Of a stretch of 64,000 nucleotides of DNA, positions 1 through 64,000 are shown in pieces. Positions within the stretch are counted from its first letter, which is position 1. Each line of letters begins with the position of its first letter. Made by a program: the position numbers and the translations under genes. The stretch is from assembly GCF_965641715.1 (NCBI RefSeq), contig NZ_OZ282453.1; one strand, given 5' to 3'. The stretch comes from Escherichia coli. GTDB lineage: Bacteria; Pseudomonadota; Gammaproteobacteria; Enterobacterales; Enterobacteriaceae. The notes under the pieces were generated by a model. It ran no database searches. It worked only from the letters and a program-made list of their open reading frames with translations, and was not told where the DNA came from.

Positions 1-2288
1 CCACAACACGAAAATTTAAAACCGTTATCACCGATACGGGTGCAAAAAAATTAGCTCAGGCAGCCGCGCCAGATGGTAAGCCTGTCCGCCTGACTCATAT
101 GGCCGTGGGCGACGGTGGCGGCACGTTGCCCACACCAGACAGTAAGCAGACCCGTCTGGTGCATGAGGTGTGGCGACACACTGTTAATCGCGTCATCCTG
201 GACGCAACACATCAGAACCGCATTATTGCGGAGCTGGTTATTCCTCCAGAAACGGGCGGATTCTGGATCCGGGAAATTGGTGTGTTTGATGAGCACGGCG
301 ATTTAATCGCAGTAGGCAATACTGCCGAAAGTTACAAGCCAACCGTTGCCGAAGGGTCAGGACGTGCACAAACATTTCGCACCATTCTGACCGTATCCAG
401 CACTGCCACCGTGGCGCTTACCGTGGATAACACCATGGTAATGGCCACAGTGGATTACGTGGATGACAAACTGAAAGAGCATGAACACTCACGACGTCAC
501 CCGGACGCCTCGCTGACCGCAAAAGGCTTTGTTCAACTTAGCAGCGCCACTAACAGCACGTCTGAAACGCTTGCGGCAACGCCAAAGGCTGTTAAGGCGG
601 CATATGACCTGGCTAATGGCAAATACACCGCACAGGACGCTACCACTGCGCGAAAAGGGATAGTTCAGCTCAGTAGCGCCACCAACAGCACGTCTGAAAC
701 GCAGGCTGCAACGCCGAAAGCAGTAAAGGCCGCGTATGACCTTGCTAACGCAAAATATACCGCTCAGGACGCCACGACGGCACAAAAAGGGATAGTCCAG
801 CTCAGTAGTGCCACCAACAGCACGTCTGAAACACTGGCCGCGACATCGAAAGCGGTTAAGGCGGTAATGGATGAAACGAACAAGAAAGCGCCCTTAAACA
901 GTCCTGCGCTGACCGGAACGCCAACAACGCCAACTGCGCGACAGGGAACGAATAATACCCAAATCGCAAGCACGGCTTTCGTTATGGCTGCGATTGCCGC
1001 CCTTGTAGATTCGTCACCTGACGCACTGAATACGCTGAACGAGTTAGCGGCGGCGCTGGGAAACGACCCGAATTTTGCGACCACCATGACTAACGCGCTT
1101 GCGGGTAAGCAACCGAAAGATGCCACCCTGACGGCGCTGGCCGGGCTTGCTACTGCGGCAGACAGGTTTCCGTATTTTACGGGGAATGATGTCGCCAGCC
1201 TGGCAACCCTGACAAAAGTCGGGCGGGATATTCTTGCGAAATCGACCGTTGCTGCCGTTATCGAATACCTCGGTTTACAGGAAACGGTAAACAGGGCTGG
1301 TAACGCCGTGCAAAAAAATGGCGATACTTTGTCCGGTGGGCTTACTTTTGAAAATGACTCAATCCTTGCCTGGATTCGAAATACTGACTGGGCGAAGATT
1401 GGATTTAAAAATGATGCCGATGGTGACACTGATTCATACATGTGGTTTGAGACAGGCGACAACGGCAATGAATATTTCAAATGGAGAAGCAAACAAAGCA
1501 CCACAACAAAAGACCTGATGAATCTTAAATGGGATGCTTTGTATGTTCTTGTTAAAGCTCTTTTCAGCAGTGAAGTAAAAATATCGACAGTCAATGCACT
1601 GAGGATATTTAATTCATCTTTTGGTGCCATTTTTCGCCGTTCTGAAGAATGCCTGCATATCATCCCTACACGAGAGAATGAGGGGGAAAATGGTAATATA
1701 GGGCCACTACGTCCCTTTACGCTTAATCTCAGAACTGGCCGCATAACTATGGGGCATGGTCTGGATGTTACAGGAGATATAACAACTAACGCCTGGGTGT
1801 ATGCAAACAGGTTTGCTATTAATAGTGGCTCAACCTCATGGATTGATATGCGAAACCAGAATGTCATTTTTGGTAGAAACGCAGTATCAACAAGTTCTGC
1901 GCAGGCTTTGTTAAGACAAGACCATGCAGAACGCAAATTTTTTGTCGGTGGACTTGGTAACTACCAGTTTGGTTTTTACATGATTAATAACTCAAGGACA
2001 GCCAATGGCACCGATGGTCAGGCGTACATGGACAATAACGGTAACTGGCTTTGTGGCTCGCAAGTTATTCCTGGCAACTATGGCAATTTTGATTCCAGAT
2101 ATGTGAGAGATGTTCGCCTGGGTACGCGAGTTGTTCAATTGATGGCGCGTGGTGGTCGTTATGAAAAAGCCGGACACGCAATTACCGGATTAAGAATCAT
2201 TGGTGAAGTAGATGGCGATGATGAAGCCATCTTCAGGCCAATACAAAAATACATCAATGGCACATGGTATAACGTCGCACAGGTGTAA
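1..2288 (+). CDS. Phage tail fibre protein (P2 gpH-like), 5' end outside window
   Basis: Reading frame is open from base 3 to stop at 2286-2288. N-terminal MAVGDGGG and AKGFVQLSSATNSTSETLAATPKAVK motifs are typical of P2 H-type fibres. C-terminus ends in INGTWYN-like motif. Confidence 0.85.
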   Translation, partial: TTRKFKTVITDTGAKKLAQAAAPDGKPVRLTHMAVGDGGGTLPTPDSKQTRLVHEVWRHTVNRVILDATHQNRIIAELVIPPETGGFWIREIGVFDEHGDLIAVGNTAESYKPTVAEGSGRAQTFRTILTVSSTATVALTVDNTMVMATVDYVDDKLKEHEHSRRHPDASLTAKGFVQLSSATNSTSETLAATPKAVKAAYDLANGKYTAQDATTARKGIVQLSSATNSTSETQAATPKAVKAAYDLANAKYTAQDATTAQKGIVQLSSATNSTSETLAATSKAVKAVMDETNKKAPLNSPALTGTPTTPTARQGTNNTQIASTAFVMAAIAALVDSSPDALNTLNELAAALGNDPNFATTMTNALAGKQPKDATLTALAGLATAADRFPYFTGNDVASLATLTKVGRDILAKSTVAAVIEYLGLQETVNRAGNAVQKNGDTLSGGLTFENDSILAWIRNTDWAKIGFKNDADGDTDSYMWFETGDNGNEYFKWRSKQSTTTKDLMNLKWDALYVLVKALFSSEVKISTVNALRIFNSSFGAIFRRSEECLHIIPTRENEGENGNIGPLRPFTLNLRTGRITMGHGLDVTGDITTNAWVYANRFAINSGSTSWIDMRNQNVIFGRNAVSTSSAQALLRQDHAERKFFVGGLGNYQFGFYMINNSRTANGTDGQAYMDNNGNWLCGSQVIPGNYGNFDSRYVRDVRLGTRVVQLMARGGRYEKAGHAITGLRIIGEVDGDDEAIFRPIQKYINGTWYNVAQV
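522..870 (+). repeat. Tandem in-frame coding repeats in tail fibre (two full 132-138 nt units plus a partial third)
   Basis: Peptide (G/I)VQLSSATNSTSET(L/Q)AATPKAVKAAYDLAN(G/A)KYTAQDATTA(R/Q)KG occurs twice in full and a third time partially. Nucleotide copies differ at synonymous positions. Confidence 0.8.
1258..1283. other. gix/pix-like invertase crossover site (left), inside tail fibre gene
   Basis: ttatcgaatacctcggtttacaggaa is an imperfect inverted copy of 4323-4348 and resembles the Mu gix site as recalled. Confidence 0.7.
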
Positions 2289-2819
2289 ATGATGCAGCAT
2301 TTAAAAAATATTAAGTCTGGAAATCCTAAAACGAAAGAACAATATCAGCTAACAAAGAATTTTGATGTTATCTGGTTATGGTCCGAAGACGATAAAAACT
2401 GGTATGAGGAAGTGAAAAACTTTCAGCCAGACACAATAAAGATTGTTTACGATGCAAATAATATTATTGTCGCCATCACTAAAGATGCCTCCACGCTTAA
2501 CCCTGAAGGTTTTAGCGTCGTTGAGGTTCCTGATATTACAGCCAACCGCCGCGCTGATGATTCAGGAAAGTGGATGTTTAAGGATGGAGCTGTAGTTAAA
2601 CGGATTTATACGGCAGACGAACAGCAACAACAAGGCGAATCACAAAAGGCCGCATTGCTTTCCGAAGCTGAATCAGTCATCCAGCCGCTGGAACGCGCTG
2701 TCAGGCTGAATATGGCAACAGACGAGGAACGCACACGACTGGAAGCATGGGAACGCTACAGTGTTCTGGTCAGCCGTGTGGATACGGCAAATCCTGAATG
2801 GCCACAAAAGCCTGAATAA
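2289..2819 (+). CDS. Tail fibre assembly chaperone (gpG/Tfa-like), cassette A
   Basis: 176 aa ORF directly after fibre stop. N-terminus [23 protein letters not shown] and C-terminal region match the Tfa family; paralogous to 2848-3381. Confidence 0.85.
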
Positions 2820-2826
2820 AAATTAA

Positions 2827-2842
2827 GGCCCGCGATCGGGCC
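2827..2842. terminator. Short GC hairpin between convergent tfa genes
   Basis: ggcccg-cgat-cgggcc palindrome; T-rich flank on the minus-strand side only. Confidence 0.4.
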
Positions 2843-2847
2843 TTGTC

Positions 2848-3381
2848 TCATTCAGGTTGTTCGGGAAATGTTACTGGCAGGCTGGAGGTGTCTGTAGATT
2901 CGACTTTCTGCGCATAGAGCATCCACTCGGTTAATTTTTGTTTATTCTCGTCGGAAATGATGCCCAGCCGTAGCTGTGAGTCCCATAGCTGGGTTTTATC
3001 CCTAACGAGCTGTAGCAGGCTTTGCTTTTCATTTTCCGCCTGCTGCCTCTGCTCTTCCTCGGTATAAGTTCGCTTTACCACTACGCCATCTTTGAACATC
3101 CATTTACCAGAAATATCAGCCCGGCGATTTGCTGTAATATCAGGAACCTCAACGACGCTTGCGCCTTCTGGATTAATTGCTGAAACATCCTTTTCAATAC
3201 AAATAATAACGTTGTTGTGGTCATAGACCATTTTCAACGTATCAGGCTGAAAGTTCTTTTGTTCCTCATACCAGTTTTTCCCATCCTCTGTATAAAGCCA
3301 TTTGATGTTAAATTGTTTCGTTAGCTGGTATTGCTCTTTTGTTTTAGGGTTGCCAGCAGTAATATTTTTTAAGTGCATCAT
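2848..3381 (-). CDS. Tail fibre assembly chaperone, alternative cassette B
   Basis: 177 aa minus-strand paralogue of the 2289-2819 product ([22 protein letters not shown]...), convergent with it. Confidence 0.8.
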
Positions 3382-3383
3382 AA

Positions 3384-4322
3384 TTAAATACTCCCCGCGT
3401 TATACCACGTCCCATTAATGCAATACTGAATTGGCCTTGCCTGAGTTGTATCAATTAATTCATCACGGTTTCCGTTAACTGAACCCGTAACGACATAACC
3501 TGACCTGTCAGACCAGCCGGGACCATTCCATGTCTGAACAGATGACAGACCGCCAAGGCGAATACCTGTAATAAACCTTGAGTTACATTCTGCCTGCGTG
3601 TATGCACCAACATCTCCCGCAGAGGGTTTGCGGGTCGTGGTGTAAAACTCTGACCAGTTAGCCTCAAATCCATAACCATCACGCGCTGAACGATAAAAAA
3701 TACCGCCGTTCCTGTAATTCACGCGGAACTGTACAGCAGGGCAGCTCCCCGTATTCATATTGAAGTGGAGGATTAATGTCGATGCACCGCTGATATCTGC
3801 ATCATAAACACCGCTATTCCAGTTCCAGCCAACAGCTTTATCATTTGCAACCCTGCTTCCTGTTTGCCCTAAAGCAAATGCAGGCTGCTGGTTTTTCGTG
3901 TTGTAGTCTCTTCGCCAGCCAGGAGCATAAGCATCACCATGATTAATATAAGTGAATTGAGCGTTAGAGGTGCCGCCTCCGGTGGAAGTGCTTGGTGTTG
4001 TTACACGGATGGTCATGGCACCTTTATTACCCATAACCTCAATAACGCAACCTGCAAGATGAATAGTTCCACAGCCAGTATCGGTAATAATTTTATTATT
4101 GCCGTATGACCATGAACATTTGCACATCCAGTATGGGTGATTGAATGCCCCTTGAGAATCCAGCCATTCAATCAATTGTGCCGTTGTCCAGTTCCCTGCC
4201 CCTGTACTAATAGCACTGTGAAAAGCGCGACATGCACCAATATTTTTTGTGAAGGTATCTTTTCCTGGAATATCTGCGCCGTTCTGGTTTTTCTGTAATG
4301 CGCCAGAAGCCTGATTTACCGT
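3384..4322 (-). CDS. Promoterless alternative tail-fibre C-terminal cassette, expressed only after inversion
   Basis: Minus-strand frame is open from the crossover site at 4323 to a stop at 3384. It begins ...[12 protein letters not shown], matching the [11 protein letters not shown] junction of the plus-strand fibre, and ends [11 protein letters not shown]. It has no start codon of its own upstream. Confidence 0.75.
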
Positions 4323-4348
4323 TTCTTGTAAACCGAGGTTTTAGATAA
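4323..4348. other. gix/pix-like invertase crossover site (right)
   Basis: ttcttgtaaaccgaggttttagataa, inverted partner of 1258-1283, immediately upstream of the invertase gene. Confidence 0.7.
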
Positions 4349-4402
4349 TGGCCGTTTCTGACCTGCATGGCATGATTTACGCTTTTGGACGGGAGATTCA
4401 GC

Positions 4403-4990
4403 GTGCTGATTGGCTATGTAAGGGTATCAACAAATGACCAGAATACAGACCTGCAACGAAACGCTCTTGTTTGTGCAGGATGTGAACAAATATTTGAAGA
4501 TAAATTAAGCGGGACAAAGACAGACCGACCGGGATTAAAACGCGCTTTAAAGCGTCTTCAAAAAGGTGACACGCTGGTTGTCTGGAAACTGGATCGCCTC
4601 GGGCGAAGCATGAAACATCTGATTTCTCTCGTCGGGGAACTACGGGAGCGAGGGATTAATTTTCGCAGTCTGACCGACAGCATAGATACATCTTCTCCAA
4701 TGGGGCGTTTTTTCTTCCACGTGATGGGTGCCCTGGCTGAAATGGAACGTGAATTAATTGTTGAACGTACACTGGCCGGACTGGCAGCAGCGCGCGCACG
4801 GGGGCGCACAGGCGGACGTCGCCCGAAGCTGACAAAAGAACAGCATGAGCAAATAGCAAGGCTGATTAAAAACGGTCACGACAGAAAACAACTGGCAATA
4901 ATTTACGGCATTGGTACATCGACGATTTATCGTTACCACCCCGCAGGAGAATCAAGCGGAGCAATAGAGAAGAGTCAGAAAACAAAATAA
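4403..4990 (+). CDS. Serine DNA invertase (Pin/Gin/Hin/Cin family)
   Basis: N-terminus (V)LIGYVRVSTNDQNTDLQRNAL with catalytic serine context and a C-terminal helix-turn-helix region. Probable GTG start at 4403; the ORF track starts at a TTG at 4385. Confidence 0.9.
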   Translation: MLIGYVRVSTNDQNTDLQRNALVCAGCEQIFEDKLSGTKTDRPGLKRALKRLQKGDTLVVWKLDRLGRSMKHLISLVGELRERGINFRSLTDSIDTSSPMGRFFFHVMGALAEMERELIVERTLAGLAAARARGRTGGRRPKLTKEQHEQIARLIKNGHDRKQLAIIYGIGTSTIYRYHPAGESSGAIEKSQKTK

Positions 4991-5018
4991 CCGCTAATCT
5001 GACCATTAGCGGTTTTTG
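4990..5018. terminator. Bidirectional intrinsic terminator between invertase and tail gene U
   Basis: accgctaat-ctgacc-attagcggt hairpin followed by TTTTT; the reverse strand is also T-rich. Confidence 0.65.
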
Positions 5019-5025
5019 TGTTAAA

Positions 5026-5520
5026 TCAGAACAGCCCTTTAACTGAACTGGCCGCGCTGTTAAGAGATGATGTCACCTTATCTTTGAAGCCGGACAGCAT
5101 ATCGCTGAACGATGAGGATTGCAGGCGCTCCCGCAAATCCTCATCACAGCGTTCAAGGGTCAGTGAAAATTCTATCTTTTTCGCCTTACCGTAGCGATCA
5201 AACTCGGAACGGGTCGTATTCGTTCCGGTCAGGACATACATGCCGTAAATCTGCCCGACACCATCAATCAGAGGCCAGGGGCGTCCTGTATATGCCTGCG
5301 TGGTCAGCAACGAAAGCGACACTTCGCCACCTGTAATTTCAGGATAAAGCACACCAGAAAGAACGATGCGATCATCGCCTGCCCCGATATACTGCCAGCT
5401 TGCTGAACGGTTAACGCGTTCATTTTTCACATGCCGCCAGCTTTTGTTTTGCTGTAACTGCTGATGCGGCAACGTGCGCAGCTCAAAAACAAACATGCCG
5501 TAGATCATCATCATGGCCAT
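5026..5520 (-). CDS. Phage tail protein (P2 gpU-like)
   Basis: 164 aa ORF immediately downstream of the tape-measure gene on the minus strand; size and position match gpU. Exact start among the N-terminal Met codons is uncertain. Confidence 0.7.
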   Translation of the reverse strand: MAMMMIYGMFVFELRTLPHQQLQQNKSWRHVKNERVNRSASWQYIGAGDDRIVLSGVLYPEITGGEVSLSLLTTQAYTGRPWPLIDGVGQIYGMYVLTGTNTTRSEFDRYGKAKKIEFSLTLERCDEDLRERLQSSSFSDMLSGFKDKVTSSLNSAASSVKGLF

Positions 5521-5526
5521 GACTCC

Positions 5527-8334
5527 TCAATCTTTATCGTAAAAACTGCCACGCCCGGCACGGGCGCGCCGTTCCATTTCTGCCCTGACCATTTCACCGA
5601 CCAGTTTCGCCAGTTCGCGGGGATTCTGCGTAACAACGTTATGCAGATGAACATGAATTTCACCACCAAATCCGGAGGCAACAGGCTCCCGGTTACGGGA
5701 AGTTACAGGAACTGATGCCACTGGAGATCGTATGGCCTCCGCCACCGGGCGGGAGCTGGCCGCAACAACAGGGACCAGCGCCGGAGGCAGCGGAGCCGGG
5801 ACCACGGGGGTGATATTAATTGCGGGGGCAGGCTTACTGACCTGCGCAATCTTCCGCTCCTGCCACTCCCCACGAACAGCAAGTGCGCGGGGCAGGTTCT
5901 TAAAGACAATATCGCCGGGGCCAATGCGTTTTTTCGTCTCATCAACCAGCTTACCTGTGTTATCAGCAATTTTGCTGAGTCTGCGTAGCGTCCCGGTATT
6001 GCTGTCTGTGAGCGGTTTATTGTCTTTGGGGTTATCACCTCCGGTGCCATTGCCATTTTCCACAGGCTTCGGCGGATTGATTTTCGCCAGGTCCCCCTGA
6101 AGCAAGGCAACCTTGTCCTGAAGAATGGCCGCACGCTGTGCGTCTTCGATTTTCTTTCTCGCCCTTTCCGCTTCATCCGGAAGCACACCGAGTTTTTCAA
6201 GTATCCACGCCAGCGTATCCAGCAGCATTTTTGCAGGCGTCAGAACAAGCTGTAGCGCGCCACCAAGAACGTTACCGAATATCTCGCCAGCACTGGTACA
6301 TTTATCCAGCGTTTCCTTGCTGGACTCCATCGGTGACAGCAGCGATTTAAACCAGTTAAAGAGCTGAATAATCCCATCGCGCACGACATCAAAAACAGGA
6401 CCAAACCGTTCAAAGGTTTCGCGCAACGGAGCCAGCCGTTCCATAATTCCACTGAACACCCCGGCATAAAACGCCTTGATGGGTTCCCAGTATTTCCAGA
6501 TGAGAACCGCCGCAGCCACAAACGCGGCAACAATCAATCCGACCGGACTGAACAGCGCCCCGATAGCGCCACCCAGCAACGAGATGGAACCTGTTACCAT
6601 TCCCCATAGTGCTGGCAGCACCCTGACGACATTCATTGATCCGGTCAGGAGAGAAAAACCAAGACGTAACGTGGCCAGTTTCCCGTGAAGCACGCCAATA
6701 ACCAGCGACAACGAGCCAATCGTTGCAGTCATTGCCAGCAACGCACCGCCTGCTATCAGTAGCTGGCGCGTCAGTGCCGGATGGGCCTGCGCCAGCGCCG
6801 TCACCCTTGATACCACCCGCGTGAGCCACTGCGTGACAGAACGCAGCGGGCCGTCAATCAGATCTGCAATGCGGATGCGCAACCCTTCCCATGCACTGCC
6901 GAGTGATTTCAGATCGCCGTCAAGGTTGTTGGCCATAACCTTTGCTGTGCGTTCAGCCTCACCGCGCGCGCCTTCAAGTTCTTTTCTCAGTTTAGGTAAG
7001 GAACCGTCACCCGCTGCATCAACGAGCGCCATAAACGATGTGAAAGCCTCTTCTCCGGCAATGTCCTTAAAGAACGATACCCGGTCAACTTCCCCGTATT
7101 TGCGGGTGGCTTTATAAAGGTCGGCCAGCACATCCTCCATCGGGCGCATTTTGCCGTTCGCGTCAGAGACTGCCACACCAAGCTCTTTCAGCGCCTCTGC
7201 TGCCGCCTTTGGCGGTGATGCAAGACGAGCCAGGCTGGCACGCATTGCCGTCCCGGCATCACTTCCCCTGATACCCATATTCGCCAGCACGCCCGCCATC
7301 GCTGCGGCCTGCTCCAGCGATATTCCCAGCTTGCCCGCCACCGGACCTGCATATTTCATGGTTTCGCCCAGTGCGCGAAGGTCAGTGTTGGTACGGGTAA
7401 ACGCTGCGGTGAGCGTGTCACCGACCCGGTCCATCTGGTCAGCAGAAAGGCCGAACTGCGTCAGGATATTTGAGCCAATATCTGCCGTCTCGCCGAGATC
7501 CATACCGCCAGCCGTTGCCATGCTCAGCACTCCGGGGAGCGCAGCCTGAATGGCCTGCGGTGTGAAGCCAGCCATTGCAAGAAATGCCTGCCCACTGGCG
7601 GCATCGCCTGCGGTGAACTGCGTTTCAGAGCCAAGTTTTAACGCCTGCTCACGCAGCGCCTTAAACTGCGGGCTGTTCTGGTCGATTCGCGTCAGCGCCT
7701 GAACGCGGGACATCTCTTTGCCGAACCCGATCGCGGGCTGCAAAAAACGCCCGGCAGCATAGCCGCCCGCCGCTGCCGCACCAATTGCCAGCGCACCACC
7801 TGTTTTCAGTTTTCCCGCGGTTTCCTGCGCGCGCGAATACCGCTCACGCGCCCGCGTTACACGCGCAAGCGCCTGCCGTTCGCGTTCAAGCTGGTTGTTG
7901 TACTGTTCGGTGCGTCTGATGGCCTGCTGGATGGTGTTATCGCTGCCTGTCAGGGAAATGCCGTGGCGTTTCAGCTCTCCGCCAAGTTCCCGCATTTTCT
8001 GAATTTCCCGTGTGCGCGATTCATTCAGGCGTTCAAGCCGGGTGCTTAACTGCTGCATCAGCTTTTGTTGTTTTTCGCTGAGCACTGTACCCGTGCGTTG
8101 TAACTGATTAAGAGCGTTAAGCTGGCGTCGTGCTTTCAATATGCCAGCATCCGCTTTACTGACAGCGTCACGGGCGCGCTCAAATGAACGCGCCTGACGC
8201 TCGAGATTTTTGATCGCCCCCTGCGTTCGCTGGATGGAGTCACCAAACTGCCCCATCAGGCGGCGGGCGTTTTCGGCAGGCCGGGTCAGCCTGTCAACGG
8301 CGCTGAAAGCGACCCGGATATCAAGAGTCTTCAT
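5527..8334 (-). CDS. Tail tape-measure protein (P2 gpT-like)
   Basis: About 935 aa, Ala/Gly-rich with predicted coiled-coil and membrane-like segments, downstream of the E/E' pair. ATG start at 8334 preferred over the GTG at 8370. Confidence 0.85.
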   Translation of the reverse strand: MKTLDIRVAFSAVDRLTRPAENARRLMGQFGDSIQRTQGAIKNLERQARSFERARDAVSKADAGILKARRQLNALNQLQRTGTVLSEKQQKLMQQLSTRLERLNESRTREIQKMRELGGELKRHGISLTGSDNTIQQAIRRTEQYNNQLERERQALARVTRARERYSRAQETAGKLKTGGALAIGAAAAGGYAAGRFLQPAIGFGKEMSRVQALTRIDQNSPQFKALREQALKLGSETQFTAGDAASGQAFLAMAGFTPQAIQAALPGVLSMATAGGMDLGETADIGSNILTQFGLSADQMDRVGDTLTAAFTRTNTDLRALGETMKYAGPVAGKLGISLEQAAAMAGVLANMGIRGSDAGTAMRASLARLASPPKAAAEALKELGVAVSDANGKMRPMEDVLADLYKATRKYGEVDRVSFFKDIAGEEAFTSFMALVDAAGDGSLPKLRKELEGARGEAERTAKVMANNLDGDLKSLGSAWEGLRIRIADLIDGPLRSVTQWLTRVVSRVTALAQAHPALTRQLLIAGGALLAMTATIGSLSLVIGVLHGKLATLRLGFSLLTGSMNVVRVLPALWGMVTGSISLLGGAIGALFSPVGLIVAAFVAAAVLIWKYWEPIKAFYAGVFSGIMERLAPLRETFERFGPVFDVVRDGIIQLFNWFKSLLSPMESSKETLDKCTSAGEIFGNVLGGALQLVLTPAKMLLDTLAWILEKLGVLPDEAERARKKIEDAQRAAILQDKVALLQGDLAKINPPKPVENGNGTGGDNPKDNKPLTDSNTGTLRRLSKIADNTGKLVDETKKRIGPGDIVFKNLPRALAVRGEWQERKIAQVSKPAPAINITPVVPAPLPPALVPVVAASSRPVAEAIRSPVASVPVTSRNREPVASGFGGEIHVHLHNVVTQNPRELAKLVGEMVRAEMERRARAGRGSFYDKD

Positions 8335-8538
8335 TGTCTGTATTCCCGCTGCGAAGTGCCGCCCGCTCACGCCAGCTAACCACTTCGCCGGGAGTCATCA
8401 TGAAGATTTCGGCGGGCGACCAGTTAAAAATGGCGGCAATATCCGCCACAAAGTCTTCTATGTGCTCAAAGCACACAACCGTGATCAGGCTTCCGTCGCC
8501 TGTTCGTTCTTCCCGCCAGAGTCCGCACCGCTCAAAAA
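8321..8538 (-). CDS. E' extension frame of tail chaperone, reached by programmed -1 frameshift from E
   Basis: A 78-codon frame overlaps the 3' end of E and ends at the tape-measure start. It is entered at the minus-strand TTTTTTG heptamer. Confidence 0.6.
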
Positions 8539-8850
8539 ATTTACGGCAACCACACATAACTGAATAAAGTCACGGGATGCCATTTTTTTGATCGTCACTT
8601 CATCCAGTCGCGGTGATGTCACGCGTGACAGCAGCGTAAACATGGATTCCGCTTTCAGATTCAGCACATCAGACAGCGACAAATCTCGCAGAGATCCAGC
8701 CTGCTCAATAGCCCCGGTGATCTCCACATACGTGATTTTTTCGCCGCCTCGCTCAATTGGTTGGGTAAGTTTTACGCCACGCTCACTGGTTTCTTTCACA
8801 GTGTCAGTAACTACCGTGTTTTCGGTATCGATGTTTTTCGTCTCTTTCAT
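8485..8850 (-). CDS. Tail assembly chaperone (P2 gpE-like)
   Basis: Small ORF between the tail tube and tape-measure genes, with an overlapping -1 frame. True start may be internal. Confidence 0.7.
   Translation of the reverse strand: MKETKNIDTENTVVTDTVKETSERGVKLTQPIERGGEKITYVEITGAIEQAGSLRDLSLSDVLNLKAESMFTLLSRVTSPRLDEVTIKKMASRDFIQLCVVAVNFLSGADSGGKNEQATEA
8532..8538 (-). other. Candidate -1 frameshift slippery heptamer TTTTTTG (E/E')
   Basis: Plus strand reads caaaaaa at 8532-8538; on the minus strand the E frame reads gta aat ttt ttg agc. Same arrangement as the P2 E/E' recoding site. Confidence 0.6.
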
Positions 8851-8904
8851 CAGGAAACTCCTTTCAGTCAGAGGCGACGCACTGCGCCGCCTGCATATTA
8901 CTTA

Positions 8905-9417
8905 TCAGCCAAGCCCAAGCGCGGAACGGATACGGTCAGGCACAATGTCCTTGCCGTCCTTCCGGTAGATGAAGTTCAGCAGGTCAATCTCCCACAACGG
9001 GCGATCGTTAACACTCAGCTTGTAGTAGGTGTTTTTAATGGCGTAAGTGTGTGATGTGGCTTCGCCCTGTTTGGCTTCCCCCATATCAATTTCCGTCACA
9101 CGTCCGCGCATTTCGACTTCATACAGGTCGCTTTCTGCATCGGTGTAGTATTCACCCGCAAAACGCAGCAGCGTGCCGTCAATCGTGCCGCCATACTTAA
9201 GGAACAGCTCACGAACTGCGCCCCCCATGACAAAGCTCGCATCAAGCGCGGAGTCGTCCAGACCGAGATCAATACTTACCGCACCCATCATGCCGCCACC
9301 CCGGTAGCTGTCGGTTTTGCGCGTCAGCTTAGGCAGAGTGACGGACGTCACCTTACCCACTTCGTTTTCACCATCCACAAACAGCGTAAAAAAGCGAAGA
9401 TGTTTTGGCACAGCCAT
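8905..9417 (-). CDS. Tail tube protein (P2 gpFII-like)
   Basis: 170 aa, start overlaps the sheath stop (shared A at 9417); position and size match FII. Confidence 0.85.
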   Translation of the reverse strand: MAVPKHLRFFTLFVDGENEVGKVTSVTLPKLTRKTDSYRGGGMMGAVSIDLGLDDSALDASFVMGGAVRELFLKYGGTIDGTLLRFAGEYYTDAESDLYEVEMRGRVTEIDMGEAKQGEATSHTYAIKNTYYKLSVNDRPLWEIDLLNFIYRKDGKDIVPDRIRSALGLG

Positions 9418-10601
9418 CAGGCACCTCCCAGCACCGCAAATGCGGGTTCAAAGTATTCATCAGTAAACGTCTGGTAAAGCTCCATGTCTTCCAGTGGCGG
9501 AACGGGCGTATATTTGTAGCGAATACGCACGCGCCCCTGACGTAAATCCGTGGTGCTGTTATCCACCACGTCATACCAGCACTCCGCGCCAATCAGTTTC
9601 CCGGCAGTAACCAGTGAATCCAGTTTTGCCCTGATGGCACTGATAACATCCTTCACGTTCGCAGGCGTCAGTGGACTGTCGATGGTTTCAAACTGCGCTT
9701 CCGCAATTGAATCAGCCAGCACCTGTGCGGTTCGGGTATACACCTCAAAGATGTAGGCGTTCGTTTCCGGTGTGCGGTTGCCCCAGAAGCGGAACCCGTT
9801 GCGACGAATAATGGTCGTGATTTCTTTGTTGTTGAGGCTGTTGGCATCGCTGTCTTCGGCCTGCAACGACCAGAACACATGCTTCGACATCCCCAGCACA
9901 TTTTTAACCGGAACGTTGGACAGTGATTTGTGCCACCCCTGCTCATGGTCAATGTACGCACGAAGGCCGCACGCATAGGCAGGTGCGGGGAACGTTTCGT
10001 TTTTGCCACTTTTCGGGTTGTAGGCGATGAAGTCCGGCCATAAGAGCATCACCTCACGTTCGTTGAATTTCTGGCGGTAGGTAATCGCCTCAGCCATCGT
10101 GTTACAGCCGTGACATGAGGCATACACAAACGCGCGCAGTTTACCCGCAATCACGCACAGGGATTTTGTTACAGCCTCCGTGTCCAGCTCCGGCGCGGCC
10201 AGAATACGCGGACGGTATCCGATGCTTTCATCCTGCTCTGCAACAAGCAGCGCATACATCCCCGTATAGCTGCCGTCAGATTCAGAACCACCGATAACCA
10301 GTTGATCCTGCGTCTTTCCGTCTTCTTCTTTGTGTTCAGCCACGCGAACGACGATCACCTTTGTGCTCACCTGGTCTGCGATGGCCTTAAGCGCACGATA
10401 AAGCGTCCCCGTTGTCCCGCATTTTCCCAGCACGTCATTGACGCGGGTCAGCAGTGTGGGCTTGTTCAGCGGGAACAGCTTCGCGTCCGCATCATCCGCC
10501 GTTGCCACGATACCGATAACGCTGGAATCAACATCGTTAATCGCTGTTACCAGGTCGGTATTTTCCGTAACACGGGCACCATGAAAACGAGTTTCACTCA
10601 T
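9417..10601 (-). CDS. Contractile tail sheath protein (P2 gpFI-like)
   Basis: 394 aa, MSETRFHGARVTENTDLVTAINDVD...; sheath family by size and position upstream of the tube gene. Confidence 0.85.
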   Translation of the reverse strand: MSETRFHGARVTENTDLVTAINDVDSSVIGIVATADDADAKLFPLNKPTLLTRVNDVLGKCGTTGTLYRALKAIADQVSTKVIVVRVAEHKEEDGKTQDQLVIGGSESDGSYTGMYALLVAEQDESIGYRPRILAAPELDTEAVTKSLCVIAGKLRAFVYASCHGCNTMAEAITYRQKFNEREVMLLWPDFIAYNPKSGKNETFPAPAYACGLRAYIDHEQGWHKSLSNVPVKNVLGMSKHVFWSLQAEDSDANSLNNKEITTIIRRNGFRFWGNRTPETNAYIFEVYTRTAQVLADSIAEAQFETIDSPLTPANVKDVISAIRAKLDSLVTAGKLIGAECWYDVVDNSTTDLRQGRVRIRYKYTPVPPLEDMELYQTFTDEYFEPAFAVLGGA

Positions 10602-10758
10602 AGCTTCAGCCCCTTGTATCCGTTAAATGATTCGGCAACAATCATCACCCACCACGCGCGTAATCTCACCCCTGCGCCGTTCTCCCGCCACGGCGACAAC
10701 AAAAAGCAGTAACCCCCTCCGCACGCACATGCGACCATGCCGCACAGGGAGGGAGCAG

Positions 10759-11868
10759 ATGACCGACACCACCATGCAATTGCTCAGTCAGGGCACAGAC
10801 CCCGTGAAAATGCCGGATTTTGATATTCTCGCGGAGGGTAAAACGCTGTCAGGCGTGGCAGAGCGCCTGATGAGCCTGTCAGTGACCGACAACCGGGGAT
10901 TTGAAGCGGACCAGCTCACCATCACGCTGGATGATGCGGATGGTCAGTTGCAGCTACCGCCACGGGGCGCGCGCCTGACGGTTCTCATTGGCTGGAAAGG
11001 AGAACCGCTGACAGAAAAAGGCACTTACATTGTTGATGAAATCGCTCACGAAGGACCGCCGGACAGGCTGACTGTTTCAGCCAGAAGCGCAGATTTTCGG
11101 GATGAATTTAACGTTAAACGTGAGGTGTCCTGGCATGATGTGACCGTTGAGCGTGTGGTATCCGCCATCGCTCATCGGTACGGTCTGAAACCGCAAATCA
11201 GCGAAATGCTGATGGATATCGAAATCGACCACGCCGACCAGACCGAAGAAAGCGACATGTCCTTTCTTACGCGCATGGCGGAAATGCTGGGCGCAATCAC
11301 CACGGTAAAAAGCGGTAATCTGTTATTCATTATGCCAGGCGGTGGCGTGAACGCACAGGGCCAGCCGTTGCCCTCGTTCGCCATCACGCGCAGCAGTGGC
11401 GATCGCCATCAGTTCCGCATTGCTGACCGCGAAGCGTATACGGGGGTACGCGCTTACTGGCTTGATCTTAATTACGGGAAAAAGAAAAAAGTCAGCGTGA
11501 AACGCCGCAAACCGCCAAAACCCAAAAAGGAGAAAAGCAGCAGCCGTGAAGGTGATTATATGGAAGGTGCGGAAGGCAATGTGTTTGTGTTACGCAAGAC
11601 TTATCAGAACGAGCAGGCAGCAAGACGCGCAGCGGCGGCAAAGTGGCAGCAACTACAACGCGGAGCCGCATCATTCTCCATCACGCTGACACGTGGACGA
11701 GCAGAACTCTACCCCGAAATGCATGGCACGGTAACAGGATTTAAAAGCGAGATTGATAATCAGGACTGGATTATTGCGAAAGCCGAGCACACCATTGATA
11801 ACAGTGGCTTTACCACGCAGCTTGAGCTTGAAGCAAAAATCCCGGAATGGATAGCAGAAACAGAGTGA
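10759..11868 (+). CDS. Phage late gene D protein (P2 gpD-like tail protein)
   Basis: 369 aa from the ATG preceded by GGGAGGGAG. Lysine-rich central linker and overall layout match gpD. Divergent from the sheath gene. Confidence 0.8.
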   Translation: MTDTTMQLLSQGTDPVKMPDFDILAEGKTLSGVAERLMSLSVTDNRGFEADQLTITLDDADGQLQLPPRGARLTVLIGWKGEPLTEKGTYIVDEIAHEGPPDRLTVSARSADFRDEFNVKREVSWHDVTVERVVSAIAHRYGLKPQISEMLMDIEIDHADQTEESDMSFLTRMAEMLGAITTVKSGNLLFIMPGGGVNAQGQPLPSFAITRSSGDRHQFRIADREAYTGVRAYWLDLNYGKKKKVSVKRRKPPKPKKEKSSSREGDYMEGAEGNVFVLRKTYQNEQAARRAAAAKWQQLQRGAASFSITLTRGRAELYPEMHGTVTGFKSEIDNQDWIIAKAEHTIDNSGFTTQLELEAKIPEWIAETE

Positions 11869-11910
11869 GCAACTTAGAATAGCGGCAGCACCACGTTAAG
11901 GGAGGTCGCT

Positions 11911-12171
11911 ATGTTCCGTTGTCCGCTTTGTGGCGCATCTGCCCGTATCCGCACCAGTCGTCCGGAAAATGATTCAAACACCGTGCGGCAAAAGTATTAC
12001 CAGTGTAACAATCTGGAATGCGGCGTATGCTTCTCAACACTGGAAGCTTTCCATAAATTCACATCGAAACACGCCTCCGGCGTTCACTCTTCAGAAGGTA
12101 TCCCGTGGCATGAGCTGCCAGCTTCACACAGGGGAAACAATCAGATGAGTTTGCCTTTATCTCAGAATTAA
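11911..12171 (+). CDS. ogr: Ogr/Delta-family zinc-finger late transcription activator
   Basis: 86 aa, CPLC...X...CNNLEC four-cysteine pattern, N-terminus MFRCPLCG like P2 Ogr, directly after D. Confidence 0.8.
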   Translation: MFRCPLCGASARIRTSRPENDSNTVRQKYYQCNNLECGVCFSTLEAFHKFTSKHASGVHSSEGIPWHELPASHRGNNQMSLPLSQN

Positions 12172-12259
12172 CAGGCAGAATTGCCGGAGTAACAAAAAAG
12201 CGATAGATTACGCGCGGGTGCCTTTCGGCTGATGGTCGGAGGGAATACCCGAAGGCCAG

Positions 12260-12496
12260 ATGTGGAAAGGCCCCGGAAAACATTTCTGTTTAACCGAGGC
12301 CCTAACACTTCTTACCTTCGCAAGTAGAAGGTTAGCGCCTCTCCTCTCAGGAGACAAGCGTTATGACGCAAATTCCGTTAAAAACCCTGTTACTTTGCAT
12401 AACTGCGGTAGCGATAATCTGGATCCTCCACACATCACCGTGCGAGTTACGATTCAGGTTTGCTGGCACGGAAATTGCGGCATTCTTACTATGTAA
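12260..12496 (+). CDS. mok-like overlapping reading frame of the hok locus
   Basis: 78-codon frame starts 103 nt upstream of hok and overlaps it out of frame, as mok does in hok/sok loci; GAAGG precedes the ATG. Confidence 0.4.
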   Translation: MWKGPGKHFCLTEALTLLTFASRRLAPLLSGDKRYDANSVKNPVTLHNCGSDNLDPPHITVRVTIQVCWHGNCGILTM

Positions 12497-12503
12497 TAAG
12501 TAA
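12363..12503 (+). CDS. Hok/Gef-family type I toxin (small membrane peptide)
   Basis: 46 aa MTQIPLKTLLLCITAVAIIWILHTSPCELRFRFAGTEIAAFLLCNK: hydrophobic helix followed by C-E-L-R-F-R and E-I-A-A-F motifs. AGGAG lies 9 nt upstream. Below the 60-aa cutoff of the ORF track. Confidence 0.75.
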   Translation: MTQIPLKTLLLCITAVAIIWILHTSPCELRFRFAGTEIAAFLLCNK

Positions 12504-12590
12504 GATAACCGCGACGGGGGAGTAATCCCCCGTCAATCGGTTGCTAAGGTTGGTCGAAACGGCATCCTATCTCACAGACATGAACAACAA

Positions 12591-12622
12591 ACCCGCAGCG
12601 TAAAAACTGCGGGTTTTCTTTT
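12591..12622 (+). terminator. Intrinsic terminator downstream of hok
   Basis: acccgcag-cgtaaaaa-ctgcgggt hairpin followed by tttctttttg. Confidence 0.6.
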
Positions 12623-12670
12623 TGCTACCCTCACAAATGAGGGCACCATACATAAGCAATAGGCATAACA

Positions 12671-12710
12671 GATCGATGCAATAAATCCGATCGATAAAAA
12701 CGATCGATTT
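12671..12710. promoter_or_regulatory. Cluster of three GATCGAT (Dam-site) repeats upstream of com
   Basis: GATCGAT at 12671, 12690 and 12703, 40-80 bp upstream of the com start. Resembles the three-GATC regulatory region of the Mu mom operon. Confidence 0.4.
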
Positions 12711-12752
12711 GTTATCATATCGGCAGCAGTAACCACACAAGAGGTGCCGCAA

Positions 12753-12950
12753 ATGACGCAAAATGTACGATGCAAAAATTGCAACAAACTACTTGCCCGC
12801 GCCTCATTTCACTACATTGAAATAAAATGTCCGCGCTGCAAAACACTTAACCAGATAACGAGAGCCATCGAGCACCCCACACACATGAGGAGTTATGACC
12901 GTGGGGATCGCAATCCAGCACCAACCAGCACATACGCCAGAACACACTAA
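12753..12950 (+). CDS. com: Com-like zinc-finger translational regulator (Mu Com family)
   Basis: 65 aa, MTQNVRCKNCNKLLARASFHYIEIKCPRCK..., matching the Mu Com CKNCNKLL...IEI(R/K)CPRCK pattern. AAGAGG RBS; 3' end overlaps the methyltransferase start. Confidence 0.7.
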   Translation: MTQNVRCKNCNKLLARASFHYIEIKCPRCKTLNQITRAIEHPTHMRSYDRGDRNPAPTSTYARTH

Positions 12951-13701
12951 GGTTTATCAGACTGACAATGTCACGCTCTGTTGTGGGAATGCACTGGAAA
13001 TATTGCCGCTGATTGAGCCAGAAAGCATTGATGCCTTAATCACTGACCCGCCTTACAGTTCGGGTGCGACACACAAGGCCGGACGCACCAATCAGGGCAG
13101 CCATGCAAAATATCTGAACGGCGAGAACCTTCACCGCTTTGATGGGTTCGCGGGTGAAAACATGGACGCCCGTTCGTGGGCTTACTGGACACAATTATGG
13201 ATGGCACAGGCACACCGCGCAGTCAGGCCAGGCGGTTATGCCATGGTATTTACTGACTGGCGACAACTACCAGCTTTAACCGATGCGTTTCAGGCCAGTG
13301 GCTTTACATGGCGCGGCATCATTGCGTGGAACAAGGGGAGGGGGTCACGAACACCACATACCGGGTATTTCCGGCATCAGTGCGAATACATCGTCTGGGG
13401 CAGCAAAGGCCATTTAGATAAATCGCCTTCGGGGCCGTTCGACGGCTGCATGACGTACCCGGTTATCCCGTCAAAGAAAATGCACCCGACCGGAAAACCA
13501 GAAGAACTAATGGCGGAACTGGTCAGGACTGTGAATAGTGGCGGAACAGTCCTTGATCCTTTTATGGGGTCAGGGACAACGGGTGTGGCTGCACTGAAAG
13601 CAGGGCGAAAATTTATTGGTATAGAAACCAGTGATCATTATTTTGAGGTAGCAGCGCAGCGGCTTCGGGGGACTATTACCACAACCATTTCGGCTACATA
13701 A
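12895..13701 (+). CDS. DNA methyltransferase, beta-class (N6-adenine or N4-cytosine), no restriction partner in window
   Basis: 268 aa with motif order DPPY before FMGSGTT. No restriction endonuclease nearby. Start overlaps the end of com by 56 nt. Confidence 0.85.
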   Translation: MTVGIAIQHQPAHTPEHTKVYQTDNVTLCCGNALEILPLIEPESIDALITDPPYSSGATHKAGRTNQGSHAKYLNGENLHRFDGFAGENMDARSWAYWTQLWMAQAHRAVRPGGYAMVFTDWRQLPALTDAFQASGFTWRGIIAWNKGRGSRTPHTGYFRHQCEYIVWGSKGHLDKSPSGPFDGCMTYPVIPSKKMHPTGKPEELMAELVRTVNSGGTVLDPFMGSGTTGVAALKAGRKFIGIETSDHYFEVAAQRLRGTITTTISAT

Positions 13702-13704
13702 GAC

Positions 13705-13730
13705 AAAGCCCGCATTTTTTGCGGGCTTGT
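13705..13730 (+). terminator. Hairpin after the methyltransferase gene
   Basis: aaagcccgc-atttttt-gcgggctt stem-loop four bases after the stop codon. Confidence 0.45.
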
Positions 13731-13803
13731 ATATCATTACTGATGTGGACAGTTTGTGGATGTTTATAAGAAATAAGCTAATAGAAACAATTTGTTAGCT
13801 TTA

Positions 13804-13828
13804 CAAAAAACGCGCCCGAAGGCGCGTT
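13804..13828 (-). terminator. raiA intrinsic terminator
   Basis: Minus strand reads gcgccttcgggcgcg followed by TTTTTTGT, just downstream of the raiA stop. Confidence 0.8.
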
Positions 13829-13851
13829 GGCGATACACTCAATATAAAGGA

Positions 13852-14247
<396 letters not shown>

Positions 14248-14416
14248 TCAAAATGTGTGATGGAAATCTCATAATTTTGTCACTTTTTGTCAACGAATCT
14301 TTTTTGTGAGAAATCGCAGGAAGAGGTGTTTTTTTACTTGAGGAATATCTCAAAGCGAGCCATATTTGATGAGATCGATAGTGACTAAATCGCTTCAGTT
14401 TCACAACTGACAGAAT

Positions 14417-14447
14417 AAAAAAACGGCAGCTCAAGGGCTGCCGTTTT
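14417..14447 (-). terminator. bamD intrinsic terminator
   Basis: aacggcagc-tcaagg-gctgccgtt hairpin with T-run on the minus strand. Confidence 0.6.
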
Positions 14448-14463
14448 GTGTTTCAGGTTTCTG

Positions 14464-15201
14464 TTATGTATTGCTGCTGTTTGCGGCGATGATTTTCGCT
14501 ACTTTTTCAGCTTGCGCATTCATCTGCATCTGACGGTATGCATTTTCCATCAGCGGCAGCGCATCACGCGTAGCCTGGGTATCCGGGTAGTCGCGCAACA
14601 TGCCTTCTACGCGGTTAACGACGGCAACCCATGCGCCACGTTCTGTATAGTACTCGGCCACGGAGTATTCATATTTCGCCAGACGATCTTTCAGGAATAC
14701 CAGACGTTTGGTGGCATCGGTGGTGTACTGACTGTTTGGATAGCCGCGCACCAGTTTGGAAAAGTCACTAAACGCAGCTCGTGCATGTTGAGGATCGCGA
14801 TCGCTACGGTCAACGCCAAAGAACCCTTGCAGCGCACTGTCATCCAGCGCCATATTGGTCAGGCCACGCATGTACATGACATAATCGATATTCGGATGGG
14901 TCGGGTTAAGGCGAATAAAACGATCGATGGCAGCCTGCGCTAACGGCAAATCGGCGTTTTTATAGTAGGCGTAGATGAGATCCAGCTGCACCTGCTGCGA
15001 ATACGGACCAAACGGATAGCGATTATCTAACGCTTCCAGTTGCGTTATTGCCTGTCTCCAGTTACCGTCCTGCAGCTTTTGTTGTGCAGTCGCGTAAATT
15101 TCATTTGGCGGATTATCAGGTACTTCTTCCTTTGACCCCGAGCAACCCGCCAAAAACAGGCTTAGTGTGGCGGCTGCCACCAGATATTTCATGCGCGTCA
15201 T
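14464..15201 (-). CDS. bamD: Outer-membrane protein assembly lipoprotein BamD (YfiO)
   Basis: 245 aa, lipoprotein signal [11 protein letters not shown]-like body; synteny. Confidence 0.95.
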
Positions 15202-15335
15202 GACGTTTTGACTTTCCTCAAAATGTAATACGGGAGATTCTCTGTTCCTGCTCCCGGTTAAGACCAGCTACAATAGCACACTATATTAAACGGCAAAGCC
15301 GTAAAACCCCAACGATAAACGAAGAAGCAGTATAT

Positions 15336-16316
15336 ATGGCACAACGAGTACAGCTCACTGCAACGGTGTCCGAAAACCAACTCGGTCAACGCTTAGATCA
15401 GGCTTTGGCCGAAATGTTCCCGGATTATTCACGTTCGCGAATAAAAGAATGGATCCTCGACCAGCGCGTGCTGGTTAACGGCAAACTTTGTGATAAGCCG
15501 AAAGAAAAAGTATTGGGTGGCGAGCAGGTTGCCATCAACGCAGAGATTGAAGAAGAAGCGCGTTTTGAACCGCAGGATATCCCGCTGGATATCGTCTATG
15601 AAGATGAAGACATCATCGTCATTAATAAACCGCGCGACCTGGTGGTTCATCCTGGCGCGGGTAACCCGGATGGCACGGTACTGAATGCGTTGCTTCATTA
15701 TTATCCGCCTATTGCCGATGTACCGCGTGCGGGCATCGTCCATCGTCTGGATAAAGACACCACTGGCCTGATGGTTGTGGCAAAAACCGTTCCGGCTCAG
15801 ACGCGTTTAGTCGAATCTTTGCAAAGGCGTGAAATTACTCGTGAGTACGAAGCGGTGGCGATTGGTCATATGACCGCTGGCGGTACGGTGGATGAGCCAA
15901 TCAGTCGCCACCCGACCAAACGTACTCACATGGCGGTGCATCCGATGGGCAAACCAGCGGTGACTCACTATCGCATCATGGAACACTTCCGTGTGCACAC
16001 GCGTCTGCGGTTGCGTCTGGAAACTGGACGTACGCACCAGATCCGCGTGCATATGGCCCATATCACTCATCCGCTGGTGGGCGATCCGGTTTATGGTGGC
16101 CGTCCGCGTCCGCCAAAAGGTGCTTCGGAAGCGTTTATCTCCACGCTGCGTAAATTTGACCGCCAGGCGCTTCATGCAACCATGCTGCGTCTTTATCACC
16201 CGATCTCCGGTATCGAAATGGAATGGCATGCGCCTATTCCACAAGATATGGTGGAGCTGATTGAGGTGATGCGCGCCGATTTCGAAGAGCATAAAGATGA
16301 AGTGGACTGGTTATGA
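15336..16316 (+). CDS. rluD: 23S rRNA pseudouridine synthase RluD
   Basis: 326 aa, S4 domain plus RluA-family catalytic core (HRLDKDTTG). Confidence 0.95.
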   Translation: MAQRVQLTATVSENQLGQRLDQALAEMFPDYSRSRIKEWILDQRVLVNGKLCDKPKEKVLGGEQVAINAEIEEEARFEPQDIPLDIVYEDEDIIVINKPRDLVVHPGAGNPDGTVLNALLHYYPPIADVPRAGIVHRLDKDTTGLMVVAKTVPAQTRLVESLQRREITREYEAVAIGHMTAGGTVDEPISRHPTKRTHMAVHPMGKPAVTHYRIMEHFRVHTRLRLRLETGRTHQIRVHMAHITHPLVGDPVYGGRPRPPKGASEAFISTLRKFDRQALHATMLRLYHPISGIEMEWHAPIPQDMVELIEVMRADFEEHKDEVDWL

Positions 16317-17044
16317 GTAAGCTGATTGTCCCGCAGTGGCCGCTGCCAAAAGGTGTTGCGGCCTGTAGCTCTACTCGTATCGGCGGCGTGAGCTTGCCCC
16401 CGTATGACTCGCTCAACCTCGGTGCCCATTGTGGCGATAACCCGGATCACGTTGAGGAGAATCGCAAGCGACTTTTTGCTGCGGGCAATTTGCCTTCTAA
16501 ACCGGTCTGGCTTGAGCAGGTACACGGCAAAGATGTGCTTAATCTTACTGGCGAACCTTATGCCTCAAAACGAGCAGATGCCTCTTATAGCAATACGCCC
16601 GGCACGGTTTGCGCAGTGATGACTGCCGACTGCCTCCCTGTGCTGTTTTGCAATCGAGCGGGAACGGAAGTCGCCGCCGCTCATGCTGGCTGGCGTGGAC
16701 TGTGCGCAGGCGTGCTGGAAGAGACAGTTTCCTGTTTTGCTGATAATCCAGAAAATATTCTCGCCTGGTTAGGGCCGGCAATTGGTCCACGCGCGTTCGA
16801 AGTGGGGGCGGAGGTTCGCGAGGCGTTTATGGCAGCAGACGCCAAAGCGAGTACAGCTTTCATTCAGCATGGTGATAAGTATCTGGCGGATATTTATCTG
16901 CTTGCCCGGCAGCGTCTGGCGAGCGTTGGTGTTGAACAAATTTTCGGCGGCGACCGTTGTACATATACGGAAAATGAGACTTTCTTCTCTTATCGTCGCG
17001 ACAAGACCACCGGGCGTATGGCAAGTTTCATTTGGCTGATATAA
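16313..17044 (+). CDS. yfiH: YfiH/PgeF family protein (DUF152)
   Basis: 243 aa, overlaps rluD stop; K-12 synteny. Confidence 0.9.
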   Translation: MSKLIVPQWPLPKGVAACSSTRIGGVSLPPYDSLNLGAHCGDNPDHVEENRKRLFAAGNLPSKPVWLEQVHGKDVLNLTGEPYASKRADASYSNTPGTVCAVMTADCLPVLFCNRAGTEVAAAHAGWRGLCAGVLEETVSCFADNPENILAWLGPAIGPRAFEVGAEVREAFMAADAKASTAFIQHGDKYLADIYLLARQRLASVGVEQIFGGDRCTYTENETFFSYRRDKTTGRMASFIWLI

Positions 17045-17106
17045 CCTAAAGAATCAAGACGATCCGGTACGCGTGATTTTCTTTTCACATTAATCTGGTC
17101 AATAAC

Positions 17107-17134
17107 CTTGAATAATTGAGGGATGACCTCATTT
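17107..17134 (+). promoter_or_regulatory. Sigma-32 heat-shock promoter of clpB
   Basis: CTTGAA, 14 nt spacer, CCTCATTT (consensus CCCCATnT), about 40 bp upstream of the clpB start. Confidence 0.65.
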
Positions 17135-17173
17135 AATCTCCAGTAGCAACTTTGATCCGTTATGGGAGGAGTT

Positions 17174-19747
17174 ATGCGTCTGGATCGTCTTACTAATAAA
17201 TTCCAGCTTGCTCTTGCCGATGCCCAATCACTTGCACTCGGGCACGACAACCAATTTATCGAACCACTTCATTTAATGAGCGCCCTGCTGAATCAGGAAG
17301 GGGGTTCGGTTAGTCCTTTATTAACATCCGCTGGCATAAATGCTGGCCAGTTGCGCACAGATATCAATCAGGCATTAAATCGTTTACCGCAGGTTGAAGG
17401 TACTGGTGGTGATGTCCAGCCATCACAGGATCTGGTGCGCGTTCTGAATCTTTGCGACAAGCTGGCGCAAAAACGTGGTGATAACTTTATCTCGTCAGAA
17501 CTGTTCGTTCTGGCGGCACTTGAGTCTCGCGGCACGCTGGCCGACATCCTGAAAGCAGCAGGGGCGACCACCGCCAACATTACTCAAGCGATTGAACAAA
17601 TGCGTGGAGGTGAAAGCGTGAACGATCAAGGTGCTGAAGACCAACGTCAGGCTTTGAAAAAATATACCATCGACCTTACCGAACGAGCCGAACAGGGCAA
17701 ACTCGATCCGGTGATTGGTCGTGATGAAGAAATTCGCCGTACCATTCAGGTGCTGCAACGTCGTACTAAAAATAACCCGGTACTGATTGGTGAACCCGGC
17801 GTCGGTAAAACTGCCATCGTTGAAGGTCTGGCGCAGCGTATTATCAACGGCGAAGTGCCGGAAGGGTTGAAAGGCCGCCGGGTACTGGCGCTGGATATGG
17901 GCGCGCTGGTGGCTGGGGCGAAATATCGCGGTGAGTTTGAAGAACGTTTAAAAGGCGTGCTTAACGATCTTGCCAAACAGGAAGGCAACGTCATCCTGTT
18001 TATCGACGAATTACATACCATGGTCGGCGCGGGTAAAGCCGATGGCGCAATGGACGCCGGAAACATGCTGAAACCGGCGCTGGCGCGTGGTGAATTGCAC
18101 TGCGTAGGTGCCACGACGCTTGACGAATATCGCCAGTACATCGAAAAAGATGCTGCGCTGGAACGTCGTTTCCAGAAAGTGTTTGTTGCCGAGCCTTCTG
18201 TTGAAGATACCATTGCGATTCTGCGTGGCCTGAAAGAACGTTACGAATTGCACCACCATGTGCAAATTACTGACCCGGCAATTGTTGCAGCGGCGACGTT
18301 GTCTCATCGCTATATTGCTGACCGTCAGCTGCCGGATAAAGCCATCGACCTGATCGATGAAGCAGCATCCAGCATTCGTATGCAGATTGACTCAAAACCA
18401 GAAGAACTCGACCGACTCGATCGCCGTATCATCCAGCTCAAACTGGAACAACAGGCGTTAATGAAAGAGTCTGATGAAGCCAGTAAAAAACGTCTGGATA
18501 TGCTCAACGAAGAACTGAGCGACAAAGAACGTCAGTACTCCGAGTTAGAAGAAGAGTGGAAAGCAGAGAAAGCATCGCTTTCTGGTACGCAGACCATTAA
18601 AGCGGAACTGGAACAGGCGAAAATCGCTATTGAACAGGCTCGCCGTGTGGGTGACCTGGCGCGGATGTCTGAACTGCAATACGGCAAAATCCCGGAACTG
18701 GAAAAGCAACTGGAAGCCGCAACGCAGCTCGAAGGCAAAACTATGCGTCTGTTGCGTAATAAAGTGACCGACGCCGAAATTGCTGAAGTGCTGGCGCGTT
18801 GGACGGGGATTCCGGTTTCTCGCATGATGGAAAGCGAGCGCGAAAAACTGCTGCGTATGGAGCAAGAACTGCACCATCGCGTAATTGGTCAGAACGAAGC
18901 GGTTGATGCGGTATCTAACGCTATTCGTCGTAGCCGTGCGGGGCTGGCGGATCCAAATCGCCCGATTGGTTCATTCCTGTTCCTCGGCCCAACTGGTGTG
19001 GGGAAAACAGAGCTTTGTAAGGCGCTGGCGAACTTTATGTTTGATAGCGACGAGGCGATGGTCCGTATCGATATGTCCGAGTTTATGGAGAAACACTCGG
19101 TGTCTCGTCTGGTTGGTGCGCCTCCGGGATATGTTGGTTATGAAGAAGGTGGCTACCTGACCGAAGCTGTGCGTCGTCGTCCGTATTCCGTCATCCTGCT
19201 GGATGAAGTGGAAAAAGCGCATCCGGATGTCTTCAACATTCTGTTGCAGGTACTGGATGATGGGCGTCTGACTGACGGGCAGGGGAGAACGGTCGACTTC
19301 CGTAATACGGTTGTCATTATGACCTCTAACCTCGGTTCCGATTTGATTCAGGAACGCTTCGGTGAACTGGATTATGCGCATATGAAAGAGCTGGTGCTCG
19401 GTGTGGTAAGCCATAACTTCCGTCCGGAGTTCATTAACCGTATCGATGAAGTGGTGGTCTTCCATCCGCTGGGCGAACAGCACATTGCCTCGATTGCGCA
19501 GATTCAGTTGAAACGTCTGTACAAACGTCTGGAAGAACGTGGTTATGAAATCCACATTTCTGACGAGGCGCTGAAACTGCTGAGCGAGAACGGTTACGAT
19601 CCGGTCTATGGTGCACGTCCTTTGAAACGTGCTATCCAGCAGCAGATCGAAAACCCGTTGGCACAGCAAATACTGTCTGGTGAATTGGTTCCGGGTAAAG
19701 TTATTCGCCTGGAAGTTAATGAAGACCGGATTGTCGCCGTCCAGTAA
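17174..19747 (+). CDS. clpB: Chaperone/disaggregase ClpB
   Basis: 857 aa from [11 protein letters not shown], two AAA+ modules ([16 protein letters not shown]); GGGAGGAG RBS. Confidence 0.97.
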
Positions 19748-19752
19748 TGATA

Positions 19753-19780
19753 AAACGAGCCCTTCGGGGCTCGTTTTTGT
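19753..19780 (+). terminator. clpB intrinsic terminator
   Basis: aaacgagccc-ttcg-gggctcgttt followed by TTTGT. Confidence 0.8.
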
Positions 19781-19861
19781 CTATAAGTTAGACGGAAAAG
19801 ACTATATTTAAGATGTTTTGCCTGAAAAATGAGCGAACGATAAAGTTTTTATATTTTTCGC

Positions 19862-19889
19862 TTGTCAGGCCGGAATAACTCCCTATAAT
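19862..19889 (+). promoter_or_regulatory. rrnG P1 promoter
   Basis: TTGTCA, 16 nt spacer, TATAAT, with an A/T-rich UP-like element upstream. Confidence 0.8.
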
Positions 19890-19979
19890 GCGCCACCACT
19901 GACACGGAACAACGGCAAACACGCCGCCGGGTCAGCGGGGTTCTTCTGAGAATCTCAACAGAGAAAAGCAAAAAAATGC

Positions 19980-20007
19980 TTGACTCTGTAGCGGGAAAGC
20001 GTATTAT
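19980..20007 (+). promoter_or_regulatory. rrnG P2 promoter
   Basis: TTGACT, 16 nt spacer, TATTAT. Confidence 0.8.
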
Positions 20008-20044
20008 GCACACCCCGCGCCGCTGAGAAAAAGCGAAGCGGCAC

Positions 20045-20057
20045 TGCTCTTTAACAA
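20045..20057 (+). promoter_or_regulatory. rrn leader boxA antitermination element
   Basis: tgctctttaacaa matches the boxA consensus. Confidence 0.8.
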
Positions 20058-20188
20058 TTTATCAGACAATCTGTGTGGGCACTCGAAGATACGGATTCTT
20101 AACGTCGCAAGACGAAAAATGAATACCAAGTCTCAAGAGTGAACACGTAATTCATTACGAAGTTTAATTCTTTGAGCATCAAACTTTT

Positions 20189-21730
<1,542 letters not shown>

Positions 21731-21815
21731 CCTTAAAGAAGCGTACTTTGCAGTGCTCACACAGATTGTCTGATAGAAAGTGAAAAGCAAGGCGTCTTGC
21801 GAAGCAGACTGATAC

Positions 21816-21891
21816 GTCCCCTTCGTCTAGAGGCCCAGGACACCGCCCTTTCACGGCGGTAACAGGGGTTCGAATCCCCTAGGGGACGCCA
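21816..21891 (+). tRNA. gltW: tRNA-Glu (anticodon UUC) in the 16S-23S spacer
   Basis: GTCCCCTTCGTCTAGAGGCCCAGGACACCGCCCTTTCACGGCGGTAACAGGGGTTCGAATCCCCTAGGGGACGCCA. Confidence 0.97.
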
Positions 21892-22084
21892 CTTGCTGGT
21901 TTGTGAGTGAAAGTCGCCGACCTTAATATCTCAAAACTCATCTTCGGGTGATGTTTGAGATATTTGCTCTTTAAAAATCTGGATCAAGCTGAAAATTGAA
22001 ACACTGAACAACGAAAGTTGTTCGTGAGTCTCTCAAATTTTCGCAACACGATGATGGATCGCAAGAAACATCTTCGGGTTGTGA

Positions 22085-24988
<2,904 letters not shown>

Positions 24989-25080
24989 ACAACGCCGAAG
25001 CTGTTTTGGCGGATGAGAGAAGATTTTCAGCCTGATACAGATTAAATCAGAACGCAGAAGCGGTCTGATAAAACAGAATT

Positions 25081-25200
25081 TGCCTGGCGGCCGTAGCGCG
25101 GTGGTCCCACCTGACCCCATGCCGAACTCAGAAGTGAAACGCCGTAGCGCCGATGGTAGTGTGGGGTCTCCCCATGCGAGAGTAGGGAACTGCCAGGCAT
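25081..25200 (+). rRNA. rrfG: 5S ribosomal RNA
   Basis: TGCCTGGCGGCCGTAGCGCGGTGGTCCCACC ... GAACTGCCAGGCAT; 120 nt. Confidence 0.97.
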
Positions 25201-25214
25201 CAAATTAAGCGAAA

Positions 25215-25239
25215 GGCCATCCTGACGGATGGCCTTTTT
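25215..25239 (+). terminator. rrnG terminator
   Basis: ggccatcc-tgac-ggatggcc hairpin followed by TTTTT. Confidence 0.8.
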
Positions 25240-25258
25240 GCATTGGCGCAGAAAAAAA

Positions 25259-25284
25259 TGCCTGATGCGACGCTGCGCGTCTTA
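25259..25284. repeat. Partial REP-like element
   Basis: gcctgatgcgacgctgcgcgtcttat resembles one arm of a REP palindromic unit. Confidence 0.4.
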
Positions 25285-25522
25285 TACTCCCACATATGCC
25301 AGATTGAGCAACGGATACGGTTTCCCCAACTTGCCTACTTCCATACGTGTCCTCCTTACCAGATATTTATCCTTAAGCTCCTCAATAACCATTTTCCTGC
25401 TAACTAAATTCATGGTTAAGGTTGCATAATGATACGCAACAAATGTATAACATTTTCTTTACCAAAAGAAATAAACAAAAGCGACCGACAAAAGCATCGG
25501 ATTACGGCAGGAGACTAATGGC

Positions 25523-26821
25523 ATGGCTGAAAGTACTGTAACGGCAGACAGCAAACTGACAAGTAGTGATACTCGTCGCCGCATTTGGGCGATTGTGGGG
25601 GCCTCTTCAGGTAATCTGGTCGAGTGGTTCGATTTCTATGTCTACTCGTTCTGTTCACTCTACTTTGCCCACATCTTCTTCCCTTCCGGGAACACGACGA
25701 CTCAACTACTACAAACAGCAGGTGTTTTTGCTGCGGGATTCCTGATGCGCCCAATAGGCGGTTGGCTATTTGGCCGCATAGCCGATAAACATGGTCGCAA
25801 AAAATCGATGCTGCTATCGGTGTGTATGATGTGTTTCGGCTCACTGGTAATCGCCTGTTTGCCTGGTTATGAAACAATCGGTACGTGGGCTCCGGCATTA
25901 TTGCTTCTCGCGCGTTTATTTCAGGGATTATCCGTTGGCGGAGAATATGGCACCAGCGCCACCTATATGAGTGAAGTTGCCGTTGAAGGGCGCAAAGGTT
26001 TTTACGCATCATTTCAGTATGTGACGTTGATCGGCGGACAACTGCTAGCCCTACTGGTTGTCGTGGTTTTACAACACACCATGGAAGACGCTGCACTCAG
26101 AGAGTGGGGATGGCGTATTCCTTTCGCGTTAGGAGCTGTGTTAGCTGTTGTGGCGTTGTGGTTACGTCGTCAGTTAGATGAAACTTCGCAACAAGAAACG
26201 CGCGCTTTAAAAGAAGCTGGATCTCTGAAAGGATTATGGCGCAATCGCCGTGCATTCATCATGGTTCTCGGTTTTACCGCTGCGGGCTCCCTTTGTTTCT
26301 ATACCTTCACCACTTATATGCAGAAGTATCTGGTAAATACTGCGGGAATGCATGCCAACGTGGCGAGTGGCATTATGACTGCCGCATTGTTTGTATTCAT
26401 GCTTATTCAACCACTCATTGGCGCGCTGTCGGATAAGATTGGTCGCCGTACCTCAATGTTATGTTTCGGTTCGCTGGCAGCCATTTTTACCGTTCCTATT
26501 CTCTCAGCATTGCAAAACGTTTCCTCGCCTTATGCCGCTTTTGGTCTGGTGATGTGTGCCCTGCTGATAGTGAGTTTTTATACATCAATCAGTGGAATAC
26601 TGAAGGCTGAGATGTTCCCGGCACAGGTTCGCGCATTAGGCGTTGGTCTGTCATATGCGGTCGCTAATGCTATATTTGGTGGTTCGGCGGAGTACGTAGC
26701 GTTGTCGCTGAAATCAATAGGAATGGAAACAGCCTTCTTCTGGTATGTGACCTTGATGGCCGTGGTGGCGTTTCTGGTTTCTTTGATGCTACATCGCAAA
26801 GGGAAGGGGATGCGTCTTTAG
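25523..26821 (+). CDS. kgtP: Alpha-ketoglutarate permease (MFS transporter)
   Basis: 432 aa, 12-helix MFS layout; K-12 synteny directly after rrnG. Confidence 0.95.
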
Positions 26822-27162
26822 TGACGGGTCAGTTGCCAGACGGTATAGCCGGTGCTTGCACCGGCGACATCCCAGGCCAAATCCTTCCAGCTCCAGCCGC
26901 TCCCTTCGGGGCGGCTATCCCAAAGCTCTTTTGACGCCCCCAAACTGACAGAGAACATCAATCCAAACATGGCACTGCGATCCCGGCTCATCCCCTGATG
27001 CTGTGAATATTCATTTCCGGCGGCGGAAAGCATCGCCGAGGCGATAAAGTGTTGAGCTTTATCCTGCCCGCTCCAGCTATCGTTAGCCATATGGCTGCAT
27101 CCAGAAAGTAACAATAGCGAACAGACAAAAAGAATACGCAAAACGTGGCCTCCAAAAAACAA
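26818..27162 (-). CDS. yfiM: Lipoprotein YfiM
   Basis: Small ORF with lipobox LLSGC; synteny. Exact start uncertain. Confidence 0.8.
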
Positions 27163-27186
27163 ACCCCGTACAGGGCGGGGTTGTGA

Positions 27187-28542
27187 TTACAGGATGCGGC
27201 TAATTAATCGGTCGATGCGGATACGGCGCAAACGGCGGATGAGTTTACGAACCTTCACCGGATAATCGGCAATACTTTGCAGATCGCGATAGTGCTTAAC
27301 GATGGTGGTATGCTCGCGGATCAGCTCCAGTTCTTTCTCTCGCTGCGGCGCAAGCTCCAGTTGTGGATCGTGGATCAAAATGGCGTTTTCCAGATCCAGA
27401 CGCCAGGCGCGCGGGTTCAGGTTATTACCGGTGATCAACATCCACTTATCATCAACCCACATCCCTTTTAGGTGATAGGTGTTGTCGTCATCTTTCCATA
27501 ACCGAACCACAAGCTGGTCAGTATTGACGTAATACTGCAAACGGCTCAGGAAACGACGCAGATTGATCTCATAGAGATAAGGCAATGCGCCAATTATCTT
27601 GAAAGGTTCATCTTCCGGAATGTAGAAGTCGTTCGCGGTTTTATCACCAACAATAATTTCGACCTTTTTCCCTTCGCGCAGCAACTGGATAATATTGCGC
27701 ACAAGGATTGCTGGCAGGTTGAAGTATGGCGTACAGATGGTTAGTTTCTGCTCGGCACAAGGCATAAGATGGAAAATGGTCTTGTTCAACAGACTCGATT
27801 TCCCCAGCCCCACTAGCGGCGTTACGGAAAGCTGATCGTTGTCGGCATCGCCCTGGAAATGATAAGCGGCATCACGCAGCTCCTGGCGGAACAGACGAAT
27901 ATCGTTCTTGATTTCCGGGCTTTTTGGCCGATTAACATCATCCAGACGATTAACGCCGCGGCCATTCATAATATTCTGTGTAACCCATTCAAACATAATG
28001 TCTGACATCTTACGGTTACGGATAAGATGATAACGGTCGTAGCGATATTTATCGTGCTGATGCAGGTAAACATCGTTCAGGCTGGCACCGCTATAAAGTA
28101 CGCTATCGTCGATGATAAAGCCTTTAAAGTGCAGAACGCCAAGGGCTTCACGGGTATTGATTGGAACGCCATAAACCGGAACATCTACGCCCGGATTTTC
28201 CTGCGCCATGCGGCAGTACCAGTCAGCGTTAGTGTTAGATGCCGCAGCGCCAATGCGTCCACGTTGTGCACGATGCCAGTCGACCAGCACCCGCACATCC
28301 AGTTCCGGACGCTGCCTTTTAGCTTCATACAACGCGTTCAGAATGCCTTTGCCACCGTCATCCTGTTCGAGATACAGGGCGACAATGCAAATGCGCTGCT
28401 TCGCGCTGGCTATTTTTTCCAGCAGCGTCTCCCGGAAGTCGGCGGGAGCGTAAAAGAAATCGACATCATCAACTGATTGAGAAATCTTGGGTAGTTGGGC
28501 AAGGTGTTGTTGATGTTTATTACGCTTAAATTTTGACAACAT
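27187..28542 (-). CDS. pssA: Phosphatidylserine synthase PssA
   Basis: 451 aa from MLSKFKRNKHQQ; two PLD-type HKD motif regions. Confidence 0.95.
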   Translation of the reverse strand: MLSKFKRNKHQQHLAQLPKISQSVDDVDFFYAPADFRETLLEKIASAKQRICIVALYLEQDDGGKGILNALYEAKRQRPELDVRVLVDWHRAQRGRIGAAASNTNADWYCRMAQENPGVDVPVYGVPINTREALGVLHFKGFIIDDSVLYSGASLNDVYLHQHDKYRYDRYHLIRNRKMSDIMFEWVTQNIMNGRGVNRLDDVNRPKSPEIKNDIRLFRQELRDAAYHFQGDADNDQLSVTPLVGLGKSSLLNKTIFHLMPCAEQKLTICTPYFNLPAILVRNIIQLLREGKKVEIIVGDKTANDFYIPEDEPFKIIGALPYLYEINLRRFLSRLQYYVNTDQLVVRLWKDDDNTYHLKGMWVDDKWMLITGNNLNPRAWRLDLENAILIHDPQLELAPQREKELELIREHTTIVKHYRDLQSIADYPVKVRKLIRRLRRIRIDRLISRIL

Positions 28543-28655
28543 CACAGTGCATTTCTTCTCTGTTCATTGAAGGGTCCTCTGTGCAATGCAGACGACATAA
28601 GCGGGCAATAATAACACCAGTCCCGATTAAGTGGTCAACATTTCCAGTACCTTAC

Positions 28656-31316
28656 TCATGATTCCTCGCGTTGGGCAAGATTTAGCGTAAGCCCAACGAT
28701 CCCCTCTTCGAGCTGGATATCAACGTTAAACCCGAGCTTGCGGGCCAGCGCCACCATGCCACGATTATTTGGCATCGTAATACCATTCAGACGTTGTAGT
28801 CCGTGATCTCGCGTATAGGTAATCAACTTTTCCATTAAGCGTCGACCTAAGCCTAACCCTTTGAGATCCGAGCGAACCAGCACGGCAAATTCGGCATCGA
28901 TGTTATCAGGGTCGGAGATCGCACGCGTGACGCCGAGGATCTCTTCCGTTTGATCAATACGTCGTACCGCTACAAACGCCATTTCCCGATCGTAGTCGAT
29001 CTGCGTCATGTTGGCTAAATCTTCATGGGTAAATTCGTTGATCTCGCTAAAGTAGCGGTAATAAAGATCTTCTTTGGTGACTCGCGAAATGAATTGCTGA
29101 AGTTGTGGCTCATCTTCTGGCAAAATCGGGCGGAACAAGCAGCGTTCACCGTTTTTCAATTCTACCCATTCTTCCAGCTGATGCGGATAAGGGCGCACTG
29201 CCAGCCGACTCTCGTTATCGCCTTCAAACGGCGCGATATCCAGCGTGACATCCAGCGCGGTAAATTCACTGCCAGAAGCCAGCAAAGGATGAATATCCAG
29301 ACGCTGAATTTCCGGGCAATCGACAATCAAGTTGGAAACCTGCACCAGAAGCTGGCTCAAGCCTGCAACATCCAATGGGCGTAGCGCACTGCGCGCACGA
29401 ATCTTTTTACTTTTGATCCCCTGAATAACCAGATAGCGGGCCAGGTTCATATTCAGCGGCGGCAGTGCGACGACGGCTTGATCTTCAGGACGCCACTCCA
29501 CACCGCCTTCACCCAGCATGATCAACGGCCCAAAAACCGGATCGTGCTCAACCACAACCCGCAACTCCTGAGCGCCAGCACGGTTAGCCATACTTTGCAC
29601 CAACAGGCCGTGGACCCGCGCCTGCGGCCAGGTCATTTTTACGCGATCGAAAATAGCGTTTGCCGCTTGCTGGACTTCATTGGCTGTACGCAGGTACAGC
29701 ATGACGCCCTGAACTTCCGATTTATGTGGAATATCCGGCGAACGCAATTTCAGCGCCACCGGATAACCAATCTGTTCGGCAATATGCACCGCTTCCGTGC
29801 TATCACTGGCAATCCAGGTAGGGAGCGTGTTCATGCCATACGCTTGCATGATGGGCTGAACTTCATGGGTATCGAGCGACGTAGCCCCTTCGGCAATCGC
29901 CTGTTGCAACAGAAGATGCGCTTTTGCGGTATTGGAAGTCAGATTGCTGGGCAACGCCGGCGTTTCGCGTAGTTGCTTCTGATTACGCCGGTACTCCACC
30001 ATATGCATAAAAGCAGTGATGGTTCCTTCCGGGGTACGGTAGGTCGGCAGCCCGGCTTCGCTGAATAAACGTCGTGCCTCTTGCGAGGAGTGCTCGCCGC
30101 ACCAGTTCGTCAGCAGAGAAACATACTTGCTGCGGGGATGATGCTTTACCGCTTCAATTAATGCTTGCGCACTTTCTGTTGCGGGAGCAGCGGCGCTGGG
30201 CGAATGAATAACCATCAGCGCATCAAAATCCTGGCTATGGAGCAGAATGTCCAGCGTTTTGACATAATGCTCGCTGCTGGCGTCATCGCGCAGATCGAGC
30301 GGGTTAGAGATTGCCACATGTCCTGGCAGTGCATCGCGCAGTTTCTGGCAGGTTTCTTCGCTTAGTGTTGCCAGCTTGCCATTGCGTGACCATAAGGCAT
30401 CCAGCGCCAGCGCGGCAGGCGCAGCACCGTTGCTGATAATCATCAACCGGTCGCCACGCAGCGGGCGCATATGGCTAAGGGTTTCTACCGCCGAAAACAG
30501 TTCGTGGGTGTCCTGTACCCGCAACAAACCGGCACGCTGAATAGCCGCATCCCATGCCGGGTCCATTCCTGCCGTCGTGTTGAGCAGTCGCTGTGCCGCC
30601 GGGCTACGTCCGCTTTTAATCACCAGAATCGGTTTATTACGCGAGGCACTACGGGCCGCCGAAACAAAGCGTCGCGCGTCGCTTAACTGTTCGAGATAGA
30701 GCAGGATGGCGCTGGTTTTACTGTCGCGTGCCAGATAGTCAAGCAATTCATCAACGTCGATATCCAGGCTGTCGCCGAGCGCAATAAAGTAGGAAAAGCC
30801 CATCTCACGCTGTTGCGCCCAGTCGAGGATGGTGTTGGAGACGGCAGCCGATTGTGAAATAAACGCCAGCTTGCCGCGTTTAATCGGCACAGGCGAAAAG
30901 CTGGCATTCAGACCTTGCCAGGGAGCCAGTAAACCCAGACTGTTTGGTCCAAGCAGGCGCATGTTATGGCGCAGGGCGCAGGCGCGGAGATCTTCGTGTT
31001 GCGATGCCGGGGCGGAAAGAATAATGCAGGTTTTACAGCCTTTCTCGCCGAGCTCTTCCAGAAGAGCAAGATTACGGCTGGCATTGGTACATAAAACCGC
31101 AAGGTCGGGTGTAAAGGGCAAGCTGGCAATATCCGGCCAGGCCAACACACCCAACACCGCTTTCCAGGCTGGCGTCACCGGGAGTACCGGTCCGTTAAAG
31201 CCTCCCGCCAGCAGGTTACGCATCATCAGGTAACCTGCGCGATTGGGTTTCATCGACGCGCCAATTACCGCTATCGATTTTGGTCGCAGTAGTGCTTCCA
31301 GTCCTCGCTGACTCAT
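28656..31316 (-). CDS. patZ: Protein lysine acetyltransferase PatZ/Pka (YfiQ)
   Basis: 886 aa, N-terminal CoA-binding/ATP-grasp-like region with C-terminal GNAT domain. Confidence 0.93.
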   Translation of the reverse strand: MSQRGLEALLRPKSIAVIGASMKPNRAGYLMMRNLLAGGFNGPVLPVTPAWKAVLGVLAWPDIASLPFTPDLAVLCTNASRNLALLEELGEKGCKTCIILSAPASQHEDLRACALRHNMRLLGPNSLGLLAPWQGLNASFSPVPIKRGKLAFISQSAAVSNTILDWAQQREMGFSYFIALGDSLDIDVDELLDYLARDSKTSAILLYLEQLSDARRFVSAARSASRNKPILVIKSGRSPAAQRLLNTTAGMDPAWDAAIQRAGLLRVQDTHELFSAVETLSHMRPLRGDRLMIISNGAAPAALALDALWSRNGKLATLSEETCQKLRDALPGHVAISNPLDLRDDASSEHYVKTLDILLHSQDFDALMVIHSPSAAAPATESAQALIEAVKHHPRSKYVSLLTNWCGEHSSQEARRLFSEAGLPTYRTPEGTITAFMHMVEYRRNQKQLRETPALPSNLTSNTAKAHLLLQQAIAEGATSLDTHEVQPIMQAYGMNTLPTWIASDSTEAVHIAEQIGYPVALKLRSPDIPHKSEVQGVMLYLRTANEVQQAANAIFDRVKMTWPQARVHGLLVQSMANRAGAQELRVVVEHDPVFGPLIMLGEGGVEWRPEDQAVVALPPLNMNLARYLVIQGIKSKKIRARSALRPLDVAGLSQLLVQVSNLIVDCPEIQRLDIHPLLASGSEFTALDVTLDIAPFEGDNESRLAVRPYPHQLEEWVELKNGERCLFRPILPEDEPQLQQFISRVTKEDLYYRYFSEINEFTHEDLANMTQIDYDREMAFVAVRRIDQTEEILGVTRAISDPDNIDAEFAVLVRSDLKGLGLGRRLMEKLITYTRDHGLQRLNGITMPNNRGMVALARKLGFNVDIQLEEGIVGLTLNLAQREES

Positions 31317-31347
31317 ACCGGTCTCCCGCAGAAGTGACCGAATGATT

Positions 31348-32046
31348 TTAAACGCTTTCTAACTGTTCTGCTGTGATGCTACCCAGATGTTGCGTTTTTC
31401 CTGCCAGATAGCGTGTTTTAAAGCGGGTAAAATGCTCGCCTAACCCTGCTGCCGCCCCGGTATCGCCGGCCATATCTAACAGTGCGATGGCTACCTCGGC
31501 AGTACAATATTGGCCTTCAGCCTGGGCTTCACGCAGGCGATAGGCAGAAAGCCGGGAAAGATCGACGGAAATGACGGGAAGATTATCCAGATACGGACTT
31601 TTACGAAACATCTTGCGAGCTTCCGGCCAGGTACCATCGAGCATGATAAACAGCGGTGGCTTACCGGAAGGCGGGGTGAAGATCACTTCCCGTTGCTCAT
31701 CAGCATACGAGGCGGGAAAGACCACCATTGGCTGATAATCCGGGTTTTGTACCAGATCCAGCAAATCCTGCGAGGGTTCGGTACGCGACCATTGAAACGC
31801 AACGGTATCAGGCAAAATATCAGCAATCAGACGCCCGGTATTACTGGGCTTCATTGGCTCGGTGTCGAACATCAGCAAACAGAAGCGACTTTTTGCTTGT
31901 GCTGGGGTAATTGTCGAACAGAGACATAATTTCTCTGGCAAAAGACAGCGTTGGCAGCGACGAACGCGATTACCGCGGGCAAGAAAAGGACGTGTTGCGC
32001 GCGCAATACGCTCGGCGCGTAACTGGAGAACAGCGTTTTCGGTCAT
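31348..32046 (-). CDS. yfiP: DTW-domain protein YfiP
   Basis: 232 aa from MTENAVLQL; DTW motif (LDGTW), N-terminal Cys cluster. Confidence 0.85.
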   Translation of the reverse strand: MTENAVLQLRAERIARATRPFLARGNRVRRCQRCLLPEKLCLCSTITPAQAKSRFCLLMFDTEPMKPSNTGRLIADILPDTVAFQWSRTEPSQDLLDLVQNPDYQPMVVFPASYADEQREVIFTPPSGKPPLFIMLDGTWPEARKMFRKSPYLDNLPVISVDLSRLSAYRLREAQAEGQYCTAEVAIALLDMAGDTGAAAGLGEHFTRFKTRYLAGKTQHLGSITAEQLESV

Positions 32047-32114
32047 AAGAGAGCGTCGAAAAAACGCCATTGTCGCAGAGGAGAAAACGGGGCACAAGAT
32101 GCGCCCCGGTAAGA

Positions 32115-32534
32115 TTAAAGAGATTCGTTCAGCCAGCTATCGAACGGCGCTTTCGGTACTGCGCCATTAAGCATGTCGACAACCTGACCGTTTTTGAAAA
32201 TCATGATCGTCGGTATACTACGAATTCCAAAGCGACTGCTCAATTCACGTTCAGCTTCGGTATTCACTTTCACAAAGCGCACTTTACCGCTACGCTCTTG
32301 CGCGACATCTTCAAAAATTGGTGCGAAATTACGGCAGGGGCCGCACCACGGTGCCCAGAAGTCGATCACCACTGGTAGATCATCTTTCAGCAATTTGTCG
32401 AGCGTTTCACCGGTCGCATTAATCACCTCTCCGTCAAACAAGTCGTGACCGCAGCGTCCGCATTTTGCCGCATCTTCGATCCGATCGTCGGGAATGCGAT
32501 TGATGGCCTGACAATGGGTACAAACGGTATTCAT
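32115..32534 (-). CDS. trxC: Thioredoxin 2
   Basis: 139 aa, N-terminal zinc-binding CxxC pairs and WCGPC active site. Confidence 0.97.
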
Positions 32535-32740
32535 AACTAACCTCGGGATGAGTAAGGAGACTTATCGGCAACGACGCCGGTATGTTTCTAATATGTTACA
32601 TATTATCGGGGACATTGTTCCAGACAACAATCTGTTTTATTCAATAGGTATGATAGTTGCAGGCTTTGGTACGAAATCATGGCGAACCGCGCGGACTTCG
32701 GGTAATCTGCGCGCTTCGCGCAGCGCTGGTGGAGAAAAGC

Positions 32741-33778
32741 ATGAACGATGAAATGAAAGGTAAAAGCGGCAAGGTCAAAGTGATGTATGTCCGCAGTGAT
32801 GATGATTCTGATAAACGTACCCACAACCCGCGTACCGGGAAAGGGGGCGGGCGTCCAGGAAAATCTCGTGCTGACGGTGGCCGTCGCCCCGCCCGCGATG
32901 ACAAACAGAGTCAGCCCCGTGACCGCAAGTGGGAAGAGTCGCCGTGGCGCACGGTTTCCCGCGCGCCGGGTGATGAGACGCCGGAAAAGGCCGATCACGG
33001 TGGCATCAGTGGTAAAAGTTTTATTGATCCAGAAGTTTTGCGTCGTCAGCGTGCGGAAGAAACCCGCGTCTACGGCGAAAATGCATGTCAGGCACTGTTC
33101 CAGAGCCGTCCGGAAGCGATTGTTCGCGCCTGGTTTATCCAGAGCGTAACGCCACGTTTTAAAGAAGCCTTGCGCTGGATGGCGGCAAACCGCAAAGCGT
33201 ACCATGTGGTGGATGAAGCGGAATTGACAAAAGCGTCAGGCACGGAACATCACGGTGGCGTTTGCTTCCTGATCAAAAAGCGTAATGGCACAACCGTGCA
33301 GCAGTGGGTAAGCCAGGCAGGTGCGCAGGATTGCGTTCTGGCACTGGAAAACGAATCTAACCCGCATAACCTGGGTGGCATGATGCGCAGCTGCGCGCAC
33401 TTCGACGTGAAAGGCGTTGTGGTGCAGGATGCGGCACTGCTGGAGTCGGGTGCGGCTATCCGTACCGCAGAAGGCGGCGCAGAGCACGTTCAGCCGATTA
33501 CTGGCGACAACATTGTTAACGTGCTGGATGATTTCCGTCAGGCGGGTTACACCGTAGTGACAACTTCCAGCGAGCAGGGGAAACCGCTGTTCAAAACCAG
33601 TCTGCCAGCGAAAATGGTACTGGTGCTGGGTCAGGAATATGAAGGGTTACCGGATGCCGCACGCGATCCGAACGATCTGCGCGTGAAGATTGATGGTACT
33701 GGCAACGTTGCCGGGCTGAATATCTCTGTTGCAACAGGCGTTTTGCTTGGTGAATGGTGGCGTCAGAATAAAGCCTGA
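32741..33778 (+). CDS. yfiF: SpoU/TrmH-family RNA methyltransferase YfiF
   Basis: 345 aa from MNDEMKGK, basic N-terminal tail, SpoU methylase C-terminal domain. Confidence 0.9.
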
Positions 33779-33825
33779 TAAATCAGCCGGGTGGCAACTC
33801 TGCCATCCGGCATTTTCCCGCAAAT

Positions 33826-34515
33826 TTACTCACTCTCTGCCGGTAATACTGGCATCCAGTCAATCGGCGTCTCGCCATGTTGTTCCAGCCACTGATTTGC
33901 CAGCACAAAATGGTTGCAGCCAAAGAATCCACGATGCGCCGAAAGCGGCGACGGATGCGGTGCTTTCAGTACATGATGGCGTTGCTTATCTATAATCGCC
34001 CCTTTCTTTTGCGCATGCGATCCCCACAACAAAAACACCACGCCTTCGCGATGCTGGTTAATCAGGCTGATCACTTTATCGGTGAAGGTTTCCCAGCCGA
34101 GGCTGGCGTGGGAATGCGCCTGACCTGCGCGTACCGTCAACACAGTATTGAGTAGCAGAACGCCCTGACGCGCCCAGCTTTCAAGATAACCATGATTAGG
34201 GCGGGTGAAGCCCGGAATAGTATTTTCCAGCTCTTTATACATATTCAGCAGTGACGGAGGAGTGGCGATTCCGGGGCGAACGGAAAATGCCAGCCCATGC
34301 GCCTGTCCCGGTCCGTGATAAGGATCCTGGCCGAGAATCACCACTTTAACGTCACCCAACTCGGTAAAGCGGAACGCGTTAAAGACATCTTTTTGTGGTG
34401 GATAGATAGTGACGCCGGACTGCCGCTCGCTGGCGACGGTCTGAAGGGTATTAAGAAAATAGGGTTGCTGCTTCTCTTCAGCCAGCACGTCATGCCAGGT
34501 TAATTCGTTAGCCAT
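33826..34515 (-). CDS. ung: Uracil-DNA glycosylase
   Basis: 229 aa, GQDPYH active-site motif. Confidence 0.97.
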
Positions 34516-34698
34516 CTCGCTCTCCTGCGAATCTTCAATCCGCCTAGCTTAACTGCTTCTTTCTACAGAACAAAATCATGCTCATTTTTTAGACTTAAAC
34601 GAGTGCAAAAAAATGTAAATTGGTAAAATTTCACACCCGCATAAGTTGATGTAAAACAATAAAATCCATTTGCGACCACAATCGATGTGTGGTTTTTA

Positions 34699-34712
34699 TT
34701 GATTTAAATCAA
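34699..34712 (+). promoter_or_regulatory. FNR/CRP-type box upstream of grcA
   Basis: TTGAT-TTAA-ATCAA exact palindrome about 120 bp upstream of the grcA ATG. Confidence 0.6.
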
Positions 34713-34819
34713 AGAATCAAGGGTGTTTGAGGAGTATATATACACTCAAGCAACAATGGTTTTACCAATTGGCCGCGACAGGCTGAACAAATCAAATAAT
34801 TTTGCCGGGGAGGCATCAC

Positions 34820-35203
34820 ATGATTACAGGTATCCAGATTACTAAAGCCGCTAACGACGATCTGCTGAACTCTTTCTGGCTGCTGGACAGCGAAAAAGGC
34901 GAAGCACGTTGCATCGTTGCGAAAGCAGGTTTTGCAGAAGACGAAGTGGTTGCAGTAAGCAAACTGGGTGACATTGAGTACCGTGAAGTTCCAGTAGAAG
35001 TGAAACCAGAAGTTCGCGTTGAAGGTGGTCAGCACCTGAACGTTAACGTTCTGCGTCGTGAAACTCTGGAAGATGCAGTTAAGCATCCGGAAAAATATCC
35101 GCAGCTGACCATCCGTGTATCCGGTTATGCAGTTCGCTTTAACTCTCTGACTCCGGAACAGCAGCGCGACGTTATCGCTCGTACCTTTACTGAAAGCCTG
35201 TAA
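34820..35203 (+). CDS. grcA: Glycyl-radical autonomous cofactor GrcA (YfiD)
   Basis: 127 aa from [14 protein letters not shown]; glycyl-radical motif RVSGYAV. Confidence 0.97.
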
Positions 35204-35224
35204 GGCTTAAGTAGCAAGTTACTA

Positions 35225-35256
35225 AGCGGAAGAGGGCGACCTCTTCCGCTTTTTTT
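35225..35256. terminator. Bidirectional terminator between grcA and eamB
   Basis: agcggaagag-ggcgac-ctcttccgct followed by TTTTTTT. Confidence 0.8.
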
Positions 35257-35258
35257 CA

Positions 35259-35846
35259 TTAATAGAAAATGCGTACCGCGCAATAGATCAACAGCAGCGC
35301 CAGCACGATATTTAACTGGCGACCATACTGGCGAAACAATCGCTGAAACAGATGCCCCGCCAGCGCCCAGCACACATTACCAAACGTCCCAATCATTGCC
35401 AGCAAAACGCTGACGCCAACTATCCAGCTTAACGCCTGTGTTTGCGGCAGAACAAATGTCGACAGTGCCGTAACACCGTACAAAATGATTTTGACGTTCA
35501 CAAACTGCAAAGCAAAGCTGGCCCAAAAACTGATTGGTTTTGTCTGAAGCCCGTCTTCCTTTGTTGGACTGGTAGCGATTTTCCACGCCAGCCAGACAAT
35601 ATATGCCGCCCCCGCCCAACTCAACAGATGCACAGCTGCCGGGTCGATAACAGCCAGTGAAAACGAAATGCCCGCACACAGCAACATGACTATTAAAAAT
35701 CCCAGACTCATCCCTGCCAGCACGCGGGTACTCTGACGAAATCCGTGCGTTGTGGCTGAGCTAAGGGCGAGAATATTGTTCGGTCCTGGCGTCATGGCGG
35801 TAATCAGGGTGTAAGTCCAAAAAGCACTTAAAAGGGTCGGTGTCAC
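35259..35846 (-). CDS. eamB: Cysteine/O-acetylserine exporter (LysE family)
   Basis: 195 aa, polytopic membrane protein; synteny. Confidence 0.9.
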   Translation of the reverse strand: MTPTLLSAFWTYTLITAMTPGPNNILALSSATTHGFRQSTRVLAGMSLGFLIVMLLCAGISFSLAVIDPAAVHLLSWAGAAYIVWLAWKIATSPTKEDGLQTKPISFWASFALQFVNVKIILYGVTALSTFVLPQTQALSWIVGVSVLLAMIGTFGNVCWALAGHLFQRLFRQYGRQLNIVLALLLIYCAVRIFY

Positions 35847-35948
35847 TTGTTATCTCCTCTGTTTTGGTAGACAGTACCCGACACGGAACATTTAAAAAAA
35901 TGAATGTTTTTACATTCTAAATTCGATATTTTCGATAGGTTTGGGGTT

Positions 35949-36830
35949 ATGGATCTGCGCCGTTTTATTACGCTTAAAACCGTGGTGGAAGAGGGTTCCT
36001 TTTTGCGAGCTTCGCAAAAATTGTGCTGTACACAATCGACGGTGACTTTTCATATTCAGCAGCTTGAGCAGGAGTTCTCGGTACAGTTATTTGAGAAAAT
36101 TGGCCGACGGATGTGCCTCACTCGCGAAGGTAAAAAGCTGCTGCCGCACATTTATGAACTCACCAGAGTGATGGATACCCTTCGTGAGGCTGCCAAAAAG
36201 GAGTCGGATCCGGACGGGGAACTACGCGTTGTTTCGGGCGAAACGTTGCTCTCTTACCGAATGCCGCAGGTGTTGCAGCGTTTTCGGCAACGCGCCCCAA
36301 AAGTGCGTTTATCGTTGCAGTCTCTGAACTGTTACGTGATCCGTGATGCGCTATTGAATGATGAGGCCGATGTCGGGGTTTTTTATCGCGTAGGGAATGA
36401 TGATGCCCTGAACCGACGAGAATTGGGTGAGCAATCGCTGGTGCTGGTAGCTTCACCGCAAATTGCAGATGTCGATTTGACTGAGCCGGGAAGACATAAC
36501 GCCTGTAGCTTTATTATCAACGAACCGCAATGTGTATTCCGGCAGATATTTGAGAGCACGCTGCGCCAGCGGCGGATCACGGTGGAAAATACCATTGAGC
36601 TGTTAAGCATTGAAAGTATCAAACGTTGTGTCGCGGCGAATATCGGTGTCAGTTACTTGCCCCGCTTTGCGGTGGAAAAAGAGCTTGAGAGCGGAGAATT
36701 AATTGAATTGCCTTTTGGCGAACACTCGCAGACCATTACGGCAATGTGCGCTCACCATGCCGGAAAAGCGGTTAGCCCGGCGATGCAAACTTTTATTCAG
36801 TGTGTTGAAGATTGTTTTTTGCCGGGATAA
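35949..36830 (+). CDS. yfiE: LysR-family transcriptional regulator YfiE
   Basis: 293 aa from MDLRRFITLKTVVEEGSF; N-terminal HTH, divergent from eamB. Confidence 0.9.
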   Translation: MDLRRFITLKTVVEEGSFLRASQKLCCTQSTVTFHIQQLEQEFSVQLFEKIGRRMCLTREGKKLLPHIYELTRVMDTLREAAKKESDPDGELRVVSGETLLSYRMPQVLQRFRQRAPKVRLSLQSLNCYVIRDALLNDEADVGVFYRVGNDDALNRRELGEQSLVLVASPQIADVDLTEPGRHNACSFIINEPQCVFRQIFESTLRQRRITVENTIELLSIESIKRCVAANIGVSYLPRFAVEKELESGELIELPFGEHSQTITAMCAHHAGKAVSPAMQTFIQCVEDCFLPG

Positions 36831-36835
36831 AAATA

Positions 36836-36857
36836 ATGCCGGGCTTAAACCCGGCAT
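36836..36857. terminator. Bidirectional terminator between yfiE and srmB
   Basis: atgccggg-cttaaa-cccggcat hairpin. Confidence 0.6.
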
Positions 36858-36862
36858 TGAGA

Positions 36863-38197
36863 TTACTCTTCTGTCGTTTGCGGTGGCACGCCCGTTCCGC
36901 TTGGTTTACGGCGCTTACCAATATTTTTGGTATCGCGATGGCGTTTTTTCACCCGCGGCTTCTCTTTCTCTTTAGCTTTTTTCTTCTCGGCGCGTTTTGC
37001 CAGTACTTTCTTCGATGGCTTGCCGGTCTGCTTCTCGCTTGGCGCACGCGTTTTCGGGCGTAACTCATCAATCACGCGAGCTTTAATTGGCTCTTCAATA
37101 TAGCGACCAACTTTGCCCAGCAGCAGATGGTCATGGGCTTCTACCAGCGAAATTGCGGTGCCTTTACGACCGGCGCGCGCGGTACGTCCGATACGGTGCA
37201 AATAAGTATCGCCACTGCGCGGCATATCGAAGTTAAAGACGTGGCTGACGTCAGGAATGTCGATACCGCGCGCGGCAACATCGGTTGCAACCAGTACGTT
37301 TACGCGACCTTCGGTCAAACGCTTGATCGCTTCGTTACGCTTGCCTTGTACCATCTCACCTTCGAGATAGCAGTTGTTGATGCCCGCTTCGCGCAGCCAG
37401 TTTGCCAGCTCATGCACACGTTCACGCTTACGCACAAACACAATTGAGCGGGTCGCTTCCGGCTGTTTTAACAGATGCACCAGCAACGCGGTTTTATGCT
37501 CAAGATCATCGGCGCGGTAATACCACTGATGAATTTTTTTGCGCTCACGAGTGGAAGGATTAGCAGAAACTTCCACCGGATCTTCCAGCAGACGCTCGGC
37601 AAAGTCTTGAATCGCATCGCCTTCCAGCGTTGCCGAAAAGAGCAGGGTCTGTTTACGCCAGCGCGTTTCGCCAGCAATATGTTCAATATCCTGGGCGAAG
37701 CCCATATCCAGCATACGGTCTGCTTCGTCGAGGATCAGCGTTTCAACCGCGCGGCAATCGAAGTTCTCTTCTTTTATGTATTGCAGCAGACGTCCGGTCG
37801 TGGCGACCACGATGTCCTGATTTTCGCTGAACACTTCCGCGTGGTTCATATAGGCTACGCCGCCGGTGATGGTGGCGATATCCAGATGCGTATGTTTCGC
37901 CAGTTCGCGGGCATGATCGGCCACCTGCATCGCCAGCTCGCGAGTTGGGGTGAGGATCAAAATACGCGGCGGACCGGATTTCTTACGCGGGAAATCGAGC
38001 AGGTGCTGCAACGCTGGCAGCAGATACGCCGCCGTTTTACCGGTGCCTGTCGGCGCAGAACCGAGTACATCACGGCCATCGAGCGCAGGCGGAATGGCGG
38101 CAGCCTGAATGGCGGTCGGGCGAGTGAAACCTTTATCCTGGAGGGCTTCCAGCAGGCTTTCGTCGAGTTCAAGTTCGGAAAAAGTCGTTACAGTCAT
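36863..38197 (-). CDS. srmB: DEAD-box ATP-dependent RNA helicase SrmB
   Basis: 444 aa with [10 protein letters not shown] and DEAD motifs and a basic C-terminal tail. Confidence 0.96.
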
Positions 38198-38328
38198 GTT
38201 CTACCTCTGTGTGGGGCGCTGATTATAGACGTTACGGCTGCAATCTTCATCTGTTTGTATGGATATCGCTTCTCGGGTATTGTTCTCACCCGGTGCTATC
38301 GCCGTTTTTCCTGCAAGGTTTTATTTTC

Positions 38329-40682
<2,354 letters not shown>

Positions 40683-40970
40683 TTAATTTACTAAACACGG
40701 TTTGGTCAGCATAGCATCATGTTGTGCGAATAAACACCTGCTATTTTAATATTTGTTACAGTGGCTAAACACGCTGACGCAGGGCGGCGAGAAAAAGAGA
40801 AGTTACTGGCTGGTGGAGGATTAGGTGGTGAAATAAAAAGGCCGTTGGGTTACTCTTCAGGCAGTTAAATGGGCATTTCTACACAGATAATGCGATGTTC
40901 AGATTCTGTAGACTTATAATGATAGATAATGATCCGTCTACAGCATGACAAACAAAAACAGATGCGTTAC

Positions 40971-40998
40971 GGAACTTTACAAAAACGAGACACTCTAA
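40971..40998 (+). promoter_or_regulatory. Sigma-E dependent promoter of rpoE (P2)
   Basis: GGAACTT, 16 nt spacer, TCTAA, about 85 bp upstream of the rpoE ATG. Confidence 0.75.
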
Positions 40999-41080
40999 CC
41001 CTTTGCTTGCTCAAATTGCAGCTAATGGAGTGGCGTTTCGATAGCGCGTGGAAATTTGGTTTGGGGAGACTTTACCTCGG

Positions 41081-41656
41081 ATGAGCGAGCAGTTAACGGA
41101 CCAGGTCCTGGTTGAACGGGTCCAGAAGGGAGATCAGAAAGCCTTTAACTTACTGGTAGTGCGCTATCAGCATAAAGTGGCGAGTCTGGTTTCCCGCTAT
41201 GTGCCGTCGGGTGATGTTCCCGATGTGGTACAAGAAGCTTTTATTAAAGCCTATCGTGCGCTGGATTCGTTCCGGGGAGATAGCGCTTTTTATACATGGC
41301 TGTATCGGATTGCTGTAAATACAGCGAAAAATTACCTGGTTGCTCAGGGGCGTCGTCCACCTTCCAGTGATGTGGATGCCATTGAAGCTGAAAACTTCGA
41401 AAGTGGCGGCGCGTTGAAAGAAATTTCGAACCCTGAGAACTTAATGTTGTCAGAAGAACTGAGACAGATAGTTTTCCGAACTATTGAGTCCCTCCCGGAA
41501 GATTTACGCATGGCAATAACCTTGCGGGAGCTGGATGGCCTGAGCTATGAAGAGATAGCCGCTATCATGGATTGTCCGGTAGGTACGGTGCGTTCACGTA
41601 TCTTCCGAGCGAGGGAAGCTATTGATAACAAAGTTCAACCGCTTATCAGGCGTTGA
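41081..41656 (+). CDS. rpoE: RNA polymerase sigma-E (sigma-24)
   Basis: 191 aa from MSEQLTDQVLVERVQKGDQKAFNLL. Confidence 0.98.
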   Translation: MSEQLTDQVLVERVQKGDQKAFNLLVVRYQHKVASLVSRYVPSGDVPDVVQEAFIKAYRALDSFRGDSAFYTWLYRIAVNTAKNYLVAQGRRPPSSDVDAIEAENFESGGALKEISNPENLMLSEELRQIVFRTIESLPEDLRMAITLRELDGLSYEEIAAIMDCPVGTVRSRIFRAREAIDNKVQPLIRR

Positions 41657-41688
41657 CGATAGCGGGATACTGGATAAGGGTATTAGGC

Positions 41689-42339
41689 ATGCAGAAAGAA
41701 CAACTTTCCGCTTTAATGGATGGCGAAACGCTGGATAGTGAGCTGCTTAACGAACTGGCTCATAACCCAGAAATGCAGAAAACCTGGGAAAGCTATCACT
41801 TAATCCGTGACTCAATGCGGGGTGATACTCCCGAGGTGCTCCATTTCGATATCTCTTCACGCGTGATGGCCGCCATTGAAGAAGAGCCAGTACGTCAACC
41901 GGCGACATTGATCCCGGAAGCCCAGCCTGCGCCGCATCAATGGCAGAAAATGCCATTCTGGCAGAAAGTACGTCCGTGGGCGGCACAGCTTACCCAAATG
42001 GGCGTAGCCGCATGCGTATCGCTTGCAGTTATCGTTGGCGTCCAGCACTATAATGGACAATCTGAAACGTCCCAGCAGCCCGAAACACCGGTATTTAATA
42101 CACTGCCGATGATGGGTAAAGCCAGCCCGGTTAGCCTGGGAGTACCTTCTGAAGCGACCGCAAATAATGGTCAACAGCAGCAGGTACAGGAGCAGCGTCG
42201 TCGCATTAATGCAATGTTGCAGGATTACGAACTGCAACGCCGACTCCACTCTGAACAGCTTCAGTTTGAGCAGGCGCAAACCCAGCAAGCCGCTGTACAG
42301 GTGCCAGGAATTCAAACTTTAGGAACGCAATCGCAGTAA
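41689..42339 (+). CDS. rseA: Anti-sigma-E factor RseA
   Basis: 216 aa from MQKEQLSALMDGE, single transmembrane segment, Gln-rich C-terminus. Confidence 0.97.
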   Translation: MQKEQLSALMDGETLDSELLNELAHNPEMQKTWESYHLIRDSMRGDTPEVLHFDISSRVMAAIEEEPVRQPATLIPEAQPAPHQWQKMPFWQKVRPWAAQLTQMGVAACVSLAVIVGVQHYNGQSETSQQPETPVFNTLPMMGKASPVSLGVPSEATANNGQQQQVQEQRRRINAMLQDYELQRRLHSEQLQFEQAQTQQAAVQVPGIQTLGTQSQ

Positions 42340-43295
42340 TGAAGCAACTTTGGTTTGCCATGTCATTAGTGACAGGTAGCCTGTTATTCTCTGCTAACGC
42401 CTCGGCCACTCCCGCGTCCGGGGCGTTATTACAGCAGATGAACCTGGCCAGTCAGTCACTGAATTACGAGCTGTCATTCATCAGCATCAATAAACAGGGT
42501 GTTGAGTCTCTGCGTTATCGACATGCACGCCTCGATAACCGTCCTCTTGCACAATTGTTGCAAATGGATGGCCCGCGCCGGGAAGTGGTACAGCGCGGCA
42601 ATGAAATCAGCTATTTTGAACCGGGCCTTGAACCGTTTACTCTTAATGGCGATTACATTGTTGATTCTCTGCCATCGCTCATCTATACCGATTTCAAACG
42701 CCTTTCTCCTTACTACGACTTTATCTCCGTCGGGCGCACGCGTATTGCTGATCGTCTTTGTGAAGTTATTCGCGTGGTTGCTCGTGATGGCACACGCTAC
42801 AGCTACATCGTGTGGATGGACACCGAATCGAAATTACCGATGCGGGTTGATCTTCTTGATCGCGATGGTGAAACGCTGGAACAATTTCGCGTGATTGCTT
42901 TTAACGTCAATCAGGATATCAGCAGCAGTATGCAGACGCTGGCGAAGGCAAATTTGCCGCCGTTGCTTTCTGTTCCTGTAGGTGAAAAAGCTAAATTCAG
43001 CTGGACGCCAACCTGGTTGCCACAGGGTTTTAGCGAAGTTTCCAGTAGTCGACGTCCGCTACCGACGATGGACAACATGCCTATCGAATCACGTCTCTAT
43101 TCCGACGGATTATTCAGCTTCTCGGTAAACGTTAACCGCGCTACGCCATCGAGCACCGATCAGATGTTGCGCACCGGACGCAGAACCGTCAGTACAAGCG
43201 TACGTGATAACGCCGAAATCACCATTGTCGGTGAACTGCCGCCGCAAACGGCGAAACGCATTGCCGAGAATATTAAGTTCGGGGCAGCGCAATGA
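42339..43295 (+). CDS. rseB: Sigma-E regulatory protein RseB
   Basis: 318 aa with signal peptide; operon position. Confidence 0.96.
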   Translation: MKQLWFAMSLVTGSLLFSANASATPASGALLQQMNLASQSLNYELSFISINKQGVESLRYRHARLDNRPLAQLLQMDGPRREVVQRGNEISYFEPGLEPFTLNGDYIVDSLPSLIYTDFKRLSPYYDFISVGRTRIADRLCEVIRVVARDGTRYSYIVWMDTESKLPMRVDLLDRDGETLEQFRVIAFNVNQDISSSMQTLAKANLPPLLSVPVGEKAKFSWTPTWLPQGFSEVSSSRRPLPTMDNMPIESRLYSDGLFSFSVNVNRATPSSTDQMLRTGRRTVSTSVRDNAEITIVGELPPQTAKRIAENIKFGAAQ

Positions 43296-43771
43296 TCAAA
43301 GAGTGGGCTACCGTCGTCTCCTGGCAAAACGGGCAGGCGCTGGTCAGTTGTGATGTTAAAGCCTCATGCAGCAGCTGCGCTTCACGCGCCGGTTGCGGTA
43401 GCCGCGTGTTGAATAAACTTGGCCCGCAAACCACGCATACCATTGTCGTACCCTGTGATGAGCCGTTAGTGCCGGGGCAAAAAGTGGAATTGGGGATCGC
43501 CGAAGGCAGCCTGCTTAGCTCCGCATTACTGGTTTATATGTCGCCGCTGGTGGGATTACTCCTCATCGCTTCGCTATTTCAGCTACTCTTTGCTTCTGAC
43601 GTCGCAGCATTATGTGGTGCGGTCCTCGGCGGTATTGGCGGGTTCCTGATTGCTCGCGGCTACTCGCGTAAGTTTGCTGCCCGGGCAGAATGGCAACCGA
43701 TCATATTAAGCGTGGCATTGCCGCCTGGCCTTGTGCGATTTGAAACATCTTCGGAAGACGCGAGCCAGTGA
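43292..43771 (+). CDS. rseC: RseC/SoxR-reducing system membrane protein
   Basis: 159 aa, Cys-rich N-terminus and two transmembrane segments; overlaps rseB stop. Confidence 0.95.
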   Translation: MIKEWATVVSWQNGQALVSCDVKASCSSCASRAGCGSRVLNKLGPQTTHTIVVPCDEPLVPGQKVELGIAEGSLLSSALLVYMSPLVGLLLIASLFQLLFASDVAALCGAVLGGIGGFLIARGYSRKFAARAEWQPIILSVALPPGLVRFETSSEDASQ

Positions 43772-43968
43772 TTTCACTGGCTTTGTTGCATTTTGCATAA
43801 CAAATGCGAGGACGTTTCCAGATACCACAATCCATACGGTATGAACATTTCCTCGCCTCAATGTTGTAGTGTAGAATGCGGCGTTTCTATTAATACAGAC
43901 GTTAAGCTCAGAACAGCGACTTCTAAAAGCCTGGTTAACCGGGCATTAAGGCACAATAATCATACTTT

Positions 43969-45768
<1,800 letters not shown>

Positions 45769-45783
45769 CCCTTAGGAGTTGGC

Positions 45784-46758
45784 ATGGCGAATATGTTTGC
45801 CCTGATTCTGGTGATTGCCACACTGGTGACGGGCATTTTATGGTGCGTGGATAAATTCTTTTTCGCACCTAAACGGCGGGAACGTCAGGCAGCGGCGCAG
45901 GCGGCTGCCGGTGACTCACTGGATAAAGCAACGTTGAAAAAGGTTGCGCCGAAGCCTGGCTGGCTGGAAACCGGTGCTTCTGTTTTTCCGGTACTGGCTA
46001 TCGTATTGATTGTGCGTTCGTTTATTTATGAACCGTTCCAGATTCCGTCAGGTTCGATGATGCCGACTCTGTTAATCGGTGATTTTATTCTGGTAGAGAA
46101 GTTTGCTTATGGCATTAAAGATCCTATCTACCAGAAAACGCTGATCGAAACCGGTCATCCGAAACGCGGCGATATCGTGGTCTTTAAATATCCGGAAGAT
46201 CCAAAGCTTGATTACATCAAGCGCGCGGTGGGTTTACCGGGCGATAAAGTCACTTACGATCCGGTCTCAAAAGAGCTGACGATTCAACCGGGATGCAGTT
46301 CCGGCCAGGCGTGTGAAAACGCGCTGCCGGTCACCTACTCAAACGTGGAACCGAGCGATTTCGTTCAGACCTTCTCACGCCGTAATGGTGGGGAAGCGAC
46401 CAGCGGATTCTTTGAAGTGCCGAAAAACGAAACCAAAGAAAATGGAATTCGTCTTTCCGAGCGTAAAGAGACACTGGGTGATGTGACGCACCGCATTCTG
46501 ACAGTGCCGATTGCGCAGGATCAGGTGGGGATGTATTACCAGCAGCCAGGGCAACAACTGGCAACCTGGATTGTTCCTCCGGGACAATACTTCATGATGG
46601 GCGACAACCGCGACAACAGCGCGGACAGCCGTTATTGGGGCTTTGTGCCTGAAGCGAATCTGGTCGGTCGGGCAACGGCTATCTGGATGAGCTTCGATAA
46701 GCAAGAAGGCGAATGGCCGACAGGTGTGCGCTTAAGTCGCATTGGCGGCATCCATTAA
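45784..46758 (+). CDS. lepB: Signal peptidase I
   Basis: 324 aa, catalytic Ser box SGSMMPTL and Lys box. Confidence 0.98.
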   Translation: MANMFALILVIATLVTGILWCVDKFFFAPKRRERQAAAQAAAGDSLDKATLKKVAPKPGWLETGASVFPVLAIVLIVRSFIYEPFQIPSGSMMPTLLIGDFILVEKFAYGIKDPIYQKTLIETGHPKRGDIVVFKYPEDPKLDYIKRAVGLPGDKVTYDPVSKELTIQPGCSSGQACENALPVTYSNVEPSDFVQTFSRRNGGEATSGFFEVPKNETKENGIRLSERKETLGDVTHRILTVPIAQDQVGMYYQQPGQQLATWIVPPGQYFMMGDNRDNSADSRYWGFVPEANLVGRATAIWMSFDKQEGEWPTGVRLSRIGGIH

Positions 46759-46773
46759 TAGCTCATCTTCGTT

Positions 46774-46802
46774 CACGTTGTCGCCGTTATGGCGACAACG
46801 TG
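46774..46802 (+). terminator. Hairpin downstream of lepB
   Basis: Perfect 12-bp stem cacgttgtcgcc / ggcgacaacgtg with a 5-nt loop. Confidence 0.6.
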
Positions 46803-46903
46803 AATTATTTATGAGATAAATCTCCCGTGGCTAACGACATCCCCCGTCGTTGTGTATAGAATATTCCCCCGAAGTTTAAGGTTGGCACCTCCAGGTTGCC
46901 ACG

Positions 46904-46997
46904 GCACACGAAACAGCGTTGGTCCCCATATACCGCTAAACTGAAACTGCAGCGAAGCAGTTAGCAGAGCCATGTATATCAGGTCTGTTTCGTGTGC
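46904..46997 (+). promoter_or_regulatory. rnc leader long-range stem (RNase III autoregulatory processing site)
   Basis: gcacacgaaacag (46904-46916) pairs with ctgtttcgtgtgc (46985-46997), just upstream of the rnc start. Confidence 0.6.
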
Positions 46998-47000
46998 TGA

Positions 47001-48613
<1,613 letters not shown>

Positions 48614-48624
48614 GAGTAACTCCG

Positions 48625-49353
48625 ATGGAAGGCTGGCAGCGCGCATTTGTCCTGCATAGTCGCCCGTGGAGCGAAACCAGCCTGATGCTGGACGTCTTCA
48701 CGGAGGAATCGGGTCGCGTGCGTCTGGTTGCCAAAGGCGCACGCTCTAAACGCTCTACCCTGAAAGGTGCATTACAGCCTTTCACCCCTCTCTTGCTACG
48801 TTTTGGCGGGCGTGGCGAAGTCAAAACGCTGCGCAGTGCTGAAGCTGTCTCGCTGGCGCTGCCATTAAGCGGTATCACGCTTTACAGCGGTCTGTACATC
48901 AACGAACTTCTCTCCCGCGTACTGGAATACGAGACGCGCTTCTCTGAACTCTTTTTCGATTACTTGCACTGCATTCAGTCTCTTGCAGGGGTCACTGGTA
49001 CGCCAGAACCCGCGCTGCGCCGCTTTGAACTGGCACTGCTCGGGCATCTGGGTTATGGCGTCAATTTTACCCATTGTGCGGGTAGCGGCGAGCCGGTAGA
49101 TGACACCATGACGTATCGTTATCGCGAAGAAAAAGGGTTTATCGCAAGCGTCGTTATCGACAATAAAACGTTCACCGGAAGGCAGTTAAAAGCGTTAAAC
49201 GCACGGGAATTTCCTGACGCAGACACACTGCGCGCCGCGAAACGCTTTACCCGCATGGCGCTTAAGCCGTATCTTGGCGGTAAACCTTTAAAGAGCAGGG
49301 AACTGTTCCGGCAATTTATGCCTAAGCGAACGGTGAAAACACATTATGAATGA
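48625..49353 (+). CDS. recO: DNA repair protein RecO
   Basis: 242 aa; operon position after era. Confidence 0.96.
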
Positions 49354-49364
49354 TGAGGATTGTC

Positions 49365-50096
49365 ATGGCTGAATTACTGTTAGGCGTCAACATTGACCAT
49401 ATCGCTACGCTGCGCAACGCGCGCGGTACCGCTTACCCGGATCCGGTGCAGGCCGCGTTTATTGCCGAGCAGGCGGGGGCGGACGGCATTACCGTGCATT
49501 TACGTGAAGATCGCCGCCACATTACTGACCGCGATGTGCGCATCCTGCGTCAGACGCTGGATACCCGCATGAATCTGGAGATGGCGGTGACCGAAGAGAT
49601 GCTGGCGATCGCGGTTGAGACGAAGCCGCATTTTTGCTGCCTGGTACCAGAAAAGCGTCAGGAAGTAACAACCGAAGGCGGCCTGGACGTTGCAGGGCAG
49701 CGTGAAAAAATGCGCAATGCCTGCAAACGTCTGGCGGATGCCGGGATTCAGGTTTCTCTGTTTATCGACGCCGATGAAGAGCAGATCAAAGCTGCGGCAG
49801 AGGTTGGCGCACCGTTTATCGAGATCCACACCGGTTGCTATGCTGATGCCAAAACTGACGCCGAACAGGCGCAAGAGCTGGCGCGTATCGCCAAAGCCGC
49901 GACCTTTGCCGCTAGTCTCGGTTTGAAAGTTAACGCCGGACACGGTCTGACCTATCACAACGTAAAAGCCATTGCCGCCATCCCTGAGATGCACGAACTG
50001 AATATCGGTCATGCCATTATTGGTCGTGCAGTGATGACCGGACTGAAAGATGCGGTGGCAGAAATGAAGCGCCTGATGCTGGAAGCGCGTGGCTAA
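49365..50096 (+). CDS. pdxJ: Pyridoxine 5'-phosphate synthase
   Basis: 243 aa from [21 protein letters not shown]. Confidence 0.97.
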
Positions 50097-50476
50097 TGGC
50101 AATATTAGGTTTAGGCACGGATATCGTCGAGATCGCTCGCATAGAAGCAGTGATCGCCCGATCCGGTGAGCGCCTGGCACGCCGCGTATTAAGCGATAAC
50201 GAATGGGAAATTTGGAAAACGCACCACCAGCCGGTGCGTTTTCTGGCGAAACGCTTTGCCGTAAAAGAAGCCGCAGCAAAAGCGTTTGGCACCGGGATCC
50301 GCAATGGTCTGGCGTTTAATCAGTTTGAAGTATTTAACGATGAGCTTGGTAAGCCACGGCTGCGACTGTGGGGCGAGGCATTAAAACTGGCGGAAAAGCT
50401 GGGCGTTGCAAATATGCATGTGACGCTGGCCGATGAGCGCCACTATGCTTGCGCCACGGTAATTATTGAAAGTTAA
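50096..50476 (+). CDS. acpS: Holo-ACP synthase (4'-phosphopantetheinyl transferase)
   Basis: 126 aa [16 protein letters not shown]...; overlaps pdxJ stop. Confidence 0.97.
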
Positions 50477-50896
50477 AAATAATACCGTTCTCTTTAAAAA
50501 GTAAAACCCCCGAACTGGTAAGGAACGGGGGTTTTACTTTGTAACTTTAATTTAGTGCAGCACGCACCCTCAACAACAGCGATTATGGATCAGGGTAGTT
50601 ATCTTTTACAAGCAACTTGCAATCTTTATCATAAAAACTCGAGCCTTTACGAAGAAAGCGATATTGATGGCAAGATTAACGTGACCGCCAATTCGTAAGT
50701 ACATTAAAATTGGTTTCGTTATTGGCGATTTTGCTGTGCTTTACACCATGCCACAGAATTCCCCCATTGAAACGAGTGGTGTCGTCAAAGCTCTGGTGTG
50801 GAGTGCAGCATGCACCCTCAATAACTCGCACGTTCAGTTTTGGGGAGATGTAAGGGCTAATCTGAACGGCTGCATTCCTTGTTTAAGGAAAAACGA

Positions 50897-50977
50897 ATGA
50901 CTGATTGCCGATACCTTATTAAACGGGCCATCAAAATCATCATTGCTGTTTTACAGCTGATCCTTCTGTTCTTATAA
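50897..50977 (+). CDS. shoB: ShoB small toxic membrane peptide (type I toxin)
   Basis: 26 aa MTDCRYLIKRAIKIIIAVLQLILLFL, AAGGAAAAACGA upstream. Below the ORF-track size cutoff. Confidence 0.8.
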   Translation: MTDCRYLIKRAIKIIIAVLQLILLFL

Positions 50978-51171
50978 CACAAGGAAACGTACTTAAGGTG
51001 CGTCCGGTGAACCAGTCGGACGCACCTTTAATAACTATAAATAAGTGTCTGGGCAGATACTATATAAATTAACTTAGTGAATGTTTGTGCTAATAATCAT
51101 CAATTAAATAAATATAATAGCGTTAAGGTTTCCCTATAAAATAATTAATACTCTACTTCAGGAGCAGAATA

Positions 51172-51468
<297 letters not shown>

Positions 51469-51487
51469 TTATACGCGCATTCTTTAC

Positions 51488-52336
51488 TCAGACCAGTTTT
51501 TTCACCAGCGCTTCACTATGACGAATACGTTCTGGTGCCAGTTCCAGATCCTGCTGAATCAGCGCAATGAACAGCAAATCCGTTAACATTCCCTGCGCGT
51601 GACAAGCAGAGATTGAAGCACTGTTTGTCGCTTGTTCTTCGGCAATGGTATACAGGCAATGAGAAGCACGCTGTTGCAGGGCATTGGGAGTAAAGCCGGT
51701 AATCGCCAGCACTTTTCCGCCCACTCGCAGCATCTCATCTGCCGCCAGGTTTAACTCGCGTCGTACACCGGTGTAAGAAATGGCTAATAACAGATCGTCA
51801 GGGGACGACGCCTGTACGGTAGCGAGTAGCGCATGCATATCGCGCACTGCGGCAGCATTGAAGCCAATCTTCATCAGCTTCCAGGCAAAGTTTTGCGCCA
51901 CCAGACCCGAAGCGCCAATACCGGTCAGAATTATCCGCCGCGCAGAGCGCAACATTGTTACGCATTCATGCAGTTTCTCTTCACTATTAACGTTTAGCGT
52001 TGCGTACATAGCGGCAGTATTTTCTTTAATCAGTTTTTCGCCGACCAGCCGTAACGGATCATCACCGCGGATTTGGTTATGAATGGGCACTGAGGGCGAT
52101 TCCGGCTGGCTTGCCAGCGCTTCACTCAACGCCAACTTAAGCGCCGGAAAACCTTTATAGCCGAGTTTTTGCGCGAACTTCACGACGCTGGACTGACTGA
52201 CTCCGGCTTCGTTGGCCAGTTGCTGAGAGCTTAAATGGCGCGCCGTATCAGGTTGTAGCAGCAGATAATCCGCCAGTTTTTTATCACTCTGGGCAAGCCC
52301 CTGGTAACGCTGACGGATACGAAGTAAGCCGTTCAT
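51488..52336 (-). CDS. yfhH: RpiR/MurR-family transcriptional regulator YfhH
   Basis: 282 aa from MNGLLRIRQRYQG; HTH plus SIS domain. Confidence 0.88.
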   Translation of the reverse strand: MNGLLRIRQRYQGLAQSDKKLADYLLLQPDTARHLSSQQLANEAGVSQSSVVKFAQKLGYKGFPALKLALSEALASQPESPSVPIHNQIRGDDPLRLVGEKLIKENTAAMYATLNVNSEEKLHECVTMLRSARRIILTGIGASGLVAQNFAWKLMKIGFNAAAVRDMHALLATVQASSPDDLLLAISYTGVRRELNLAADEMLRVGGKVLAITGFTPNALQQRASHCLYTIAEEQATNSASISACHAQGMLTDLLFIALIQQDLELAPERIRHSEALVKKLV

Positions 52337-52544
52337 ATCTTTCCTCGCGATGAAATAGTGGCGACAACAGGCAATATGAGACACACGCGAGTGAATTTTA
52401 TATTCCATTGCCGCTAATTGCCATGAATTAAAAATTCCAGTTAGCCATGATGCGGTCGATTGTTGCCGGAAAAGTGATGATCTATCTGTTAGGCTATGTA
52501 GTAGCGAAAATTAATCAGGATGTTTCAGTCCAGAGGAGTATGGT

Positions 52545-53180
52545 TTGGCAACTCACGAGCGTCGTGTGGTGTTTTTTGATTTAGATGGAACATTGCATCA
52601 GCAGGATATGTTCGGCAGTTTTCTGCGCTATTTACTGCGTCGCCAACCGCTGAATGCGTTACTTGTCCTGCCGTTGTTGCCGATTATAGCCATTGCGTTA
52701 TTGATAAAAGGTCGTGCGGCACGCTGGCCGATGAGTCTGCTTCTGTGGGGATGCACTTTTGGTCACAATGAAGCGCGTTTGCAGGCGTTGCAGGCCGATT
52801 TCGTACGCTGGTTTCGTGACAATGTTACCGCCTTTCCGCTGGTTCAGGAGCGATTAACCACCTACCTGTTAAGTTCCGATGCTGATATCTGGTTGATTAC
52901 CGGCTCTCCGCAGCCGCTGGTTGAAGCGGTTTATTTCGATACGCCCTGGCTGCCGCGAGTTAATCTTATCGCCAGCCAAATTCAGCGTGGCTATGGTGGT
53001 TGGGTATTGACGATGCGTTGTCTGGGACATGAAAAGGTCGCGCAACTGGAGCGCAAAATCGGCACGCCGCTGCGGCTGTACAGTGGCTATAGCGACAGTA
53101 ATCAGGACAACCCGCTGCTTTACTTTTGCCAGCATCGCTGGCGAGTAACCCCGCGCGGTGAACTCCAGCAACTGGAATAG
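52545..53180 (+). CDS. pgpC: Phosphatidylglycerophosphatase C (YfhB, HAD family)
   Basis: 211 aa with HAD motif FFDLDGTL. Confidence 0.9.
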   Translation: MATHERRVVFFDLDGTLHQQDMFGSFLRYLLRRQPLNALLVLPLLPIIAIALLIKGRAARWPMSLLLWGCTFGHNEARLQALQADFVRWFRDNVTAFPLVQERLTTYLLSSDADIWLITGSPQPLVEAVYFDTPWLPRVNLIASQIQRGYGGWVLTMRCLGHEKVAQLERKIGTPLRLYSGYSDSNQDNPLLYFCQHRWRVTPRGELQQLE

Positions 53181-53192
53181 AGTAAAGCATAG

Positions 53193-55294
<2,102 letters not shown>

Positions 55295-55459
55295 TTAGTT
55301 AATTCTCTGTGTCGTGCGCGTCCCAGCTTGAAAAAACGTAATAATAGTGAAAGGTTTACTCATAAATGAGCGGCATTTTGCGTAAACCTGCGCCAGATGG
55401 CAACTTATTACAGCCATTGGCGGCACGCGTTGCTAATTCACGATGGTGATTTTATTTCC

Positions 55460-55475
55460 ACGCAAACGGTTTCGT
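55460..55475 (+). promoter_or_regulatory. PurR operator (PUR box) upstream of purL
   Basis: acgcaaacggtttcgt, a near-palindromic PUR box, about 80 bp upstream of the purL ATG. Confidence 0.7.
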
Positions 55476-55553
55476 CAGCGCATCAGATTCTTTATAATGA
55501 CGCCCGTTTCCCCCCCCCTTGGGTACACCGAAAGCTTAGAAGACGAGAGACTT

Positions 55554-58500
55554 ATGATGGAAATTCTGCGTGGTTCGCCTGCACTGTCGGCATTCCGAAT
55601 CAACAAACTGCTGGCACGTTTTCAGGCTGCCAGGCTCCCGGTTCACAATATTTACGCCGAGTATGTCCATTTTGCTGACCTCAATGCGCCGTTAAACGGA
55701 GACGCGCACGCACAACTTGAACGCCTGCTGAAATATGGCCCGGCACTCGCCAGCCACGCCCCGCAAGGCAAACTCCTGCTGGTGACCCCGCGTCCTGGCA
55801 CCATCTCTCCCTGGTCTTCGAAAGCGACCGATATTGCCCATAACTGCGGGCTACAACAGGTAAACCGCCTTGAGCGCGGCGTTGCTTACTATATAGAAGC
55901 CGGTACGCTGACCAATGAACAATGGCAGCAGGTTACCGCTGAACTGCACGACCGCATGATGGAAACGGTCTTTTTTGCTTTAGATGATGCAGAGCAGTTG
56001 TTTGCCCACCATCAACCGACTCCGGTTACCAGCGTTGATTTGCTGGGGCAGGGCCGTCAGGCGCTGATCGACGCTAACCTGCGTCTTGGCCTGGCTCTGG
56101 CGGAAGATGAAATTGACTATCTGCAGGATGCTTTCACAAAGCTTGGTCGTAACCCGAACGACATCGAGCTGTATATGTTCGCTCAGGCGAACTCTGAGCA
56201 CTGCCGCCACAAAATTTTTAATGCCGACTGGATTATCGACGGTGAACAGCAGCCGAAATCGCTGTTCAAGATGATCAAAAATACTTTCGAAACCACGCCA
56301 GATCACGTTCTCTCTGCTTATAAAGATAACGCCGCCGTAATGGAAGGTTCTGAAGTGGGCCGCTACTTTGCTGACCACGAAACGGGCCGCTACGATTTCC
56401 ATCAGGAACCGGCGCATATTCTGATGAAAGTCGAAACTCACAACCACCCGACGGCGATTTCTCCGTGGCCGGGCGCGGCGACCGGTTCCGGCGGCGAAAT
56501 TCGTGATGAAGGCGCCACCGGACGCGGCGCGAAGCCGAAAGCGGGTTTGGTTGGTTTCTCCGTTTCCAACCTGCGAATTCCTGGCTTCGAACAGCCGTGG
56601 GAAGAAGATTTCGGTAAGCCTGAGCGCATTGTCACCGCGCTGGACATCATGACCGAAGGCCCGCTGGGCGGCGCGGCGTTTAACAACGAATTTGGTCGTC
56701 CGGCACTGAATGGCTACTTCCGTACTTATGAAGAAAAAGTGAACAGCCACAACGGCGAAGAGCTGCGCGGTTATCACAAACCGATCATGCTGGCGGGCGG
56801 GATCGGCAACATTCGCGCCGATCACGTACAAAAAGGCGAGATCAACGTCGGTGCGAAACTGGTCGTTCTCGGCGGCCCGGCAATGAACATCGGTCTTGGC
56901 GGCGGAGCGGCGTCTTCCATGGCGTCAGGTCAGTCTGATGCCGACCTCGACTTTGCTTCCGTACAGCGCGACAACCCGGAGATGGAGCGTCGCTGCCAGG
57001 AAGTGATCGACCGTTGCTGGCAGCTTGGTGATGCCAACCCAATCCTGTTTATCCACGACGTCGGCGCTGGCGGTCTTTCTAACGCGATGCCGGAACTGGT
57101 GAGCGACGGCGGGCGCGGCGGTAAATTTGAACTGCGCGATATTCTAAGCGACGAACCGGGCATGAGCCCGCTGGAAATCTGGTGTAACGAATCCCAGGAA
57201 CGCTACGTGCTGGCGGTTGCTGCCGATCAATTACCGCTGTTTGACGAACTGTGTAAGCGTGAGCGCGCACCCTACGCGGTGATTGGTGAAGCGACCGAAG
57301 AACTGCATCTTTCTCTGCACGATCGTCATTTTGATAATCAGCCGATCGATCTGCCGCTGGACGTCCTGCTTGGTAAAACGCCGAAGATGACCCGCGATGT
57401 ACAAACGCTGAAAGCGAAGGGCGATGCGCTGGTCCGTGAAGGGATCACCATTGCAGACGCGGTGAAACGCGTACTGCATCTGCCGACCGTGGCGGAGAAA
57501 ACTTTCCTGGTGACCATCGGTGACCGCAGCGTAACCGGCATGGTGGCGCGCGATCAGATGGTGGGGCCGTGGCAGGTGCCGGTCGCTAACTGCGCTGTCA
57601 CTACCGCCAGCCTCGACAGCTACTACGGTGAAGCGATGGCGATTGGCGAGCGTGCGCCGGTTGCGCTGCTGGATTTCGCCGCCTCTGCCCGTCTGGCGGT
57701 CGGTGAAGCGTTAACCAATATTGCCGCAACACAGATTGGCGATATCAAACGCATTAAACTTTCCGCCAACTGGATGGCGGCGGCAGGCCACCCTGGTGAA
57801 GATGCGGGCCTGTATGAAGCCGTTAAAGCCGTGGGCGAAGAGCTTTGTCCGGCGCTGGGCCTGACGATCCCGGTGGGTAAAGACTCTATGTCGATGAAAA
57901 CCCGCTGGCAGGAAGGTAACGAAGAGCGCGAAATGACGTCGCCGCTGTCGCTGGTGATTTCTGCATTTGCCCGCGTGGAAGATGTACGTCACACCATCAC
58001 GCCGCAGCTTTCTACCGAAGATAACGCACTGCTGCTGATTGATTTGGGCAAAGGCAATAACGCGCTGGGCGCAACGGCGCTGGCGCAGGTTTATCGTCAG
58101 CTTGGCGACAAACCGGCAGATGTACGCGATGTCGCGCAACTGAAAGGCTTCTATGACGCGATTCAGGCGCTGGTTGCACAGCGTAAGCTGCTGGCGTATC
58201 ACGACCGCTCTGATGGCGGTCTGCTGGTAACGCTGGCGGAAATGGCCTTTGCTGGTCATTGCGGCATTGACGCGGATATCGCCACTCTGGGTGACGATCG
58301 CCTGGCGGCGTTGTTTAACGAAGAACTGGGTGCGGTCATTCAGGTTCGTGCCGCTGACCGTGAAGCGGTCGAGTCCGTACTGGCACAGCATGGGCTTGCG
58401 GATTGCGTCCATTATGTTGGGCAGGCGGTTTCCGGTGACCGTTTTGTGATTACCGCCAACGGGCAGACTGTATTCAGCGAAAGCCGCACTACGTTGCGTG

Positions 58501-59441
58501 TCTGGTGGGCAGAAACTACCTGGCAGATGCAGCGCCTGCGTGACAACCCGGAGTGTGCCGACCAGGAGCACCAGGCGAAATCAAACGACGCCGATCCTGG
58601 CCTGAATGTGAAACTGTCGTTCGATATCAACGAAGATGTGGCAGCACCGTATATTGCCACTGGCGCACGTCCGAAAGTTGCCGTGCTGCGTGAGCAGGGT
58701 GTGAACTCACATGTTGAAATGGCGGCAGCCTTCCACCGTGCAGGCTTCGATGCAATCGATGTGCATATGAGCGACCTGCTGGCTGGACGCACGGGCCTGG
58801 AGGATTTTCACGCCCTGGTCGCGTGCGGAGGTTTCTCCTACGGTGATGTGCTGGGTGCCGGTGAAGGTTGGGCGAAGTCTATCCTGTTCAATGACCGTGT
58901 ACGCGATGAGTTTGCAACCTTCTTCCACCGTCCGCAAACGCTGGCGCTGGGGGTATGTAACGGTTGCCAGATGATGTCTAATCTGCGTGAACTGATCCCA
59001 GGTAGTGAGTTGTGGCCACGTTTTGTGCGCAATACCTCCGATCGCTTTGAAGCGCGTTTCAGCCTGGTTGAAGTGACCCAAAGCCCGTCGCTGCTGTTGC
59101 AGGGGATGGTGGGCTCGCAAATGCCGATTGCTGTCTCTCATGGTGAAGGGCGCGTGGAAGTGCGTGATGCGGCGCATCTGGCGGCACTGGAAAGCAAAGG
59201 GCTGGTGGCACTGCGCTATGTCGATAACTTCGGCAAAGTCACTGAAACCTACCCGGCTAACCCGAACGGTTCTCCGAACGGTATTACGGCGGTCACGACT
59301 GAAAGCGGTCGAGTCACCATTATGATGCCGCACCCGGAACGTGTTTTCCGTACTGTCAGCAACTCCTGGCATCCTGAAAACTGGGGCGAGGATGGCCCAT
59401 GGATGCGCATTTTCCGCAATGCACGTAAGCAGTTGGGGTAA
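55554..59441 (+). CDS. purL: Phosphoribosylformylglycinamidine synthase
   Basis: 1295 aa from [23 protein letters not shown]; large single-chain FGAM synthase. Confidence 0.98.
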
Positions 59442-59462
59442 GTCGTCAGCCCATTGGTTTTG

Positions 59463-59495
59463 CAGCCCGGATGAGGCATTCACGCCGCATCCGGC
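59463..59495. repeat. REP palindromic element
   Basis: gcccggatgaggcattcacgccgcatccggc is the typical REP inverted repeat. Confidence 0.6.
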
Positions 59496-59518
59496 ATTAA
59501 ATACTAACCGCTATTATA

Positions 59519-59544
59519 AGCTCCCAACTCAGGGAGCTTTTTTG
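59519..59544 (+). terminator. purL intrinsic terminator
   Basis: agctccc-aactca-gggagct followed by TTTTTTG. Confidence 0.75.
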
Positions 59545-60016
59545 TGTCTGTAAATCACGACAATGGGTGGTTTGCTGTGTCGCTTTTTGGTGACATTTAA
59601 CTCATTGATTTTAATGTCATCTAATAAGTTTTTCTTAAGTTGTCTCTTTTTAGCGACACAGTGGCTGATTTACATTCAAATAGCGGGGAAGCCATAAACC
59701 CCTCAAAGCAACGTATAATCAGTACGTTACCAAACTATTTTCTTTATTGGCACAGTTACTGCATAATAGTAACCAGTGGCTCATTCACCGACTTATGTCA
59801 GCCCCTTCGGGACGTGCTACATAAAATTCGAATGACGCACAACAAGGTGCCTGCCGTCCAACTTCTGATATCAGCGTAGCTATATCAACCATCGGGCGAA
59901 ACGTCGAGTTAGGCACCGCCTTATTCCATAACAAAGCCGGGTAATTCCCGGCTTTGTTGTATCTGAACTTCCCCTCGGTTAGCATCAGGCTATTCGCGTC
60001 TGACGAGAGTAACACC

Positions 60017-61444
60017 TTGAAACGCTGGCCCGTTTTTCCCCGCTCATTACGACAACTGGTAATGCTGGCATTTTTGCTGATTCTGCTACCCCTGTTGGTG
60101 CTGGCATGGCAAGCCTGGCAAAGCCTGAATGCGCTTAGCGACCAGGCGGCGCTGGTCAACCGCACCACGCTTATCGATGCCCGGCGCAGTGAAGCGATGA
60201 CCAACGCGGCACTGGAGATGGAGCGTAGCTACCGTCAGTATTGCGTGCTGGACGACCCTACGCTTGCGAAGGTTTATCAAAGCCAGCGCAAGCGTTACAG
60301 CGAAATGCTCGATGCCCACGCAGGCGTACTGCCAGACGATAAACTTTACCAGGCATTGCGTCAGGATTTGAACAATCTGGCCCAACTTCAGTGTAACAAC
60401 AGTGGTCCCGATGCTGCCGCCGCCGCGCGTCTTGAAGCCTTTGCCAGTGCCAATACCGAAATGGTGCAGGCCACGCGCACCGTGGTGTTCTCTCGTGGGC
60501 AGCAACTTCAGCGTGAAATCGCCGAACGTGGGCAATATTTTGGTTGGCAATCGCTGGTGCTATTTCTGGTGAGTCTGGTAATGGTACTGCTTTTCACGCG
60601 AATGATTATCGGTCCGGTGAAAAATATCGAGAGGATGATCAACCGGTTGGGGGAAGGGCGTTCTCTGGGCAATAGCGTTTCGTTCAGTGGACCGAGCGAG
60701 TTACGCTCGGTTGGGCAACGTATTCTTTGGTTAAGTGAGCGCCTGTCATGGCTGGAATCCCAACGCCATCAATTTTTAAGACATTTATCTCATGAATTAA
60801 AAACGCCACTGGCGAGTATGCGCGAGGGCACTGAATTACTGGCTGATCAGGTTGTCGGGCCGCTTACGCCAGAGCAAAAAGAGGTGGTGAGCATTCTTGA
60901 TAGCAGCAGCCGCAATTTGCAAAAACTGATCGAACAACTGCTTGATTACAACCGTAAACAGGCGGACAGTGCGGTGGAACTGGAGAATGTTGAATTAGCA
61001 CCGCTGGTGGAGACAGTGGTTTCTGCTCATAGCCTGCCCGCACGGGCTAAAATGATGCATACCGACGTCGATCTCAAAGCAACAGCTTGCCTGGCGGAGC
61101 CAATGCTGCTGATGAGCGTACTGGATAATCTTTACTCCAATGCGGTGCACTACGGGGCTGAATCCGGTAACATTTGCCTTCGCAGCAGTTTACATGGTGC
61201 GCGGGTTTATATTGATGTTATCAATACAGGCGCGCCCATTCCGCAAGAGGAACGCGCCATGATCTTCGAACCCTTTTTTCAGGGAAGCCACCAGCGAAAA
61301 GGGGCGGTGAAGGGCAGCGGTCTGGGATTAAGCATTGCCAGGGATTGTATTCGCCGTATGCAAGGGGAACTGTATCTGGTCGACGAGAGCGGGCAAGACG
61401 TTTGTTTCCGCATTGAATTACCGTCGTCGAAAAACACGAAATAA
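60017..61444 (+). CDS. glrK: Sensor histidine kinase GlrK/QseE (YfhK)
   Basis: 475 aa, two transmembrane segments, HAMP, HELKTPL H-box, ATPase domain. TTG start assumed to give (M)KRWPVF. Confidence 0.9.
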   Translation: MKRWPVFPRSLRQLVMLAFLLILLPLLVLAWQAWQSLNALSDQAALVNRTTLIDARRSEAMTNAALEMERSYRQYCVLDDPTLAKVYQSQRKRYSEMLDAHAGVLPDDKLYQALRQDLNNLAQLQCNNSGPDAAAAARLEAFASANTEMVQATRTVVFSRGQQLQREIAERGQYFGWQSLVLFLVSLVMVLLFTRMIIGPVKNIERMINRLGEGRSLGNSVSFSGPSELRSVGQRILWLSERLSWLESQRHQFLRHLSHELKTPLASMREGTELLADQVVGPLTPEQKEVVSILDSSSRNLQKLIEQLLDYNRKQADSAVELENVELAPLVETVVSAHSLPARAKMMHTDVDLKATACLAEPMLLMSVLDNLYSNAVHYGAESGNICLRSSLHGARVYIDVINTGAPIPQEERAMIFEPFFQGSHQRKGAVKGSGLGLSIARDCIRRMQGELYLVDESGQDVCFRIELPSSKNTK

Positions 61445-61608
61445 TGCTAACAGCCTATCCCATCAGGCTATTTTATTTGTCAGTTCGGCCCCGGGCAGTG
61501 CTCGAAATCCTCACGTACGACATGTACGCTCCGGTTTCTCCGCGCTGTCCATGTCCAAACTGTCTGCAACAATTACGCCCACTGGGATAGGCTTTAAGTC
61601 TGGTGAAT

Positions 61609-62322
61609 ATGCGACACATTTTTCAACGATTATTGCCCCGACGGCTGTGGCTGGCAGGGCTGCCATGTCTGGCATTGCTGGGTTGCGTGCAGAATCACAA
61701 TAAGCCAGCCATTGATACGCCAGCAGAAGAAAAAATTCCGGTTTATCAACTGGCTGACTATCTTTCTACTGAATGTAGCGACATCTGGGCGCTGCAAGGT
61801 AAATCAACCGAAACCAATCCGCTTTACTGGCTGCGGGCGATGGATTGTGCTGATCGTTTAATGCCTGCGCAGTCGCGTCAGCAAGCCCGCCAATATGACG
61901 ACGGCAGCTGGCAAAATACCTTTAAACAAGGGATTTTGCTCGCCGACGCCAAAATTACACCGTATGAGCGCCGCCAGCTGGTCGCGCGCATTGATGCGCT
62001 AAGTACCGAGATCCCGGCACAGGTTCGGCCTCTATATCAACTCTGGCGCGACGGTCAGGCGCTGCAACTGCAACTGGCGGAAGAGCGCCAACGCTACGGC
62101 AAACTCCAGCAATCCAGCGACAGCGAGCTGGATACTTTGCGCCAGCAACATCACGTTCTACAACAGCAGCTGGAACTCACCACCCGCAAGCTGGAAAACC
62201 TGACCGATATTGAACGCCAGCTCTCAACTCGCAAACCGGCTGGAAATTTCTCGCCGGATACGCCGCACGAGGGTGAAAAGCCCGCGCCATCCACCCATGA
62301 GGTCACTCCTGATGAGCCATAA
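61609..62322 (+). CDS. qseG: Lipoprotein QseG (YfhG)
   Basis: 237 aa from MRHIFQRLLP, lipobox LLGCVQ, Gln-rich coiled-coil C-terminus. Confidence 0.88.
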   Translation: MRHIFQRLLPRRLWLAGLPCLALLGCVQNHNKPAIDTPAEEKIPVYQLADYLSTECSDIWALQGKSTETNPLYWLRAMDCADRLMPAQSRQQARQYDDGSWQNTFKQGILLADAKITPYERRQLVARIDALSTEIPAQVRPLYQLWRDGQALQLQLAEERQRYGKLQQSSDSELDTLRQQHHVLQQQLELTTRKLENLTDIERQLSTRKPAGNFSPDTPHEGEKPAPSTHEVTPDEP

Positions 62323-63646
62323 ACCTGCGCATTTATTATTGGTCGATGACGATCCGGGATTGCTGAAACTGCTTGGCCTGCGCCTGACCAGCGAAGGCTA
62401 CAGTGTGGTCACGGCGGAAAGTGGCGCTGAAGGATTACGGGTACTGAATCGCGAAAAAGTAGATTTAGTCATCAGCGACCTGCGGATGGATGAAATGGAC
62501 GGTATGCAGCTGTTTGCTGAAATCCAGAAAGTGCAGCCGGGAATGCCAGTAATTATTCTTACCGCGCATGGTTCTATTCCCGATGCCGTTGCTGCAACAC
62601 AGAAGGGCGTGTTCAGTTTCCTCACCAAGCCTGTCGATAAAGATGCGCTATATCAGGCAATTGACGATGCGCTGGAGCAATCCGCGCCAGCCACCGACGA
62701 ACGCTGGCGCGAGGCGATTGTCACCCGCAGCCCGCTGATGCTGCGTTTGCTGGAACAGGCGCGGCTGGTGGCGCAATCAGACGTCAGCGTTTTGATTAAT
62801 GGCCAGAGCGGCACCGGGAAAGAGATTTTCGCCCAGGCTATCCACAACGCCAGCCCGCGCAATAGCAAACCATTTATTGCTATTAACTGTGGTGCATTGC
62901 CTGAGCAATTGCTGGAGTCGGAGCTGTTTGGTCATGCGCGTGGCGCGTTTACTGGCGCTGTCAGCAATCGCGAAGGTTTATTCCAGGCAGCGGAAGGCGG
63001 TACGCTGTTTCTCGATGAGATTGGCGATATGCCCGCACCGTTGCAGGTCAAACTGCTGCGCGTGTTGCAGGAGCGTAAAGTGCGCCCGCTGGGCAGTAAC
63101 CGCGATATTGATATCGACGTGCGGATTATTTCCGCCACTCACCGCGACCTGCCAAAAGCGATGGTGCGCGGGGAATTCCGTGAAGATCTCTATTACCGCC
63201 TTAACGTTGTCAGCCTGAAAATTCCGGCTCTGGCAGAGCGCACAGAAGACATTCCGCTACTGGCAAATCACCTGTTGCGCCAGGCGGCAGAGCGACATAA
63301 ACCGTTTGTCCGCGCGTTCTCCACCGATGCAATGAAACGCCTGATGACCGCGAGCTGGCCGGGTAATGTGCGCCAGTTGGTCAACGTGATTGAACAGTGC
63401 GTGGCGCTGACCTCATCTCCGGTGATTAGTGATGCATTAGTAGAGCAGGCGCTGGAGGGCGAAAATACGGCGCTGCCAACCTTTGTTGAGGCACGTAATC
63501 AGTTTGAACTCAACTATTTGCGTAAGCTGCTGCAAATTACCAAAGGCAACGTCACCCACGCGGCGAGAATGGCGGGGCGCAACCGGACAGAATTTTATAA
63601 ACTGCTTTCCCGACACGAGCTGGATGCAAACGATTTCAAGGAATGA
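62312..63646 (+). CDS. glrR: Sigma-54 dependent response regulator GlrR/QseF (YfhA)
   Basis: 444 aa from [14 protein letters not shown]; receiver domain, AAA+ sigma-54 activator core (GAFTGA), C-terminal HTH. Confidence 0.95.
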
Positions 63647-63670
63647 ATTGGCGTTATGTGTTACGTTTAG

Positions 63671-64000
<330 letters not shown>

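Follow-up and report, generated by a model that had tools for sequence, protein, structure and literature searches.

Introduction

DNA inversion by the Gin, Cin, Pin and Hin recombinases is well established, as are the invertible G segment of phage Mu, the C segments of phages P1 and P7, and the flipping of fibre segments in P2-like prophages of Escherichia coli. In Mu, the two orientations of the segment give different host ranges, with Citrobacter, Shigella sonnei and Enterobacter serving as hosts for the G(-) phage. The e14 P region (Pin) and the Salmonella Hin/hix system likewise rely on Fis-dependent serine invertases of this family and on 26-bp sites; Hin flips a promoter, not coding ends, and e14 is a lambdoid remnant. 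In the Gin, Cin and Hin systems a cis-acting recombinational enhancer that binds Fis is situated within the 5' portion of the invertase gene. Fin of Fels-2 and the P2-like prophage inversions of EPEC E2348/69 are further known systems close to the present one. For P2-like prophages, flipping of fibre segments has been reported in clonal cultures of EPEC (Goldberg et al. 2014, PMC4272514).

Here we report the analysis of a tail-fibre locus of this kind at the start of a 64-kb stretch of E. coli chromosome, which as a whole is referred to as the window. We conclude, with a probability of roughly 90%, that the element is a system of the Gin/gix type, in which programmed DNA inversion exchanges the receptor-binding tip of the tail fibre in a P88-like prophage. 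This reading is built on the crossover sites, the in-frame fusion, the intact invertase, the homology to Mu and P7, and the exact inversion in close relatives, each of which was established directly. The 3-kb flip-switch for two alternative fibre tips is genuine, and the host-range switch in the window is probably active. The kind of switch is already known and the locus adds nothing to the biology in principle.

Results

Layout of the locus and comparison with Mu, P7 and P88

The layout of the locus (Table 1) is identical to that of the Mu G segment (Gin, gixL/gixR and Fis enhancer; also found in D108), in which Sc, gix and Sv-U are followed by the convergent U'-Sv', a second gix and the invertase. 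Mu and D108 have 91% nucleotide identity to the window over 1258-4758/4782, and their homology begins exactly at 1258, the first base of the left site. The P7 C segment has 95.5% nucleotide identity to window 1320-4301 and is the closest cassette donor or relative. The proposal of the first-pass annotation that the locus follows the Mu G and P1/P7 C segment layout is therefore borne out, since both the design is shared and the sequence is homologous to both systems.

There are, however, clear differences from each of those phages. In the window, the fibre's constant part is P2-type and not Mu-type, as is the entire tail, and the invertase is followed on its 3' side by a convergent P2-type tail operon, whereas in Mu it is followed by com-mom. 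The catalytic domain of the invertase is nearly identical to that of Gin, whereas its DNA-binding domain is diverged. P7 cin has its enhancer in the 5' end of the invertase gene, where one is also predicted in the window, but in P7 the invertase is on the opposite side of the segment, with cixL overlapping its 3' end, the C segment is ~4 kb (P7 record coordinates) compared with ~3.06 kb in the window, and in the alignment Cin is farther than Gin from the window invertase. P88 has the same sites and a gene annotated as 'DNA invertase', and differs from the window by ~4-5% in sequence, including Ile at position 730 and one base of the right site.

Table 1. Positions in the window of the components of the invertible tail-fibre locus
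Feature	Position	Strand	Details
Sc, constant 5' part of P2 gpH-type tail-fibre gene	1-1283	+	Ends ...VIEYLGLQE
Left 26-bp crossover site (gix/cix type)	1258-1283	+	TTATCGAATACCTCGGTTTACAGGAA; central dinucleotide 1270-1271
Invertible segment	1272-4334	.	3,063 bp between central dinucleotides; 3,065 bp with one base of each
Sv, variable C-terminal 334 aa, Mu S type, expressed in window orientation	1284-2288	+	
tfa, Mu U type, assembly chaperone for Sv	2289-2819	+	Pfam Caudo_TAP, E 1e-36
GC-rich hairpin between convergent chaperone genes	2825-2844	.	Consensus scan only
tfa', Mu U' type, chaperone of silent cassette	2848-3381	-	Pfam Caudo_TAP, E 4e-37
Sv', alternative C-terminal 312 aa of Mu S' type, silent and without a start codon	3384-4322	-	
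Right 26-bp crossover site	4323-4348	-	TTATCTAAAACCTCGGTTTACAAGAA; central dinucleotide 4335-4336
Serine DNA invertase, 195 aa, GTG start	4403-4990	+	Pfam Resolvase (E 1e-50) and HTH_7
Recombinational enhancer (Fis sites), predicted, inside 5' end of invertase gene	4421-4488	.	Identity to Mu gin
Hairpin between invertase gene and convergent gpU gene	4989-5014	.	Consensus scan only; T-runs on both strands

Prophage context

Window positions 1-12000 align to phage P88 (Xuanwuvirus, Peduoviridae) as one collinear piece in the same orientation with 95.5% identity, and Pfam identified the tail proteins Phage_P2_GpU, Phage_tube (FII) and Phage_sheath, both of which support the P2-type tail that had been proposed. 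The gpD gene ends at 11868 and is followed by an ogr-like zinc-finger ORF at 11911-12171, and the prophage adjoins raiA-bamD in the E. coli chromosome. On these matches we assign the element to the P2-like phages of the Peduoviridae, genus Xuanwuvirus, with the window holding the right part of the prophage. All of the visible genes are open, comprising those for the fibre, both chaperones, the invertase, gpU, tape measure, tube, sheath, gpD and ogr.

Crossover sites

The left site has the structure TTATCGAATACC-TC-GGTTTACAGGAA and the right site, read on the minus strand, is TTATCTAAAACC-TC-GGTTTACAAGAA. The two are identical at 23 of 26 positions and have the central TC in common, so that each site is directional and inversion between them is possible. 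A search of the 64-kb window with a degenerate pattern, allowing up to three mismatches, matched these two sites only, and 100 shuffles of the sequence gave no matches. The pair of inverted 26-bp sites around ~3 kb reported in the first-pass annotation is thus unique in the window. Beyond the sites the inverted repeat continues more weakly into coding sequence (65 nt, 77%). A shufflon-like arrangement with extra crossover sites was considered and rejected on the same search, and a scan of the window for the core palindrome WAAACCNNGGTTTW gave no further site beyond the two known ones. An extra site that might explain the inverted tail operon was likewise rejected, there being no inverted repeats around 5026-10601.

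The same crossover-site pattern was found in Mu, P88 and the E. coli relatives, and the left site has an identical copy in E110019, 2022S01, P88 and Mu. The right site has one change specific to the window: in the alignment its position 23 is A, compared with G in Mu, P88, E110019 and 2022S01, so that the half-site reads CAAGAA in the window and CAGGAA elsewhere. The Salmonella hix half-site with A at position 23 would suggest that this change is tolerated.

Fibre gene, its two ends and their chaperones

The constant part of the fibre gene is truncated by the window start. As there is no stop in its reading frame from base 3 onwards, and the start (ATG) annotated in P88 and E110019 is ~7 nt left of the window, it comprises ~430 residues; the figure of 395 residues given previously should be revised, the Met at position 99 being internal. 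Pfam domains of the constant part are a Phage_tail_fib N-terminal domain and Phage_fiber_2 repeats, and there are three 132-bp tandem repeats at 521-916. The window fibre has 96% amino acid identity to that of P88, in an alignment beginning at P88 residue 4.

The variable ends were aligned to known receptor-binding domains, a check that had been suggested for this locus, and matched the Mu S and S' structures. Sv matched PDB 5yvq ('Tail fiber protein S', E 3.6e-136) and has 68.5% amino acid identity to Mu Sv, and Sv' matched PDB 8ju3 ('Tail fiber protein S,S'', E 2.3e-193) with 88.8% identity to Mu Sv'. The chaperones are likewise of Mu type, with tfa having 94.9% amino acid identity to Mu U and a match to PDB 5yvq_B (Mu U, E 1e-107), and tfa' having 98.3% identity to Mu U'. 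Experiments with P88 have established that fibre residues 716-746, which are inside the invertible segment, determine host range (PMC5285337). The Sv of the window has Ile at P88 position 730, a host-range position.

In its present orientation Sv' is preceded by an in-frame stop codon, the TAA at 4341-4343, which is part of the outer half of the right site and closes the frame. When the segment was inverted in silico about the central dinucleotides, ...VIEYLGLQE was joined in frame to TVNQASG..., producing a flipped fibre of 739 aa as translated from the window (~742 aa with the 3 residues lost at the window start) that is directly followed by tfa'. Both states have an in-frame fibre fusion, each with its own Caudo_TAP gene after it. 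These results uphold the earlier description of one variable end with its tfa on the plus strand, a second such pair on the minus strand, and the fusion of the constant part to the alternative C-terminus upon inversion.

Two hairpins may delimit transcription of these genes. The hairpin between the chaperone genes is followed by a T-run on the minus strand and so resembles a terminator that would serve the Sv'-tfa' unit after inversion has brought that unit into register, and that between the invertase and gpU genes looks like a bidirectional terminator.

Invertase and predicted enhancer

The most likely start codon of the invertase is GTG 4403 (MLIGYVRVSTNDQ), which is also the start of Mu gin and the one annotated in P88 and E110019; the start is thereby corrected from the TTG at 4385. 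Residues 1-183 matched the Mu Gin structures PDB 4m6f/3uj3 (E ~1e-100), in keeping with the Pin/Gin-family invertase that had been expected immediately downstream of the segment. Residues 1-113 have one difference from Mu Gin, Met114 is wild-type, and the catalytic serine, Ser9, is present; a mutation of this residue had been named as grounds for doubting the switch. The C-terminal HTH domain is diverged from that of Gin, and nucleotide identity to Mu falls from 99% to ~62% past ~4780. Helix-1 of the DNA-binding domain contains the Q..RL residues, with EQIARLI in the window aligned to EQAGRLL in Gin. The corresponding residues of Hin (Gln151, Arg154 and Leu155) are uniquely conserved in Fis-dependent invertases (PMC3798978).

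Fis sites are located inside the coding region of gin (PMC3378877), and a recombinational enhancer is predicted at the equivalent position in the window. The first ~110 nt of the invertase gene are identical to Mu gin, window 4400-4499 has 99% identity to Mu, and the predicted enhancer corresponds to the interval annotated as enhancer in P7 cin. Fis-core-like G-N13-C 15-mers are present at 4424-4438 and 4473-4487, ~95 bp from the centre of the right site. A loose scan for G-N13-C gave many matches, including several 48-bp pairs, and was therefore non-discriminating, so the enhancer call rests on the identity to Mu gin and the P7 annotation. A simple consensus scan found no sigma-70 consensus promoter upstream of 4403.

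Both orientations occur in close relatives

Comparison with complete E. coli genomes revealed 75 that match the window orientation and 77 that match the in-silico flipped orientation. Two same-strain pairs differ only by an exact inversion, with break points at the centres of the sites (the central dinucleotide). In the E110019 assembly the prophage is present twice, with a 3,069-bp segment that is an exact reverse complement (3069/3069) between identical flanks, and in 2022S01-140 versus 2022S01-140-18 a stretch of 3,051 bp is exactly reverse complemented, again with identical flanks. The expectation that the window captures one of two orientations is thereby backed by its relatives. The E110019 prophage has an insertion site different from that of the window prophage, and its head, lysis and replication modules are complete. 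In some relatives the fibre gene is frameshifted or IS insertions are present.

Discussion

Proposed mechanism

The switch would operate as follows. Dimers of the resident serine invertase would bind both inverted 26-bp sites, and the Fis-bound enhancer in the 5' end of the invertase gene would assemble them into an invertasome. Ser9 would then cut both strands with a 2-bp stagger at the identical central TC dinucleotides, after which half of the tetramer would rotate by 180 degrees and the ends would be rejoined, leaving ~3.06 kb inverted. In the state seen in the window, late transcription of the fibre gene would give Sc (~430 aa) joined to Sv (334 aa) of Mu S type, plus its chaperone. In the flipped state the same promoter and constant part would lead into Sv' (312 aa) of Mu S' type and then tfa'. 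With two fibre states available by inversion, a lysogen population would release phage with two receptor specificities. The source being a single sequence, flipping in the strain of the window is inferred; so are the Fis dependence of the inversion and the actual receptors.

Alternative explanations

The architecture could be intact in a segment that has stopped flipping in this strain, or whose flipping has no effect, which we regard as unlikely. Possible causes are a defective prophage, an unexpressed invertase, or the change in the right site blocking synapsis, and this explanation is consistent with the window containing the right part of the prophage only, with the simple scan finding no consensus promoter upstream of the invertase, with the window-specific G-to-A change, and with the frameshifts and IS insertions of some relatives. 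Against it, all visible prophage genes are open, the invertase is identical at 194/195 residues to that of E110019, whose segment occurs in both orientations, and Mu gin, whose upstream region is the same bar a few changes, is known to be expressed.

There is a very small chance that the tail module has been kept as a tailocin-like weapon or for some other benefit to the host, with inversion diversifying a killing spectrum and not phage host range. Some tailocins do have invertible fibre switches, carotovoricin Er among them (cited within PMC4272514), and the idea was raised by Goldberg et al. for P2-type prophages (PMC4272514). However, P88 and phiSM, which are the nearest relatives, can be induced and form plaques (PMC5285337, PMC6456863), the E110019 relative has its complete set of modules, and the window has no sign of lost phage functions. 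Finally, inverted repeats are formed by the two chaperone genes (361 nt, 70%) as well as by the 3' ends of the fibre, but the notion that such repeats are a by-product of duplicated convergent genes, without site-specific recombination, is effectively refuted by the break points in the E110019 and 2022S01 pairs, which coincide exactly with the central dinucleotide of these 26-bp sites and are not in the longer repeats; in addition, the sites match gix/cix of Mu and P7, with a Gin-like invertase next to them.

Possible wider implications of the proposed inversion in P88-like phages

The homology to Mu has its first base precisely at the crossover site, and the invertase combines, as a chimera, a Gin catalytic domain with a non-Gin DNA-binding domain; taken together, this suggests that whole cassettes may be transferred between unrelated phages at gix itself. 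We consider it possible, if on balance doubtful, that P88-type phages carry a second host range in the silent Mu-S'-type cassette. If flipped virions do infect other hosts, this would help to explain the existence of near-identical Xuanwuviruses across enteric genera. Shuttling between E. coli and Citrobacter by means of the switch was considered because phiSM of C. rodentium is 94.8% identical to the window element, but that phage lends it no support, as the pattern search of phiSM found the left site only and no Sv' is annotated in the gap where it would be expected.

There are also practical consequences. The study of P88 host range deals with the expressed fibre end only and makes no mention of the invertase or the silent cassette (PMC5285337). 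For phage engineering, work on P88-like host range has to date overlooked both. Genome comparisons should expect either orientation, and assemblies can be heterogeneous at the segment. In annotation, the region would be better described as a single fibre gene whose 3' end comes in two versions. The label assigned by PGAP in relatives is 'partial/pseudo tail fiber protein'.

The invertible fibre segment

Our analyses identified the system as the module of the Mu G and P7 C segments carried on a P2-type fibre gene. Its basis is two polar inverted sites with an adjacent intact Gin-like recombinase, an alternative in-frame fibre fusion that has its own chaperone, and near-identical relatives inverted exactly at the site centres. 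An open reading frame running from window base 3 to 2288 encodes the fibre, in which Pfam identified an N-terminal tail-collar domain of P2 type followed by three Phage_fiber_2 repeats, the latter corresponding to three tandem 132-bp copies at 521-916 in the constant part (100, 80 and 61% identical to the first copy). The fibre gene of the E. coli 2022S01 relatives is ~150 nt shorter, which suggests that the copy number of this repeat varies. The constant part (ending ...VIEYLGLQE) had been put at 395 residues by the first-pass annotation, but the Met at position 99 is internal: in Escherichia phage P88 and E. coli E110019 the annotated start falls outside the window, 7 nt to the left of base 1, and the P88 fibre protein aligns from its residue 4, so that this part comprises ~430 aa. 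The fibre's expressed and silent variable ends, Sv and Sv', are each paired with a chaperone gene (tfa and tfa'), and Sv' is preceded by an in-frame TAA (4341-4343) that falls in the right site's outer half. In-silico cutting and rejoining at the central dinucleotides produced an in-frame fibre with tfa' directly after it, confirming that inversion would join the constant part to the alternative C-terminus as first proposed.

Features of the prophage and adjoining chromosome, with window coordinates
Feature	Position	Strand	Remarks
Left 26-bp site	1258-1283	+	TTATCGAATACCTCGGTTTACAGGAA
Sv	1284-2288	+	334 aa; 68.5% protein identity to Mu counterpart
tfa (U)	2289-2819	+	Caudo_TAP; 94.9% protein identity to Mu counterpart
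tfa' (U')	2848-3381	-	Caudo_TAP; 98.3% protein identity to Mu counterpart
Sv'	3384-4322	-	312 aa, without start codon; 88.8% protein identity to Mu counterpart
Right 26-bp site	4323-4348	-	TTATCTAAAACCTCGGTTTACAAGAA
Serine invertase gene	4403-4990	+	Most likely GTG start, MLIGYVRVSTNDQ...
Hairpin flanked on each side by T-runs	4989-5014		Between invertase and convergent gpU
gpD	about 10765-11868	+	
Hok/Gef-type toxin ORF	12363-12503		Name from E110019 annotation
Com-like zinc-finger ORF	12744-12950		Overlaps methyltransferase gene; name from E110019 annotation
DNA methyltransferase gene	12895-13701		Name from E110019 annotation
16S	20189-21730		
tRNA	21816-21888		
23S	22085-24988		
5S	25083-25198		

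Both inverted sites lie exactly where the first-pass annotation had placed them. Of their 26 positions 23 are identical, and each has TC as its central dinucleotide. They were the only matches in the 64-kb window to a degenerate site pattern allowing ≤3 mismatches, which had no match in 100 dinucleotide-preserving shuffles; a core palindrome search likewise returned no site beyond these two. A repeat finder detected the two sites as an inverted repeat of 65 nt (77%), its length reflecting the extension of site similarity into coding sequence, and tfa/tfa' as another of 361 nt (70%). The right site has a single window-specific base (CAAGAA, versus CAGGAA in Mu, P88, E110019 and 2022S01). In Salmonella, A occupies this position of the hix half-site, and by analogy we expect that the change should be tolerated.

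The invertase and its putative enhancer

The gene directly downstream of the segment encodes a Gin-family invertase, as had been predicted, with Resolvase and HTH_7 domains (Pfam) and a match to Mu Gin crystal structures (E about 1e-100). Its start is most likely the GTG at 4403, as in Mu gin and the annotations of relatives. Residues 1-113 differ from Gin at one position, catalytic Ser9, whose mutation would have spoken against the switch, is intact, and at residue 114 the protein carries Met, as in the wild type, instead of the Fis-independent Val (PMC3575834). That the system is a relic, frozen or inconsequential, is improbable, as nothing visible is broken. Nucleotide identity to Mu gin is 96–99% to about 4600 and ~62% after about 4780; given this drop, the C-terminal DNA-binding domain (about 4780-4990) comes from a different invertase lineage, making the protein a chimera with a Gin catalytic domain. 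The DNA-binding domain retains the Q..RL helix-1 residues described as specific to Fis-dependent invertases (PMC3798978).

Fis sites are documented inside the gin coding region (PMC3378877), and we predict a Fis enhancer in the 5' part of the invertase gene. The first ~110 nt are those of Mu gin, with scattered changes in the next 100 nt (99% over 4400-4499), and the annotated P7 cin enhancer (nt 19-86 of the gene) aligns to 4421-4488. Two G-N13-C 15-mers (4424-4438 and 4473-4487) lie ~95 bp from the right-site centre, comparable to the spacing of roughly 100 bp quoted for hixL and the nearer of its Fis sites (PMC3798978); because the motif scan is non-specific, the prediction is based on homology. 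A consensus scan found no invertase promoter.

By analogy with Gin and Hin, the Fis-bound enhancer would bring together invertase dimers sitting on both sites, Ser9 would make 2-bp staggered cuts, and half of the tetramer would rotate by 180 degrees before religation. Such a cycle would leave both orientations in a single lysogen culture, with released phage bearing S-type or S'-type fibres.

Relationships to other phages

Window 1-12000 matches P88 (Xuanwuvirus, Peduoviridae) at 95.5% in a single collinear piece, and Pfam identified P2-type gpU, tape measure, tube and sheath downstream of the switch, which together bear out the P2-type tail originally claimed. P88 has the same crossover sites and an annotated DNA invertase. 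As P88 and the Citrobacter phage phiSM are inducible phages, a domesticated, tailocin-like use is highly unlikely. In phiSM (Shae_phiSM, 1626-4384) an invertase gene is present and the site pattern matches the left crossover site only; with no annotated Sv' in the 780-bp gap where it was expected, the switch may be degenerate there.

The module is common to otherwise unrelated phages: Mu and D108 match at 91% over 1258-4758/4782, beginning exactly at the left site, and the P7 C segment at 95.5% over 1320-4301, in agreement with the proposed Mu G/C-segment design. Among solved structures, Sv matched Mu S (5yvq, E 4e-136), Sv' matched Mu S' (8ju3, E 2e-193), and tfa matched Mu U (5yvq_B, E 1e-107).

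In P88, host range is determined by fibre residues 716-746, and L730I widens it to K-12 strains (PMC5285337). These residues fall within the invertible segment, and the window fibre already has Ile at the position equivalent to 730. The P88 host-range paper (PMC5285337) never mentions the invertase or silent cassette. That omission and the Gin-catalytic-domain chimera are two minor points absent from the literature consulted.

Evidence of inversion in relatives

The phenomenon itself is already known: inversion has been demonstrated in P2-like E. coli prophages, whose fibre segments invert in clonal EPEC cultures (PMC4272514), and the 95.5%-identical classified phage has an annotated invertase. 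Window 1-5100, as found and flipped in silico, was searched against the 5,426 complete genomes of E. coli; the window state occurred in 75 (match covering ≥80%) and the flipped state in 77. Same-strain pairs are more telling than these counts. The E110019 assembly carries two copies of the prophage, one chromosomal and one in a linear record of 25 kb, and the 3,069 bp between central dinucleotides are exact reverse complements (3069/3069) within 3-kb flanks identical at 2999/3000 and 3000/3000 positions. Between 2022S01-140 and 2022S01-140-18, 3,051 bp are exactly reverse complemented with identical flanks. The window thus probably captures one of two orientations, as suggested at first, and the break points in both pairs rule out inverted paralogues without site-specific recombination. 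The E110019 invertase differs from that of the window by one residue, in the C-terminal tail.

The linear record, NZ_CP035755.1 (labelled 'extrachromosomal'), is a near-identical second prophage copy with several frameshifts and the fibre segment in the opposite orientation. Rather than a true replicon, this record is probably what the assembly made of a phage population that was excised or of mixed orientation.

Other features of the prophage and its surroundings

The P2 gene order is H-G-FI-FII-E-T-U-D. Relative to it, the FI-FII-E-T-U block (sheath, tube, gpE, tape measure, gpU; 5026-10601, minus strand) is inverted, lying opposite to the fibre gene and gpD, an arrangement common to P88, phiSM and the E110019 prophage. 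Since its borders have neither gix-like sites nor inverted repeats, the block looks like a fixed genus trait and not a second switch.

The window is E. coli chromosome: right of the prophage lie raiA, bamD, rluD, yfiH, clpB and an rRNA operon (20189-25198), at about 99% identity to many E. coli genomes. From 13852 to 25198 and beyond this is ordinary chromosome, including the known RNAs RyfD, AsrC, rncO, OhsC and GlmY. At the right end of the prophage (12363-13701) are Hok/Gef-type, Com-like and methyltransferase ORFs, and the layout of the latter two recalls Mu com-mom, here beside a Mu-like G/gin module.

What the first reader, a model, noticed from the sequence alone, without database searches (positions are those of the whole stretch)
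522..870. Tail-fibre tandem repeats conserved in protein but diverged at synonymous sites
The 44-46 aa unit ...VQLSSATNSTSET.AATPKAVKAAYDLAN.KYTAQDATTA.KG appears twice in full and once partially. The DNA copies differ at third positions (cttagcagcgccactaac vs ctcagtagcgccaccaac vs ctcagtagtgccaccaac). That pattern suggests selection to keep the protein repeat while lowering DNA identity, which would reduce recombinational collapse; the copy number may set fibre shaft length.
Basis: seen in the sequence. Interest (0 to 1): 0.3.

Follow-up and report, generated by a model that had tools for sequence, protein, structure and literature searches.

The report
Ordinary tail-fibre shaft repeat, cassette-shuffled
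The repeats are real, but they are the well-known 44-residue "phage tail fibre repeat" in a P2/P88-like prophage fibre gene. Their silent-site differences come from old, separately inherited repeat units joined by recombination, not from selection to make the DNA copies unlike.

Summary
Observation confirmed. Window 522-917 holds three in-frame 132-nt (44-aa) units: two full, and a third sharing its first 26 codons. Differences sit almost entirely at third codon positions (R1 vs R2: 1/3/23 by position; aa 91%, nt 80%; pN 0.05, pS 0.68).

The units are Pfam PF03406 (Phage_fiber_2, three stretches, E 1.5e-59). They lie in the constant part of a P88/P2-type fibre gene with a Gin/Cin-type invertible distal segment.

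Purifying selection on the protein is clear. Copy number varies from 1 to 8 in 80+ homologues, with identical flanking modules and no length compensation.

Selection for lower DNA identity fails every test I could run:
- Synonymous codon differences are fewer than independent codon draws predict (20 vs 26 of 40).
- Units within one array are more alike than units from different arrays (0.870 vs 0.830, P<5e-5).
- Homologues carry 96-100% identical neighbouring units with unequal-crossover signatures.
- The window's R1/R2 divergence exists because R1 is a different allele brought in by recombination. The left side matches L049 and the right side matches P88, with the junction at the R1/R2 border.

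Verdict: ordinary, already-known repeat family. Low interest.

The parts
1..2288 (+). Tail fibre gene (P2 gpH / P88 fibre type). It is read in frame from nt 3, and its start codon lies about 7 nt upstream of the window edge.
   Evidence: ORF list. Pfam: PF12571 N-terminal domain, PF03406 x3, Gp34_trimer. 93.8% nt identity over its whole length to the P88 'tail fiber protein' AIZ95147.1.
9..452 (+). N-terminal baseplate-attachment domain (Phage_tail_fib, PF12571).
   Evidence: aa 3-150, E 2e-55.
522..653 (+). Repeat unit R1 (44 aa, full). Unit allele 'L', a minority allele carrying many rare codons.
   Evidence: Nearest units are L049 unit 1 (99.2%) and L011 unit 1 (94.7%), but only 83/74% to P88 R1.
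654..785 (+). Repeat unit R2 (44 aa, full). Unit allele 'C', the second-position unit of the P88 family.
   Evidence: 96-97% identical to unit 2 of P88 and 11 related loci.
786..917 (+). Repeat unit R3 (terminal). The first 26 codons (786-863) are repeat. The rest is the start of the P2-type distal shaft (VMDETNKKAPLNSPALTG).
   Evidence: Homology between fibres with different distal modules stops right after ...AATPKAVK of this last unit.
1254..1318 (.). Context: left inverted repeat of the invertible segment. Its core at 1258-1285, TTATCGAATACCTCGGTTTACAGGAAAC, resembles the gix/cix crossover sites from my own recollection of them; no consensus comparison was run. It lies inside the fibre gene.
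   Evidence: pair I2, 65 nt, 77% complementary. Sequence read.
2289..2819 (+). Context: tail fibre assembly protein for the currently expressed fibre tip.
   Evidence: PF02413, E 1.3e-36.
2848..3381 (-). Context: alternative tail fibre assembly protein.
   Evidence: PF02413, E 4.1e-37.
3384..4348 (-). Context: alternative fibre C-terminal segment (Sv'-like), running from the right crossover site (core 4321-4348) to its stop.
   Evidence: Matches Mu S' in PDB 8ju3.
4385..4990 (+). Context: serine DNA invertase (Gin/Cin/Pin type).
   Evidence: Resolvase E 1.5e-50 plus HTH_7. P88 annotates it as 'DNA invertase'.

Best explanation
The region is an array of three copies of the known 44-residue phage tail fibre repeat (Pfam PF03406). 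It sits in the constant, baseplate-proximal part of a P88/P2-type prophage tail fibre.

Shown:
- Each unit has a nearly invariant box (QLSSATNSxSETxAATPKAVK) and a linker (AAYDLANGKYTAQDATTAxKG). The amino-acid sequence is under strong purifying selection.
- The units are old, distinct 'cassette' lineages with positional homology across many phages.
- Arrays change by unequal crossover or slippage between misaligned neighbours (gain or loss of one or two units) and by homologous exchange between different prophages inside the conserved box.
- The window's array is such a recombinant: an 'L'-type first unit (as in locus L049) joined to a P88-type second and terminal unit.

Inferred:
- The units stack along the trimeric shaft, so unit number sets how far the receptor-binding distal part is held from the baseplate.
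- The conserved box doubles as the homology patch that lets distal modules be swapped.
For: Family and gene identity.

Purifying selection: dN/dS about 0.03; all unit pairs, mean pS 0.49, pN 0.06.

Cassette lineages with positional preference. Types A, B, D, E, L and N occur at position 1, with one exception (one of 13 D units sits at position 2). H, K and M occur only at position 2, and C at position 2 in 12 of 13 cases. The window reads 'L C |', P88 'B C |' and L049 'L |'.

Recombinant origin. Window vs P88 is about 98% identical everywhere except R1 (83/74%). Window vs L049 is 98-100% identical from the N-terminus through R1.

Unequal-crossover signature. The extra unit in L067 and in L023 consists of codons 1-5 of the following unit plus codons 6-44 identical to the preceding unit.

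Copy-number polymorphism between otherwise identical arrays, including complete genomes:
- DMFGJ| (ETEC1738) vs DMFGGJ| vs DMFGGGJ|
- BFWX| (GTEN_23) vs BFWXWX|
- DC| (UMNF18) vs DD'C| (E94)

No excess synonymous divergence.

Concerted evolution rather than enforced divergence.

Length change without compensation: (4/6/8 units give 775/863/951 aa with the same 441-aa distal part; 1-4 units occur with the P2-type distal part).

Mosaic junction right after the last box.

Abundant recombination partners: related DNA is present in 1,780 of 5,426 complete E. coli genomes, with a median of 2 places per genome.
Against: - No structure of the repeat is available. AF2 monomer and linked pseudo-trimer models were unusable (pLDDT 37 and 42), so the shaft-stacking and length inference is untested.
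- Arrays with 100% identical units (L017, L018, L036) come from draft-genome-derived IMG/VR contigs and could be mis-assembled. The hybrid-unit cases and the complete genome E94 do not have this problem.
- The 80 loci were retrieved partly with peptide patterns taken from the repeat itself, which biases the sample toward close relatives.
- A survivorship effect, where diverged arrays last longer, is compatible with the same data.
Confidence: 0.8

Rival explanations
1. One reading: natural selection has actively driven synonymous codons apart between the copies. This would lower DNA identity and protect the array from recombinational collapse while keeping the protein repeat.
For: - The longest identical runs between the window's units are short: 19, 17 and 23 nt. 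By established knowledge (my own, not tested here) this is at or below the roughly 23-27 bp minimal processing segment for RecA-dependent recombination in E. coli.
- Arrays with identical units show copy-number polymorphism between near-identical loci.
- Diverged arrays such as 'B C |' recur unchanged in 7 loci.
Against: - Codon differences are fewer than expected for independent draws (20 vs 26 +/- 2.9; R2-R3 9 vs 16).
- Same-array units are more similar than different-array units.
- Codon choice across all 93 unique full units is strongly correlated, with per-codon synonymous heterozygosity mostly 0-0.6.
- Close relatives of the window carry R1/R2 pairs with 30-59 nt identical tracts and 86-91% identity.
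- The window's high divergence is explained by allele replacement of R1.
Confidence: 0.12
2. Concerted evolution alone: the copies are kept similar in protein by continual gene conversion, and the third-position differences are just recent noise.
For: There is a within-array similarity excess. Patchy identical tracts occur between R1 and R2 in P88-type arrays. E94 unit 2 has a mosaic structure.
Against: pS of 0.68 between R1 and R2 is near saturation, not recent noise. Unit types keep positional identity across many phages. Conversion would homogenise synonymous sites too.
Confidence: 0.06
3. Recent duplication or assembly artefact with no biological meaning.
For: None for the window.
Against: The units differ at 20-39% of nucleotides. 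The same three-unit layout is found in P88 and 27 other loci. Pfam recognises each unit.
Confidence: 0.01

Closest known systems
Pfam PF03406 Phage_fiber_2 ('Phage tail fibre repeat', InterPro IPR005068)
   Same: The three units match the 42-position model end to end (E 1.5e-59). The family is listed as a roughly 40-residue tail fibre repeat in PMC3368898.
   Different: Nothing substantive. The family had no solved structure as of PMC8078820. The PDB sequence search found the unit only in Mu S chains, and whether it is modelled there was not determined.
Bacteriophage P2 gpH (AAD03286.1)
   Same: Same architecture: PF12571 N-terminal domain, PF03406 units, then the shaft with VMDETNKKAPLNSPALTG and a downstream Tfa gene. 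About 86% nt identity over 222-1555.
   Different: P2 has two units (one full plus the terminal one), and the megablast match is exactly 132 nt shorter. P2's N-terminal domain is only 56-70% identical at DNA level. P2's annotated H-G region shows no invertase or alternative fibre segment.
Escherichia phage P88 tail fibre (AIZ95147.1; Xuanwuvirus)
   Same: 93.8% nt identity over the whole gene. Same three-unit layout, same invertible segment, invertase and gene order.
   Different: P88's first unit is type 'B', while the window's is type 'L' (83/74% identity across R1 against about 98% elsewhere).
Mu S, P1/P7 S, lambda Stf and Stx-phage fibres
   Same: All carry the same unit: Mu S residues 109-150; P1 S two stretches; lambda-DE3 orf-401 one; 933W L0121 one. 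The window's distal part 1320-2288 is 98.5% identical to P7 Sv'.
   Different: They have different N-terminal attachment domains and fewer units. The unit is embedded between other shaft types, for example collagen repeats in 933W.
Adenovirus fibre shaft repeats (analogy, from my own knowledge; not tested here)
   Same: A trimeric fibre whose shaft length is set by the number of a short sequence repeat that varies between types.
   Different: Unrelated sequence and fold (15-residue triple beta-spiral). Eukaryotic virus.

Membership tests
Pfam PF03406 Phage_fiber_2 | Score above the curated gathering threshold | tested here: met
   197.7 bits against a cut-off of 22; three stretches.
Pfam PF03406 Phage_fiber_2 | Tandem units of about 40 residues in a tail fibre protein | tested here: met
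   Exact 44-aa period in the window and in 82 other loci.
P2 gpH / P88-type tail fibre | N-terminal Phage_tail_fib (PF12571) domain | tested here: met
   E 2e-55, aa 3-150.
P2 gpH / P88-type tail fibre | Followed by a Tfa chaperone gene (PF02413) | tested here: met
   2289-2819, E 1.3e-36.
P2 gpH / P88-type tail fibre | Located directly after baseplate genes J and I | tested here: inconclusive
   The window starts inside the fibre gene. The 93.8%-identical P88 locus, the P2 locus and four E. coli loci have this order.
P2 gpH / P88-type tail fibre | Trimeric fibre with the repeat forming part of the shaft | not testable with these tools
   AF2 monomer pLDDT 36.8 and linked pseudo-trimer pLDDT 42.2. 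The only PDB relatives of the unit are Mu S chains.
   20 observed against 26.0 +/- 2.9 expected (R1-R2), 9 against 16.0 (R2-R3), 14 against 16.1 (R1-R3).
   Within 0.870 against between 0.830, the opposite direction. Robust to filtering.
   96-100% identical neighbours in L017, L018, L023, L027, L036 and L067. The neighbouring units in complete genome E94 are 93% identical.
Gin/Cin/Pin invertible tail-fibre segment (context) | Serine invertase, inverted crossover sites inside the fibre gene, and an alternative C-terminus with its own Tfa | tested here: met
   P7 C-segment match at 98.5%.

The most novel reading that the evidence does not exclude
The array acts as an evolvable length 'rheostat'. 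Unequal crossover in the conserved box adds or removes 44-residue shaft modules (1 to 8 seen), and selection picks the fibre length that matches the thickness of the host's O-antigen or capsule layer. The single hypervariable residue in each box (position 13, NS-x-SE) would tune surface properties. Under this reading, copy number would correlate with host surface type rather than drift.
Probability: 0.2. Interest if true: 0.45.

Novelty: already known. Interest (0 to 1): 0.12.

Why it matters
It matters little for discovery. The repeat family, the gene and tail-fibre mosaicism are all established.

The practical value is modest. The data give a clean natural record that this array gains and loses units by unequal crossover. 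They also show that the conserved box is the junction where proximal and distal fibre modules are exchanged. Both points are useful when designing chimeric P2-type or tailocin fibres, for choosing fusion points and for deciding whether to recode repeats.

The case also shows that low dN/dS between repeat copies is not evidence for selection on DNA dissimilarity.

Tried and rejected
- Structure prediction of the repeat region as a monomer (pLDDT 36.8) and as three copies joined by Gly-Ser linkers (pLDDT 42.2, pTM 0.46). Both are too poor to use. The pseudo-trimer hinted at three short strands plus one helix per unit, but I do not rely on it, and no fold search was run on it.
- PDB sequence searches. 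Only Mu fibre S/S' chains contain one unit. The Mu in-situ paper (PMC11915804) says only 'the N-terminus' of gp49 was built, so I could not tell whether the unit is resolved.
- Literature searches for the repeat and for synonymous divergence in fibre repeats. These found only listings of the Pfam family. The classic P2 H and tail-fibre mosaicism papers are not in the held library and are cited from memory only.
- Assembly or duplication artefact: rejected.
- Search for the exact window array in complete E. coli genomes: best match 95.2%. This allele combination is therefore rare, which fits a recombinant origin but is otherwise unremarkable.
- Long antisense ORFs over the fibre gene (489-785 and 764-1936, minus strand): assumed spurious and not examined further.
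Full report
**What is in the sequence**

The finding lies in a long ORF that runs off the left edge of the window and ends at 2288 (frame of nt 3). Tandem Repeats Finder reports a 132-nt period at 531-862 with 2.5 copies and 83% matches. The repeat finder gives three in-register copies.

In codon register the units are R1 522-653, R2 654-785 and R3 786-917, each exactly 44 codons. R3 shares only its first 26 codons, up to ...AVK at nt 863, and then continues as VMDETNKKAPLNSPALTG.

| Pair | nt identity | aa identity | Differences by codon position | pS | pN |
|---|---|---|---|---|---|
| R1 vs R2 (full) | 79.5% | 90.9% | 1 / 3 / 23 | 0.68 | 0.05 |
| R2 vs R3 (first 26 codons) | 85.9% | n/a | n/a | 0.46 | 0.034 |
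| R1 vs R3 (first 26 codons) | 76.9% | n/a | n/a | 0.79 | 0.043 |

For R1 vs R2 the dN/dS is about 0.03 after correction (all values).

**What the gene is**

Pfam assigns four elements to the protein:
- an N-terminal Phage_tail_fib domain (PF12571, E 2e-55)
- three stretches of Phage_fiber_2, 'phage tail fibre repeat' (PF03406, E 1.5e-59)
- a Gp34_trimer domain
- two downstream Caudo_TAP fibre-assembly genes in opposite orientation, a second fibre C-terminus on the minus strand, and a serine invertase

The whole gene is 93.8% identical to the tail fibre gene of Escherichia phage P88 (Xuanwuvirus), with the same neighbours. The part from 1320 to 2288 is 98.5% identical to the Sv' segment of phage P7.

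Inverted repeats at 1254-1318 and 4288-4352 flank a roughly 3-kb invertible segment. Their cores at 1258-1285 and 4321-4348 look gix/cix-like from memory; no consensus comparison was run. The repeats therefore sit in the constant, baseplate-proximal part of a fibre whose distal tip can be switched.

The host flank is E. coli: clpB is 99.6% identical to E. coli genomes, and an rRNA operon and known sRNAs follow.

**Is this repeat known?**

Yes. PF03406/IPR005068 is a curated family, listed for example in PMC3368898. It was used as a family without a solved structure in PMC8078820.

| Protein | PF03406 stretches | Source |
|---|---|---|
| This window | 3 | |
| P2 gpH | 2 | |
| P1 S | 2 | |
| lambda-DE3 orf-401 | 1 | |
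| Stx phage 933W L0121 | 1 | |
| Mu S | 1 unit (residues 109-150) | |

**Copy number in homologues**

I collected 80 IMG/VR loci encoding relatives, plus P88, P2 and four loci from RefSeq E. coli chromosomes. The number of units ranges from 1 to 8, always with a 44-residue spacing.

The distribution among the 83 sequences examined (82 fetched loci plus the window) is: 1 unit in 4, 2 in 31, 3 in 28, 4 in 15, 6 in 2, 7 in 2 and 8 in 1.

Copy number varies with the same modules on either side. With the '...SAYDNAEKRLQK' distal part (441 aa), there are 4, 6 and 8 units, giving proteins of 775, 863 and 951 aa. With the P2-type distal part there are 1, 2, 3 and 4 units. Physical length was not measurable here.

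**Testing 'selection to lower DNA identity'**

Low dN/dS with high dS is what any old duplication under protein constraint shows, so it cannot discriminate. I used four sharper tests.

1. *Do the copies avoid each other's codons?* Using codon usage from 3,121 codons of the prophage's own genes, independent draws would make 26.0 +/- 2.9 of the 40 comparable R1/R2 codons differ. Only 20 do (P of at least 20 is 0.99; P of at most 20 is 0.03). R2/R3 shows 9 against 16.0, and R1/R3 shows 14 against 16.1. The copies are, if anything, still more alike than random.

2. *Are units in one array kept apart?* Across 42 distinct arrays with at least two full units, unit 1 vs unit 2 of the same array are 87.0% identical, against 83.0% for unit 1 vs unit 2 of different arrays. 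None of 20,000 permutations reaches the observed value. The result survives removing pairs of at least 95% identity and keeping one array per unit-type pair (0.854 vs 0.819). This is concerted evolution, the opposite of enforced divergence.

3. *Do high-identity neighbours exist?* Yes. Adjacent-unit identity ranges from 72% to 100% across all adjacent pairs, including pairs with the terminal unit. L023, L067 and L027 have neighbours at 98, 97 and 96%. L017 and L018 carry two and three copies of a 100% identical unit. L036 has an exact two-unit (264-nt) block duplicated.

4. *Why is the window's pair so divergent?* It is the second lowest of 42. Clustering the 93 unique full units at 94% identity gives 39 types with clear positional preference. 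The window reads 'L C |', P88 and six relatives 'B C |', four loci 'A C |', L049 'L |', and L011/L015 'L R |'.
   - Window vs P88 is about 98% identical along the gene except across R1 (83% and 74% in the two 66-nt bins).
   - Window vs L049 is 98-100% identical from the N-terminus through R1.
   - The window is thus a recombinant, L049-like on the left and P88-like on the right, with the junction at the R1/R2 border.
- R1 carries the minority codon at many positions.

**How the arrays change**

The extra unit in L067 ('D D C |') and in L023 has codons 1-5 identical to the following unit and codons 6-44 identical to the preceding unit. This is the product expected from an unequal crossover, or slipped duplication, between misaligned neighbours with the exchange in the conserved core.

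Otherwise-matching arrays in RefSeq E. coli chromosomes confirm the polymorphism:

| Shorter array | Longer array |
|---|---|
| UMNF18 'D C \|' | E94 'D D' C \|' |
| ETEC1738 'DMFGJ\|' | L017 'DMFGGJ\|' and L018 'DMFGGGJ\|' |
| GTEN_23 'BFWX\|' | L036 'BFWXWX\|' |

In an alignment of 15 three-unit fibres, similarity is near-perfect up to ...AATPKAVK of the last unit. It then vanishes where different distal modules begin. The box is therefore also the mosaic junction between proximal and distal fibre parts.

Related DNA occurs in 1,780 of 5,426 complete E. coli genomes, with a median of two places per genome. Partners for exchange are plentiful.

The mechanistic premise is reasonable. The window's longest identical runs between units are 17-23 nt. 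That is at or below the minimal homology usually quoted for RecA-dependent exchange in E. coli (my own knowledge, not tested here). Arrays with identical units are the ones seen in several copy-number states.

A passive survivorship effect, where diverged arrays last longer, therefore cannot be excluded. Nothing, however, indicates that selection has pushed codons apart, and several results point the other way.

**Caveats**

- The IMG/VR loci come largely from draft genomes, so runs of 100% identical units could be mis-assembled. The hybrid-unit cases and the E94/UMNF18 pair do not depend on them.
- The search for related loci used peptide patterns from the repeat itself and kept the best 80 of 568 hits, so distant architectures are under-sampled.
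- Both AlphaFold attempts failed. How a unit folds, and how much length it adds, is inference only.

**Verdict**

The explanation is ordinary: a known, protein-constrained fibre-shaft repeat evolving by unit birth-and-death, conversion and inter-prophage recombination. The exact 'L C |' allele is not found above 95.2% identity in complete E. coli genomes, but that is a trivial novelty. Interest is low.

Noticed in passing
window 1254-1318 and 4288-4352; 2289-4990: The fibre gene's distal third lies in a roughly 3-kb invertible segment. It carries two convergent fibre-assembly genes, an alternative fibre C-terminus (Mu S'-like) and a serine invertase at 4385-4990, as in Mu G, P1/P7 C and P88. 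The crossover-site cores look gix/cix-like from memory.
   Followed up: partly
window 1320-2288: The currently expressed distal fibre part is 98.5% identical to the Sv' segment of plasmid-prophage P7 (and 98.2% to RCS47). It is much closer than the rest of the gene is to any P1-like phage, which points to recent exchange between a P2-like prophage and P1-like phages.
   Followed up: no
codon 13 of every repeat unit (window 558-560, 690-692, 822-824): Within the otherwise invariant box NS-x-SE, one residue is hypervariable across 139 unique units (T, D, V, A, P, E, K, I, M; 1.95 bits). Neighbouring codons are nearly fixed even at synonymous sites (for example AAC AGC ... TCT GAA). Possibly a surface-exposed position.
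   Followed up: partly
L083 (E. coli E94) unit 2, compared with L084 (UMNF18): The extra unit in E94 is a three-part mosaic: codons 1-15 like the following unit, 16-32 like the preceding unit, and 33-44 like the following unit again. This suggests a conversion patch on top of the unequal crossover.
   Followed up: partly
window 489-785 and 764-1936, minus strand: Long antisense ORFs (98 and 390 aa) overlap the fibre gene. They are probably chance products of its composition.
   Followed up: no
window 917-934: A perfect 9-nt tandem duplication, AACGCCAAC x2, encodes TPTTPT just after the repeat array (TRF score 36).
   Followed up: no
window 5026-13701: After the invertase, the tail genes (gpD-like 5026-5520, tape measure 5527-8370, a gene at 8905-9417 whose PHROG match is annotated 'head closure', and a sheath gene at 9417-10601) are on the minus strand. 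That is the P88 (Xuanwuvirus) order rather than the P2 order. A DNA methyltransferase gene lies at 12895-13701 near the presumed prophage end.
   Followed up: partly
window 17055-25198 and 43256-59922: The host flank is E. coli chromosome. It holds RyfD sRNA, clpB (99.6% to E. coli), a complete rRNA operon with tRNA-Glu, then the rseC antisense AsrC, rncO, OhsC and GlmY RNA families.
   Followed up: partly

Follow-up and report, generated by a model that had tools for sequence, protein, structure and literature searches.

Both cassettes of a Mu G/P1 C-type invertible tail-fibre segment in an Escherichia coli P2-like prophage carry a common tip domain and a common chaperone N-terminal domain

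At one edge of a 64,000-nucleotide stretch of Escherichia coli DNA (contig NZ_OZ282453.1 of assembly GCF_965641715.1; hereafter the window), two alternative tail-fibre ends lie on opposite strands, each paired with a gene for a tail-fibre assembly chaperone (Tfa). The bodies of the two fibres differ, and yet both close on the same short C-terminal motif. Why should a fibre tip be retained when the part that precedes it is exchanged? The initial annotation had suggested that the tip is a docking element shared by the paired chaperones, with receptor specificity swapped around it. To answer the question, we compared positions 1–5200 of the window with known phages and considered the fibre tips and the chaperones in terms of sequence, predicted fold and distribution.

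Anatomy and relatives of the invertible segment

The features of the region are collected in Table 1. The tail-fibre gene is cut off at its 5′ end by the window edge, its frame being open from nucleotide 3, and it terminates in ...DDEAIFRPIQKYINGTWYNVAQV and a stop codon at 2288. Pfam recognizes Phage_tail_fib, three copies of Phage_fiber_2 and Gp34_trimer in the product, and residues 393–729 match the Mu fibre protein S (5YVQ_A) with E 2.7e-138. The left crossover site separates the constant part (Sc) of this fibre from its variable part (Sv), and the inverted repeat I2 spans 1254–1318 and 4288–4352. The silent counterpart, Sv′, is a minus-strand open frame without a start of its own; it matches the Mu S′ structure 8JU3 (E 2.3e-193), with a weak Pfam match to gp37_C, and contains a tip domain at 3387–3587 with the motif at 3399–3437 (minus strand). 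Between the two chaperone genes, the G+C-rich hairpin has its T-run on the minus-strand side. The interval 2289–4322, to which the feature had initially been assigned, takes in U, U′ and Sv′ but misses the plus-strand tip.

Table 1. Features of the invertible tail-fibre region (window coordinates)
Feature	Coordinates	Strand	Evidence and remarks
Tail-fibre gene, expressed orientation	3–2288	+	P2 H-like N-terminus and Mu/P1 S-like C-terminal part; ORF, translation
Left 26-bp crossover site, TTATCGAATACC-TC-GGTTTACAGGAA	1258–1283	+	In fibre ORF; inverted repeat I2
Tip domain of expressed fibre (last ~66 aa + stop)	2088–2288	+	Alignment to Sv′; profile family
tfa (U), assembly chaperone of expressed fibre	2289–2819	+	Pfam Caudo_TAP, E 1.3e-36
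G+C-rich hairpin, terminator-like	2825–2844		Between convergent tfa stop codons; terminator-like scan
tfa′ (U′), chaperone of silent cassette	2848–3381	−	Pfam Caudo_TAP, E 4.1e-37
Sv′, silent alternative C-terminal fibre part (312 aa + stop)	3384–4322	−	Frame open to crossover site
Right 26-bp crossover site, TTATCTAAAACC-TC-GGTTTACAAGAA (minus-strand reading)	4323–4348	−	Inverted repeat
Serine DNA invertase (Gin/Cin/Pin/Hin family)	4403–4990	+	Pfam Resolvase and HTH_7

The invertase, whose likely start is the GTG at 4403 (the ORF finder had placed it at a TTG at 4385), shares 157 of 193 residues with Mu Gin; the context of the catalytic serine, VRVSTNDQ, is kept, and within the first 118 residues a single position differs. 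In invertible segments of the Gin/Cin/Pin type (Mu G, P1 C, e14 P), it is the 5′ part of the invertase gene that contains a Fis-dependent recombinational enhancer. The two crossover sites are inverted with respect to each other, agree at 23 of 26 positions and both have the central TC; the corresponding site of Mu reads TTATCCAAAACCTCGGTTTACAGGAA. When the segment was inverted in silico at the central TC, the constant part was joined in frame to Sv′, giving an open frame of 739 residues, and U′ then started 2 nt past the fibre stop. In the present orientation, the stop codon TAA of S (2286–2288) directly adjoins the ATG of U at 2289. In the mechanism that we propose, the invertase would recombine the two sites and thereby attach the constant fibre part either to Sv and U, as at present, or to Sv′ and U′.

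The P2-like phage P88 (Xuanwuvirus) matches the whole 5.2 kb in one piece, flanking tail gene included, at 93.7% nucleotide identity. The C segment of P7 and P1, which is served by cin, is 94–95.5% identical over ~3 kb of the invertible segment, with Sv′, U′ and U in common, but there the backbone is the P1 plasmid prophage rather than a P2-like prophage and the constant fibre part is unlike. With Mu and D108, the invertible part (the G segment, comprising S, U, U′ and S′, together with gin) shares 91% DNA identity; the architecture is the same, the sequences are orthologous, and the 91% applies to the crossover sites as well as to Sv′, U, U′ and the invertase. Mu S ends in ...IRPVQKNINGTWYNVASA, the same tip motif occurring in both cassettes. 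In contrast to Mu, however, the constant N-terminal part here resembles P2 H, and the present Sv is a mosaic whose middle (1545–1950) and tip domain (2085–2288) are not Mu-like. At the DNA level, the expressed tip block is L-413C/P2-like instead. The tip domain of L-413C H is 82% identical to the expressed one, with the terminal 18 residues identical, and L-413C G is ~92% identical to U of the window. The H–G pair of P2 and L-413C is nonetheless non-invertible, lacking both an invertase and a second cassette. The P2-like elements Fels-2 and SEN8 do share the layout of the window (fibre, tfa, tfa′, fibre′, invertase), and the second cassette of Fels-2, which has another fibre tip and an unrelated chaperone N-terminal domain (N-domain), provides a useful natural contrast. 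In the lambda Stf–Tfa and T4 gp37 type, the C-terminal domain (C-domain) of Tfa is homologous (Caudo_TAP) and the chaperone acts at the fibre C-terminus, but lambda Stf closes on a C-terminus of another kind (HxH needle type, ...NIAFNYIVRLA), and the N-domains of lambda Tfa and of U are unrelated.

The matches to P88, to P7 and P1, and to Mu and D108 thus identify a classical Mu G/P1 C switch on a P2-type backbone. As such the element is already known, a textbook Mu G or P1 C segment with nothing new about it. Among 5426 complete E. coli genomes, 2760 contain parts of the locus, the best full-length match being only ~94% identical. Copies of U′ that are at least 95% identical were found on 472 viral contigs; because the search with U′ alone gave only copies at or above 95%, this collection shows variation of the partner cassette, not distant diversity. 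The two orientations of Mu differ in host range according to the literature, as van de Putte in 1980 and Kamp in 1978 are said to have reported, and by analogy the two orientations of the present element would be expected to do so as well.

A tip domain common to two unlike fibres

The claim that both fibre ends have the same tip motif is borne out: 11 of the 13 residues of RPIQxxINGTWYN are identical. The expressed fibre ends in ...FRPIQKYINGTWYNVAQV at 2235–2288, its hairpin motif RPIQKYINGTWYN occupying 2235–2273, and the silent end lies at 3387–3440 on the minus strand. Local alignment of the last ~66 residues of the two fibres gave a score of 95, compared with 40.4 ± 5.8 for shuffled sequences and a maximum of 62 among 300 shuffles, which rules out chance likeness. 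The likeness is not confined to the motif, as had been assumed, but extends over a domain of ~65 residues that is ~30% identical overall, the last hairpin being its best-conserved piece. By contrast, local alignment of the upstream bodies detected no likeness above chance (score 32, compared with 36.5 ± 5.6 for shuffles), in keeping with the annotated difference between them. The further description of the silent cassette as rich in cysteine and tryptophan holds for cysteine (8 residues compared with 2), whereas the excess of tryptophan is marginal (11 compared with 9).

The tip domain belongs to a large family. A tblastn search with the last 67 residues of Sv′ returned 92 phage records, including P2-like, Mu-like and P1-like phages, Chaseviridae and T7-like Berlinviruses, and the same motif is present in fibres from phages of Kluyvera, Yersinia, Salmonella and Cedecea. 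A profile built from 13 diverse tips was then searched against 1.84 billion proteins and matched at least 480 representative clusters, 192 of them with E ≤ 1e-10. In 147 of the best 150 profile matches, the domain ends 0–2 residues from the C-terminus of the protein. The consensus R-P-[ILV]-Q-x-x-I-N-G-T-W-Y-N forms the terminal β-hairpin of this ~65-residue C-terminal domain. Among 146 diverse representatives, the frequencies along the motif are R 93%, P 82%, [LIV], Q 97%, K 67%, x, I 76%, N 77%, G 78%, T 52%, W 95%, Y 75% and N 67%. The motif is also present in all five tip variants of the partner cassette found in ~65 related invertible segments. One eukaryote-like lectin/coiled-coil protein bears the tip domain as well; no Tfa gene was seen nearby.

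When the C-terminal 80 residues of Sv′ were modelled with AF2 (pLDDT 92.3), the hairpin took the form of a strand ...RP(I/V/L)Q-x-x-I, an NG turn and a final strand TWYN. In the PDB, the model matches only 8JU3 (Mu S′, E 2.8e-9) and 5YVQ_A (Mu S, E 8.4e-5). The fold and these matches together indicate that the motif is the hairpin that closes a widespread fibre-end domain, one which both solved Mu fibres have in common.

Paired chaperones and their link to the tip

Both chaperones belong to Caudo_TAP (PF02413), with 126.1 bits for U and 127.7 bits for U′ against a gathering cut-off of 22.1. The paralogues had been described as differing centrally while sharing both termini. Their alignment instead shows identity falling towards the C-terminus, from 77 of 100 positions in columns 1–100 through 12 of 20 in columns 101–120 to 16 of 58 beyond, the C-terminal third being ~27% identical. 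The shared N-terminus is therefore real (~77% over ~110 residues, with residues 1–20 and 81–100 as the most conserved blocks), whereas at the C-terminus only ...P-x-x-PE is shared. U matches 5YVQ_B with E 1e-107, and its identity with Mu U is ~94%. In its AF2 model (pLDDT 91.7), an N-domain of residues ~1–104 is followed by helices at 109–139 and 145–162, and Foldseek superposes the 103 resolved residues of 5yvq_B on residues ~1–104 of the model (TM 0.96, r.m.s.d. 1.3 Å). The resolved segment of 5yvq_B is thus the segment of U that is conserved in U′, which means that the part of the chaperone that is bound to the fibre is the conserved part.

Published work on Mu gives this correspondence its meaning. 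In 5YVQ, the N-domain of TfaMu binds the distal Mu fibre (PMC9608196, PMC7291167, PMC8174754, PMC10579305), three Tfa monomers sitting on the trimeric fibre tip via their N-domains, one per chain (PMC9608196, PMC7291167, PMC8174754). For Mu S and U, Tfa is needed for trimerization of the fibre and stays on the tip (PMC9608196, PMC8174754, PMC10579305). The C-domain of Tfa is unresolved in 5YVQ and is thought to mediate trimerization (PMC9608196, PMC7291167, PMC8174754, PMC10579305). 8JU3 is a fibre without chaperone, so docking between S′ and U′ is not visible there. Given the 5YVQ complex and the conserved N-domain, the idea of shared docking matches published structural work.

The distribution of the two domains points in the same direction. 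All 16 tip-bearing fibres from the phage collection, which represent five or more lineages, have a Caudo_TAP gene directly downstream, and the N-domains of these 16 Tfa proteins carry the motif G-x-x-W-Y-E ... D-T-x-K-x-x-Y-D. Two further, diverse tip-bearing cases are likewise followed by Caudo_TAP, bringing the total to 18 of 18 phage or prophage fibres; the tip domain marks fibres that need a Caudo_TAP chaperone. In lambda Stf and in the second Fels-2 cassette, where the fibre ends are of other kinds, the Tfa N-domains are unrelated although the C-domain is U-like. Across phage families, then, the tip domain co-occurs with the U-type N-domain of Tfa and not with the type of C-domain. The annotated notion of a conserved tip as a common platform for paired chaperones, with the bodies swapped, is consistent with both 5YVQ and this co-occurrence.

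Judged by sequence identity, however, the two whole domains are coupled only loosely. S and S′ have tips that are 30% identical and chaperone N-domains that are 77% identical, and cassette 2 of P1-infant has a tip 59–67% identical to those of the window S and L-413C together with an N-domain only ~40% identical to theirs. Mantel tests of tip identities against Tfa identities gave r = 0.69 for the N-domain and r = 0.58 for the C-domain, values that are confounded by linkage and shared ancestry and on which we therefore do not rely.

The C-domains follow a pattern of their own. In every invertible segment examined, those of the two chaperones are consistently unlike, and only the lambda/U-like type clusters tightly. 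A clean second class ('type B') was considered and abandoned, as identities speak against it: the C-domain of U′ is 30–34% identical to those of the cassette partners in Fels-2 and SEN8 and 32% identical to that of U. The reading that C-domains are matched to fibre bodies is weakened by P1-infant, whose two cassettes have stretches of the body in common (exact repeats of 110 and 80 nt) and yet differ in C-domain.

Explanations for the conserved tip

We consider it likely that the region is a Mu G/P1 C-type invertible host-range switch of a P2-like prophage in which the tip domain shared by the two fibres serves as the dock for the N-domain shared by the two chaperones. In such a switch, the α/β domain at the chaperone's N-terminus (~1–104) would bind the tip of the fibre trimer, one copy per chain, and stay on, and the helical C-domain would promote oligomerization; from this placement of the chaperone it would follow that folding of the fibre begins in register at its C-terminus. 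Because the same tip domain is retained in both cassettes, near-identical chaperone N-domains would be retained too, while the bodies, the loops that vary within the tip domain and the C-domains of the chaperones diverged or were exchanged, yielding two receptor specificities on one baseplate attachment. The hairpin residues probably belong to the contact with the chaperone or to a folding nucleus.

Other accounts of the likeness were weighed against this docking model. The tip and the 5′ block of tfa could be alike because the likeness is kept at the DNA level, the block serving as a recombination linker or being a gene-conversion tract between the two inverted cassettes, through concerted evolution or module shuffling. 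The motif is indeed part of a 40-nt inverted repeat (I3, 80% complementary; 2235–2274 and 3398–3437), which, with the inverted repeat I1 (2288–2648 and 3025–3385), makes the conserved DNA almost continuous from the fibre tip through the stop codon into tfa (2235–2648 compared with 3025–3437); exact patches reach 29 nt here and 44–57 nt in other copies, and in Sv the tip domain has mosaic breakpoints on either side. As DNA, however, the block is only 70–80% identical. Five of the 11 conserved codons of the motif differ synonymously (pS 0.71, pN 0.09), which indicates that conservation of the motif acts on the protein, and the motif is conserved as protein, with different codons, in hundreds of unrelated fibres. 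Synonymous sites are saturated between the two cassettes (pS 0.71–0.85) while non-synonymous change is low, with pN of 0.09 in the motif and 0.15 in the Tfa N-domain, compared with 0.52 in the C-domain of Tfa. It follows that the shared parts are old and have been kept by selection on the protein rather than by recent copying; despite the short exact patches, recent gene conversion as the source of the shared motif is ruled out, and the DNA-level account as a whole is very unlikely. We regard as slighter still the chance that the common tip binds a receptor element present in both host ranges, such as the inner core of lipopolysaccharide (LPS), to which the bodies add strain specificity. Binding to LPS has been reported for Mu fibres and for TfaMu, with the LPS-binding part of S described as its C-terminal region (PMC8174754, PMC10579305), but the conserved residues are those of the terminal hairpin and the core, the tip loops differ strongly from one S allele to another as well as from S to S′, and the motif recurs in phages of hosts as different as those listed above.

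A more serious competitor to docking, although we think it on balance improbable, is that the motif is nothing but a structural core intrinsic to the tip domain, conserved for the sake of the fold and not of docking, the last β-hairpin forming the trimer axis or folding nucleus while the chaperone contacts other, more variable surfaces. The near-invariance of the arginine, glutamine and tryptophan (93%, 97% and 95%) throughout the family, whatever the subtype of the Tfa N-domain, is what such a core would show, as are the alternating hydrophobic pattern and NG turn that are typical of a buried hairpin and the presence of the tip domain in the lectin/coiled-coil protein, for which no Tfa gene was seen. 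The motif is, moreover, conserved to the same degree in MLP1, PYps16N and BIS20, where identity of the Tfa N-domain to that of U is only ~20–25%, which favours a role that is at least partly intrinsic and structural. To judge from these comparisons, the motif may be mainly a structural or trimerization core rather than a contact epitope. The hairpin itself may lie inside the core of the trimer and make no contact with the chaperone. A purely structural role is harder to reconcile with the 18 phage or prophage loci examined, in all of which the tip domain is accompanied by the U-type N-domain of Tfa, or with the position of Tfa at the fibre tip in 5YVQ (PMC9608196, PMC8174754); in addition, were the conserved tip residues all buried, the N-domain blocks 1–20 and 81–100 would be left without a conserved partner surface.

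A broader reading, which we hold to be rather improbable, goes beyond docking in a single switch: the hairpin or tip domain and the chaperone N-domain would constitute a portable, co-inherited docking cassette, the C-domain would have a body-specific or anti-cross-assembly role, and a coiled coil would be able to replace Tfa. If true, the cassette would be contiguous across the stop/start junction and would have been kept for a long time while bodies, tip loops and C-domains were exchanged. The unlike C-domains would then reflect the body-specific or anti-cross-assembly role, which is not predicted by the current model of a generic oligomerization domain, and the occurrence of the tip domain in the chaperone-less lectin/coiled-coil protein would mean that a coiled coil can take the place of Tfa.

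For the switch itself, little that is new is added here, as it is the classical Mu/P1 one, and both fibre ends as well as the chaperone complex have been solved and published. The natural domain swaps, in the second Fels-2 cassette and in lambda, support the N-domain rather than the C-domain as the part of the chaperone that is matched to the fibre. The tip hairpin R-P-x-Q-x-x-I-N-G-T-W-Y-N, located at the very C-terminus, is a reliable marker of fibres that need a chaperone of the TfaMu type, with a matching N-domain, and this marker helps in the design of chimeric fibres or retargeted tailocins.

Composition and surroundings of the expressed fibre

The expressed variable part of the fibre gene (window 1275-2288) is a mosaic, in which Mu-like stretches lie on either side of a non-Mu-like one and the C-terminal tip domain resembles that of L-413C/P2 rather than that of Mu. 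The fibre gene is truncated at the window's left edge. Beyond the invertase gene come tail genes of P2 type, which lie on the minus strand and converge with the fibre operon, as they do in phage P88. The closest complete E. coli genome matches the locus at only ~94%.

Coordinates of the features in the window and in loci from other sources
Feature	Position	Strand	Remark
Truncated end of the fibre gene	window 1-100		
Mu-like stretches	window 1275-1545 and ~1950-2040		up to 91-100% vs Mu
Non-Mu-like stretch	window 1545-1950		40-67% vs Mu
Expressed tip domain	window 2085-2288		
Convergent tfa genes (U, U')	window 2289-3381		
Inverted repeat	window 2514-2542 vs 3131-3159		29 nt, perfect
Hairpin	window 2825-2844		8 bp, G+C-rich
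Tail genes	window 5026-9417	minus	gpU-like, tape measure, E-like, tail-tube-like
Berlinvirus tip-plus-chaperone region	L001:914-3231; L002:890-3226		
P0128 gene	L094:2501-3667		388 aa

The paired chaperone genes

Four different invertible fibre segments were compared: that of the window and Mu, and those of SEN8, the P1 relative MH422554 and Fels-2 (loci L003, L087 and L088). In each (4/4), one chaperone carries a lambda-Tfa/U-like C-domain, these C-domains having a mutual identity of 60-96%, and its partner carries a divergent one.

Within the window, the N-domains of U (expressed cassette) and U' (silent cassette) share the inverted repeat, which is coding (10 residues); apart from this exact repeat, synonymous sites between the two genes are saturated. 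In three other copies of the element (L026, L047 and L073) the exact patches are different ones, 44-57 nt long and located at the 5′ end of tfa. These observations suggest sporadic gene conversion between U and U'. The hairpin, flanked by the stop codons of the two genes, has a T-run on its minus-strand side only, and probably ends transcription of either cassette, whichever is on.

The tip domain in other proteins

The tip-domain profile search returned P0031 (144 aa, a cluster representative), in which the fibre tip ...RRPLQKFIGGVWRTINV continues into a Tfa-like N-terminus, MQLKNM...KLTK...; this protein is either a fusion of fibre and chaperone or an artefact of sequencing or gene calling. 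In P0128, from JGI metagenome 3300061474, an N-terminal C-type lectin domain is followed by ~170 residues of coiled-coil-like repeats and, at the extreme C-terminus (...RRKVQKFVNGTWLNVY), by the phage fibre tip domain. On L094 its gene has few others around it, and it looks eukaryote-like or giant-virus-like; no Tfa gene was seen within 360 nt downstream.

The same tip domain as in the window is also found on gp17 of two T7-like Berlinviruses, Kluyvera phage Kvp1 and Escherichia phage Bas103, where the C-terminus reads ...WRVMQYVRNNGQRFNIY. Both phages also encode a Caudo_TAP (tail-fibre assembly chaperone) gene, 17.2, so the module of tip and chaperone has passed between myophage and podophage lineages.

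What the first reader, a model, noticed from the sequence alone, without database searches (positions are those of the whole stretch)
5026..10758. Tail block FI-FII-E/E'-T-U is inverted relative to canonical P2 order, leaving gene D divergent
Canonical P2 order is H-G-(Z/fun)-FI-FII-E-T-U-D-ogr, all on one strand. Here H, tfa, D and ogr are on the plus strand while sheath, tube, E/E', tape measure and U are on the minus strand. This equals a single inversion of about 5.6 kb, with breakpoints in the invertase–U gap (4991-5025, now a shared terminator) and the FI–D gap (10602-10758). D has its own strong RBS but is divergent from FI. I found no TGT-N12-ACA Ogr-type dyad in the 157-bp FI–D gap and no gix-like sequence at either breakpoint, so the inversion does not look like a product of the resident invertase. 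This could be a lineage-specific arrangement, a decay step in a cryptic prophage, or an assembly artefact.
Basis: partly seen in the sequence, partly recalled or inferred. Interest (0 to 1): 0.5.

Follow-up and report, generated by a model that had tools for sequence, protein, structure and literature searches.

The report
Normal tail-gene layout of P88-like prophages
The "inverted" tail-gene block is real, but it is the normal, inherited gene order of a whole branch of P2-like phages, including working phages such as P88, so it is not damage, an assembly error or a recent flip.

Summary
U, T, E/E', FII and FI (5026-10601) lie on the minus strand. H, tfa, the invertase, D and ogr lie on the plus strand.

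The interpretation options "decay" and "assembly artefact" are refuted, and "lineage-specific arrangement" is right.
- The 8-kb region is colinear at 97% identity with Escherichia phage P88, which is inducible and forms plaques. It is 95.5% identical to Citrobacter phiSM. It occurs in 1,106 of 5,426 complete E. coli genomes.
- The same divergent FI/D layout is seen in five Peduoviridae genera plus Serratia KSP20, and in 160 of 160 IMG/VR loci.
- FI and D trees place all inverted phages in one clade with the same internal topology. This points to one old inversion, inherited vertically.
- Seven more distant Peduoviridae genera are colinear like P2.
- The resident invertase is not involved. gix sites occur only at 1258-1283 and 4323-4348.

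The exact pattern also misses all three annotated P2 sites. The gap carries TCT-N12-ACA (10681-10698), conserved across the clade, at the P2-like distance from FI and flanked symmetrically by -10-like hexamers. I infer one Ogr site driving FI and D divergently, as at P2 pP/pO. This is ordinary and of low interest.

The parts
1258..1283 (+). Left gix site of the invertible tail-fibre (G-like) segment. Context only, not part of the inverted tail block.
   Evidence: Inverted repeat I2; sequence; only two matches in the window with up to 3 mismatches, 0 expected by chance.
4323..4348 (-). Right gix site, just upstream of the invertase gene.
4385..4990 (+). Gin/Hin-type serine DNA invertase. It sits in the variable cargo slot between the tail-fibre genes and U.
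   Evidence: PHROG 125 DNA invertase, E 9e-97. Pfam Resolvase plus HTH_7. 92-96% DNA identity to Mu/D108 gin. In other E. coli genomes and sister genera the slot holds other genes or no extra gene.
4989..5014 (.). Bidirectional intrinsic-terminator-like hairpin shared by the convergent invertase and U transcripts.
   Evidence: A 10-bp stem with T runs on both strands; sequence; inverted repeat I8.
5026..5520 (-). gpU-like tail protein.
   Evidence: Pfam Phage_P2_GpU, 1.5e-38; PHROG 76.
5527..8334 (-). gpT tape measure protein. The ATG at 8334 gives the same length as the P88 gene.
   Evidence: PHROG 28; N-terminal translation; P88 annotation.
8321..8557 (-). E' part (-1 frame) of the E/E' tail chaperone pair. 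The slippery TTTTTTG lies at 8539-8533.
   Evidence: Pfam Phage_P2_GpE, 2.4e-12; heptamer; the P2 record annotates a -1 frameshift in E.
8485..8850 (-). gpE-like tail assembly chaperone.
   Evidence: PHROG 103.
8905..9417 (-). gpFII tail tube.
   Evidence: PHROG 55, full-length match. This family's label 'head closure' is also put on P2 FII itself. PGAP calls the E. coli homologue 'phage major tail tube protein'.
9417..10601 (-). gpFI tail sheath.
   Evidence: PHROG 23 tail sheath, 2.5e-127.
10602..10758 (.). 157-bp divergent FI-D control region.
   Evidence: Sequence. Alignment with four sister lineages shows conserved blocks in an otherwise diverged gap.
10681..10698 (.). Ogr-type activator dyad TCT-N12-ACA, in the context GTTCT-N12-ACAACAAAAA. 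Its centre is 10689.5, which is 88.5 bp from the FI ATG and 69.5 bp from the D ATG.
   Evidence: The same GTTCT-N12-ACAACAAAA motif lies in P88's terminase/scaffold divergent gap. The half-sites are invariant while the spacer varies in 79 of 80 close relatives. The site is present in 47 of 57 distinct gaps of more distant clade members, plus 5 with the mirror variant.
10641..10646 (-). Predicted -10 hexamer (GATGAT) of the FI-operon late promoter. Predicted transcription start about 10634 (-). Inferred.
   Evidence: An nAnnAT hexamer lies at offset 52-57 from the site in five of six lineages, shifted by one base in 3LV2017. P2 mapped starts are at offset 64-65.
10730..10738 (+). Predicted extended -10 (TG-n-GACCAT) of a D-ogr late promoter. 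Predicted transcription start about 10745 (+). Inferred.
   Evidence: An nAnnAT-type hexamer lies at offset 52-57 in five of six lineages (phiT5282H has GATCCT instead), preceded by TGn in five (SEN4 has GG).
10759..11868 (+). gpD (baseplate hub/late control D), with its own GGGAGGGAG ribosome-binding site.
   Evidence: Pfam Phage_GPD; sequence. All six inverted lineages start D with ATG. Four of six colinear ones start with GTG overlapping U.
11911..12171 (+). Ogr/Delta-type zinc-finger late activator.
   Evidence: Pfam Ogr_Delta, 5e-14, above cutoff. PGAP annotates the homologue as Ogr/Delta-like.

Best explanation
The window holds the right end of an intact P88-like (Xuanwuvirus, Peduoviridae) prophage in an E. 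coli chromosome. The FI-FII-E/E'-T-U block on the opposite strand from D-ogr is the fixed, ancestral gene order of a whole enterobacterial branch of P2-like phages. It arose once by an inversion whose ends lay between the tail-fibre/cargo slot and the F-operon promoter, and at the U/D boundary.

It most likely works as follows. This step is inferred, not shown. The Ogr-dependent F promoter travelled with the block. Its dyad-symmetric activator site now sits in the middle of the 157-bp FI-D gap. It serves two back-to-back late promoters: one reading leftward into FI...U and ending at the bidirectional hairpin at 4989-5014, and one reading rightward into D and ogr. This is the geometry that the P2 record annotates for its divergent pP/pO pair. 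D, which is translationally coupled to U in colinear phages, has acquired its own ATG and a strong ribosome-binding site.
For: Shown:
- The region is colinear in a single megablast piece, with 100% coverage and 97.2% identity, with phage P88. Thirteen phage records cover at least 80% of it. Annotated strands in P88 and phiSM are identical to the window.
- P88 is mitomycin-inducible, forms plaques, has been imaged by EM, and was sequenced from virion DNA (PMC5285337). phiSM is released spontaneously and lysogenises K-12 (PMC6456863).
- 1,106 of 5,426 complete E. coli genomes carry at least 80% of the 8 kb colinearly.
- All 80 loci with a near-identical D and all 80 from the wider clade have FI-/D+.
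- The same layout occurs in Novemvirus, Reginaelenavirus, Reipivirus, Senquatrovirus and Serratia KSP20. P2, Gegevirus, Elveevirus, Arsenicumvirus, ENT90, Citexvirus and Baylorvirus are colinear.
- FI and D neighbour-joining trees each make the inverted phages one clade with the same internal topology.

Promoter evidence:
- Each of seven inverted genomes has exactly one T[G/C]T-N12-ACA in the gap. It lies 81.5-88.5 bp from the FI ATG, compared with 82.5 in P2, 79.5 in Gegevirus and 85.5 in Cartapus. It lies 68.5-76.5 bp from the D ATG.
- It is a perfect TGT-N12-ACA in 3LV2017, KSP20 and SEN4.
- -10-like hexamers lie at offset 52-57 on both sides.
- The P2 record annotates one activator site 55.5 bp from both divergent starts of pP and pO.
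- An Ogr/Delta gene is present.
Against: - No transcription start, Ogr binding or Ogr dependence has been measured for any phage of this clade. The promoter model rests on sequence conservation and on analogy with P2.
- A one-mismatch dyad alone is expected about 0.5 times per 157 bp by chance, so its weight comes only from conservation and position.
- One sub-group of 5 distinct gaps (L160-like) shows no convincing site.
- The predicted D leader is short, at about 13 nt.
- The direction of the event (inversion from a P2-like ancestor rather than the reverse) is inferred from the wide spread of the colinear order in a sample of seven other genera, not from a rooted whole-family phylogeny.
Confidence: 0.85

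Rival explanations
1. Assembly artefact: the 5.6-kb block was mis-oriented during assembly of this genome.
For: None found. The only point in its favour is that the layout differs from P2.
Against: The same junctions occur in 1,106 complete E. coli genomes, in 13 phage records including P88 sequenced from virion DNA, and in 160 of 160 IMG/VR loci. There are no repeats at the block's ends that could mislead an assembler.
Confidence: 0.01
2. Decay step in a cryptic prophage: a rearrangement that broke the tail operon.
For: D is separated from U, to which it is translationally coupled in colinear phages.
Against: All tail ORFs are full length and match P88 gene for gene. Phages with this layout make infectious particles: P88, phiSM and SEN4/5. 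The layout has persisted while FI and D diverged to 56-77% identity. D has its own start codon, ribosome-binding site and conserved upstream elements.
Confidence: 0.02
3. A programmed or recent inversion made by the resident Gin-like invertase, so that the block switches orientation.
For: An invertase gene abuts the block. One IMG/VR locus (L054) shows a different rearrangement between two invertase copies.
Against: gix sites exist only at 1258-1283 and 4323-4348, and none lies at 4991-5025 or 10602-10758. No inverted repeat brackets the block. No locus has the opposite orientation. Sister genera have the inverted block with no invertase. Cartapus and ENT90 have an invertase beside a colinear block.
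Confidence: 0.01
4. Module replacement: the sheath-to-U block was acquired from another phage lineage and happened to insert in the opposite orientation, rather than inverting in place.
For: P2-like phages are mosaic. The neighbouring fibre and invertase region is Mu-like.
Against: The FI tree (inside the block) and the D tree (outside it) have the same internal topology and similar divergence for the six inverted lineages. This is what vertical co-inheritance predicts. The Ogr site keeps the same distance from FI as in colinear phages.
Confidence: 0.05
5. The layout is as described, but D-ogr is not driven by the shared Ogr dyad. It instead uses an ordinary sigma-70 or other promoter, or only the internal ogr promoter.
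For: There are no transcription data. The dyad has one mismatch and the predicted D leader is short. A weak sigma-70-like match lies inside the 3' end of D (11731-11760) and could serve ogr.
Against: The TGn-plus-hexamer element on the D side sits at the same offset from the dyad as the FI-side hexamer, and it is conserved in lineages with only about 66-72% DNA identity. P2 itself uses one site for two divergent late promoters. The consensus scan finds no sigma-70-type promoter in the gap.
Confidence: 0.2

Closest known systems
Escherichia phage P88 (Xuanwuvirus P88, NC_026014) and Citrobacter phage phiSM
   Same: Same genes, order, strands and junctions. P88 shows 97.2% DNA identity over 8 kb and 99.4% across the FI-D junction, and phiSM shows 95.5% and 98.4%. 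The P88 and window FI-D gaps differ at one base.
   Different: Only small sequence differences. The tail-fibre variable parts differ, and the window's copy is an integrated prophage next to raiA/bamD.
Bacteriophage P2 F operon (FI-FII-E-E'-T-U-D) and ogr
   Same: Same gene set, the same E/E' TTTTTTG frameshift site, an Ogr-type activator, and an activator dyad about 82 bp upstream of FI.
   Different: In P2 all of these genes are on one strand and D is the last gene of the F operon, abutting U. Here FI-U is inverted and D-ogr form a separate divergent unit. Protein identity to P2 is only 44.5% for FI and 51% for D.
P2 divergent late promoters pP/pO with one shared activator site
   Same: One dyad lies midway between two back-to-back late units. 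The P2 starts are 55.5 bp either side of the site centre. The window has -10-like hexamers at equal offsets on both sides of its dyad.
   Different: In P2 this geometry serves the packaging and capsid genes and has been mapped experimentally. Here it is proposed for the FI and D genes, and it is prediction only.
Mu G segment / Gin invertible tail-fibre system
   Same: The neighbouring 1258-4348 segment has gix sites, paired fibre and chaperone genes, and a gin gene 92-96% identical to Mu/D108.
   Different: That system flips the fibre segment only. The 5.6-kb tail block has no gix sites and is not seen in the other orientation.

Membership tests
P2-like (Peduoviridae) contractile-tail gene set | Homologues of FI sheath, FII tube, E/E' chaperones, T tape measure, U, and D | tested here: met
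   PHROG and Pfam matches for every gene.
P2-like (Peduoviridae) contractile-tail gene set | Programmed -1 frameshift site in E giving E+E' | tested here: met
   TTTTTTG at 8539-8533 (-), with the GpE domain in the -1 frame. The frameshift itself was not assayed.
P2-like (Peduoviridae) contractile-tail gene set | Canonical colinear order FI-FII-E-T-U-D-ogr on one strand | tested here: not met
   FI to U are on the minus strand, and D and ogr on the plus strand. This is a feature of P2 and many genera, not of the family as ICTV defines it, because five classified genera share the inverted order.
Genus Xuanwuvirus (P88-like) | High nucleotide identity to the type phage over the genome | tested here: inconclusive
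   97.2% identity over 100% of the 8 kb tested. Only the right-hand third or so of the prophage lies in the window, so whole-genome identity cannot be computed.
Genus Xuanwuvirus (P88-like) | Same gene order and strands as P88 in the tail, D and ogr region | tested here: met
   Searches compared.
Ogr/Delta-dependent P2-type late promoter | Partial dyad TGT-N12-ACA upstream of the promoter | tested here: met
   TCT-N12-ACA at 10681-10698 has one mismatch, like P2 pF and pP/pO. It is a perfect dyad at the homologous place in 3LV2017, KSP20 and SEN4.
Ogr/Delta-dependent P2-type late promoter | Dyad centred about 55 bp upstream of the transcription start | not testable with these tools
   No transcript data are available. 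The -10-like hexamers at offset 52-57 predict starts at offset about 64, as mapped in P2.
Ogr/Delta-dependent P2-type late promoter | A cognate Ogr/Delta zinc-finger activator is encoded | tested here: met
   11911-12171, Pfam Ogr_Delta at 52.4 bits against a cutoff of 26.3.
Ogr/Delta-dependent P2-type late promoter | Transcription depends on the activator | not testable with these tools
   Needs a reporter or in-vitro transcription assay.
Gin/Hin-type invertible DNA segment (as an explanation for the 5.6-kb block) | Inverted recombination (gix/hix) sites at both ends of the segment | tested here: not met
   Only two gix matches in 64 kb, both at the fibre segment. No inverted repeat pairs 4991-5025 with 10602-10758.
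Gin/Hin-type invertible DNA segment (as an explanation for the 5.6-kb block) | Both orientations present among close relatives | tested here: not met
   None of 160 IMG/VR loci and none of the phage records inspected has the other orientation within the clade.

The most novel reading that the evidence does not exclude
The inversion turned a one-way Ogr-dependent promoter into a two-way one. Because the activator site is a dyad, placing D on its far side at the right distance created a new late promoter for D-ogr. That uncoupled D from U and put ogr under direct positive feedback from a promoter of its own. This would be a natural example of a symmetric activator site being co-opted by a rearrangement. 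The site appears not to have been described in the papers I could search.
Probability: 0.6. Interest if true: 0.3.

Novelty: already known. Interest (0 to 1): 0.13.

Why it matters
It matters mainly for housekeeping.
- Annotators and prophage-integrity callers should not treat this layout as a broken P2. It marks a large clade: P88-like phages alone are present in about a fifth of complete E. coli genomes, and the clade includes relatives in Klebsiella, Enterobacter, Salmonella, Serratia and Citrobacter.
- The divergent FI/D junction is a simple diagnostic for that clade.
- The predicted shared Ogr site gives a cheap, testable case of a bidirectional late promoter outside the P2 pP/pO pair.
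- The check also shows that exact-pattern searches for TGT-N12-ACA miss real sites.

Tried and rejected
I rejected it as a test because it also misses the three annotated P2 sites.
- A consensus sigma-70 scan found nothing in the gap. This is uninformative for activator-dependent promoters.
- The first IMG/VR scan with the window's D protein returned only near-identical copies. That was useful for counting orientation but not for footprinting, so I repeated it with a D alignment led by SEN4.
- Full-text searches and in-paper searches of nine papers found no explicit mention of the inversion. These covered the terms Xuanwuvirus, P88, KSP20 and SEN4, and recent P2 diversity and hotspot papers. 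The genome maps in those papers could not be read.
- The extrapolated distances to D are unreliable, because the D N-termini vary. I used only annotated or manually checked start codons.
- I considered fetching more type genomes (186, HP1, Fels-2). I stopped at seven colinear genera, which I judged sufficient.

Full report
**What is there**

- Plus strand: tail fibre H (99-2288), tfa (2289-2819), a Gin-type invertase (4385-4990), D (10759-11868) and an Ogr/Delta zinc-finger gene (11911-12171).
- Minus strand: U (5026-5520), tape measure T (5527-8334), E (8485-8850), tube FII (8905-9417) and sheath FI (9417-10601).
- The E' part lies in the -1 frame, with a TTTTTTG slippery site at 8539-8533.

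The two gaps are exactly as stated. The invertase-U gap holds a hairpin (4989-5014) that scores as a terminator in both directions. The annotated P2 record has the whole set FI...D, ogr on the same strand as V-G. Relative to P2, then, this is one inversion of about 5.6 kb.

**Is it an artefact, decay, or a lineage trait?**

The 8-kb stretch 4300-12300 aligns in a single colinear piece to Escherichia phage P88, at 97.2% identity and 100% coverage. It aligns at 95.5% to Citrobacter phage phiSM. Thirteen phage records cover at least 80% of it. Their annotated strands match the window gene for gene.

P88 was induced with mitomycin C, forms plaques, was imaged by EM and was sequenced from virion DNA (PMC5285337). 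phiSM is released spontaneously and lysogenises K-12 (PMC6456863).

The same colinear 8 kb is present in 1,106 of 5,426 complete E. coli genomes. All 80 IMG/VR loci with a near-identical D have FI on the opposite strand from D. All window ORFs are full length.

**How far does the arrangement reach?**

A 1.1-kb query spanning the FI-D junction finds junction-spanning matches at 66-72% identity in four further phages:
- Enterobacter phage phiT5282H (Novemvirus)
- Klebsiella phage 3LV2017 (Reginaelenavirus)
- Klebsiella phage ST16-OXA48phi5.4 (Reipivirus)
- Serratia phage KSP20

Salmonella phage SEN4 (Senquatrovirus), which is a particle-forming phage (PMC5261728), has the same layout. A second IMG/VR scan with a D alignment led by SEN4 gave 80 further loci at 63-100% identity, and all have FI-/D+.

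By contrast, seven other genera are colinear: P2, Gegevirus, Elveevirus Cartapus, Arsenicumvirus, ENT90, Citexvirus Dobby and Baylorvirus. Their D proteins are at most 52% identical to the window's.

Neighbour-joining trees of FI (inside the block) and D (outside it) each place the six inverted lineages in one clade with the same internal topology. The simplest reading is one old inversion inherited vertically. It is neither repeated flipping nor a module swap.

**Role of the invertase**

There is none.
- The only gix sites in 64 kb are at 1258-1283 and 4323-4348, bounding the Mu-like invertible fibre segment.
- No inverted repeat brackets 5026-10601.
- Sister genera have the inverted block without any invertase.
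- Cartapus and ENT90 have an invertase next to a colinear block.

**How the two units are probably expressed**

That exact pattern also misses all three activator sites annotated in P2, which have one mismatch or an 11-bp spacer.

Allowing T[G/C]T, each of seven inverted genomes has exactly one site in its FI-D gap. It lies 81.5-88.5 bp from the FI ATG, the same distance as in colinear P2 (82.5), Gegevirus (79.5) and Cartapus (85.5). It lies 68.5-76.5 bp from the D ATG.

In the window the site is GTTCT-N12-ACAACAAAAA, with the core at 10681-10698. The same GTTCT-N12-ACAACAAAA motif lies in P88's terminase/scaffold divergent gap. In 3LV2017, KSP20 and SEN4 the site is a perfect TGT-N12-ACA.
- Among close relatives the half-sites are invariant while the spacer varies.
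- Among 57 distinct gaps of the wider clade, 47 have a perfect site and 5 have the mirror-image one-mismatch form.
- A further 5 gaps (L160-like) are unclear.

Registered on the site, -10-like nAnnAT hexamers sit at offset 52-57 on both strands. On the D side the hexamer is preceded by TGn. P2's mapped starts lie at offset 64-65. P2's pP and pO share one site 55.5 bp from each start.

From this I infer a single Ogr site driving both directions, with these predicted elements:

| Promoter | Direction | -10 element | Predicted start |
|---|---|---|---|
| P_F | leftward, minus strand | 10646-10641 | about 10634 |
| P_D | rightward, plus strand | 10733-10738 | about 10745 |

The FI...U transcript would end at the 4989-5014 hairpin, and D-ogr would form a separate late unit.

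In colinear phages D overlaps the end of U and often starts with GTG. In all six inverted lineages D starts with ATG behind a strong Shine-Dalgarno sequence. None of this has been tested by transcript mapping.

**Comparison and novelty**

The window is an ordinary member of the P88-like group. The arrangement is already present in annotated reference genomes of five ICTV genera, although I found no text that comments on it. The only modest addition here is the conserved, apparently bidirectional Ogr site. It mirrors a known P2 solution.

**Verdict**

The decay and artefact readings are refuted. The lineage-specific reading is supported. Interest is low.

Noticed in passing
window 1258-4990: A Mu-type invertible tail-fibre segment. 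It has gix sites at 1258-1283 and 4323-4348, two fibre C-termini and two chaperones in opposite orientation, and a gin gene whose first ~460-480 bp are 92-96% identical to Mu/D108 gin. This is a Mu-like module inside a P2-like prophage.
   Followed up: partly
window 4385-4990; L091 493-1038; L087 1195-3098; L089 591-1415: The slot between the tail-fibre chaperone and U is a variable cargo site. It holds an invertase here, an LbetaH-domain gene in E. coli JNEC-KY175, a DUF3800 gene in strain T28R, DUF262 plus a hypothetical gene in ST16-OXA48phi5.4, a macro-domain gene in SEN4, and no extra gene in 3LV2017 or phiT5282H. It looks like the counterpart of the P2 Z/fun hotspot, kept on the other side of the inverted block.
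   Followed up: partly
window about 12363-13701, and 13852-15201: Homology to an annotated E. coli genome suggests that the prophage's right end carries hok/gef, a Com-family regulator (about 12753-12950) and a DNA methyltransferase (12895-13701). After that come chromosomal raiA (13852-14193, -) and bamD (14464-15201, -), so the attachment junction lies between 13701 and 13852. The exact TGT-N12-ACA match at 12828 falls inside the com coding sequence and is not a promoter element.
   Followed up: partly
L054 (IMGVR_UViG_2654587728_000014) 1-6612: One of 80 close relatives has two invertase genes in inverted orientation, with the 3' part of T plus U flipped between them, splitting the tape measure gene. 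This could be a rearrangement mediated by the invertase genes or by homologous recombination, or a mis-assembly. It is unrelated to the clade-wide inversion.
   Followed up: no
L085 5397-6623; L087 8049-9347; L088 3783-5213; L002 10110-12561: Several public annotations near the junction look wrong. The FI starts of phiT5282H and ST16-OXA48phi5.4 and the D start of KSP20 are set too far upstream and eat into the control region. In the phiSM record the product names are shifted by one gene: the sheath is called 'late control gene D protein' and D is called 'ogr'.
   Followed up: partly
L003 (P88) 14216-14237: P88's terminase/scaffold divergent gap carries GTTCT-N12-ACAACAAAAG, the same variant half-site (TCT instead of TGT) as the FI-D gap. 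This suggests that Xuanwuvirus Ogr prefers or tolerates a C at that position.
   Followed up: partly

What the first reader, a model, noticed from the sequence alone, without database searches (positions are those of the whole stretch)
8321..8850. Candidate programmed -1 frameshift in the tail chaperone pair (E/E')
The minus-strand heptamer TTTTTTG at 8532-8538 lies where the E frame (gta aat ttt ttg agc) can slip into a 78-codon -1 frame that ends just before the tape-measure start. This is the conserved recoding arrangement of P2 E/E' and lambda G/GT. Its intactness suggests the tail module is not heavily decayed.
Basis: partly seen in the sequence, partly recalled or inferred. Interest (0 to 1): 0.25.

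Follow-up and report, generated by a model that had tools for sequence, protein, structure and literature searches.

The report
Known P2-type tail chaperone frameshift site
This is the standard programmed -1 ribosomal frameshift of P2-like phages, which makes a long and a short tail-assembly chaperone from one gene start; it sits intact in a P88-like E. coli prophage, so it is real but ordinary.

Summary
It is phased T_TTT_TTG in the 121-codon E frame (8850..8485). The -1 frame is open from 8569 to the TGA at 8323..8321, 11 nt past the tape-measure ATG (8334).

The heptamer alone is not above chance in the window. Four other results carry the case:
- The virtual fusion (E 1-106 plus 70 -1-frame codons) aligns end to end with P2 E+E' (E=6e-26). 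The two junctions coincide.
- The -1 part hits Pfam GpE (E=8e-12).
- All 93 related loci examined keep an in-frame X_XXY_YYZ heptamer at this spot, in eight sequence forms.
- Among relatives, substitutions switch to the third codon position of the -1 frame directly after the heptamer.

The locus is 98% identical to the plaque-forming phage P88 (Xuanwuvirus) and occurs in 1369 of 5426 complete E. coli genomes. The tail genes visible in the window are full length.

One refinement: the site is a decamer, A_AAT_TTT_TTG. The upstream register A_AAT_TTT is the only one kept in a sister clade and belongs to a more slippery class in E. coli.

No stimulatory RNA structure was found. This is already known biology, although public records annotate E' as a separate 51-aa gene.

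The parts
8485..8850 (-). Gene E (tail assembly chaperone, zero frame), 121 aa, ATG 8850, stop TGA 8487-8485
   Evidence: ORF and translation. phrog_103 'tail protein' E=2e-35. Aligns with P2 gpE inside the E+E' BLASTP alignment. Pfam Phage_TAC_7 scores only 17.2 bits against a cut-off of 25, but 12 of 13 aligned relatives match it. 98.3% identical to P88 gp47.
8533..8542 (-). Slippery decamer A_AAT_TTT_TTG.
   Evidence: Sequence and phasing. Positionally homologous to P2's annotated frameshift site. One or both registers are kept in 93 of 93 relatives.
8321..8533 (-). E' extension read in the -1 frame after the slip: 70 codons plus TGA. The predicted fusion E+E' is 176 aa.
   Evidence: Translation. 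PF06528 Phage_P2_GpE E=7.9e-12 at fusion residues 135-170. phrog_1756 E=1e-38 over residues 103-174. Third-position substitution pattern in the -1 frame.
8485..8569 (-). 85-nt zone where the E frame and the open -1 frame overlap. It is the only place a productive slip can occur.
   Evidence: Stop-to-stop frames. It contains only the two adjacent in-frame heptamers.
8321..8476 (-). The 51-aa 'GpE family phage tail protein' CDS as annotated in public records (GTG 8476 start). This is probably an annotation artefact of ignoring the frameshift.
   Evidence: PGAP annotation in E. coli RM10740 and the P88 records. No AGGAGG-like motif lies 5-12 nt upstream. -1-frame selection already begins upstream of 8476, at the heptamer.
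5527..8334 (-). Tape-measure gene T, 935 aa. Its ATG at 8334 overlaps the end of E' by 14 nt.
   Evidence: PF10145 E=2e-58. Same length as P88 gp45 and 97.2% identical.
8905..9417 (-). Tail tube gene FII, directly upstream of E
   Evidence: PF04985 E=7.5e-47. 100% identical to the P88 protein.
9417..10601 (-). Tail sheath gene FI
   Evidence: PF04984, PF22671 and PF17482. 99.2% identical to the P88 protein.
5026..5520 (-). Tail gene U, downstream of T
   Evidence: PF06995 E=1.5e-38. 100% identical to the P88 protein.

Best explanation
Proposed mechanism. Ribosomes translating gene E (8850..8485) of a P88-like (Xuanwuvirus, Peduoviridae) prophage mostly terminate at 8485 and release the 121-aa chaperone gpE. 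A minority slip back one nucleotide on the run A_AAU_UUU_UUG (8542..8533). The P- and A-site tRNAs re-pair in the -1 frame. Those ribosomes then read 70 further codons to the TGA at 8323-8321 and produce a 176-aa fusion, E+E'.

Inferred function, by analogy with P2 E/E+E' and lambda G/GT. The shared E part binds the tape-measure protein T. The rare E' (GpE) domain recruits the tail tube protein. The fixed low ratio of fusion to short form, set by frameshift efficiency, is needed for assembly of a tail of correct length. Neither protein ends up in the virion.

Shown here: the anatomy, the homology, the conservation of the slip site, and -1-frame coding selection beginning at the slip site.

Not shown here: that the fusion is actually made, its frequency, which of the two overlapping heptamers is used, and the protein contacts.
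For: 1. Context. The order is sheath, tube, E, E', tape measure, U, the same as in phage P88.

2. Homology. The -1 part matches PF06528 at E=7.9e-12. The virtual fusion against P2 E+E' gives E=6e-26 with the junctions aligned. The same reconstruction rule reproduces P2's published 91-aa and 142-aa products (PMC3091744).

3. Conservation of slipperiness rather than of sequence. All 13 phage loci, from Xuanwuvirus to Vibrio, Burkholderia, Acidovorax and Mannheimia phages, and all 80 IMG/VR loci carry an in-frame X_XXY_YYZ heptamer at the same or the adjacent codon. The forms are T_TTT_TTG, A_AAT_TTT, C_CCT_TTC, C_CCT_TTT, T_TTT_TTA, T_TTT_TTT and G_GGA_AAG.

4. Position of the -1-frame opening. 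In several relatives the -1 frame opens only at or a few codons before the heptamer: at the heptamer itself in SEN5 and the Shewanella phage, and 9 nt before it in P2.

5. Codon-position diversity in 34 distinct Xuanwuvirus-like sequences (values for codon positions 1/2/3). E-only varies at E-frame position 3 (0.08/0.065/0.232). E'-only varies at -1-frame position 3 (0.049/0.033/0.156). The 45-nt overlap directly after the heptamer also follows the -1 frame (0.161/0.068/0.266), not the E frame.

6. Viability. P88, 98.4% identical here and with the same decamer, forms plaques (PMC5285337).

7. Literature. P2 E' lacks a ribosome-binding site, extends 37 nt back into E, and is expressed by a -1 shift at T6G (PMC3931495, PMC3091744). 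The RefSeq P2 record annotates the join.

8. Motif class. A_AAU_UUU and C_CCU_UUC belong to the H_HH.U_UU.Y class, which is highly frameshift-prone in E. coli (PMC4066793).
Against: There is no direct evidence of the fusion protein for this locus or for P88.

No stimulator was found. The 60 nt downstream fold no better than shuffles (z=+1.19), and no Shine-Dalgarno-like sequence lies 6-17 nt upstream. In reporter assays, heptamers without stimulators shift at well under 1%.

U_UUU_UUG has a 'heterogeneous' A-site codon, a class reported as a poorer shifter in E. coli.

Public annotations treat E' as an independent 51-aa GTG-started gene.

The overlap-zone codon statistics rest on only 15 codons.
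Confidence: 0.9

Rival explanations
1. E' is translated on its own from an internal start: GTG 8476, as annotated by PGAP and in the P88 records, or ATG 8557. The heptamer would then be incidental.
For: Public records annotate a separate 51-aa 'GpE family phage tail protein'. An ATG at 8557 opens a 78-aa ORF.
Against: No Shine-Dalgarno sequence precedes either start. ATG 8557 is not conserved; it is GTG or absent in the sister clade, and in other relatives the -1 frame is closed upstream of the heptamer. -1-frame purifying selection starts at the heptamer, upstream of 8476. An in-frame slippery heptamer is kept in 93 of 93 loci. P2 E' is reported to lack a ribosome-binding site and to be made as a frameshift extension (PMC3931495).
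Confidence: 0.04
2. The frame change is made by RNA polymerase slippage on the T6 run, inserting one extra U into a fraction of transcripts, rather than by the ribosome.
For: The site contains six consecutive T residues, and homopolymer runs can cause transcriptional slippage (general point in PMC4066793).
Against: Relatives keep the recoding arrangement with runs as short as T4 (A_AAT_TTT ATG, 16 loci), T3 (C_CCT_TTC, 14 loci), or none (G_GGA_AAG). These are too short for polymerase slippage, yet they always preserve the X_XXY_YYZ phase required for tandem tRNA re-pairing. From my own knowledge, efficient transcriptional slippage in E. coli needs runs of about 9 or more.
Confidence: 0.04
3. 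The two frames are a decayed single gene, that is, a frameshift mutation in a dead prophage with no recoding involved.
For: The element is a prophage. The related Sakai prophage Sp13 is known to be defective (PMC2669165).
Against: The same two-frame layout is present in viable phages P88 and P2 and in every relative examined. Both frames are under purifying selection. The surrounding tail genes are intact.
Confidence: 0.01

Closest known systems
Bacteriophage P2 E / E+E' (programmed -1 frameshift at TTTTTTG in the FETUD tail operon; Christie et al. 2002, cited in PMC3091744 and PMC3931495)
   Same: Homologous proteins: fusion against fusion gives 31% identity, E=6e-26. The GpE domain is present in both. 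The position between tube and tape-measure genes is the same. The T_TTT_TTG heptamer sits at the aligned codon pair (F-L). E' overlaps the T start in both. Neither has a downstream RNA structure (PMC3091744).
   Different: gpE here is 121 aa against 91 aa, with about 20 extra N-terminal residues. The fusion is 176 aa against 142 aa, with a linker about 10 residues longer that carries an ER.GDG motif. The E/-1 overlap is 85 nt against 37 nt. A second in-frame heptamer, A_AAT_TTT, lies one codon upstream and is absent from P2 (GGT TTT TTG). P2 has a Shine-Dalgarno-like AAGGTGG shortly upstream of its heptamer, and this locus does not. Gene D and ogr are on the opposite strand here, so the P2 FETUD operon unit is not preserved.
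Escherichia phage P88 and other Xuanwuvirus members (500465-2, PhiR44_2, Chuche); E. coli O157 Sakai prophage Sp13
   Same: This is essentially the same element. Identity is 98.4% over the E/E' region and 95.1% over 12.6 kb of collinear sequence, with the same decamer. The element is present in 1369 of 5426 complete E. coli genomes.
   Different: Nothing functional differs. In those records E' is annotated as a separate small CDS, and the P88 paper does not mention a frameshift. A sister clade at about 87% identity (Citrobacter phage Shae_phiSM, phages 503458 and 520873) has TTG changed to ATG and keeps only A_AAT_TTT.
Phage lambda G / GT tail assembly chaperones (-1 shift at G_GGA_AAG; Levin 1993; Xu, Hendrix and Duda 2004, 2013, 2014, as summarised in PMC5009743)
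   Same: The logic is the same. Two overlapping ORFs lie between the major tail (tube) gene and the tape-measure gene. The long form is made by a low-frequency -1 shift. The short-to-long ratio is important for tail assembly, and neither protein is in the virion.
   Different: No detectable sequence similarity: no lambda-type family appeared in the Pfam or PHROG scans. The heptamer differs, and this is a myovirus (contractile tail) rather than a siphovirus. This is an analogy of mechanism, not family membership.

Membership tests
P2-type E / E+E' tail assembly chaperone frameshift pair (Peduoviridae) | The gene pair lies between the tail tube gene (FII) and the tape-measure gene (T). | tested here: met
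   Tube is at 9417..8905, E at 8850..8485, E' runs to 8321, and T starts at 8334. The order is the same in P88 and P2.
P2-type E / E+E' tail assembly chaperone frameshift pair (Peduoviridae) | The second ORF is in the -1 frame relative to E, overlaps E's 3' end, and runs into the start of T. | tested here: met
   The -1 frame is open over 8569..8321. It overlaps E by 85 nt and T by 14 nt. All 13 compared loci show the same -1 relation.
P2-type E / E+E' tail assembly chaperone frameshift pair (Peduoviridae) | An in-frame X_XXY_YYZ slippery heptamer (T_TTT_TTG in P2) lies inside the overlap at the position homologous to P2's mapped site. | tested here: met
   T_TTT_TTG is at 8539..8533. The junctions align in BLASTP and in the 13-sequence alignment. 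The site is conserved in 93 of 93 loci.
P2-type E / E+E' tail assembly chaperone frameshift pair (Peduoviridae) | The -1-frame part carries the GpE domain (Pfam PF06528). | tested here: met
   44.9 bits against a cut-off of 23, E=7.9e-12. All 13 of 13 aligned relatives match. phrog_1756 gives E=1e-38.
P2-type E / E+E' tail assembly chaperone frameshift pair (Peduoviridae) | The zero-frame part is homologous to P2 gpE. | tested here: met
   The BLASTP alignment with P2 E+E' covers fusion residues 23-106 against P2 residues 4-85. phrog_103 gives E=2e-35.
P2-type E / E+E' tail assembly chaperone frameshift pair (Peduoviridae) | The fusion protein is actually produced by a -1 shift and is essential for tail assembly. 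| not testable with these tools
   This is known for P2 only through the literature (PMC3091744, PMC3931495; RefSeq join). It needs a reporter assay, mass spectrometry or genetics for this locus.
Pfam PF10109 Phage_TAC_7 (tail assembly chaperones E, 41, 14) | The whole-protein score reaches the gathering threshold of 25 bits. | tested here: inconclusive
   The window's gpE scores 17.2 bits (E=0.0054), below the cut-off, although the match spans profile positions 2-78 of 79. 12 of 13 aligned relatives match at E<=0.01, the best at 1.7e-16.
Lambda G/GT-type tail assembly chaperones | Sequence homology to lambda gpG/gpT families. | tested here: not met
   No such family was found in the Pfam, PHROGs or NCBIfam scans. 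The resemblance is functional and architectural only.
Lambda G/GT-type tail assembly chaperones | Overlapping ORFs upstream of the tape-measure gene are joined by a low-frequency -1 frameshift. | tested here: met
   The architecture is met. The frequency was not measured.

The most novel reading that the evidence does not exclude
In the P88/Xuanwuvirus lineage the recoding signal may be an extended decamer, A_AAU_UUU_UUG. The main slip would occur in the upstream register A_AAU_UUU, one codon earlier than in P2. Alternatively, both registers are used, or E-, P- and A-site tRNAs all re-pair. The lysogen would then make two fusion isoforms that differ at the junction (..NFFER.. against ..NFLER..). 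In this reading the doubled motif compensates for the absence of any RNA or Shine-Dalgarno stimulator. Three observations support it. Sister clades keep only the upstream register (A_AAT_TTT ATG, C_CCT_TTC). One otherwise window-like contig, L033, has the single TTG-to-ATG change. H_HH.U_UU.Y motifs out-perform U_UUU_UUG-type motifs in E. coli.
Probability: 0.4. Interest if true: 0.2.

Novelty: already known. Interest (0 to 1): 0.1.

Why it matters
The scientific weight is small. This is the textbook tail-chaperone frameshift of P2-like phages, in an element that is 98% identical to a sequenced phage and present in a quarter of complete E. coli genomes.

Its practical value is for annotation. 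PGAP and the phage records call E' a free-standing 51-aa gene, whereas the evidence favours a 176-aa E+E' fusion joined at 8533.

It also shows that the visible tail module of this prophage is intact. The comparative series (T_TTT_TTG, A_AAT_TTT, C_CCT_TTC, T_TTT_TTT, G_GGA_AAG at one homologous spot) is a tidy example of selection for slipperiness rather than for sequence. It raises a minor testable question about which register is used.

Tried and rejected
- Counting TTTTTTG in the window gave 22 copies against 19.9 expected. The motif alone carries no information.
- NCBIfam gave no hit for gpE or the fusion.
- A PDB sequence search with the 13-sequence profile found no relative; the best hit was E=0.79 to RctB, which is noise.
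- Downstream stimulatory RNA: the 60-nt window folds worse than shuffles (z=+1.19). The 100-nt window reaches z=-1.96 only because of a 9-bp hairpin at 8478..8458. That hairpin is 55 nt from the slip site and beyond the E stop, too far to act as a -1 stimulator. The P2 and Citrobacter phage Shae regions also show nothing.
- An upstream Shine-Dalgarno-like stimulator was sought by eye and none was found.
- I first suspected that D and ogr on the opposite strand (10759..12171) reflected an inversion that broke the tail operon. This was rejected because P88 has the same layout.
- A window-wide scan for other heptamers followed by long -1 ORFs flagged 38371/38380 and 36815. These are shadow ORFs or ordinary neighbouring genes; for example, the -1 frame at 38380 appears to be the real gene.
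- Christie et al. 2002 (PMC135442) is not held in the library. Its content is cited second-hand, and the figure of about 10% efficiency is from my memory only.
Full report
**What is in the sequence**

On the minus strand the window carries the following genes in order:

| Gene | Coordinates | Size / evidence |
|---|---|---|
| Tail sheath | 10601..9417 | Pfam sheath domains |
| Tail tube | 9417..8905 | PF04985 |
| E | 8850..8485 | 121 codons, ATG start, AAGGAG Shine-Dalgarno sequence upstream |
| Tape measure T | 8334..5527 | 935 aa, PF10145 |
| gpU homologue | 5520..5026 | PF06995 |

It is phased T_TTT_TTG in the E frame.

The -1 frame is open from 8569 to a TGA at 8323..8321. The ORF tool lists it as 78 aa from an ATG at 8557. 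A ribosome slipping at the heptamer would read 70 codons of it. E' ends 11 nt after the tape-measure ATG, not before it, giving a 14-nt overlap. P2 has an 8-nt overlap of the same kind.

**Is it more than chance?**

The motif alone is not. TTTTTTG occurs 22 times in the window against 19.9 expected. In-frame X_XXY_YYZ heptamers occur at 0.0023 per codon in the window's long ORFs, which gives about a 6% chance of one in a 28-codon overlap. The open -1 run after such heptamers has a median of 14 codons, against 70 here. The case therefore rests on homology and comparative evidence.

**Homology**

- I built the virtual fusion by the rule 'zero frame through YYZ, then -1 frame from Z'. Applied to P2, this rule reproduces the published 91-aa E and 142-aa E+E' (PMC3091744).
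- The window's fusion is 176 aa. Its -1 part matches Pfam PF06528 (Phage_P2_GpE) at 44.9 bits against a cut-off of 23, and phrog_1756 at E=1e-38.
- The E part matches phrog_103 at E=2e-35. It matches Pfam Phage_TAC_7 only weakly, at 17.2 bits against a cut-off of 25. Twelve of 13 aligned relatives match that family.
- BLASTP of the fusion against P2 E+E' aligns residues 23-172 with residues 4-141 (31% identity, E=6e-26). The window's NFL|E junction sits on P2's GFL|V junction. The RefSeq P2 record annotates that position as the site of the -1 frameshift.

**Identity of the element**

The E/E' region is 98.4% identical to Escherichia phage P88 (Xuanwuvirus, Peduoviridae). Window 1..12623 is collinear with P88 22569..35188 at 95.1% identity. 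P88 was induced from a lysogen and forms plaques (PMC5285337).

The region is found in 1369 of 5426 complete E. coli genomes, including O157 Sakai prophage Sp13. Sheath, tube, E, E', T, U and D are full length, without internal stops, and 96-100% identical to the P88 proteins.

The window begins inside the prophage, within the tail-fibre gene, so the head and baseplate genes cannot be assessed.

**Comparative test of the recoding site**

I examined 12 other phage loci plus the window. They span Xuanwuvirus, Reipivirus, Senquatrovirus, Serratia, Shewanella, Yersinia, Vibrio, Burkholderia, Mannheimia and Acidovorax phages and P2. I also examined 80 IMG/VR loci recovered with the fusion alignment.

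In every one, the GpE-domain ORF is in the -1 frame relative to E. Every overlap also contains an in-frame X_XXY_YYZ heptamer at the same or the adjacent codon.

Counts of slippery-site forms among the 80 IMG/VR loci:

| Form | Loci |
|---|---|
| T_TTT_TTG alone | 23 |
| A_AAT_TTT + T_TTT_TTG (the window's form) | 17 |
| A_AAT_TTT alone (TTG changed to ATG) | 16 |
| C_CCT_TTC | 14 |
| C_CCT_TTT + T_TTT_TTG | 7 |
| T_TTT_TTA | 2 |
| One further T-run variant | 1 |

Among the named phages, T_TTT_TTT occurs in the Vibrio phage and Burkholderia phage ST79, and G_GGA_AAG in the Mannheimia phage. The sequence changes but slipperiness and phase do not, which is the signature of selection on recoding.

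In SEN5 and the Shewanella phage the -1 frame opens exactly at the heptamer. In P2 it opens 9 nt before it.

**Which frame is read after the heptamer**

I measured mean pairwise diversity by codon position in 34 distinct Xuanwuvirus-like sequences:

| Segment | Frame | Position 1 | Position 2 | Position 3 |
|---|---|---|---|---|
| E-only | E frame | 0.08 | 0.065 | 0.232 |
| E'-only | -1 frame | 0.049 | 0.033 | 0.156 |
| 45-nt overlap after the heptamer | -1 frame | 0.161 | 0.068 | 0.266 |
| 45-nt overlap after the heptamer | E frame | 0.068 | 0.266 | 0.161 |

In the overlap, read in the E frame, position 2 would be the most variable, which is not a coding pattern. Purifying selection on the -1 frame therefore begins at the slip site, upstream of the GTG at 8476 that PGAP and the P88 records use as the start of a separate 51-aa 'GpE family' gene.

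Neither that GTG nor the ATG at 8557 has a Shine-Dalgarno sequence, and the ATG is not conserved. The overlap sample is small, at 15 codons.

**Mechanism**

The most likely mechanism is tandem -1 slippage of P- and A-site tRNAs, producing a minor E+E' fusion alongside the major gpE.

No stimulator was found. The 60 nt downstream fold no better than shuffled sequence (z=+1.19). P2 and the Citrobacter phage Shae relative are equally unstructured, in line with the literature for P2-like phages (PMC3091744). No Shine-Dalgarno-like element lies upstream.

The function is inferred from P2 and from lambda G/GT: the E part binds the tape measure, and the E' domain recruits the tube protein (PMC5009743). 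It was not tested here.

The window's site is a decamer, A_AAT_TTT_TTG (8542..8533), with two in-frame heptamers.

- A sister Xuanwuvirus clade at about 87% identity keeps only the upstream register, A_AAT_TTT ATG. So does one otherwise window-like contig, L033. Reipivirus keeps C_CCT_TTC in that same upstream register.
- A systematic E. coli study places H_HH.U_UU.Y motifs among the most efficient and finds heterogeneous A-site codons such as UUG to be poorer shifters (PMC4066793).

The principal slip here may therefore occur one codon upstream of the P2 position, giving ..NFFER.. rather than ..NFLER.., or both registers may be used. This remains an inference.

**Rivals**

- Independent initiation of E' is disfavoured by the points above (about 0.04).
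- Transcriptional slippage on T6 is disfavoured because relatives with T4, T3 or no T run keep the arrangement and the tRNA-re-pairing phase (about 0.04).
- A decayed pseudogene is excluded by conservation in viable phages and by selection on both frames (about 0.01).

**Comparison with what is known, and verdict**

This is a member of the P2 E/E+E' family. All sequence-testable defining features are met, and only production of the fusion is untested. It works like lambda G/GT without being homologous to it.

The conserved frameshift in P2-like phages is established and is routinely predicted for new members (PMC3091744, PMC3931495). The finding is correct but already known. What remains of interest is the mis-annotation of E' in public records and the double-register slippery site. 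Interest is scored at 0.1.

Noticed in passing
window 1254-4352, with the invertase gene at 4385-4990 (+): There is an invertible tail-fibre segment of the Mu G / P1 C type. 65-nt inverted repeats at 1254-1318 and 4288-4352 (77% complementary) bracket about 3 kb. That segment holds two oppositely oriented sets of tail-fibre C-terminus plus tail-fibre-assembly genes: 99-2288 and 2289-2819 on +, and 3384-4175 and 2848-3381 on -. A Hin/Gin-type serine invertase lies next to it (PF00239, E=1.5e-50). The layout is the same in P88.
   Followed up: partly
window 10759-11868 (+) and 11911-12171 (+): The gpD homologue (PF05954) and the ogr/Delta zinc-finger activator are on the strand opposite to sheath-tube-E-T-U. 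They diverge from the sheath gene, unlike P2's single FETUD-ogr transcription unit. I first took this for an inversion, but phage P88 has the same order, so it is the normal Xuanwuvirus layout. The D ORF is 369 aa from ATG 10759 against 366 aa in P88.
   Followed up: yes
window 12363-12503 (+): A 46-aa Hok/Gef-family toxin ORF (PF01848, E=2.5e-8) lies at the right end of the prophage. P88 annotates it as 'MokW-like host killing'. No Sok-type antisense RNA reached the Rfam threshold.
   Followed up: partly
window 12744-12950 (+) and 12895-13701 (+): Just outside the P88-collinear part, which ends at 12623, there is a Mu Com-like zinc-ribbon ORF (PF10122, E=1e-11). It overlaps by 56 nt the start of an N6/N4 DNA methyltransferase (PF01555, E=3e-33). 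The arrangement resembles Mu com/mom translational control, but with a methylase. E. coli RM10740 carries different genes at this position.
   Followed up: partly
window 8458-8478 (-): A 9-bp hairpin (UUGUGUGCU-UUG-AGCACAUAG, two G-U pairs) lies inside the E' coding sequence, just after the E stop codon and 55 nt downstream of the slip site. It drives the only mildly low folding z-score, -1.96 for the 100-nt window. It is too far away to stimulate the frameshift, and its conservation was not checked.
   Followed up: no
L016 (P2) 865-878 and L010 (Yersinia phage 201.16) 759-772: P2 and the Yersinia phage carry a Shine-Dalgarno-like GGTAAGGTG just upstream of their T_TTT_TTG heptamer (GGT AAG GTG GTC GGT TTT TTG). 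The window's locus has nothing comparable (TGT GTG GTT GCC GTA AAT TTT TTG). Whether this acts as a dnaX-type upstream stimulator in P2 was not examined.
   Followed up: no
window 17055-25198 and 43256-59922: The rest of the window is E. coli chromosome. It contains RyfD sRNA (17055-17193), a complete rRNA operon with tRNA-Glu (20189-25198), the rseC antisense AsrC, rncO, OhsC and GlmY. The prophage's right end therefore lies about 4.4 kb from RyfD and 7.6 kb from the rRNA operon.
   Followed up: no
window 38371-38386 (+) and 36815-36821 (+): A scan for other in-frame slippery heptamers followed by long -1 ORFs flagged T_TTA_AAC and T_TTT_TTG at 38371-38386 and T_TTT_TTG at 36815. At least the first pair lies in a shadow ORF (37475-38410) antisense to a 444-aa ORF, and the '-1 frame' there (38209-39066) looks like the real gene. 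These are chance hits, not recoding candidates.
   Followed up: partly

What the first reader, a model, noticed from the sequence alone, without database searches (positions are those of the whole stretch)
12180..12625. Hok-family type I toxin locus (hok/mok, with predicted antisense Sok) inside the prophage
A 46-aa ORF at 12363-12503, too short for the ORF track, encodes MTQIPLKTLLLCITAVAIIWILHTSPCELRFRFAGTEIAAFLLCNK, which has the Hok/Gef signature: a hydrophobic helix followed by C-E-L-R-F-R and E-I-A-A-F. A 78-codon frame (12260-12496) overlaps it out of frame from upstream, as mok does. A GC hairpin (12513-12534) and an intrinsic terminator (12591-12622) follow. 5' segment gggtgcctttcgg (12216-12228) is roughly complementary to 3' segment tcgaaacggcatcc (12554-12567), which would fit the long-range 5'-3' pairing seen in hok mRNAs. 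Hok/Sok modules are known to give post-segregational killing and phage exclusion, so a copy between ogr and the com-methyltransferase module looks like defence or addiction cargo. The antisense RNA itself could not be placed from sequence alone.
Basis: partly seen in the sequence, partly recalled or inferred. Interest (0 to 1): 0.7.

Follow-up and report, generated by a model that had tools for sequence, protein, structure and literature searches.

The report
Ordinary Hok/Sok toxin-antitoxin in prophage
This is a real but already catalogued Hok/Sok-type toxin-antitoxin module, a small membrane-killing peptide held in check by an antisense RNA; it sits next to the ogr gene of a P2-like prophage of E. 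coli, as in many related phages.

Summary
The 46-aa ORF (12363-12503) matches Pfam Hok/Gef (E 2.9e-8) and PHROG 251 (E 2.8e-13). The leader matches Rfam sok/hok-leader RF01794 (E 8e-9, but below the gathering score). The full-length mRNA (12216-12622) folds with its 5' end paired to 12549-12567 (z -9.6), and six relatives close the same way. Removing that 3' site flips the 5' end onto 12262-12274 and frees the AUG, the classic hok refolding switch.

The window is E. coli. RefSeq already names this protein Hok/Gef family (WP_032140709.1). The exact peptide is listed in a 2025-26 Hok catalogue. 1256 of 5426 complete E. coli genomes carry related DNA. P88-like phages carry the same ogr-hok arrangement.

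- **mok:** the 78-codon frame is not conserved. 33 of 61 unique relatives have no overlapping upstream ORF, so it is probably fortuitous.
- **Sok:** it lies at about 12321-12262 on the minus strand, not 12190-12280. Its promoter (TTGTCT, 17 nt, TAACCT) has a -10 that aligns with the sokW -10 whose mutation abolished antitoxin activity.

The biological role (addiction, exclusion or lysis help) is untested. Interest is low.

The parts
12181..12209 (+). hok promoter: -35 TTGCCG (12181-12186), 17-nt spacer, -10 TAGATT (12204-12209)
   Evidence: Read from the sequence. It has 8 of 12 consensus matches, so it falls below the scan's cut-off. TTGCC and T-A-n-A-n-T are invariant in 8 loci whose upstream flanks are unrelated, and homology between P2-like and lambdoid contexts begins exactly here. 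Inferred, not mapped.
12216..12622 (+). full-length hok mRNA (about 407 nt), from GGGUGCC to the terminator U run
   Evidence: The Rfam RF01794 match starts at model position 1 at 12216. The terminator is at 12589-12616 plus a T run. The fold has z -9.6. Both ends are inferred.
12216..12233 (+). tac-like 5' element, which pairs alternatively with fbi or ucb
   Evidence: It pairs with 12549-12567 in the full-length minimum-energy fold. It pairs with 12262-12274 once the 3' site is removed and in the RNAalifold consensus.
12262..12274 (+). ucb-like element (GUGGAAAGGCCCC), the alternative partner of the 5' end
   Evidence: It corresponds to the first hairpin of the Rfam model.
12260..12496 (+).
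   Evidence: Present in the window but not conserved in relatives. It has no family match.
12262..12321 (-). predicted Sok-like antisense RNA (about 58-62 nt): a 5' tail of about 19 nt, a long hairpin (12299-12269), and a short U tract
   Evidence: The antisense strand folds at -30.7 kcal/mol, z -5.05. The hairpin is kept in 20 variants, with 2 compensatory pairs. The position follows from the promoter. The ends are inferred, with no transcript data.
12329..12357 (-). sok promoter: -35 TTGTCT (12357-12352), 17-nt spacer, -10 TAACCT (12334-12329)
   Evidence: AGGTTAGCGCCTC and the CAAG of the -35 are invariant in 32 sequences. The -10 aligns with the TAACCT of sokW in Sp5. Mutating that sokW element (primers YO-421/422) abolished antitoxin activity.
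12341..12353 (+). hok Shine-Dalgarno GGAG (12350-12353), held in a small hairpin with CUCC (12341-12344)
   Evidence: probability unpaired 0.03-0.08. The CUCC...GGAG pattern is kept in all aligned relatives.
12363..12503 (+). hok: 46-aa Hok/Gef family toxin
   Evidence: It is annotated as WP_032140709.1 Hok/Gef family protein. The exact peptide is entry 1818 in the Hok catalogue.
12512..12535 (+). G+C-rich hairpin just after the stop codon
   Evidence: It is conserved with compensatory changes (columns 328/339 and 329/338) and is shared with hokW of Sp5.
12549..12567 (+). fbi-like 3' element complementary to the mRNA 5' end
   Evidence: On 32 sequences, 91% of cells are paired, against 39-56% when the partners are slid.
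12589..12622 (+). intrinsic terminator of hok mRNA
   Evidence: It is shared by P88, Chuche and E. albertii.

Best explanation
Region 12181-12622 is a complete hok/sok-type type I toxin-antitoxin module carried by a P88-like (P2-like) prophage of E. coli.

**Proposed mechanism**
1. A weak constitutive promoter makes a roughly 407-nt hok mRNA. It is born inert because its 5' end (12216-12233) is clamped to a 3' site (12549-12567).
2. Slow 3' trimming removes that site. The 5' end then flips onto 12262-12274, the leader refolds, and the start codon is exposed.
3. A stronger antisense promoter inside the leader makes a short-lived RNA of about 60 nt (Sok, about 12321-12262, minus strand). It pairs with the refolded leader and causes RNase III cleavage.
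4. If transcription of the locus stops, Sok disappears first. This would happen on loss of the prophage or on host shut-off by an infecting phage.
5. The stable mRNA pool is then translated, and the 46-aa peptide inserts in the inner membrane and kills the cell.

**Shown versus inferred**
- Shown here: family membership of the peptide, the two mutually exclusive pairings, conservation of both promoters, and homology with validated loci.
- Inferred from the R1 and Sp5 systems: transcript ends, processing, Sok instability, RNase III cleavage and killing.

Unlike R1, hok translation here probably does not depend on an overlapping mok frame. I think the most likely role is stabilising the prophage and its adjacent variable cargo (addiction), but the sequence cannot separate that from phage exclusion or lysis help.
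For: - **Peptide:** Pfam HOK_GEF E 2.9e-8, PHROG 251 'MokW-like host killing' E 2.8e-13, and weak NCBIfam HokA/Hok hits. It carries 6 of the 7 residues reported as more than 80% conserved in Hok (C12, T14, C27, E28, E37, M1).
- **Leader:** Rfam RF01794 covers the full model at 12216-12374, E 8e-9.
- **Folding:** 5'-3' closure in the window and in P88, Chuche, TL-2011c, 1720a-02, C. braakii and E. albertii. Complementarity is kept in 91% of cells, against 39-56% when slid. The refolding switch appears when the 3' site is removed, and the AUG goes from 0.28 to 0.94 unpaired.
- **Sok promoter:** the -10 is invariant and aligns with the experimentally mutated sokW -10.
- **Toxicity of relatives:** clusters 72 and 79 were cloned in a set where 42 of 45 were toxic, and the three non-toxic ones are other sequences.
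- **Existing annotation:** RefSeq names it Hok/Gef family.
- **Canonical mechanism:** reviewed in PMC4147584.
Against: - No transcript, processing or toxicity data exist for this allele.
- The Rfam score (47.4) is below the gathering score (59), and the NCBIfam scores are far below their cut-offs.
- The peptide has Pro where more than 80% of Hok peptides have Leu before the conserved Cys.
- There is no conserved mok, which in R1 is required for hok translation. The Shine-Dalgarno sequence stays paired in the predicted refolded form, so how translation starts is open.
- True covariation for the 5'-3' pairing is weak (2 pairs), because my sampling fixed the 5' arm.
- Chromosomal hok loci of K-12 are reported not to mediate killing.
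Confidence: 0.85

Rival explanations
1. The molecular module is the same, but its role is to exclude other phages by abortive infection. An infecting lytic phage shuts off host transcription, Sok decays, and Hok kills the cell before progeny are made, as reported for R1 hok/sok against T4.
For: The R1 precedent (Pecota and Wood 1996) is cited. The module sits at the edge of a variable cargo slot of P2-like phages, and P2-like phages are known to carry defence hotspots.
Against: Hok has no model in PADLOC. A survey found hok no more often near defence systems than random placement would give, 12% against 9.4%. The P2 hotspot described in PMC9122126 is next to cos, and that paper mentions neither hok nor ogr. 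hok is the constant element here, not one of the variable ones.
Confidence: 0.25
2. The molecular module is the same, but its role is to help the phage's own lysis and release after induction, as shown for hokW-sokW of the Stx2 prophage Sp5.
For: In Sp5, deleting hokW-sokW halved released phage, and mitomycin C lowered sokW while raising HokW (abstract). The sok promoter and the post-stop hairpin are homologous.
Against: Sp5 is an SOS-inducible lambdoid phage, whereas P2-like phages are classically not SOS-inducible (established knowledge). The peptides are distant, and the Sp5 locus has an in-frame N-terminal extension that is absent here.
Confidence: 0.15
3. The locus is an inactive passenger. 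It may be transcribed but is never activated, like the chromosomal hokA, hokB and hokC loci that do not give post-segregational killing.
For: Chromosomal hok loci were reported to be inactive in killing assays. This allele has a Leu-to-Pro change next to the conserved Cys and no conserved mok. The host prophage carries a frameshifted tape-measure gene in the identical UMNF18 copy.
Against: Both promoters, tac, ucb, fbi, the Sok hairpin and an intact ORF are conserved across P2-like and lambdoid phages and into Citrobacter. Alanine changes at the conserved residues, including L30A, did not abolish R1 Hok toxicity, and 42 of 45 diverse homologs were toxic. The Pro variant recurs in other alleles.
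Confidence: 0.12
4. Regulation is exactly as in R1. The 78-codon frame 12260-12496 is a true mok whose translation is needed for hok translation and is blocked by Sok.
For: The frame exists and ends 7 nt before the hok stop. Its ATG follows GAAGG and is invariant in all relatives.
Against: In 33 of 61 unique relatives no ATG/GTG/TTG ORF overlaps hok from upstream. In the five stop-containing relatives inspected individually (P88, Chuche, 1720a-02, TL-2011c, Lyz12581Vzw) there is not even a near-cognate start after the stop. The ORF from this ATG runs 6 to 79 codons and overlaps hok in only 9 of 61. The ATG lies inside a conserved stem, which explains its invariance. The translation matches no family.
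Confidence: 0.08

Closest known systems
hok/sok (parB) of plasmid R1, the founding type I toxin-antitoxin system
   Same: The element order is the same: promoter, long structured leader, cis-antisense RNA gene inside the leader, small hydrophobic toxin, G+C hairpin after the stop, a 3' element complementary to the very 5' end, then the terminator. The mRNA length is similar (about 407 nt here against about 400 nt). The sok promoter has the same layout (TTGnnn, 17 nt, TAnCCT). The predicted tac-fbi to tac-ucb switch is present (R1 details from established knowledge).
   Different: The peptide is 46 aa rather than 52 and only distantly similar. There is no conserved out-of-frame mok. The module sits on a P2-like prophage, not a plasmid.
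hokW-sokW of Stx2 prophage Sp5 (Takada et al. 2021, PMC8621323)
   Same: It is a prophage-borne hok/sok. The aligned blocks include the mRNA 5' end, ucb, the sok -35 and -10 (TAACCT at the same column), and the post-stop hairpin. The sokW -10 was mutated experimentally, with loss of antitoxin activity.
   Different: HokW is 51 aa and belongs to another sequence cluster. Sp5 has an upstream in-frame ATG giving a 70-aa extended form. The host is a lambdoid, SOS-inducible phage, and the demonstrated role is lysis and release help.
46-aa Hok of Escherichia phages P88, Chuche and P88_4B11, Citrobacter phage Shae_phiSM, and Stx phages (clusters 72, 79 and 82 of the Hok catalogue, bioRxiv 10.1101/2025.08.07.668861)
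   Same: The leader is near-identical. In the P2-like members, hok sits in the same place directly after ogr, and Chuche even has the same com-methyltransferase pair. The peptide length and C-terminal AAFLxC motif are shared. Representatives 72_1621, 72_1589 and 79_1563 were cloned for toxicity tests.
   Different: The window's coding region is a different allele: 23 of 46 residues identical to the P88 type and 30 of 46 to the 1720a-02 type (my count). It has Pro26 before the conserved Cys. The exact peptide is catalogued (entry 1818), but I did not find it in the tested set.
Chromosomal hokA-E/sok loci of E. coli K-12
   Same: Same family and the same kind of regulatory RNA architecture.
   Different: Those are chromosomal loci (hokD lies in the defective Qin prophage) that are often disrupted or inactive in killing assays. 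This one lies on a P2-like prophage and is conserved across phage lineages.

Membership tests
Hok/Gef toxin family (Pfam PF01848) | Significant match to the family profile | tested here: met
   Pfam HOK_GEF E 2.9e-8, 33.6 bits, covering residues 9-44 and model positions 7-42 of 42. PHROG 251 E 2.8e-13. Relatives carry a precomputed PF01848 assignment.
Hok/Gef toxin family (Pfam PF01848) | NCBIfam curated models (HokA equivalog NF007290; Hok subfamily NF007279) at their score cut-offs | tested here: not met
   Scores are 27.7 bits against a cut-off of 89, and 25.2 against 73. It is therefore not a HokA orthologue. RefSeq still names it Hok/Gef family.
Hok/Gef toxin family (Pfam PF01848) | Peptide of about 50 aa with an N-terminal hydrophobic helix and the conserved residues M1, C16, T18, L30, C31, E32, E41 (logo numbering) | tested here: met
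   The peptide is 46 aa with a hydrophobic stretch at L6-L22. C12, T14, C27, E28, E37 and M1 are present, and Leu is replaced by Pro26. That is six of seven.
Hok/Gef toxin family (Pfam PF01848) | Kills or arrests cells when expressed (membrane depolarisation) | not testable with these tools
   Only indirect evidence is available: relatives from clusters 72 and 79 were in a set where 42 of 45 were toxic.
[quoted passage not shown] | Cis-encoded antisense RNA gene with its own promoter inside the toxin mRNA leader | tested here: inconclusive
   The promoter TTGTCT, 17 nt, TAACCT is invariant at its key positions and aligns with the validated sokW -10. The antisense hairpin has z -5.05. No transcript data exist.
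[quoted passage not shown] | Long-range pairing of the mRNA 5' end (tac) with a 3' element (fbi), and an alternative tac-ucb pairing | tested here: met
   These are predictions supported by conserved complementarity. Covariation is weak.
[quoted passage not shown] | Overlapping mok reading frame whose translation is required for hok translation | tested here: not met
   A frame exists in the window, but it is absent or different in most relatives.
[quoted passage not shown] | Match to the Rfam model RF01794 at its gathering score | tested here: not met
   The score is 47.4 bits against a gathering score of 59. The E-value is 8e-9 and the model is covered end to end.
[quoted passage not shown] | Stable mRNA activated by 3' processing, unstable Sok, and RNase III cleavage of the duplex | not testable with these tools
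   This needs northern blots or RNA-seq with rifampicin chase in wild-type and rnc strains.

The most novel reading that the evidence does not exclude
The phage-borne 46-aa Hok clade (P88-like and Stx-phage loci, including this one) has dispensed with Mok. Under this reading, hok translation is controlled directly by the tac-fbi/ucb refolding switch and by Sok-triggered cleavage, without translational coupling to an upstream frame. That would make it a mok-independent variant of the hok/sok paradigm. The module would also act as a fixed anchor that stabilises a variable cargo slot next to ogr in P2-like phages.
Probability: 0.4. Interest if true: 0.3.

Novelty: already known. Interest (0 to 1): 0.13.

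Why it matters
It matters little beyond correct annotation. The family, its presence in prophages, and this exact peptide are already on record.

The useful products are a base-level map of the regulatory RNA elements, which genome annotation omits (hok and sok promoters, Sok, tac, ucb, fbi), and the observation that this phage clade lacks a conserved mok. If experiments confirmed that, it would show that the textbook requirement for mok-hok coupling is not general.

The constant ogr-hok adjacency next to a variable gene slot is also a handy landmark for finding cargo in P88-like prophages.

Tried and rejected
- **mok as a conserved gene:** rejected after frame analysis of 61 unique relatives.
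- **Sok at 12190-12280:** rejected. The conserved promoter and hairpin place it at about 12321-12262.
- **Formal covariation for tac-fbi:** only 2 compensatory pairs, because the IMG/VR sample was fetched with a pattern that fixes the 5' arm. The divergent C. braakii and 1720a-02 loci still close 5' to 3'.
- **Word-indexed protein search:** it returned only 6 close hits for so short a peptide and added little.
- **Genome-wide species scan with a leader pattern:** it found only Escherichia and Citrobacter, plus contigs in unrelated MAGs or assemblies that carry the E. coli-type locus (probably contamination), and three chance matches.
- **PADLOC:** no Hok model.
- **P2 defence-hotspot paper (PMC9122126):** it mentions neither hok nor ogr.
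- **Literature search for hok in P2-like phages:** nothing specific.
- **Not attempted:** structure prediction of a 46-aa membrane peptide was judged uninformative.

Full report
**What is in the sequence**

ORF 12363-12503 encodes MTQIPLKTLLLCITAVAIIWILHTSPCELRFRFAGTEIAAFLLCNK, and a 78-codon ORF (12260-12496) overlaps it in another frame. A G+C hairpin lies at 12512-12535, and a terminator-like hairpin at 12589-12616 is followed by a T run.

**Family evidence**

- The peptide matches Pfam HOK_GEF (PF01848) with E 2.9e-8 over almost the whole model.
- It matches PHROG 251 'MokW-like host killing' with E 2.8e-13.
- NCBIfam's HokA and Hok-subfamily models match only weakly, far below their curated cut-offs. 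This is a divergent Hok, not an orthologue of a named K-12 gene.
- Rfam's 'sok' model RF01794 matches the + strand at 12216-12374, end to end, with E 8e-9 but 47.4 bits against a gathering score of 59.
- That model's consensus starts at the hok mRNA 5' end and ends in AUG. It therefore describes the hok leader that Sok targets.

**Where the window comes from and whether this is known**

The region is 100% identical to E. coli UMNF18. RefSeq annotates the ORF there as WP_032140709.1, 'Hok/Gef family protein'. Its neighbours are an ogr/Delta-like zinc-finger gene on one side and a Com-family gene plus a DNA methyltransferase on the other. raiA follows directly, so this is the right end of a P2-like prophage.

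- Related DNA occurs in 1256 of 5426 complete E. coli genomes and in 198 phage records.
- The closest phages are the P88-like Peduoviridae (Xuanwuvirus): P88, Chuche, P88_4B11 and Citrobacter phage Shae_phiSM. In those whose records annotate the upstream gene, hok follows ogr. Chuche has the same ogr-hok-com-methyltransferase order.
- A sister group of 46-aa hok loci sits after lom in Stx phages.
- A recent survey (bioRxiv 10.1101/2025.08.07.668861) catalogued 32,532 Hok loci in RefSeq genomes and 6,290 in IMG/VR phages and prophages. It found hok enriched in prophages but not near defence systems.
- The exact window peptide is entry 1818 in that survey's alignment files. The P88-type, Stx-type and 1720a-type relatives (72_1621, 72_1589, 79_1563) were cloned for toxicity tests. 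In that set 42 of 45 were toxic, and the three non-toxic ones are other sequences.
- A prophage hok/sok, hokW-sokW of Sp5, has been characterised experimentally.

The finding is therefore correct but already known.

**RNA anatomy**

Folding 12216-12622 gives -165.6 kcal/mol, against -114.8 +/- 5.3 for shuffles (z -9.6). The 5' end (nt 1-18, 12216-12233) pairs with 12549-12567, with one bulge.

The same 5'-to-3' closure appears in the minimum-energy folds of P88, Chuche, TL-2011c, 1720a-02, E. albertii and the divergent C. braakii locus. Both arms differ in the last of these. On a 32-sequence alignment, 91% of cells in this helix are standard pairs, against 39-56% when the partners are slid. 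Only two pairs show compensatory change, because my sampling pattern fixed the 5' arm.

RNAalifold instead pairs the 5' end with 12262-12274, as does the first hairpin of the Rfam model. When I delete the 3' site in silico, the window RNA makes exactly that switch. The leader rearranges, and the probability that the start codon is unpaired rises from 0.28 to 0.94.

These two mutually exclusive pairings correspond to the tac-fbi and tac-ucb states of R1 hok mRNA. In R1, 3' processing activates a stable, inert transcript (review; element names from established knowledge). The post-stop hairpin shows compensatory changes and is shared with hokW.

**Placing Sok**

On the minus strand, TTGTCT (12357-12352), a 17-nt spacer and TAACCT (12334-12329) form a promoter. 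Its TTG and its whole -10 are invariant in 32 diverse sequences.

In an alignment with the Sp5 locus, this TAACCT falls on the TAACCT of sokW. Comparing primers YO-421/422 with the Sp5 sequence shows that this is the element changed in the 'pro-less' construct that lost antitoxin activity.

A start about 7-8 nt downstream (near 12321) gives an RNA of about 60 nt:
- a variable single-stranded tail of about 19 nt;
- a long hairpin (12299-12269), which folds at -30.7 kcal/mol, z -5.05 and is kept in 20 variants;
- a short U tract ending near 12262.

The hok promoter (TTGCCG 12181-12186, 17 nt, TAGATT 12204-12209) is where homology between the P2-like and lambdoid contexts begins. Homology ends just after fbi. 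This delimits the mobile module as about 12181-12570 plus a terminator.

**The mok question**

The 78-codon frame is real in this allele but is not a conserved feature.
- In P88, Chuche, 1720a-02, TL-2011c and Lyz12581Vzw, a stop (for example TAA in CCTTAAGCAAG) closes the frame 12-14 codons before the hok ATG. No canonical or near-cognate start follows it.
- Among 61 unique relatives, 33 have no upstream overlapping ORF with ATG/GTG/TTG. The others start at +17, +45, +47 or +103, depending on indels in the Sok hairpin region.
- The ORF from the invariant ATG at +45 (12260) runs anywhere from 6 to 79 codons and overlaps hok in only 9 of 61.
- That ATG sits in a conserved stem, which accounts for its invariance. 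It also lies 5' of the Sok-complementary hairpin, whereas the R1 mok start lies just 3' of it (established knowledge).
- The translated frame matches no family.
- In Sp5, the upstream ATG is in frame with hokW and gives a 70-aa extended form. Upstream-frame arrangements therefore differ among hok lineages.

I conclude that mok is probably absent as a functional element in this clade. How hok translation begins is then open: the Shine-Dalgarno GGAG at 12350-12353 stays in a small CUCC/GGAG hairpin in both predicted states. This is the only mildly unusual aspect of the locus.

**Mechanism and role**

The most likely mechanism is the canonical one, and the molecular steps are inferred by homology. 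A stable, structurally silenced mRNA is slowly activated by 3' trimming. An abundant but unstable antisense RNA then intercepts it and RNase III destroys the duplex. If transcription stops, Sok is lost first and the peptide kills by membrane damage.

As to biological role, the sequence cannot decide among three options.
- **Prophage or cargo addiction.** I favour this because hok is the constant neighbour of ogr. In 97 of 120 IMG/VR loci hok follows ogr, while the genes after it vary: com-methyltransferase occurs in only 11 of 42 loci with enough DNA.
- **Exclusion of other phages.** The precedent is R1 against T4.
- **Lysis help.** The precedent is Sp5.

An inactive relic is less likely, given the conservation of every regulatory element across phage lineages and into Citrobacter.

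**Verdict**

The element is an already annotated and catalogued member of a very well-known family in a known kind of location. Interest is low. The only reading with some novelty is mok-independent regulation in this phage-borne clade.

Noticed in passing
window 12671-12705: Three GATC sites lie within 35 bp (12671-12674, 12689-12692, 12702-12705), each as GATCGAT. They sit just upstream of the com-like ORF (12744) and overlap the only promoter-like site the scan found (12691-12718). This recalls the Dam/OxyR-controlled promoter of the Mu com-mom operon (own knowledge).
   Followed up: no
window 12744-13701: A Com-family zinc-finger ORF (68 aa) overlaps the start of a 268-aa DNA methyltransferase. 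The methyltransferase matches PADLOC type II MTase models (E 3e-63) with no restriction partner nearby. This is a Mu com/mom-like layout, but with a methyltransferase, at the very end of the prophage next to raiA.
   Followed up: partly
window 12583-12606: ATGAACAACAAACCCGCAGCGTAA aligns with the start of the gene that follows hok in Stx phages (A1 columns 414-436; L007 CDS 1867-2268). It looks like a 7-codon remnant now fused to the terminator, which hints that the module moved between phage types together with a scrap of its neighbour.
   Followed up: no
IMG/VR loci L009-L128; phage loci L001, L002, L005, L008: In P88-like phages hok always follows ogr (97 of 120 loci), while the genes between hok and the attachment site or integrase vary. 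They include com-methyltransferase, a TagO-like gene plus a hypothetical, and others. The slot after hok behaves as a variable cargo region.
   Followed up: partly
alignment A2 columns 60-84 (window 12275-12297): The Sok-target hairpin comes in at least two sequence types (GGAAAACAUUUCUGUUUAACC and GAGUCAACUUUAACGUUAACCC), and the Sok 5' tail varies a lot. These may be specificity groups that keep co-resident hok/sok copies from cross-talking. Some genomes hold up to 4 copies.
   Followed up: no
L138 815-1027 (VT2-Sakai/Sp5): In the Sp5 hokW locus the upstream ATG is in frame with hokW and gives a 70-aa N-terminally extended product. This is not an out-of-frame mok.
   Followed up: no
window 50498-50574 (-): A second type I antitoxin RNA, ohsC (of the shoB/ohsC pair), lies in the same window at 103 bits. 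The window also holds an rRNA operon at 20189-25198, RyfD at 17055-17193, and GlmY at 59775-59922.
   Followed up: no
L130-L137 (genome-contig scan): E. coli-type hok loci turned up on short contigs of assemblies labelled Planococcaceae, Collinsella and Xanthomonas pisi. These are probably contaminating enterobacterial or phage DNA in those assemblies.
   Followed up: no
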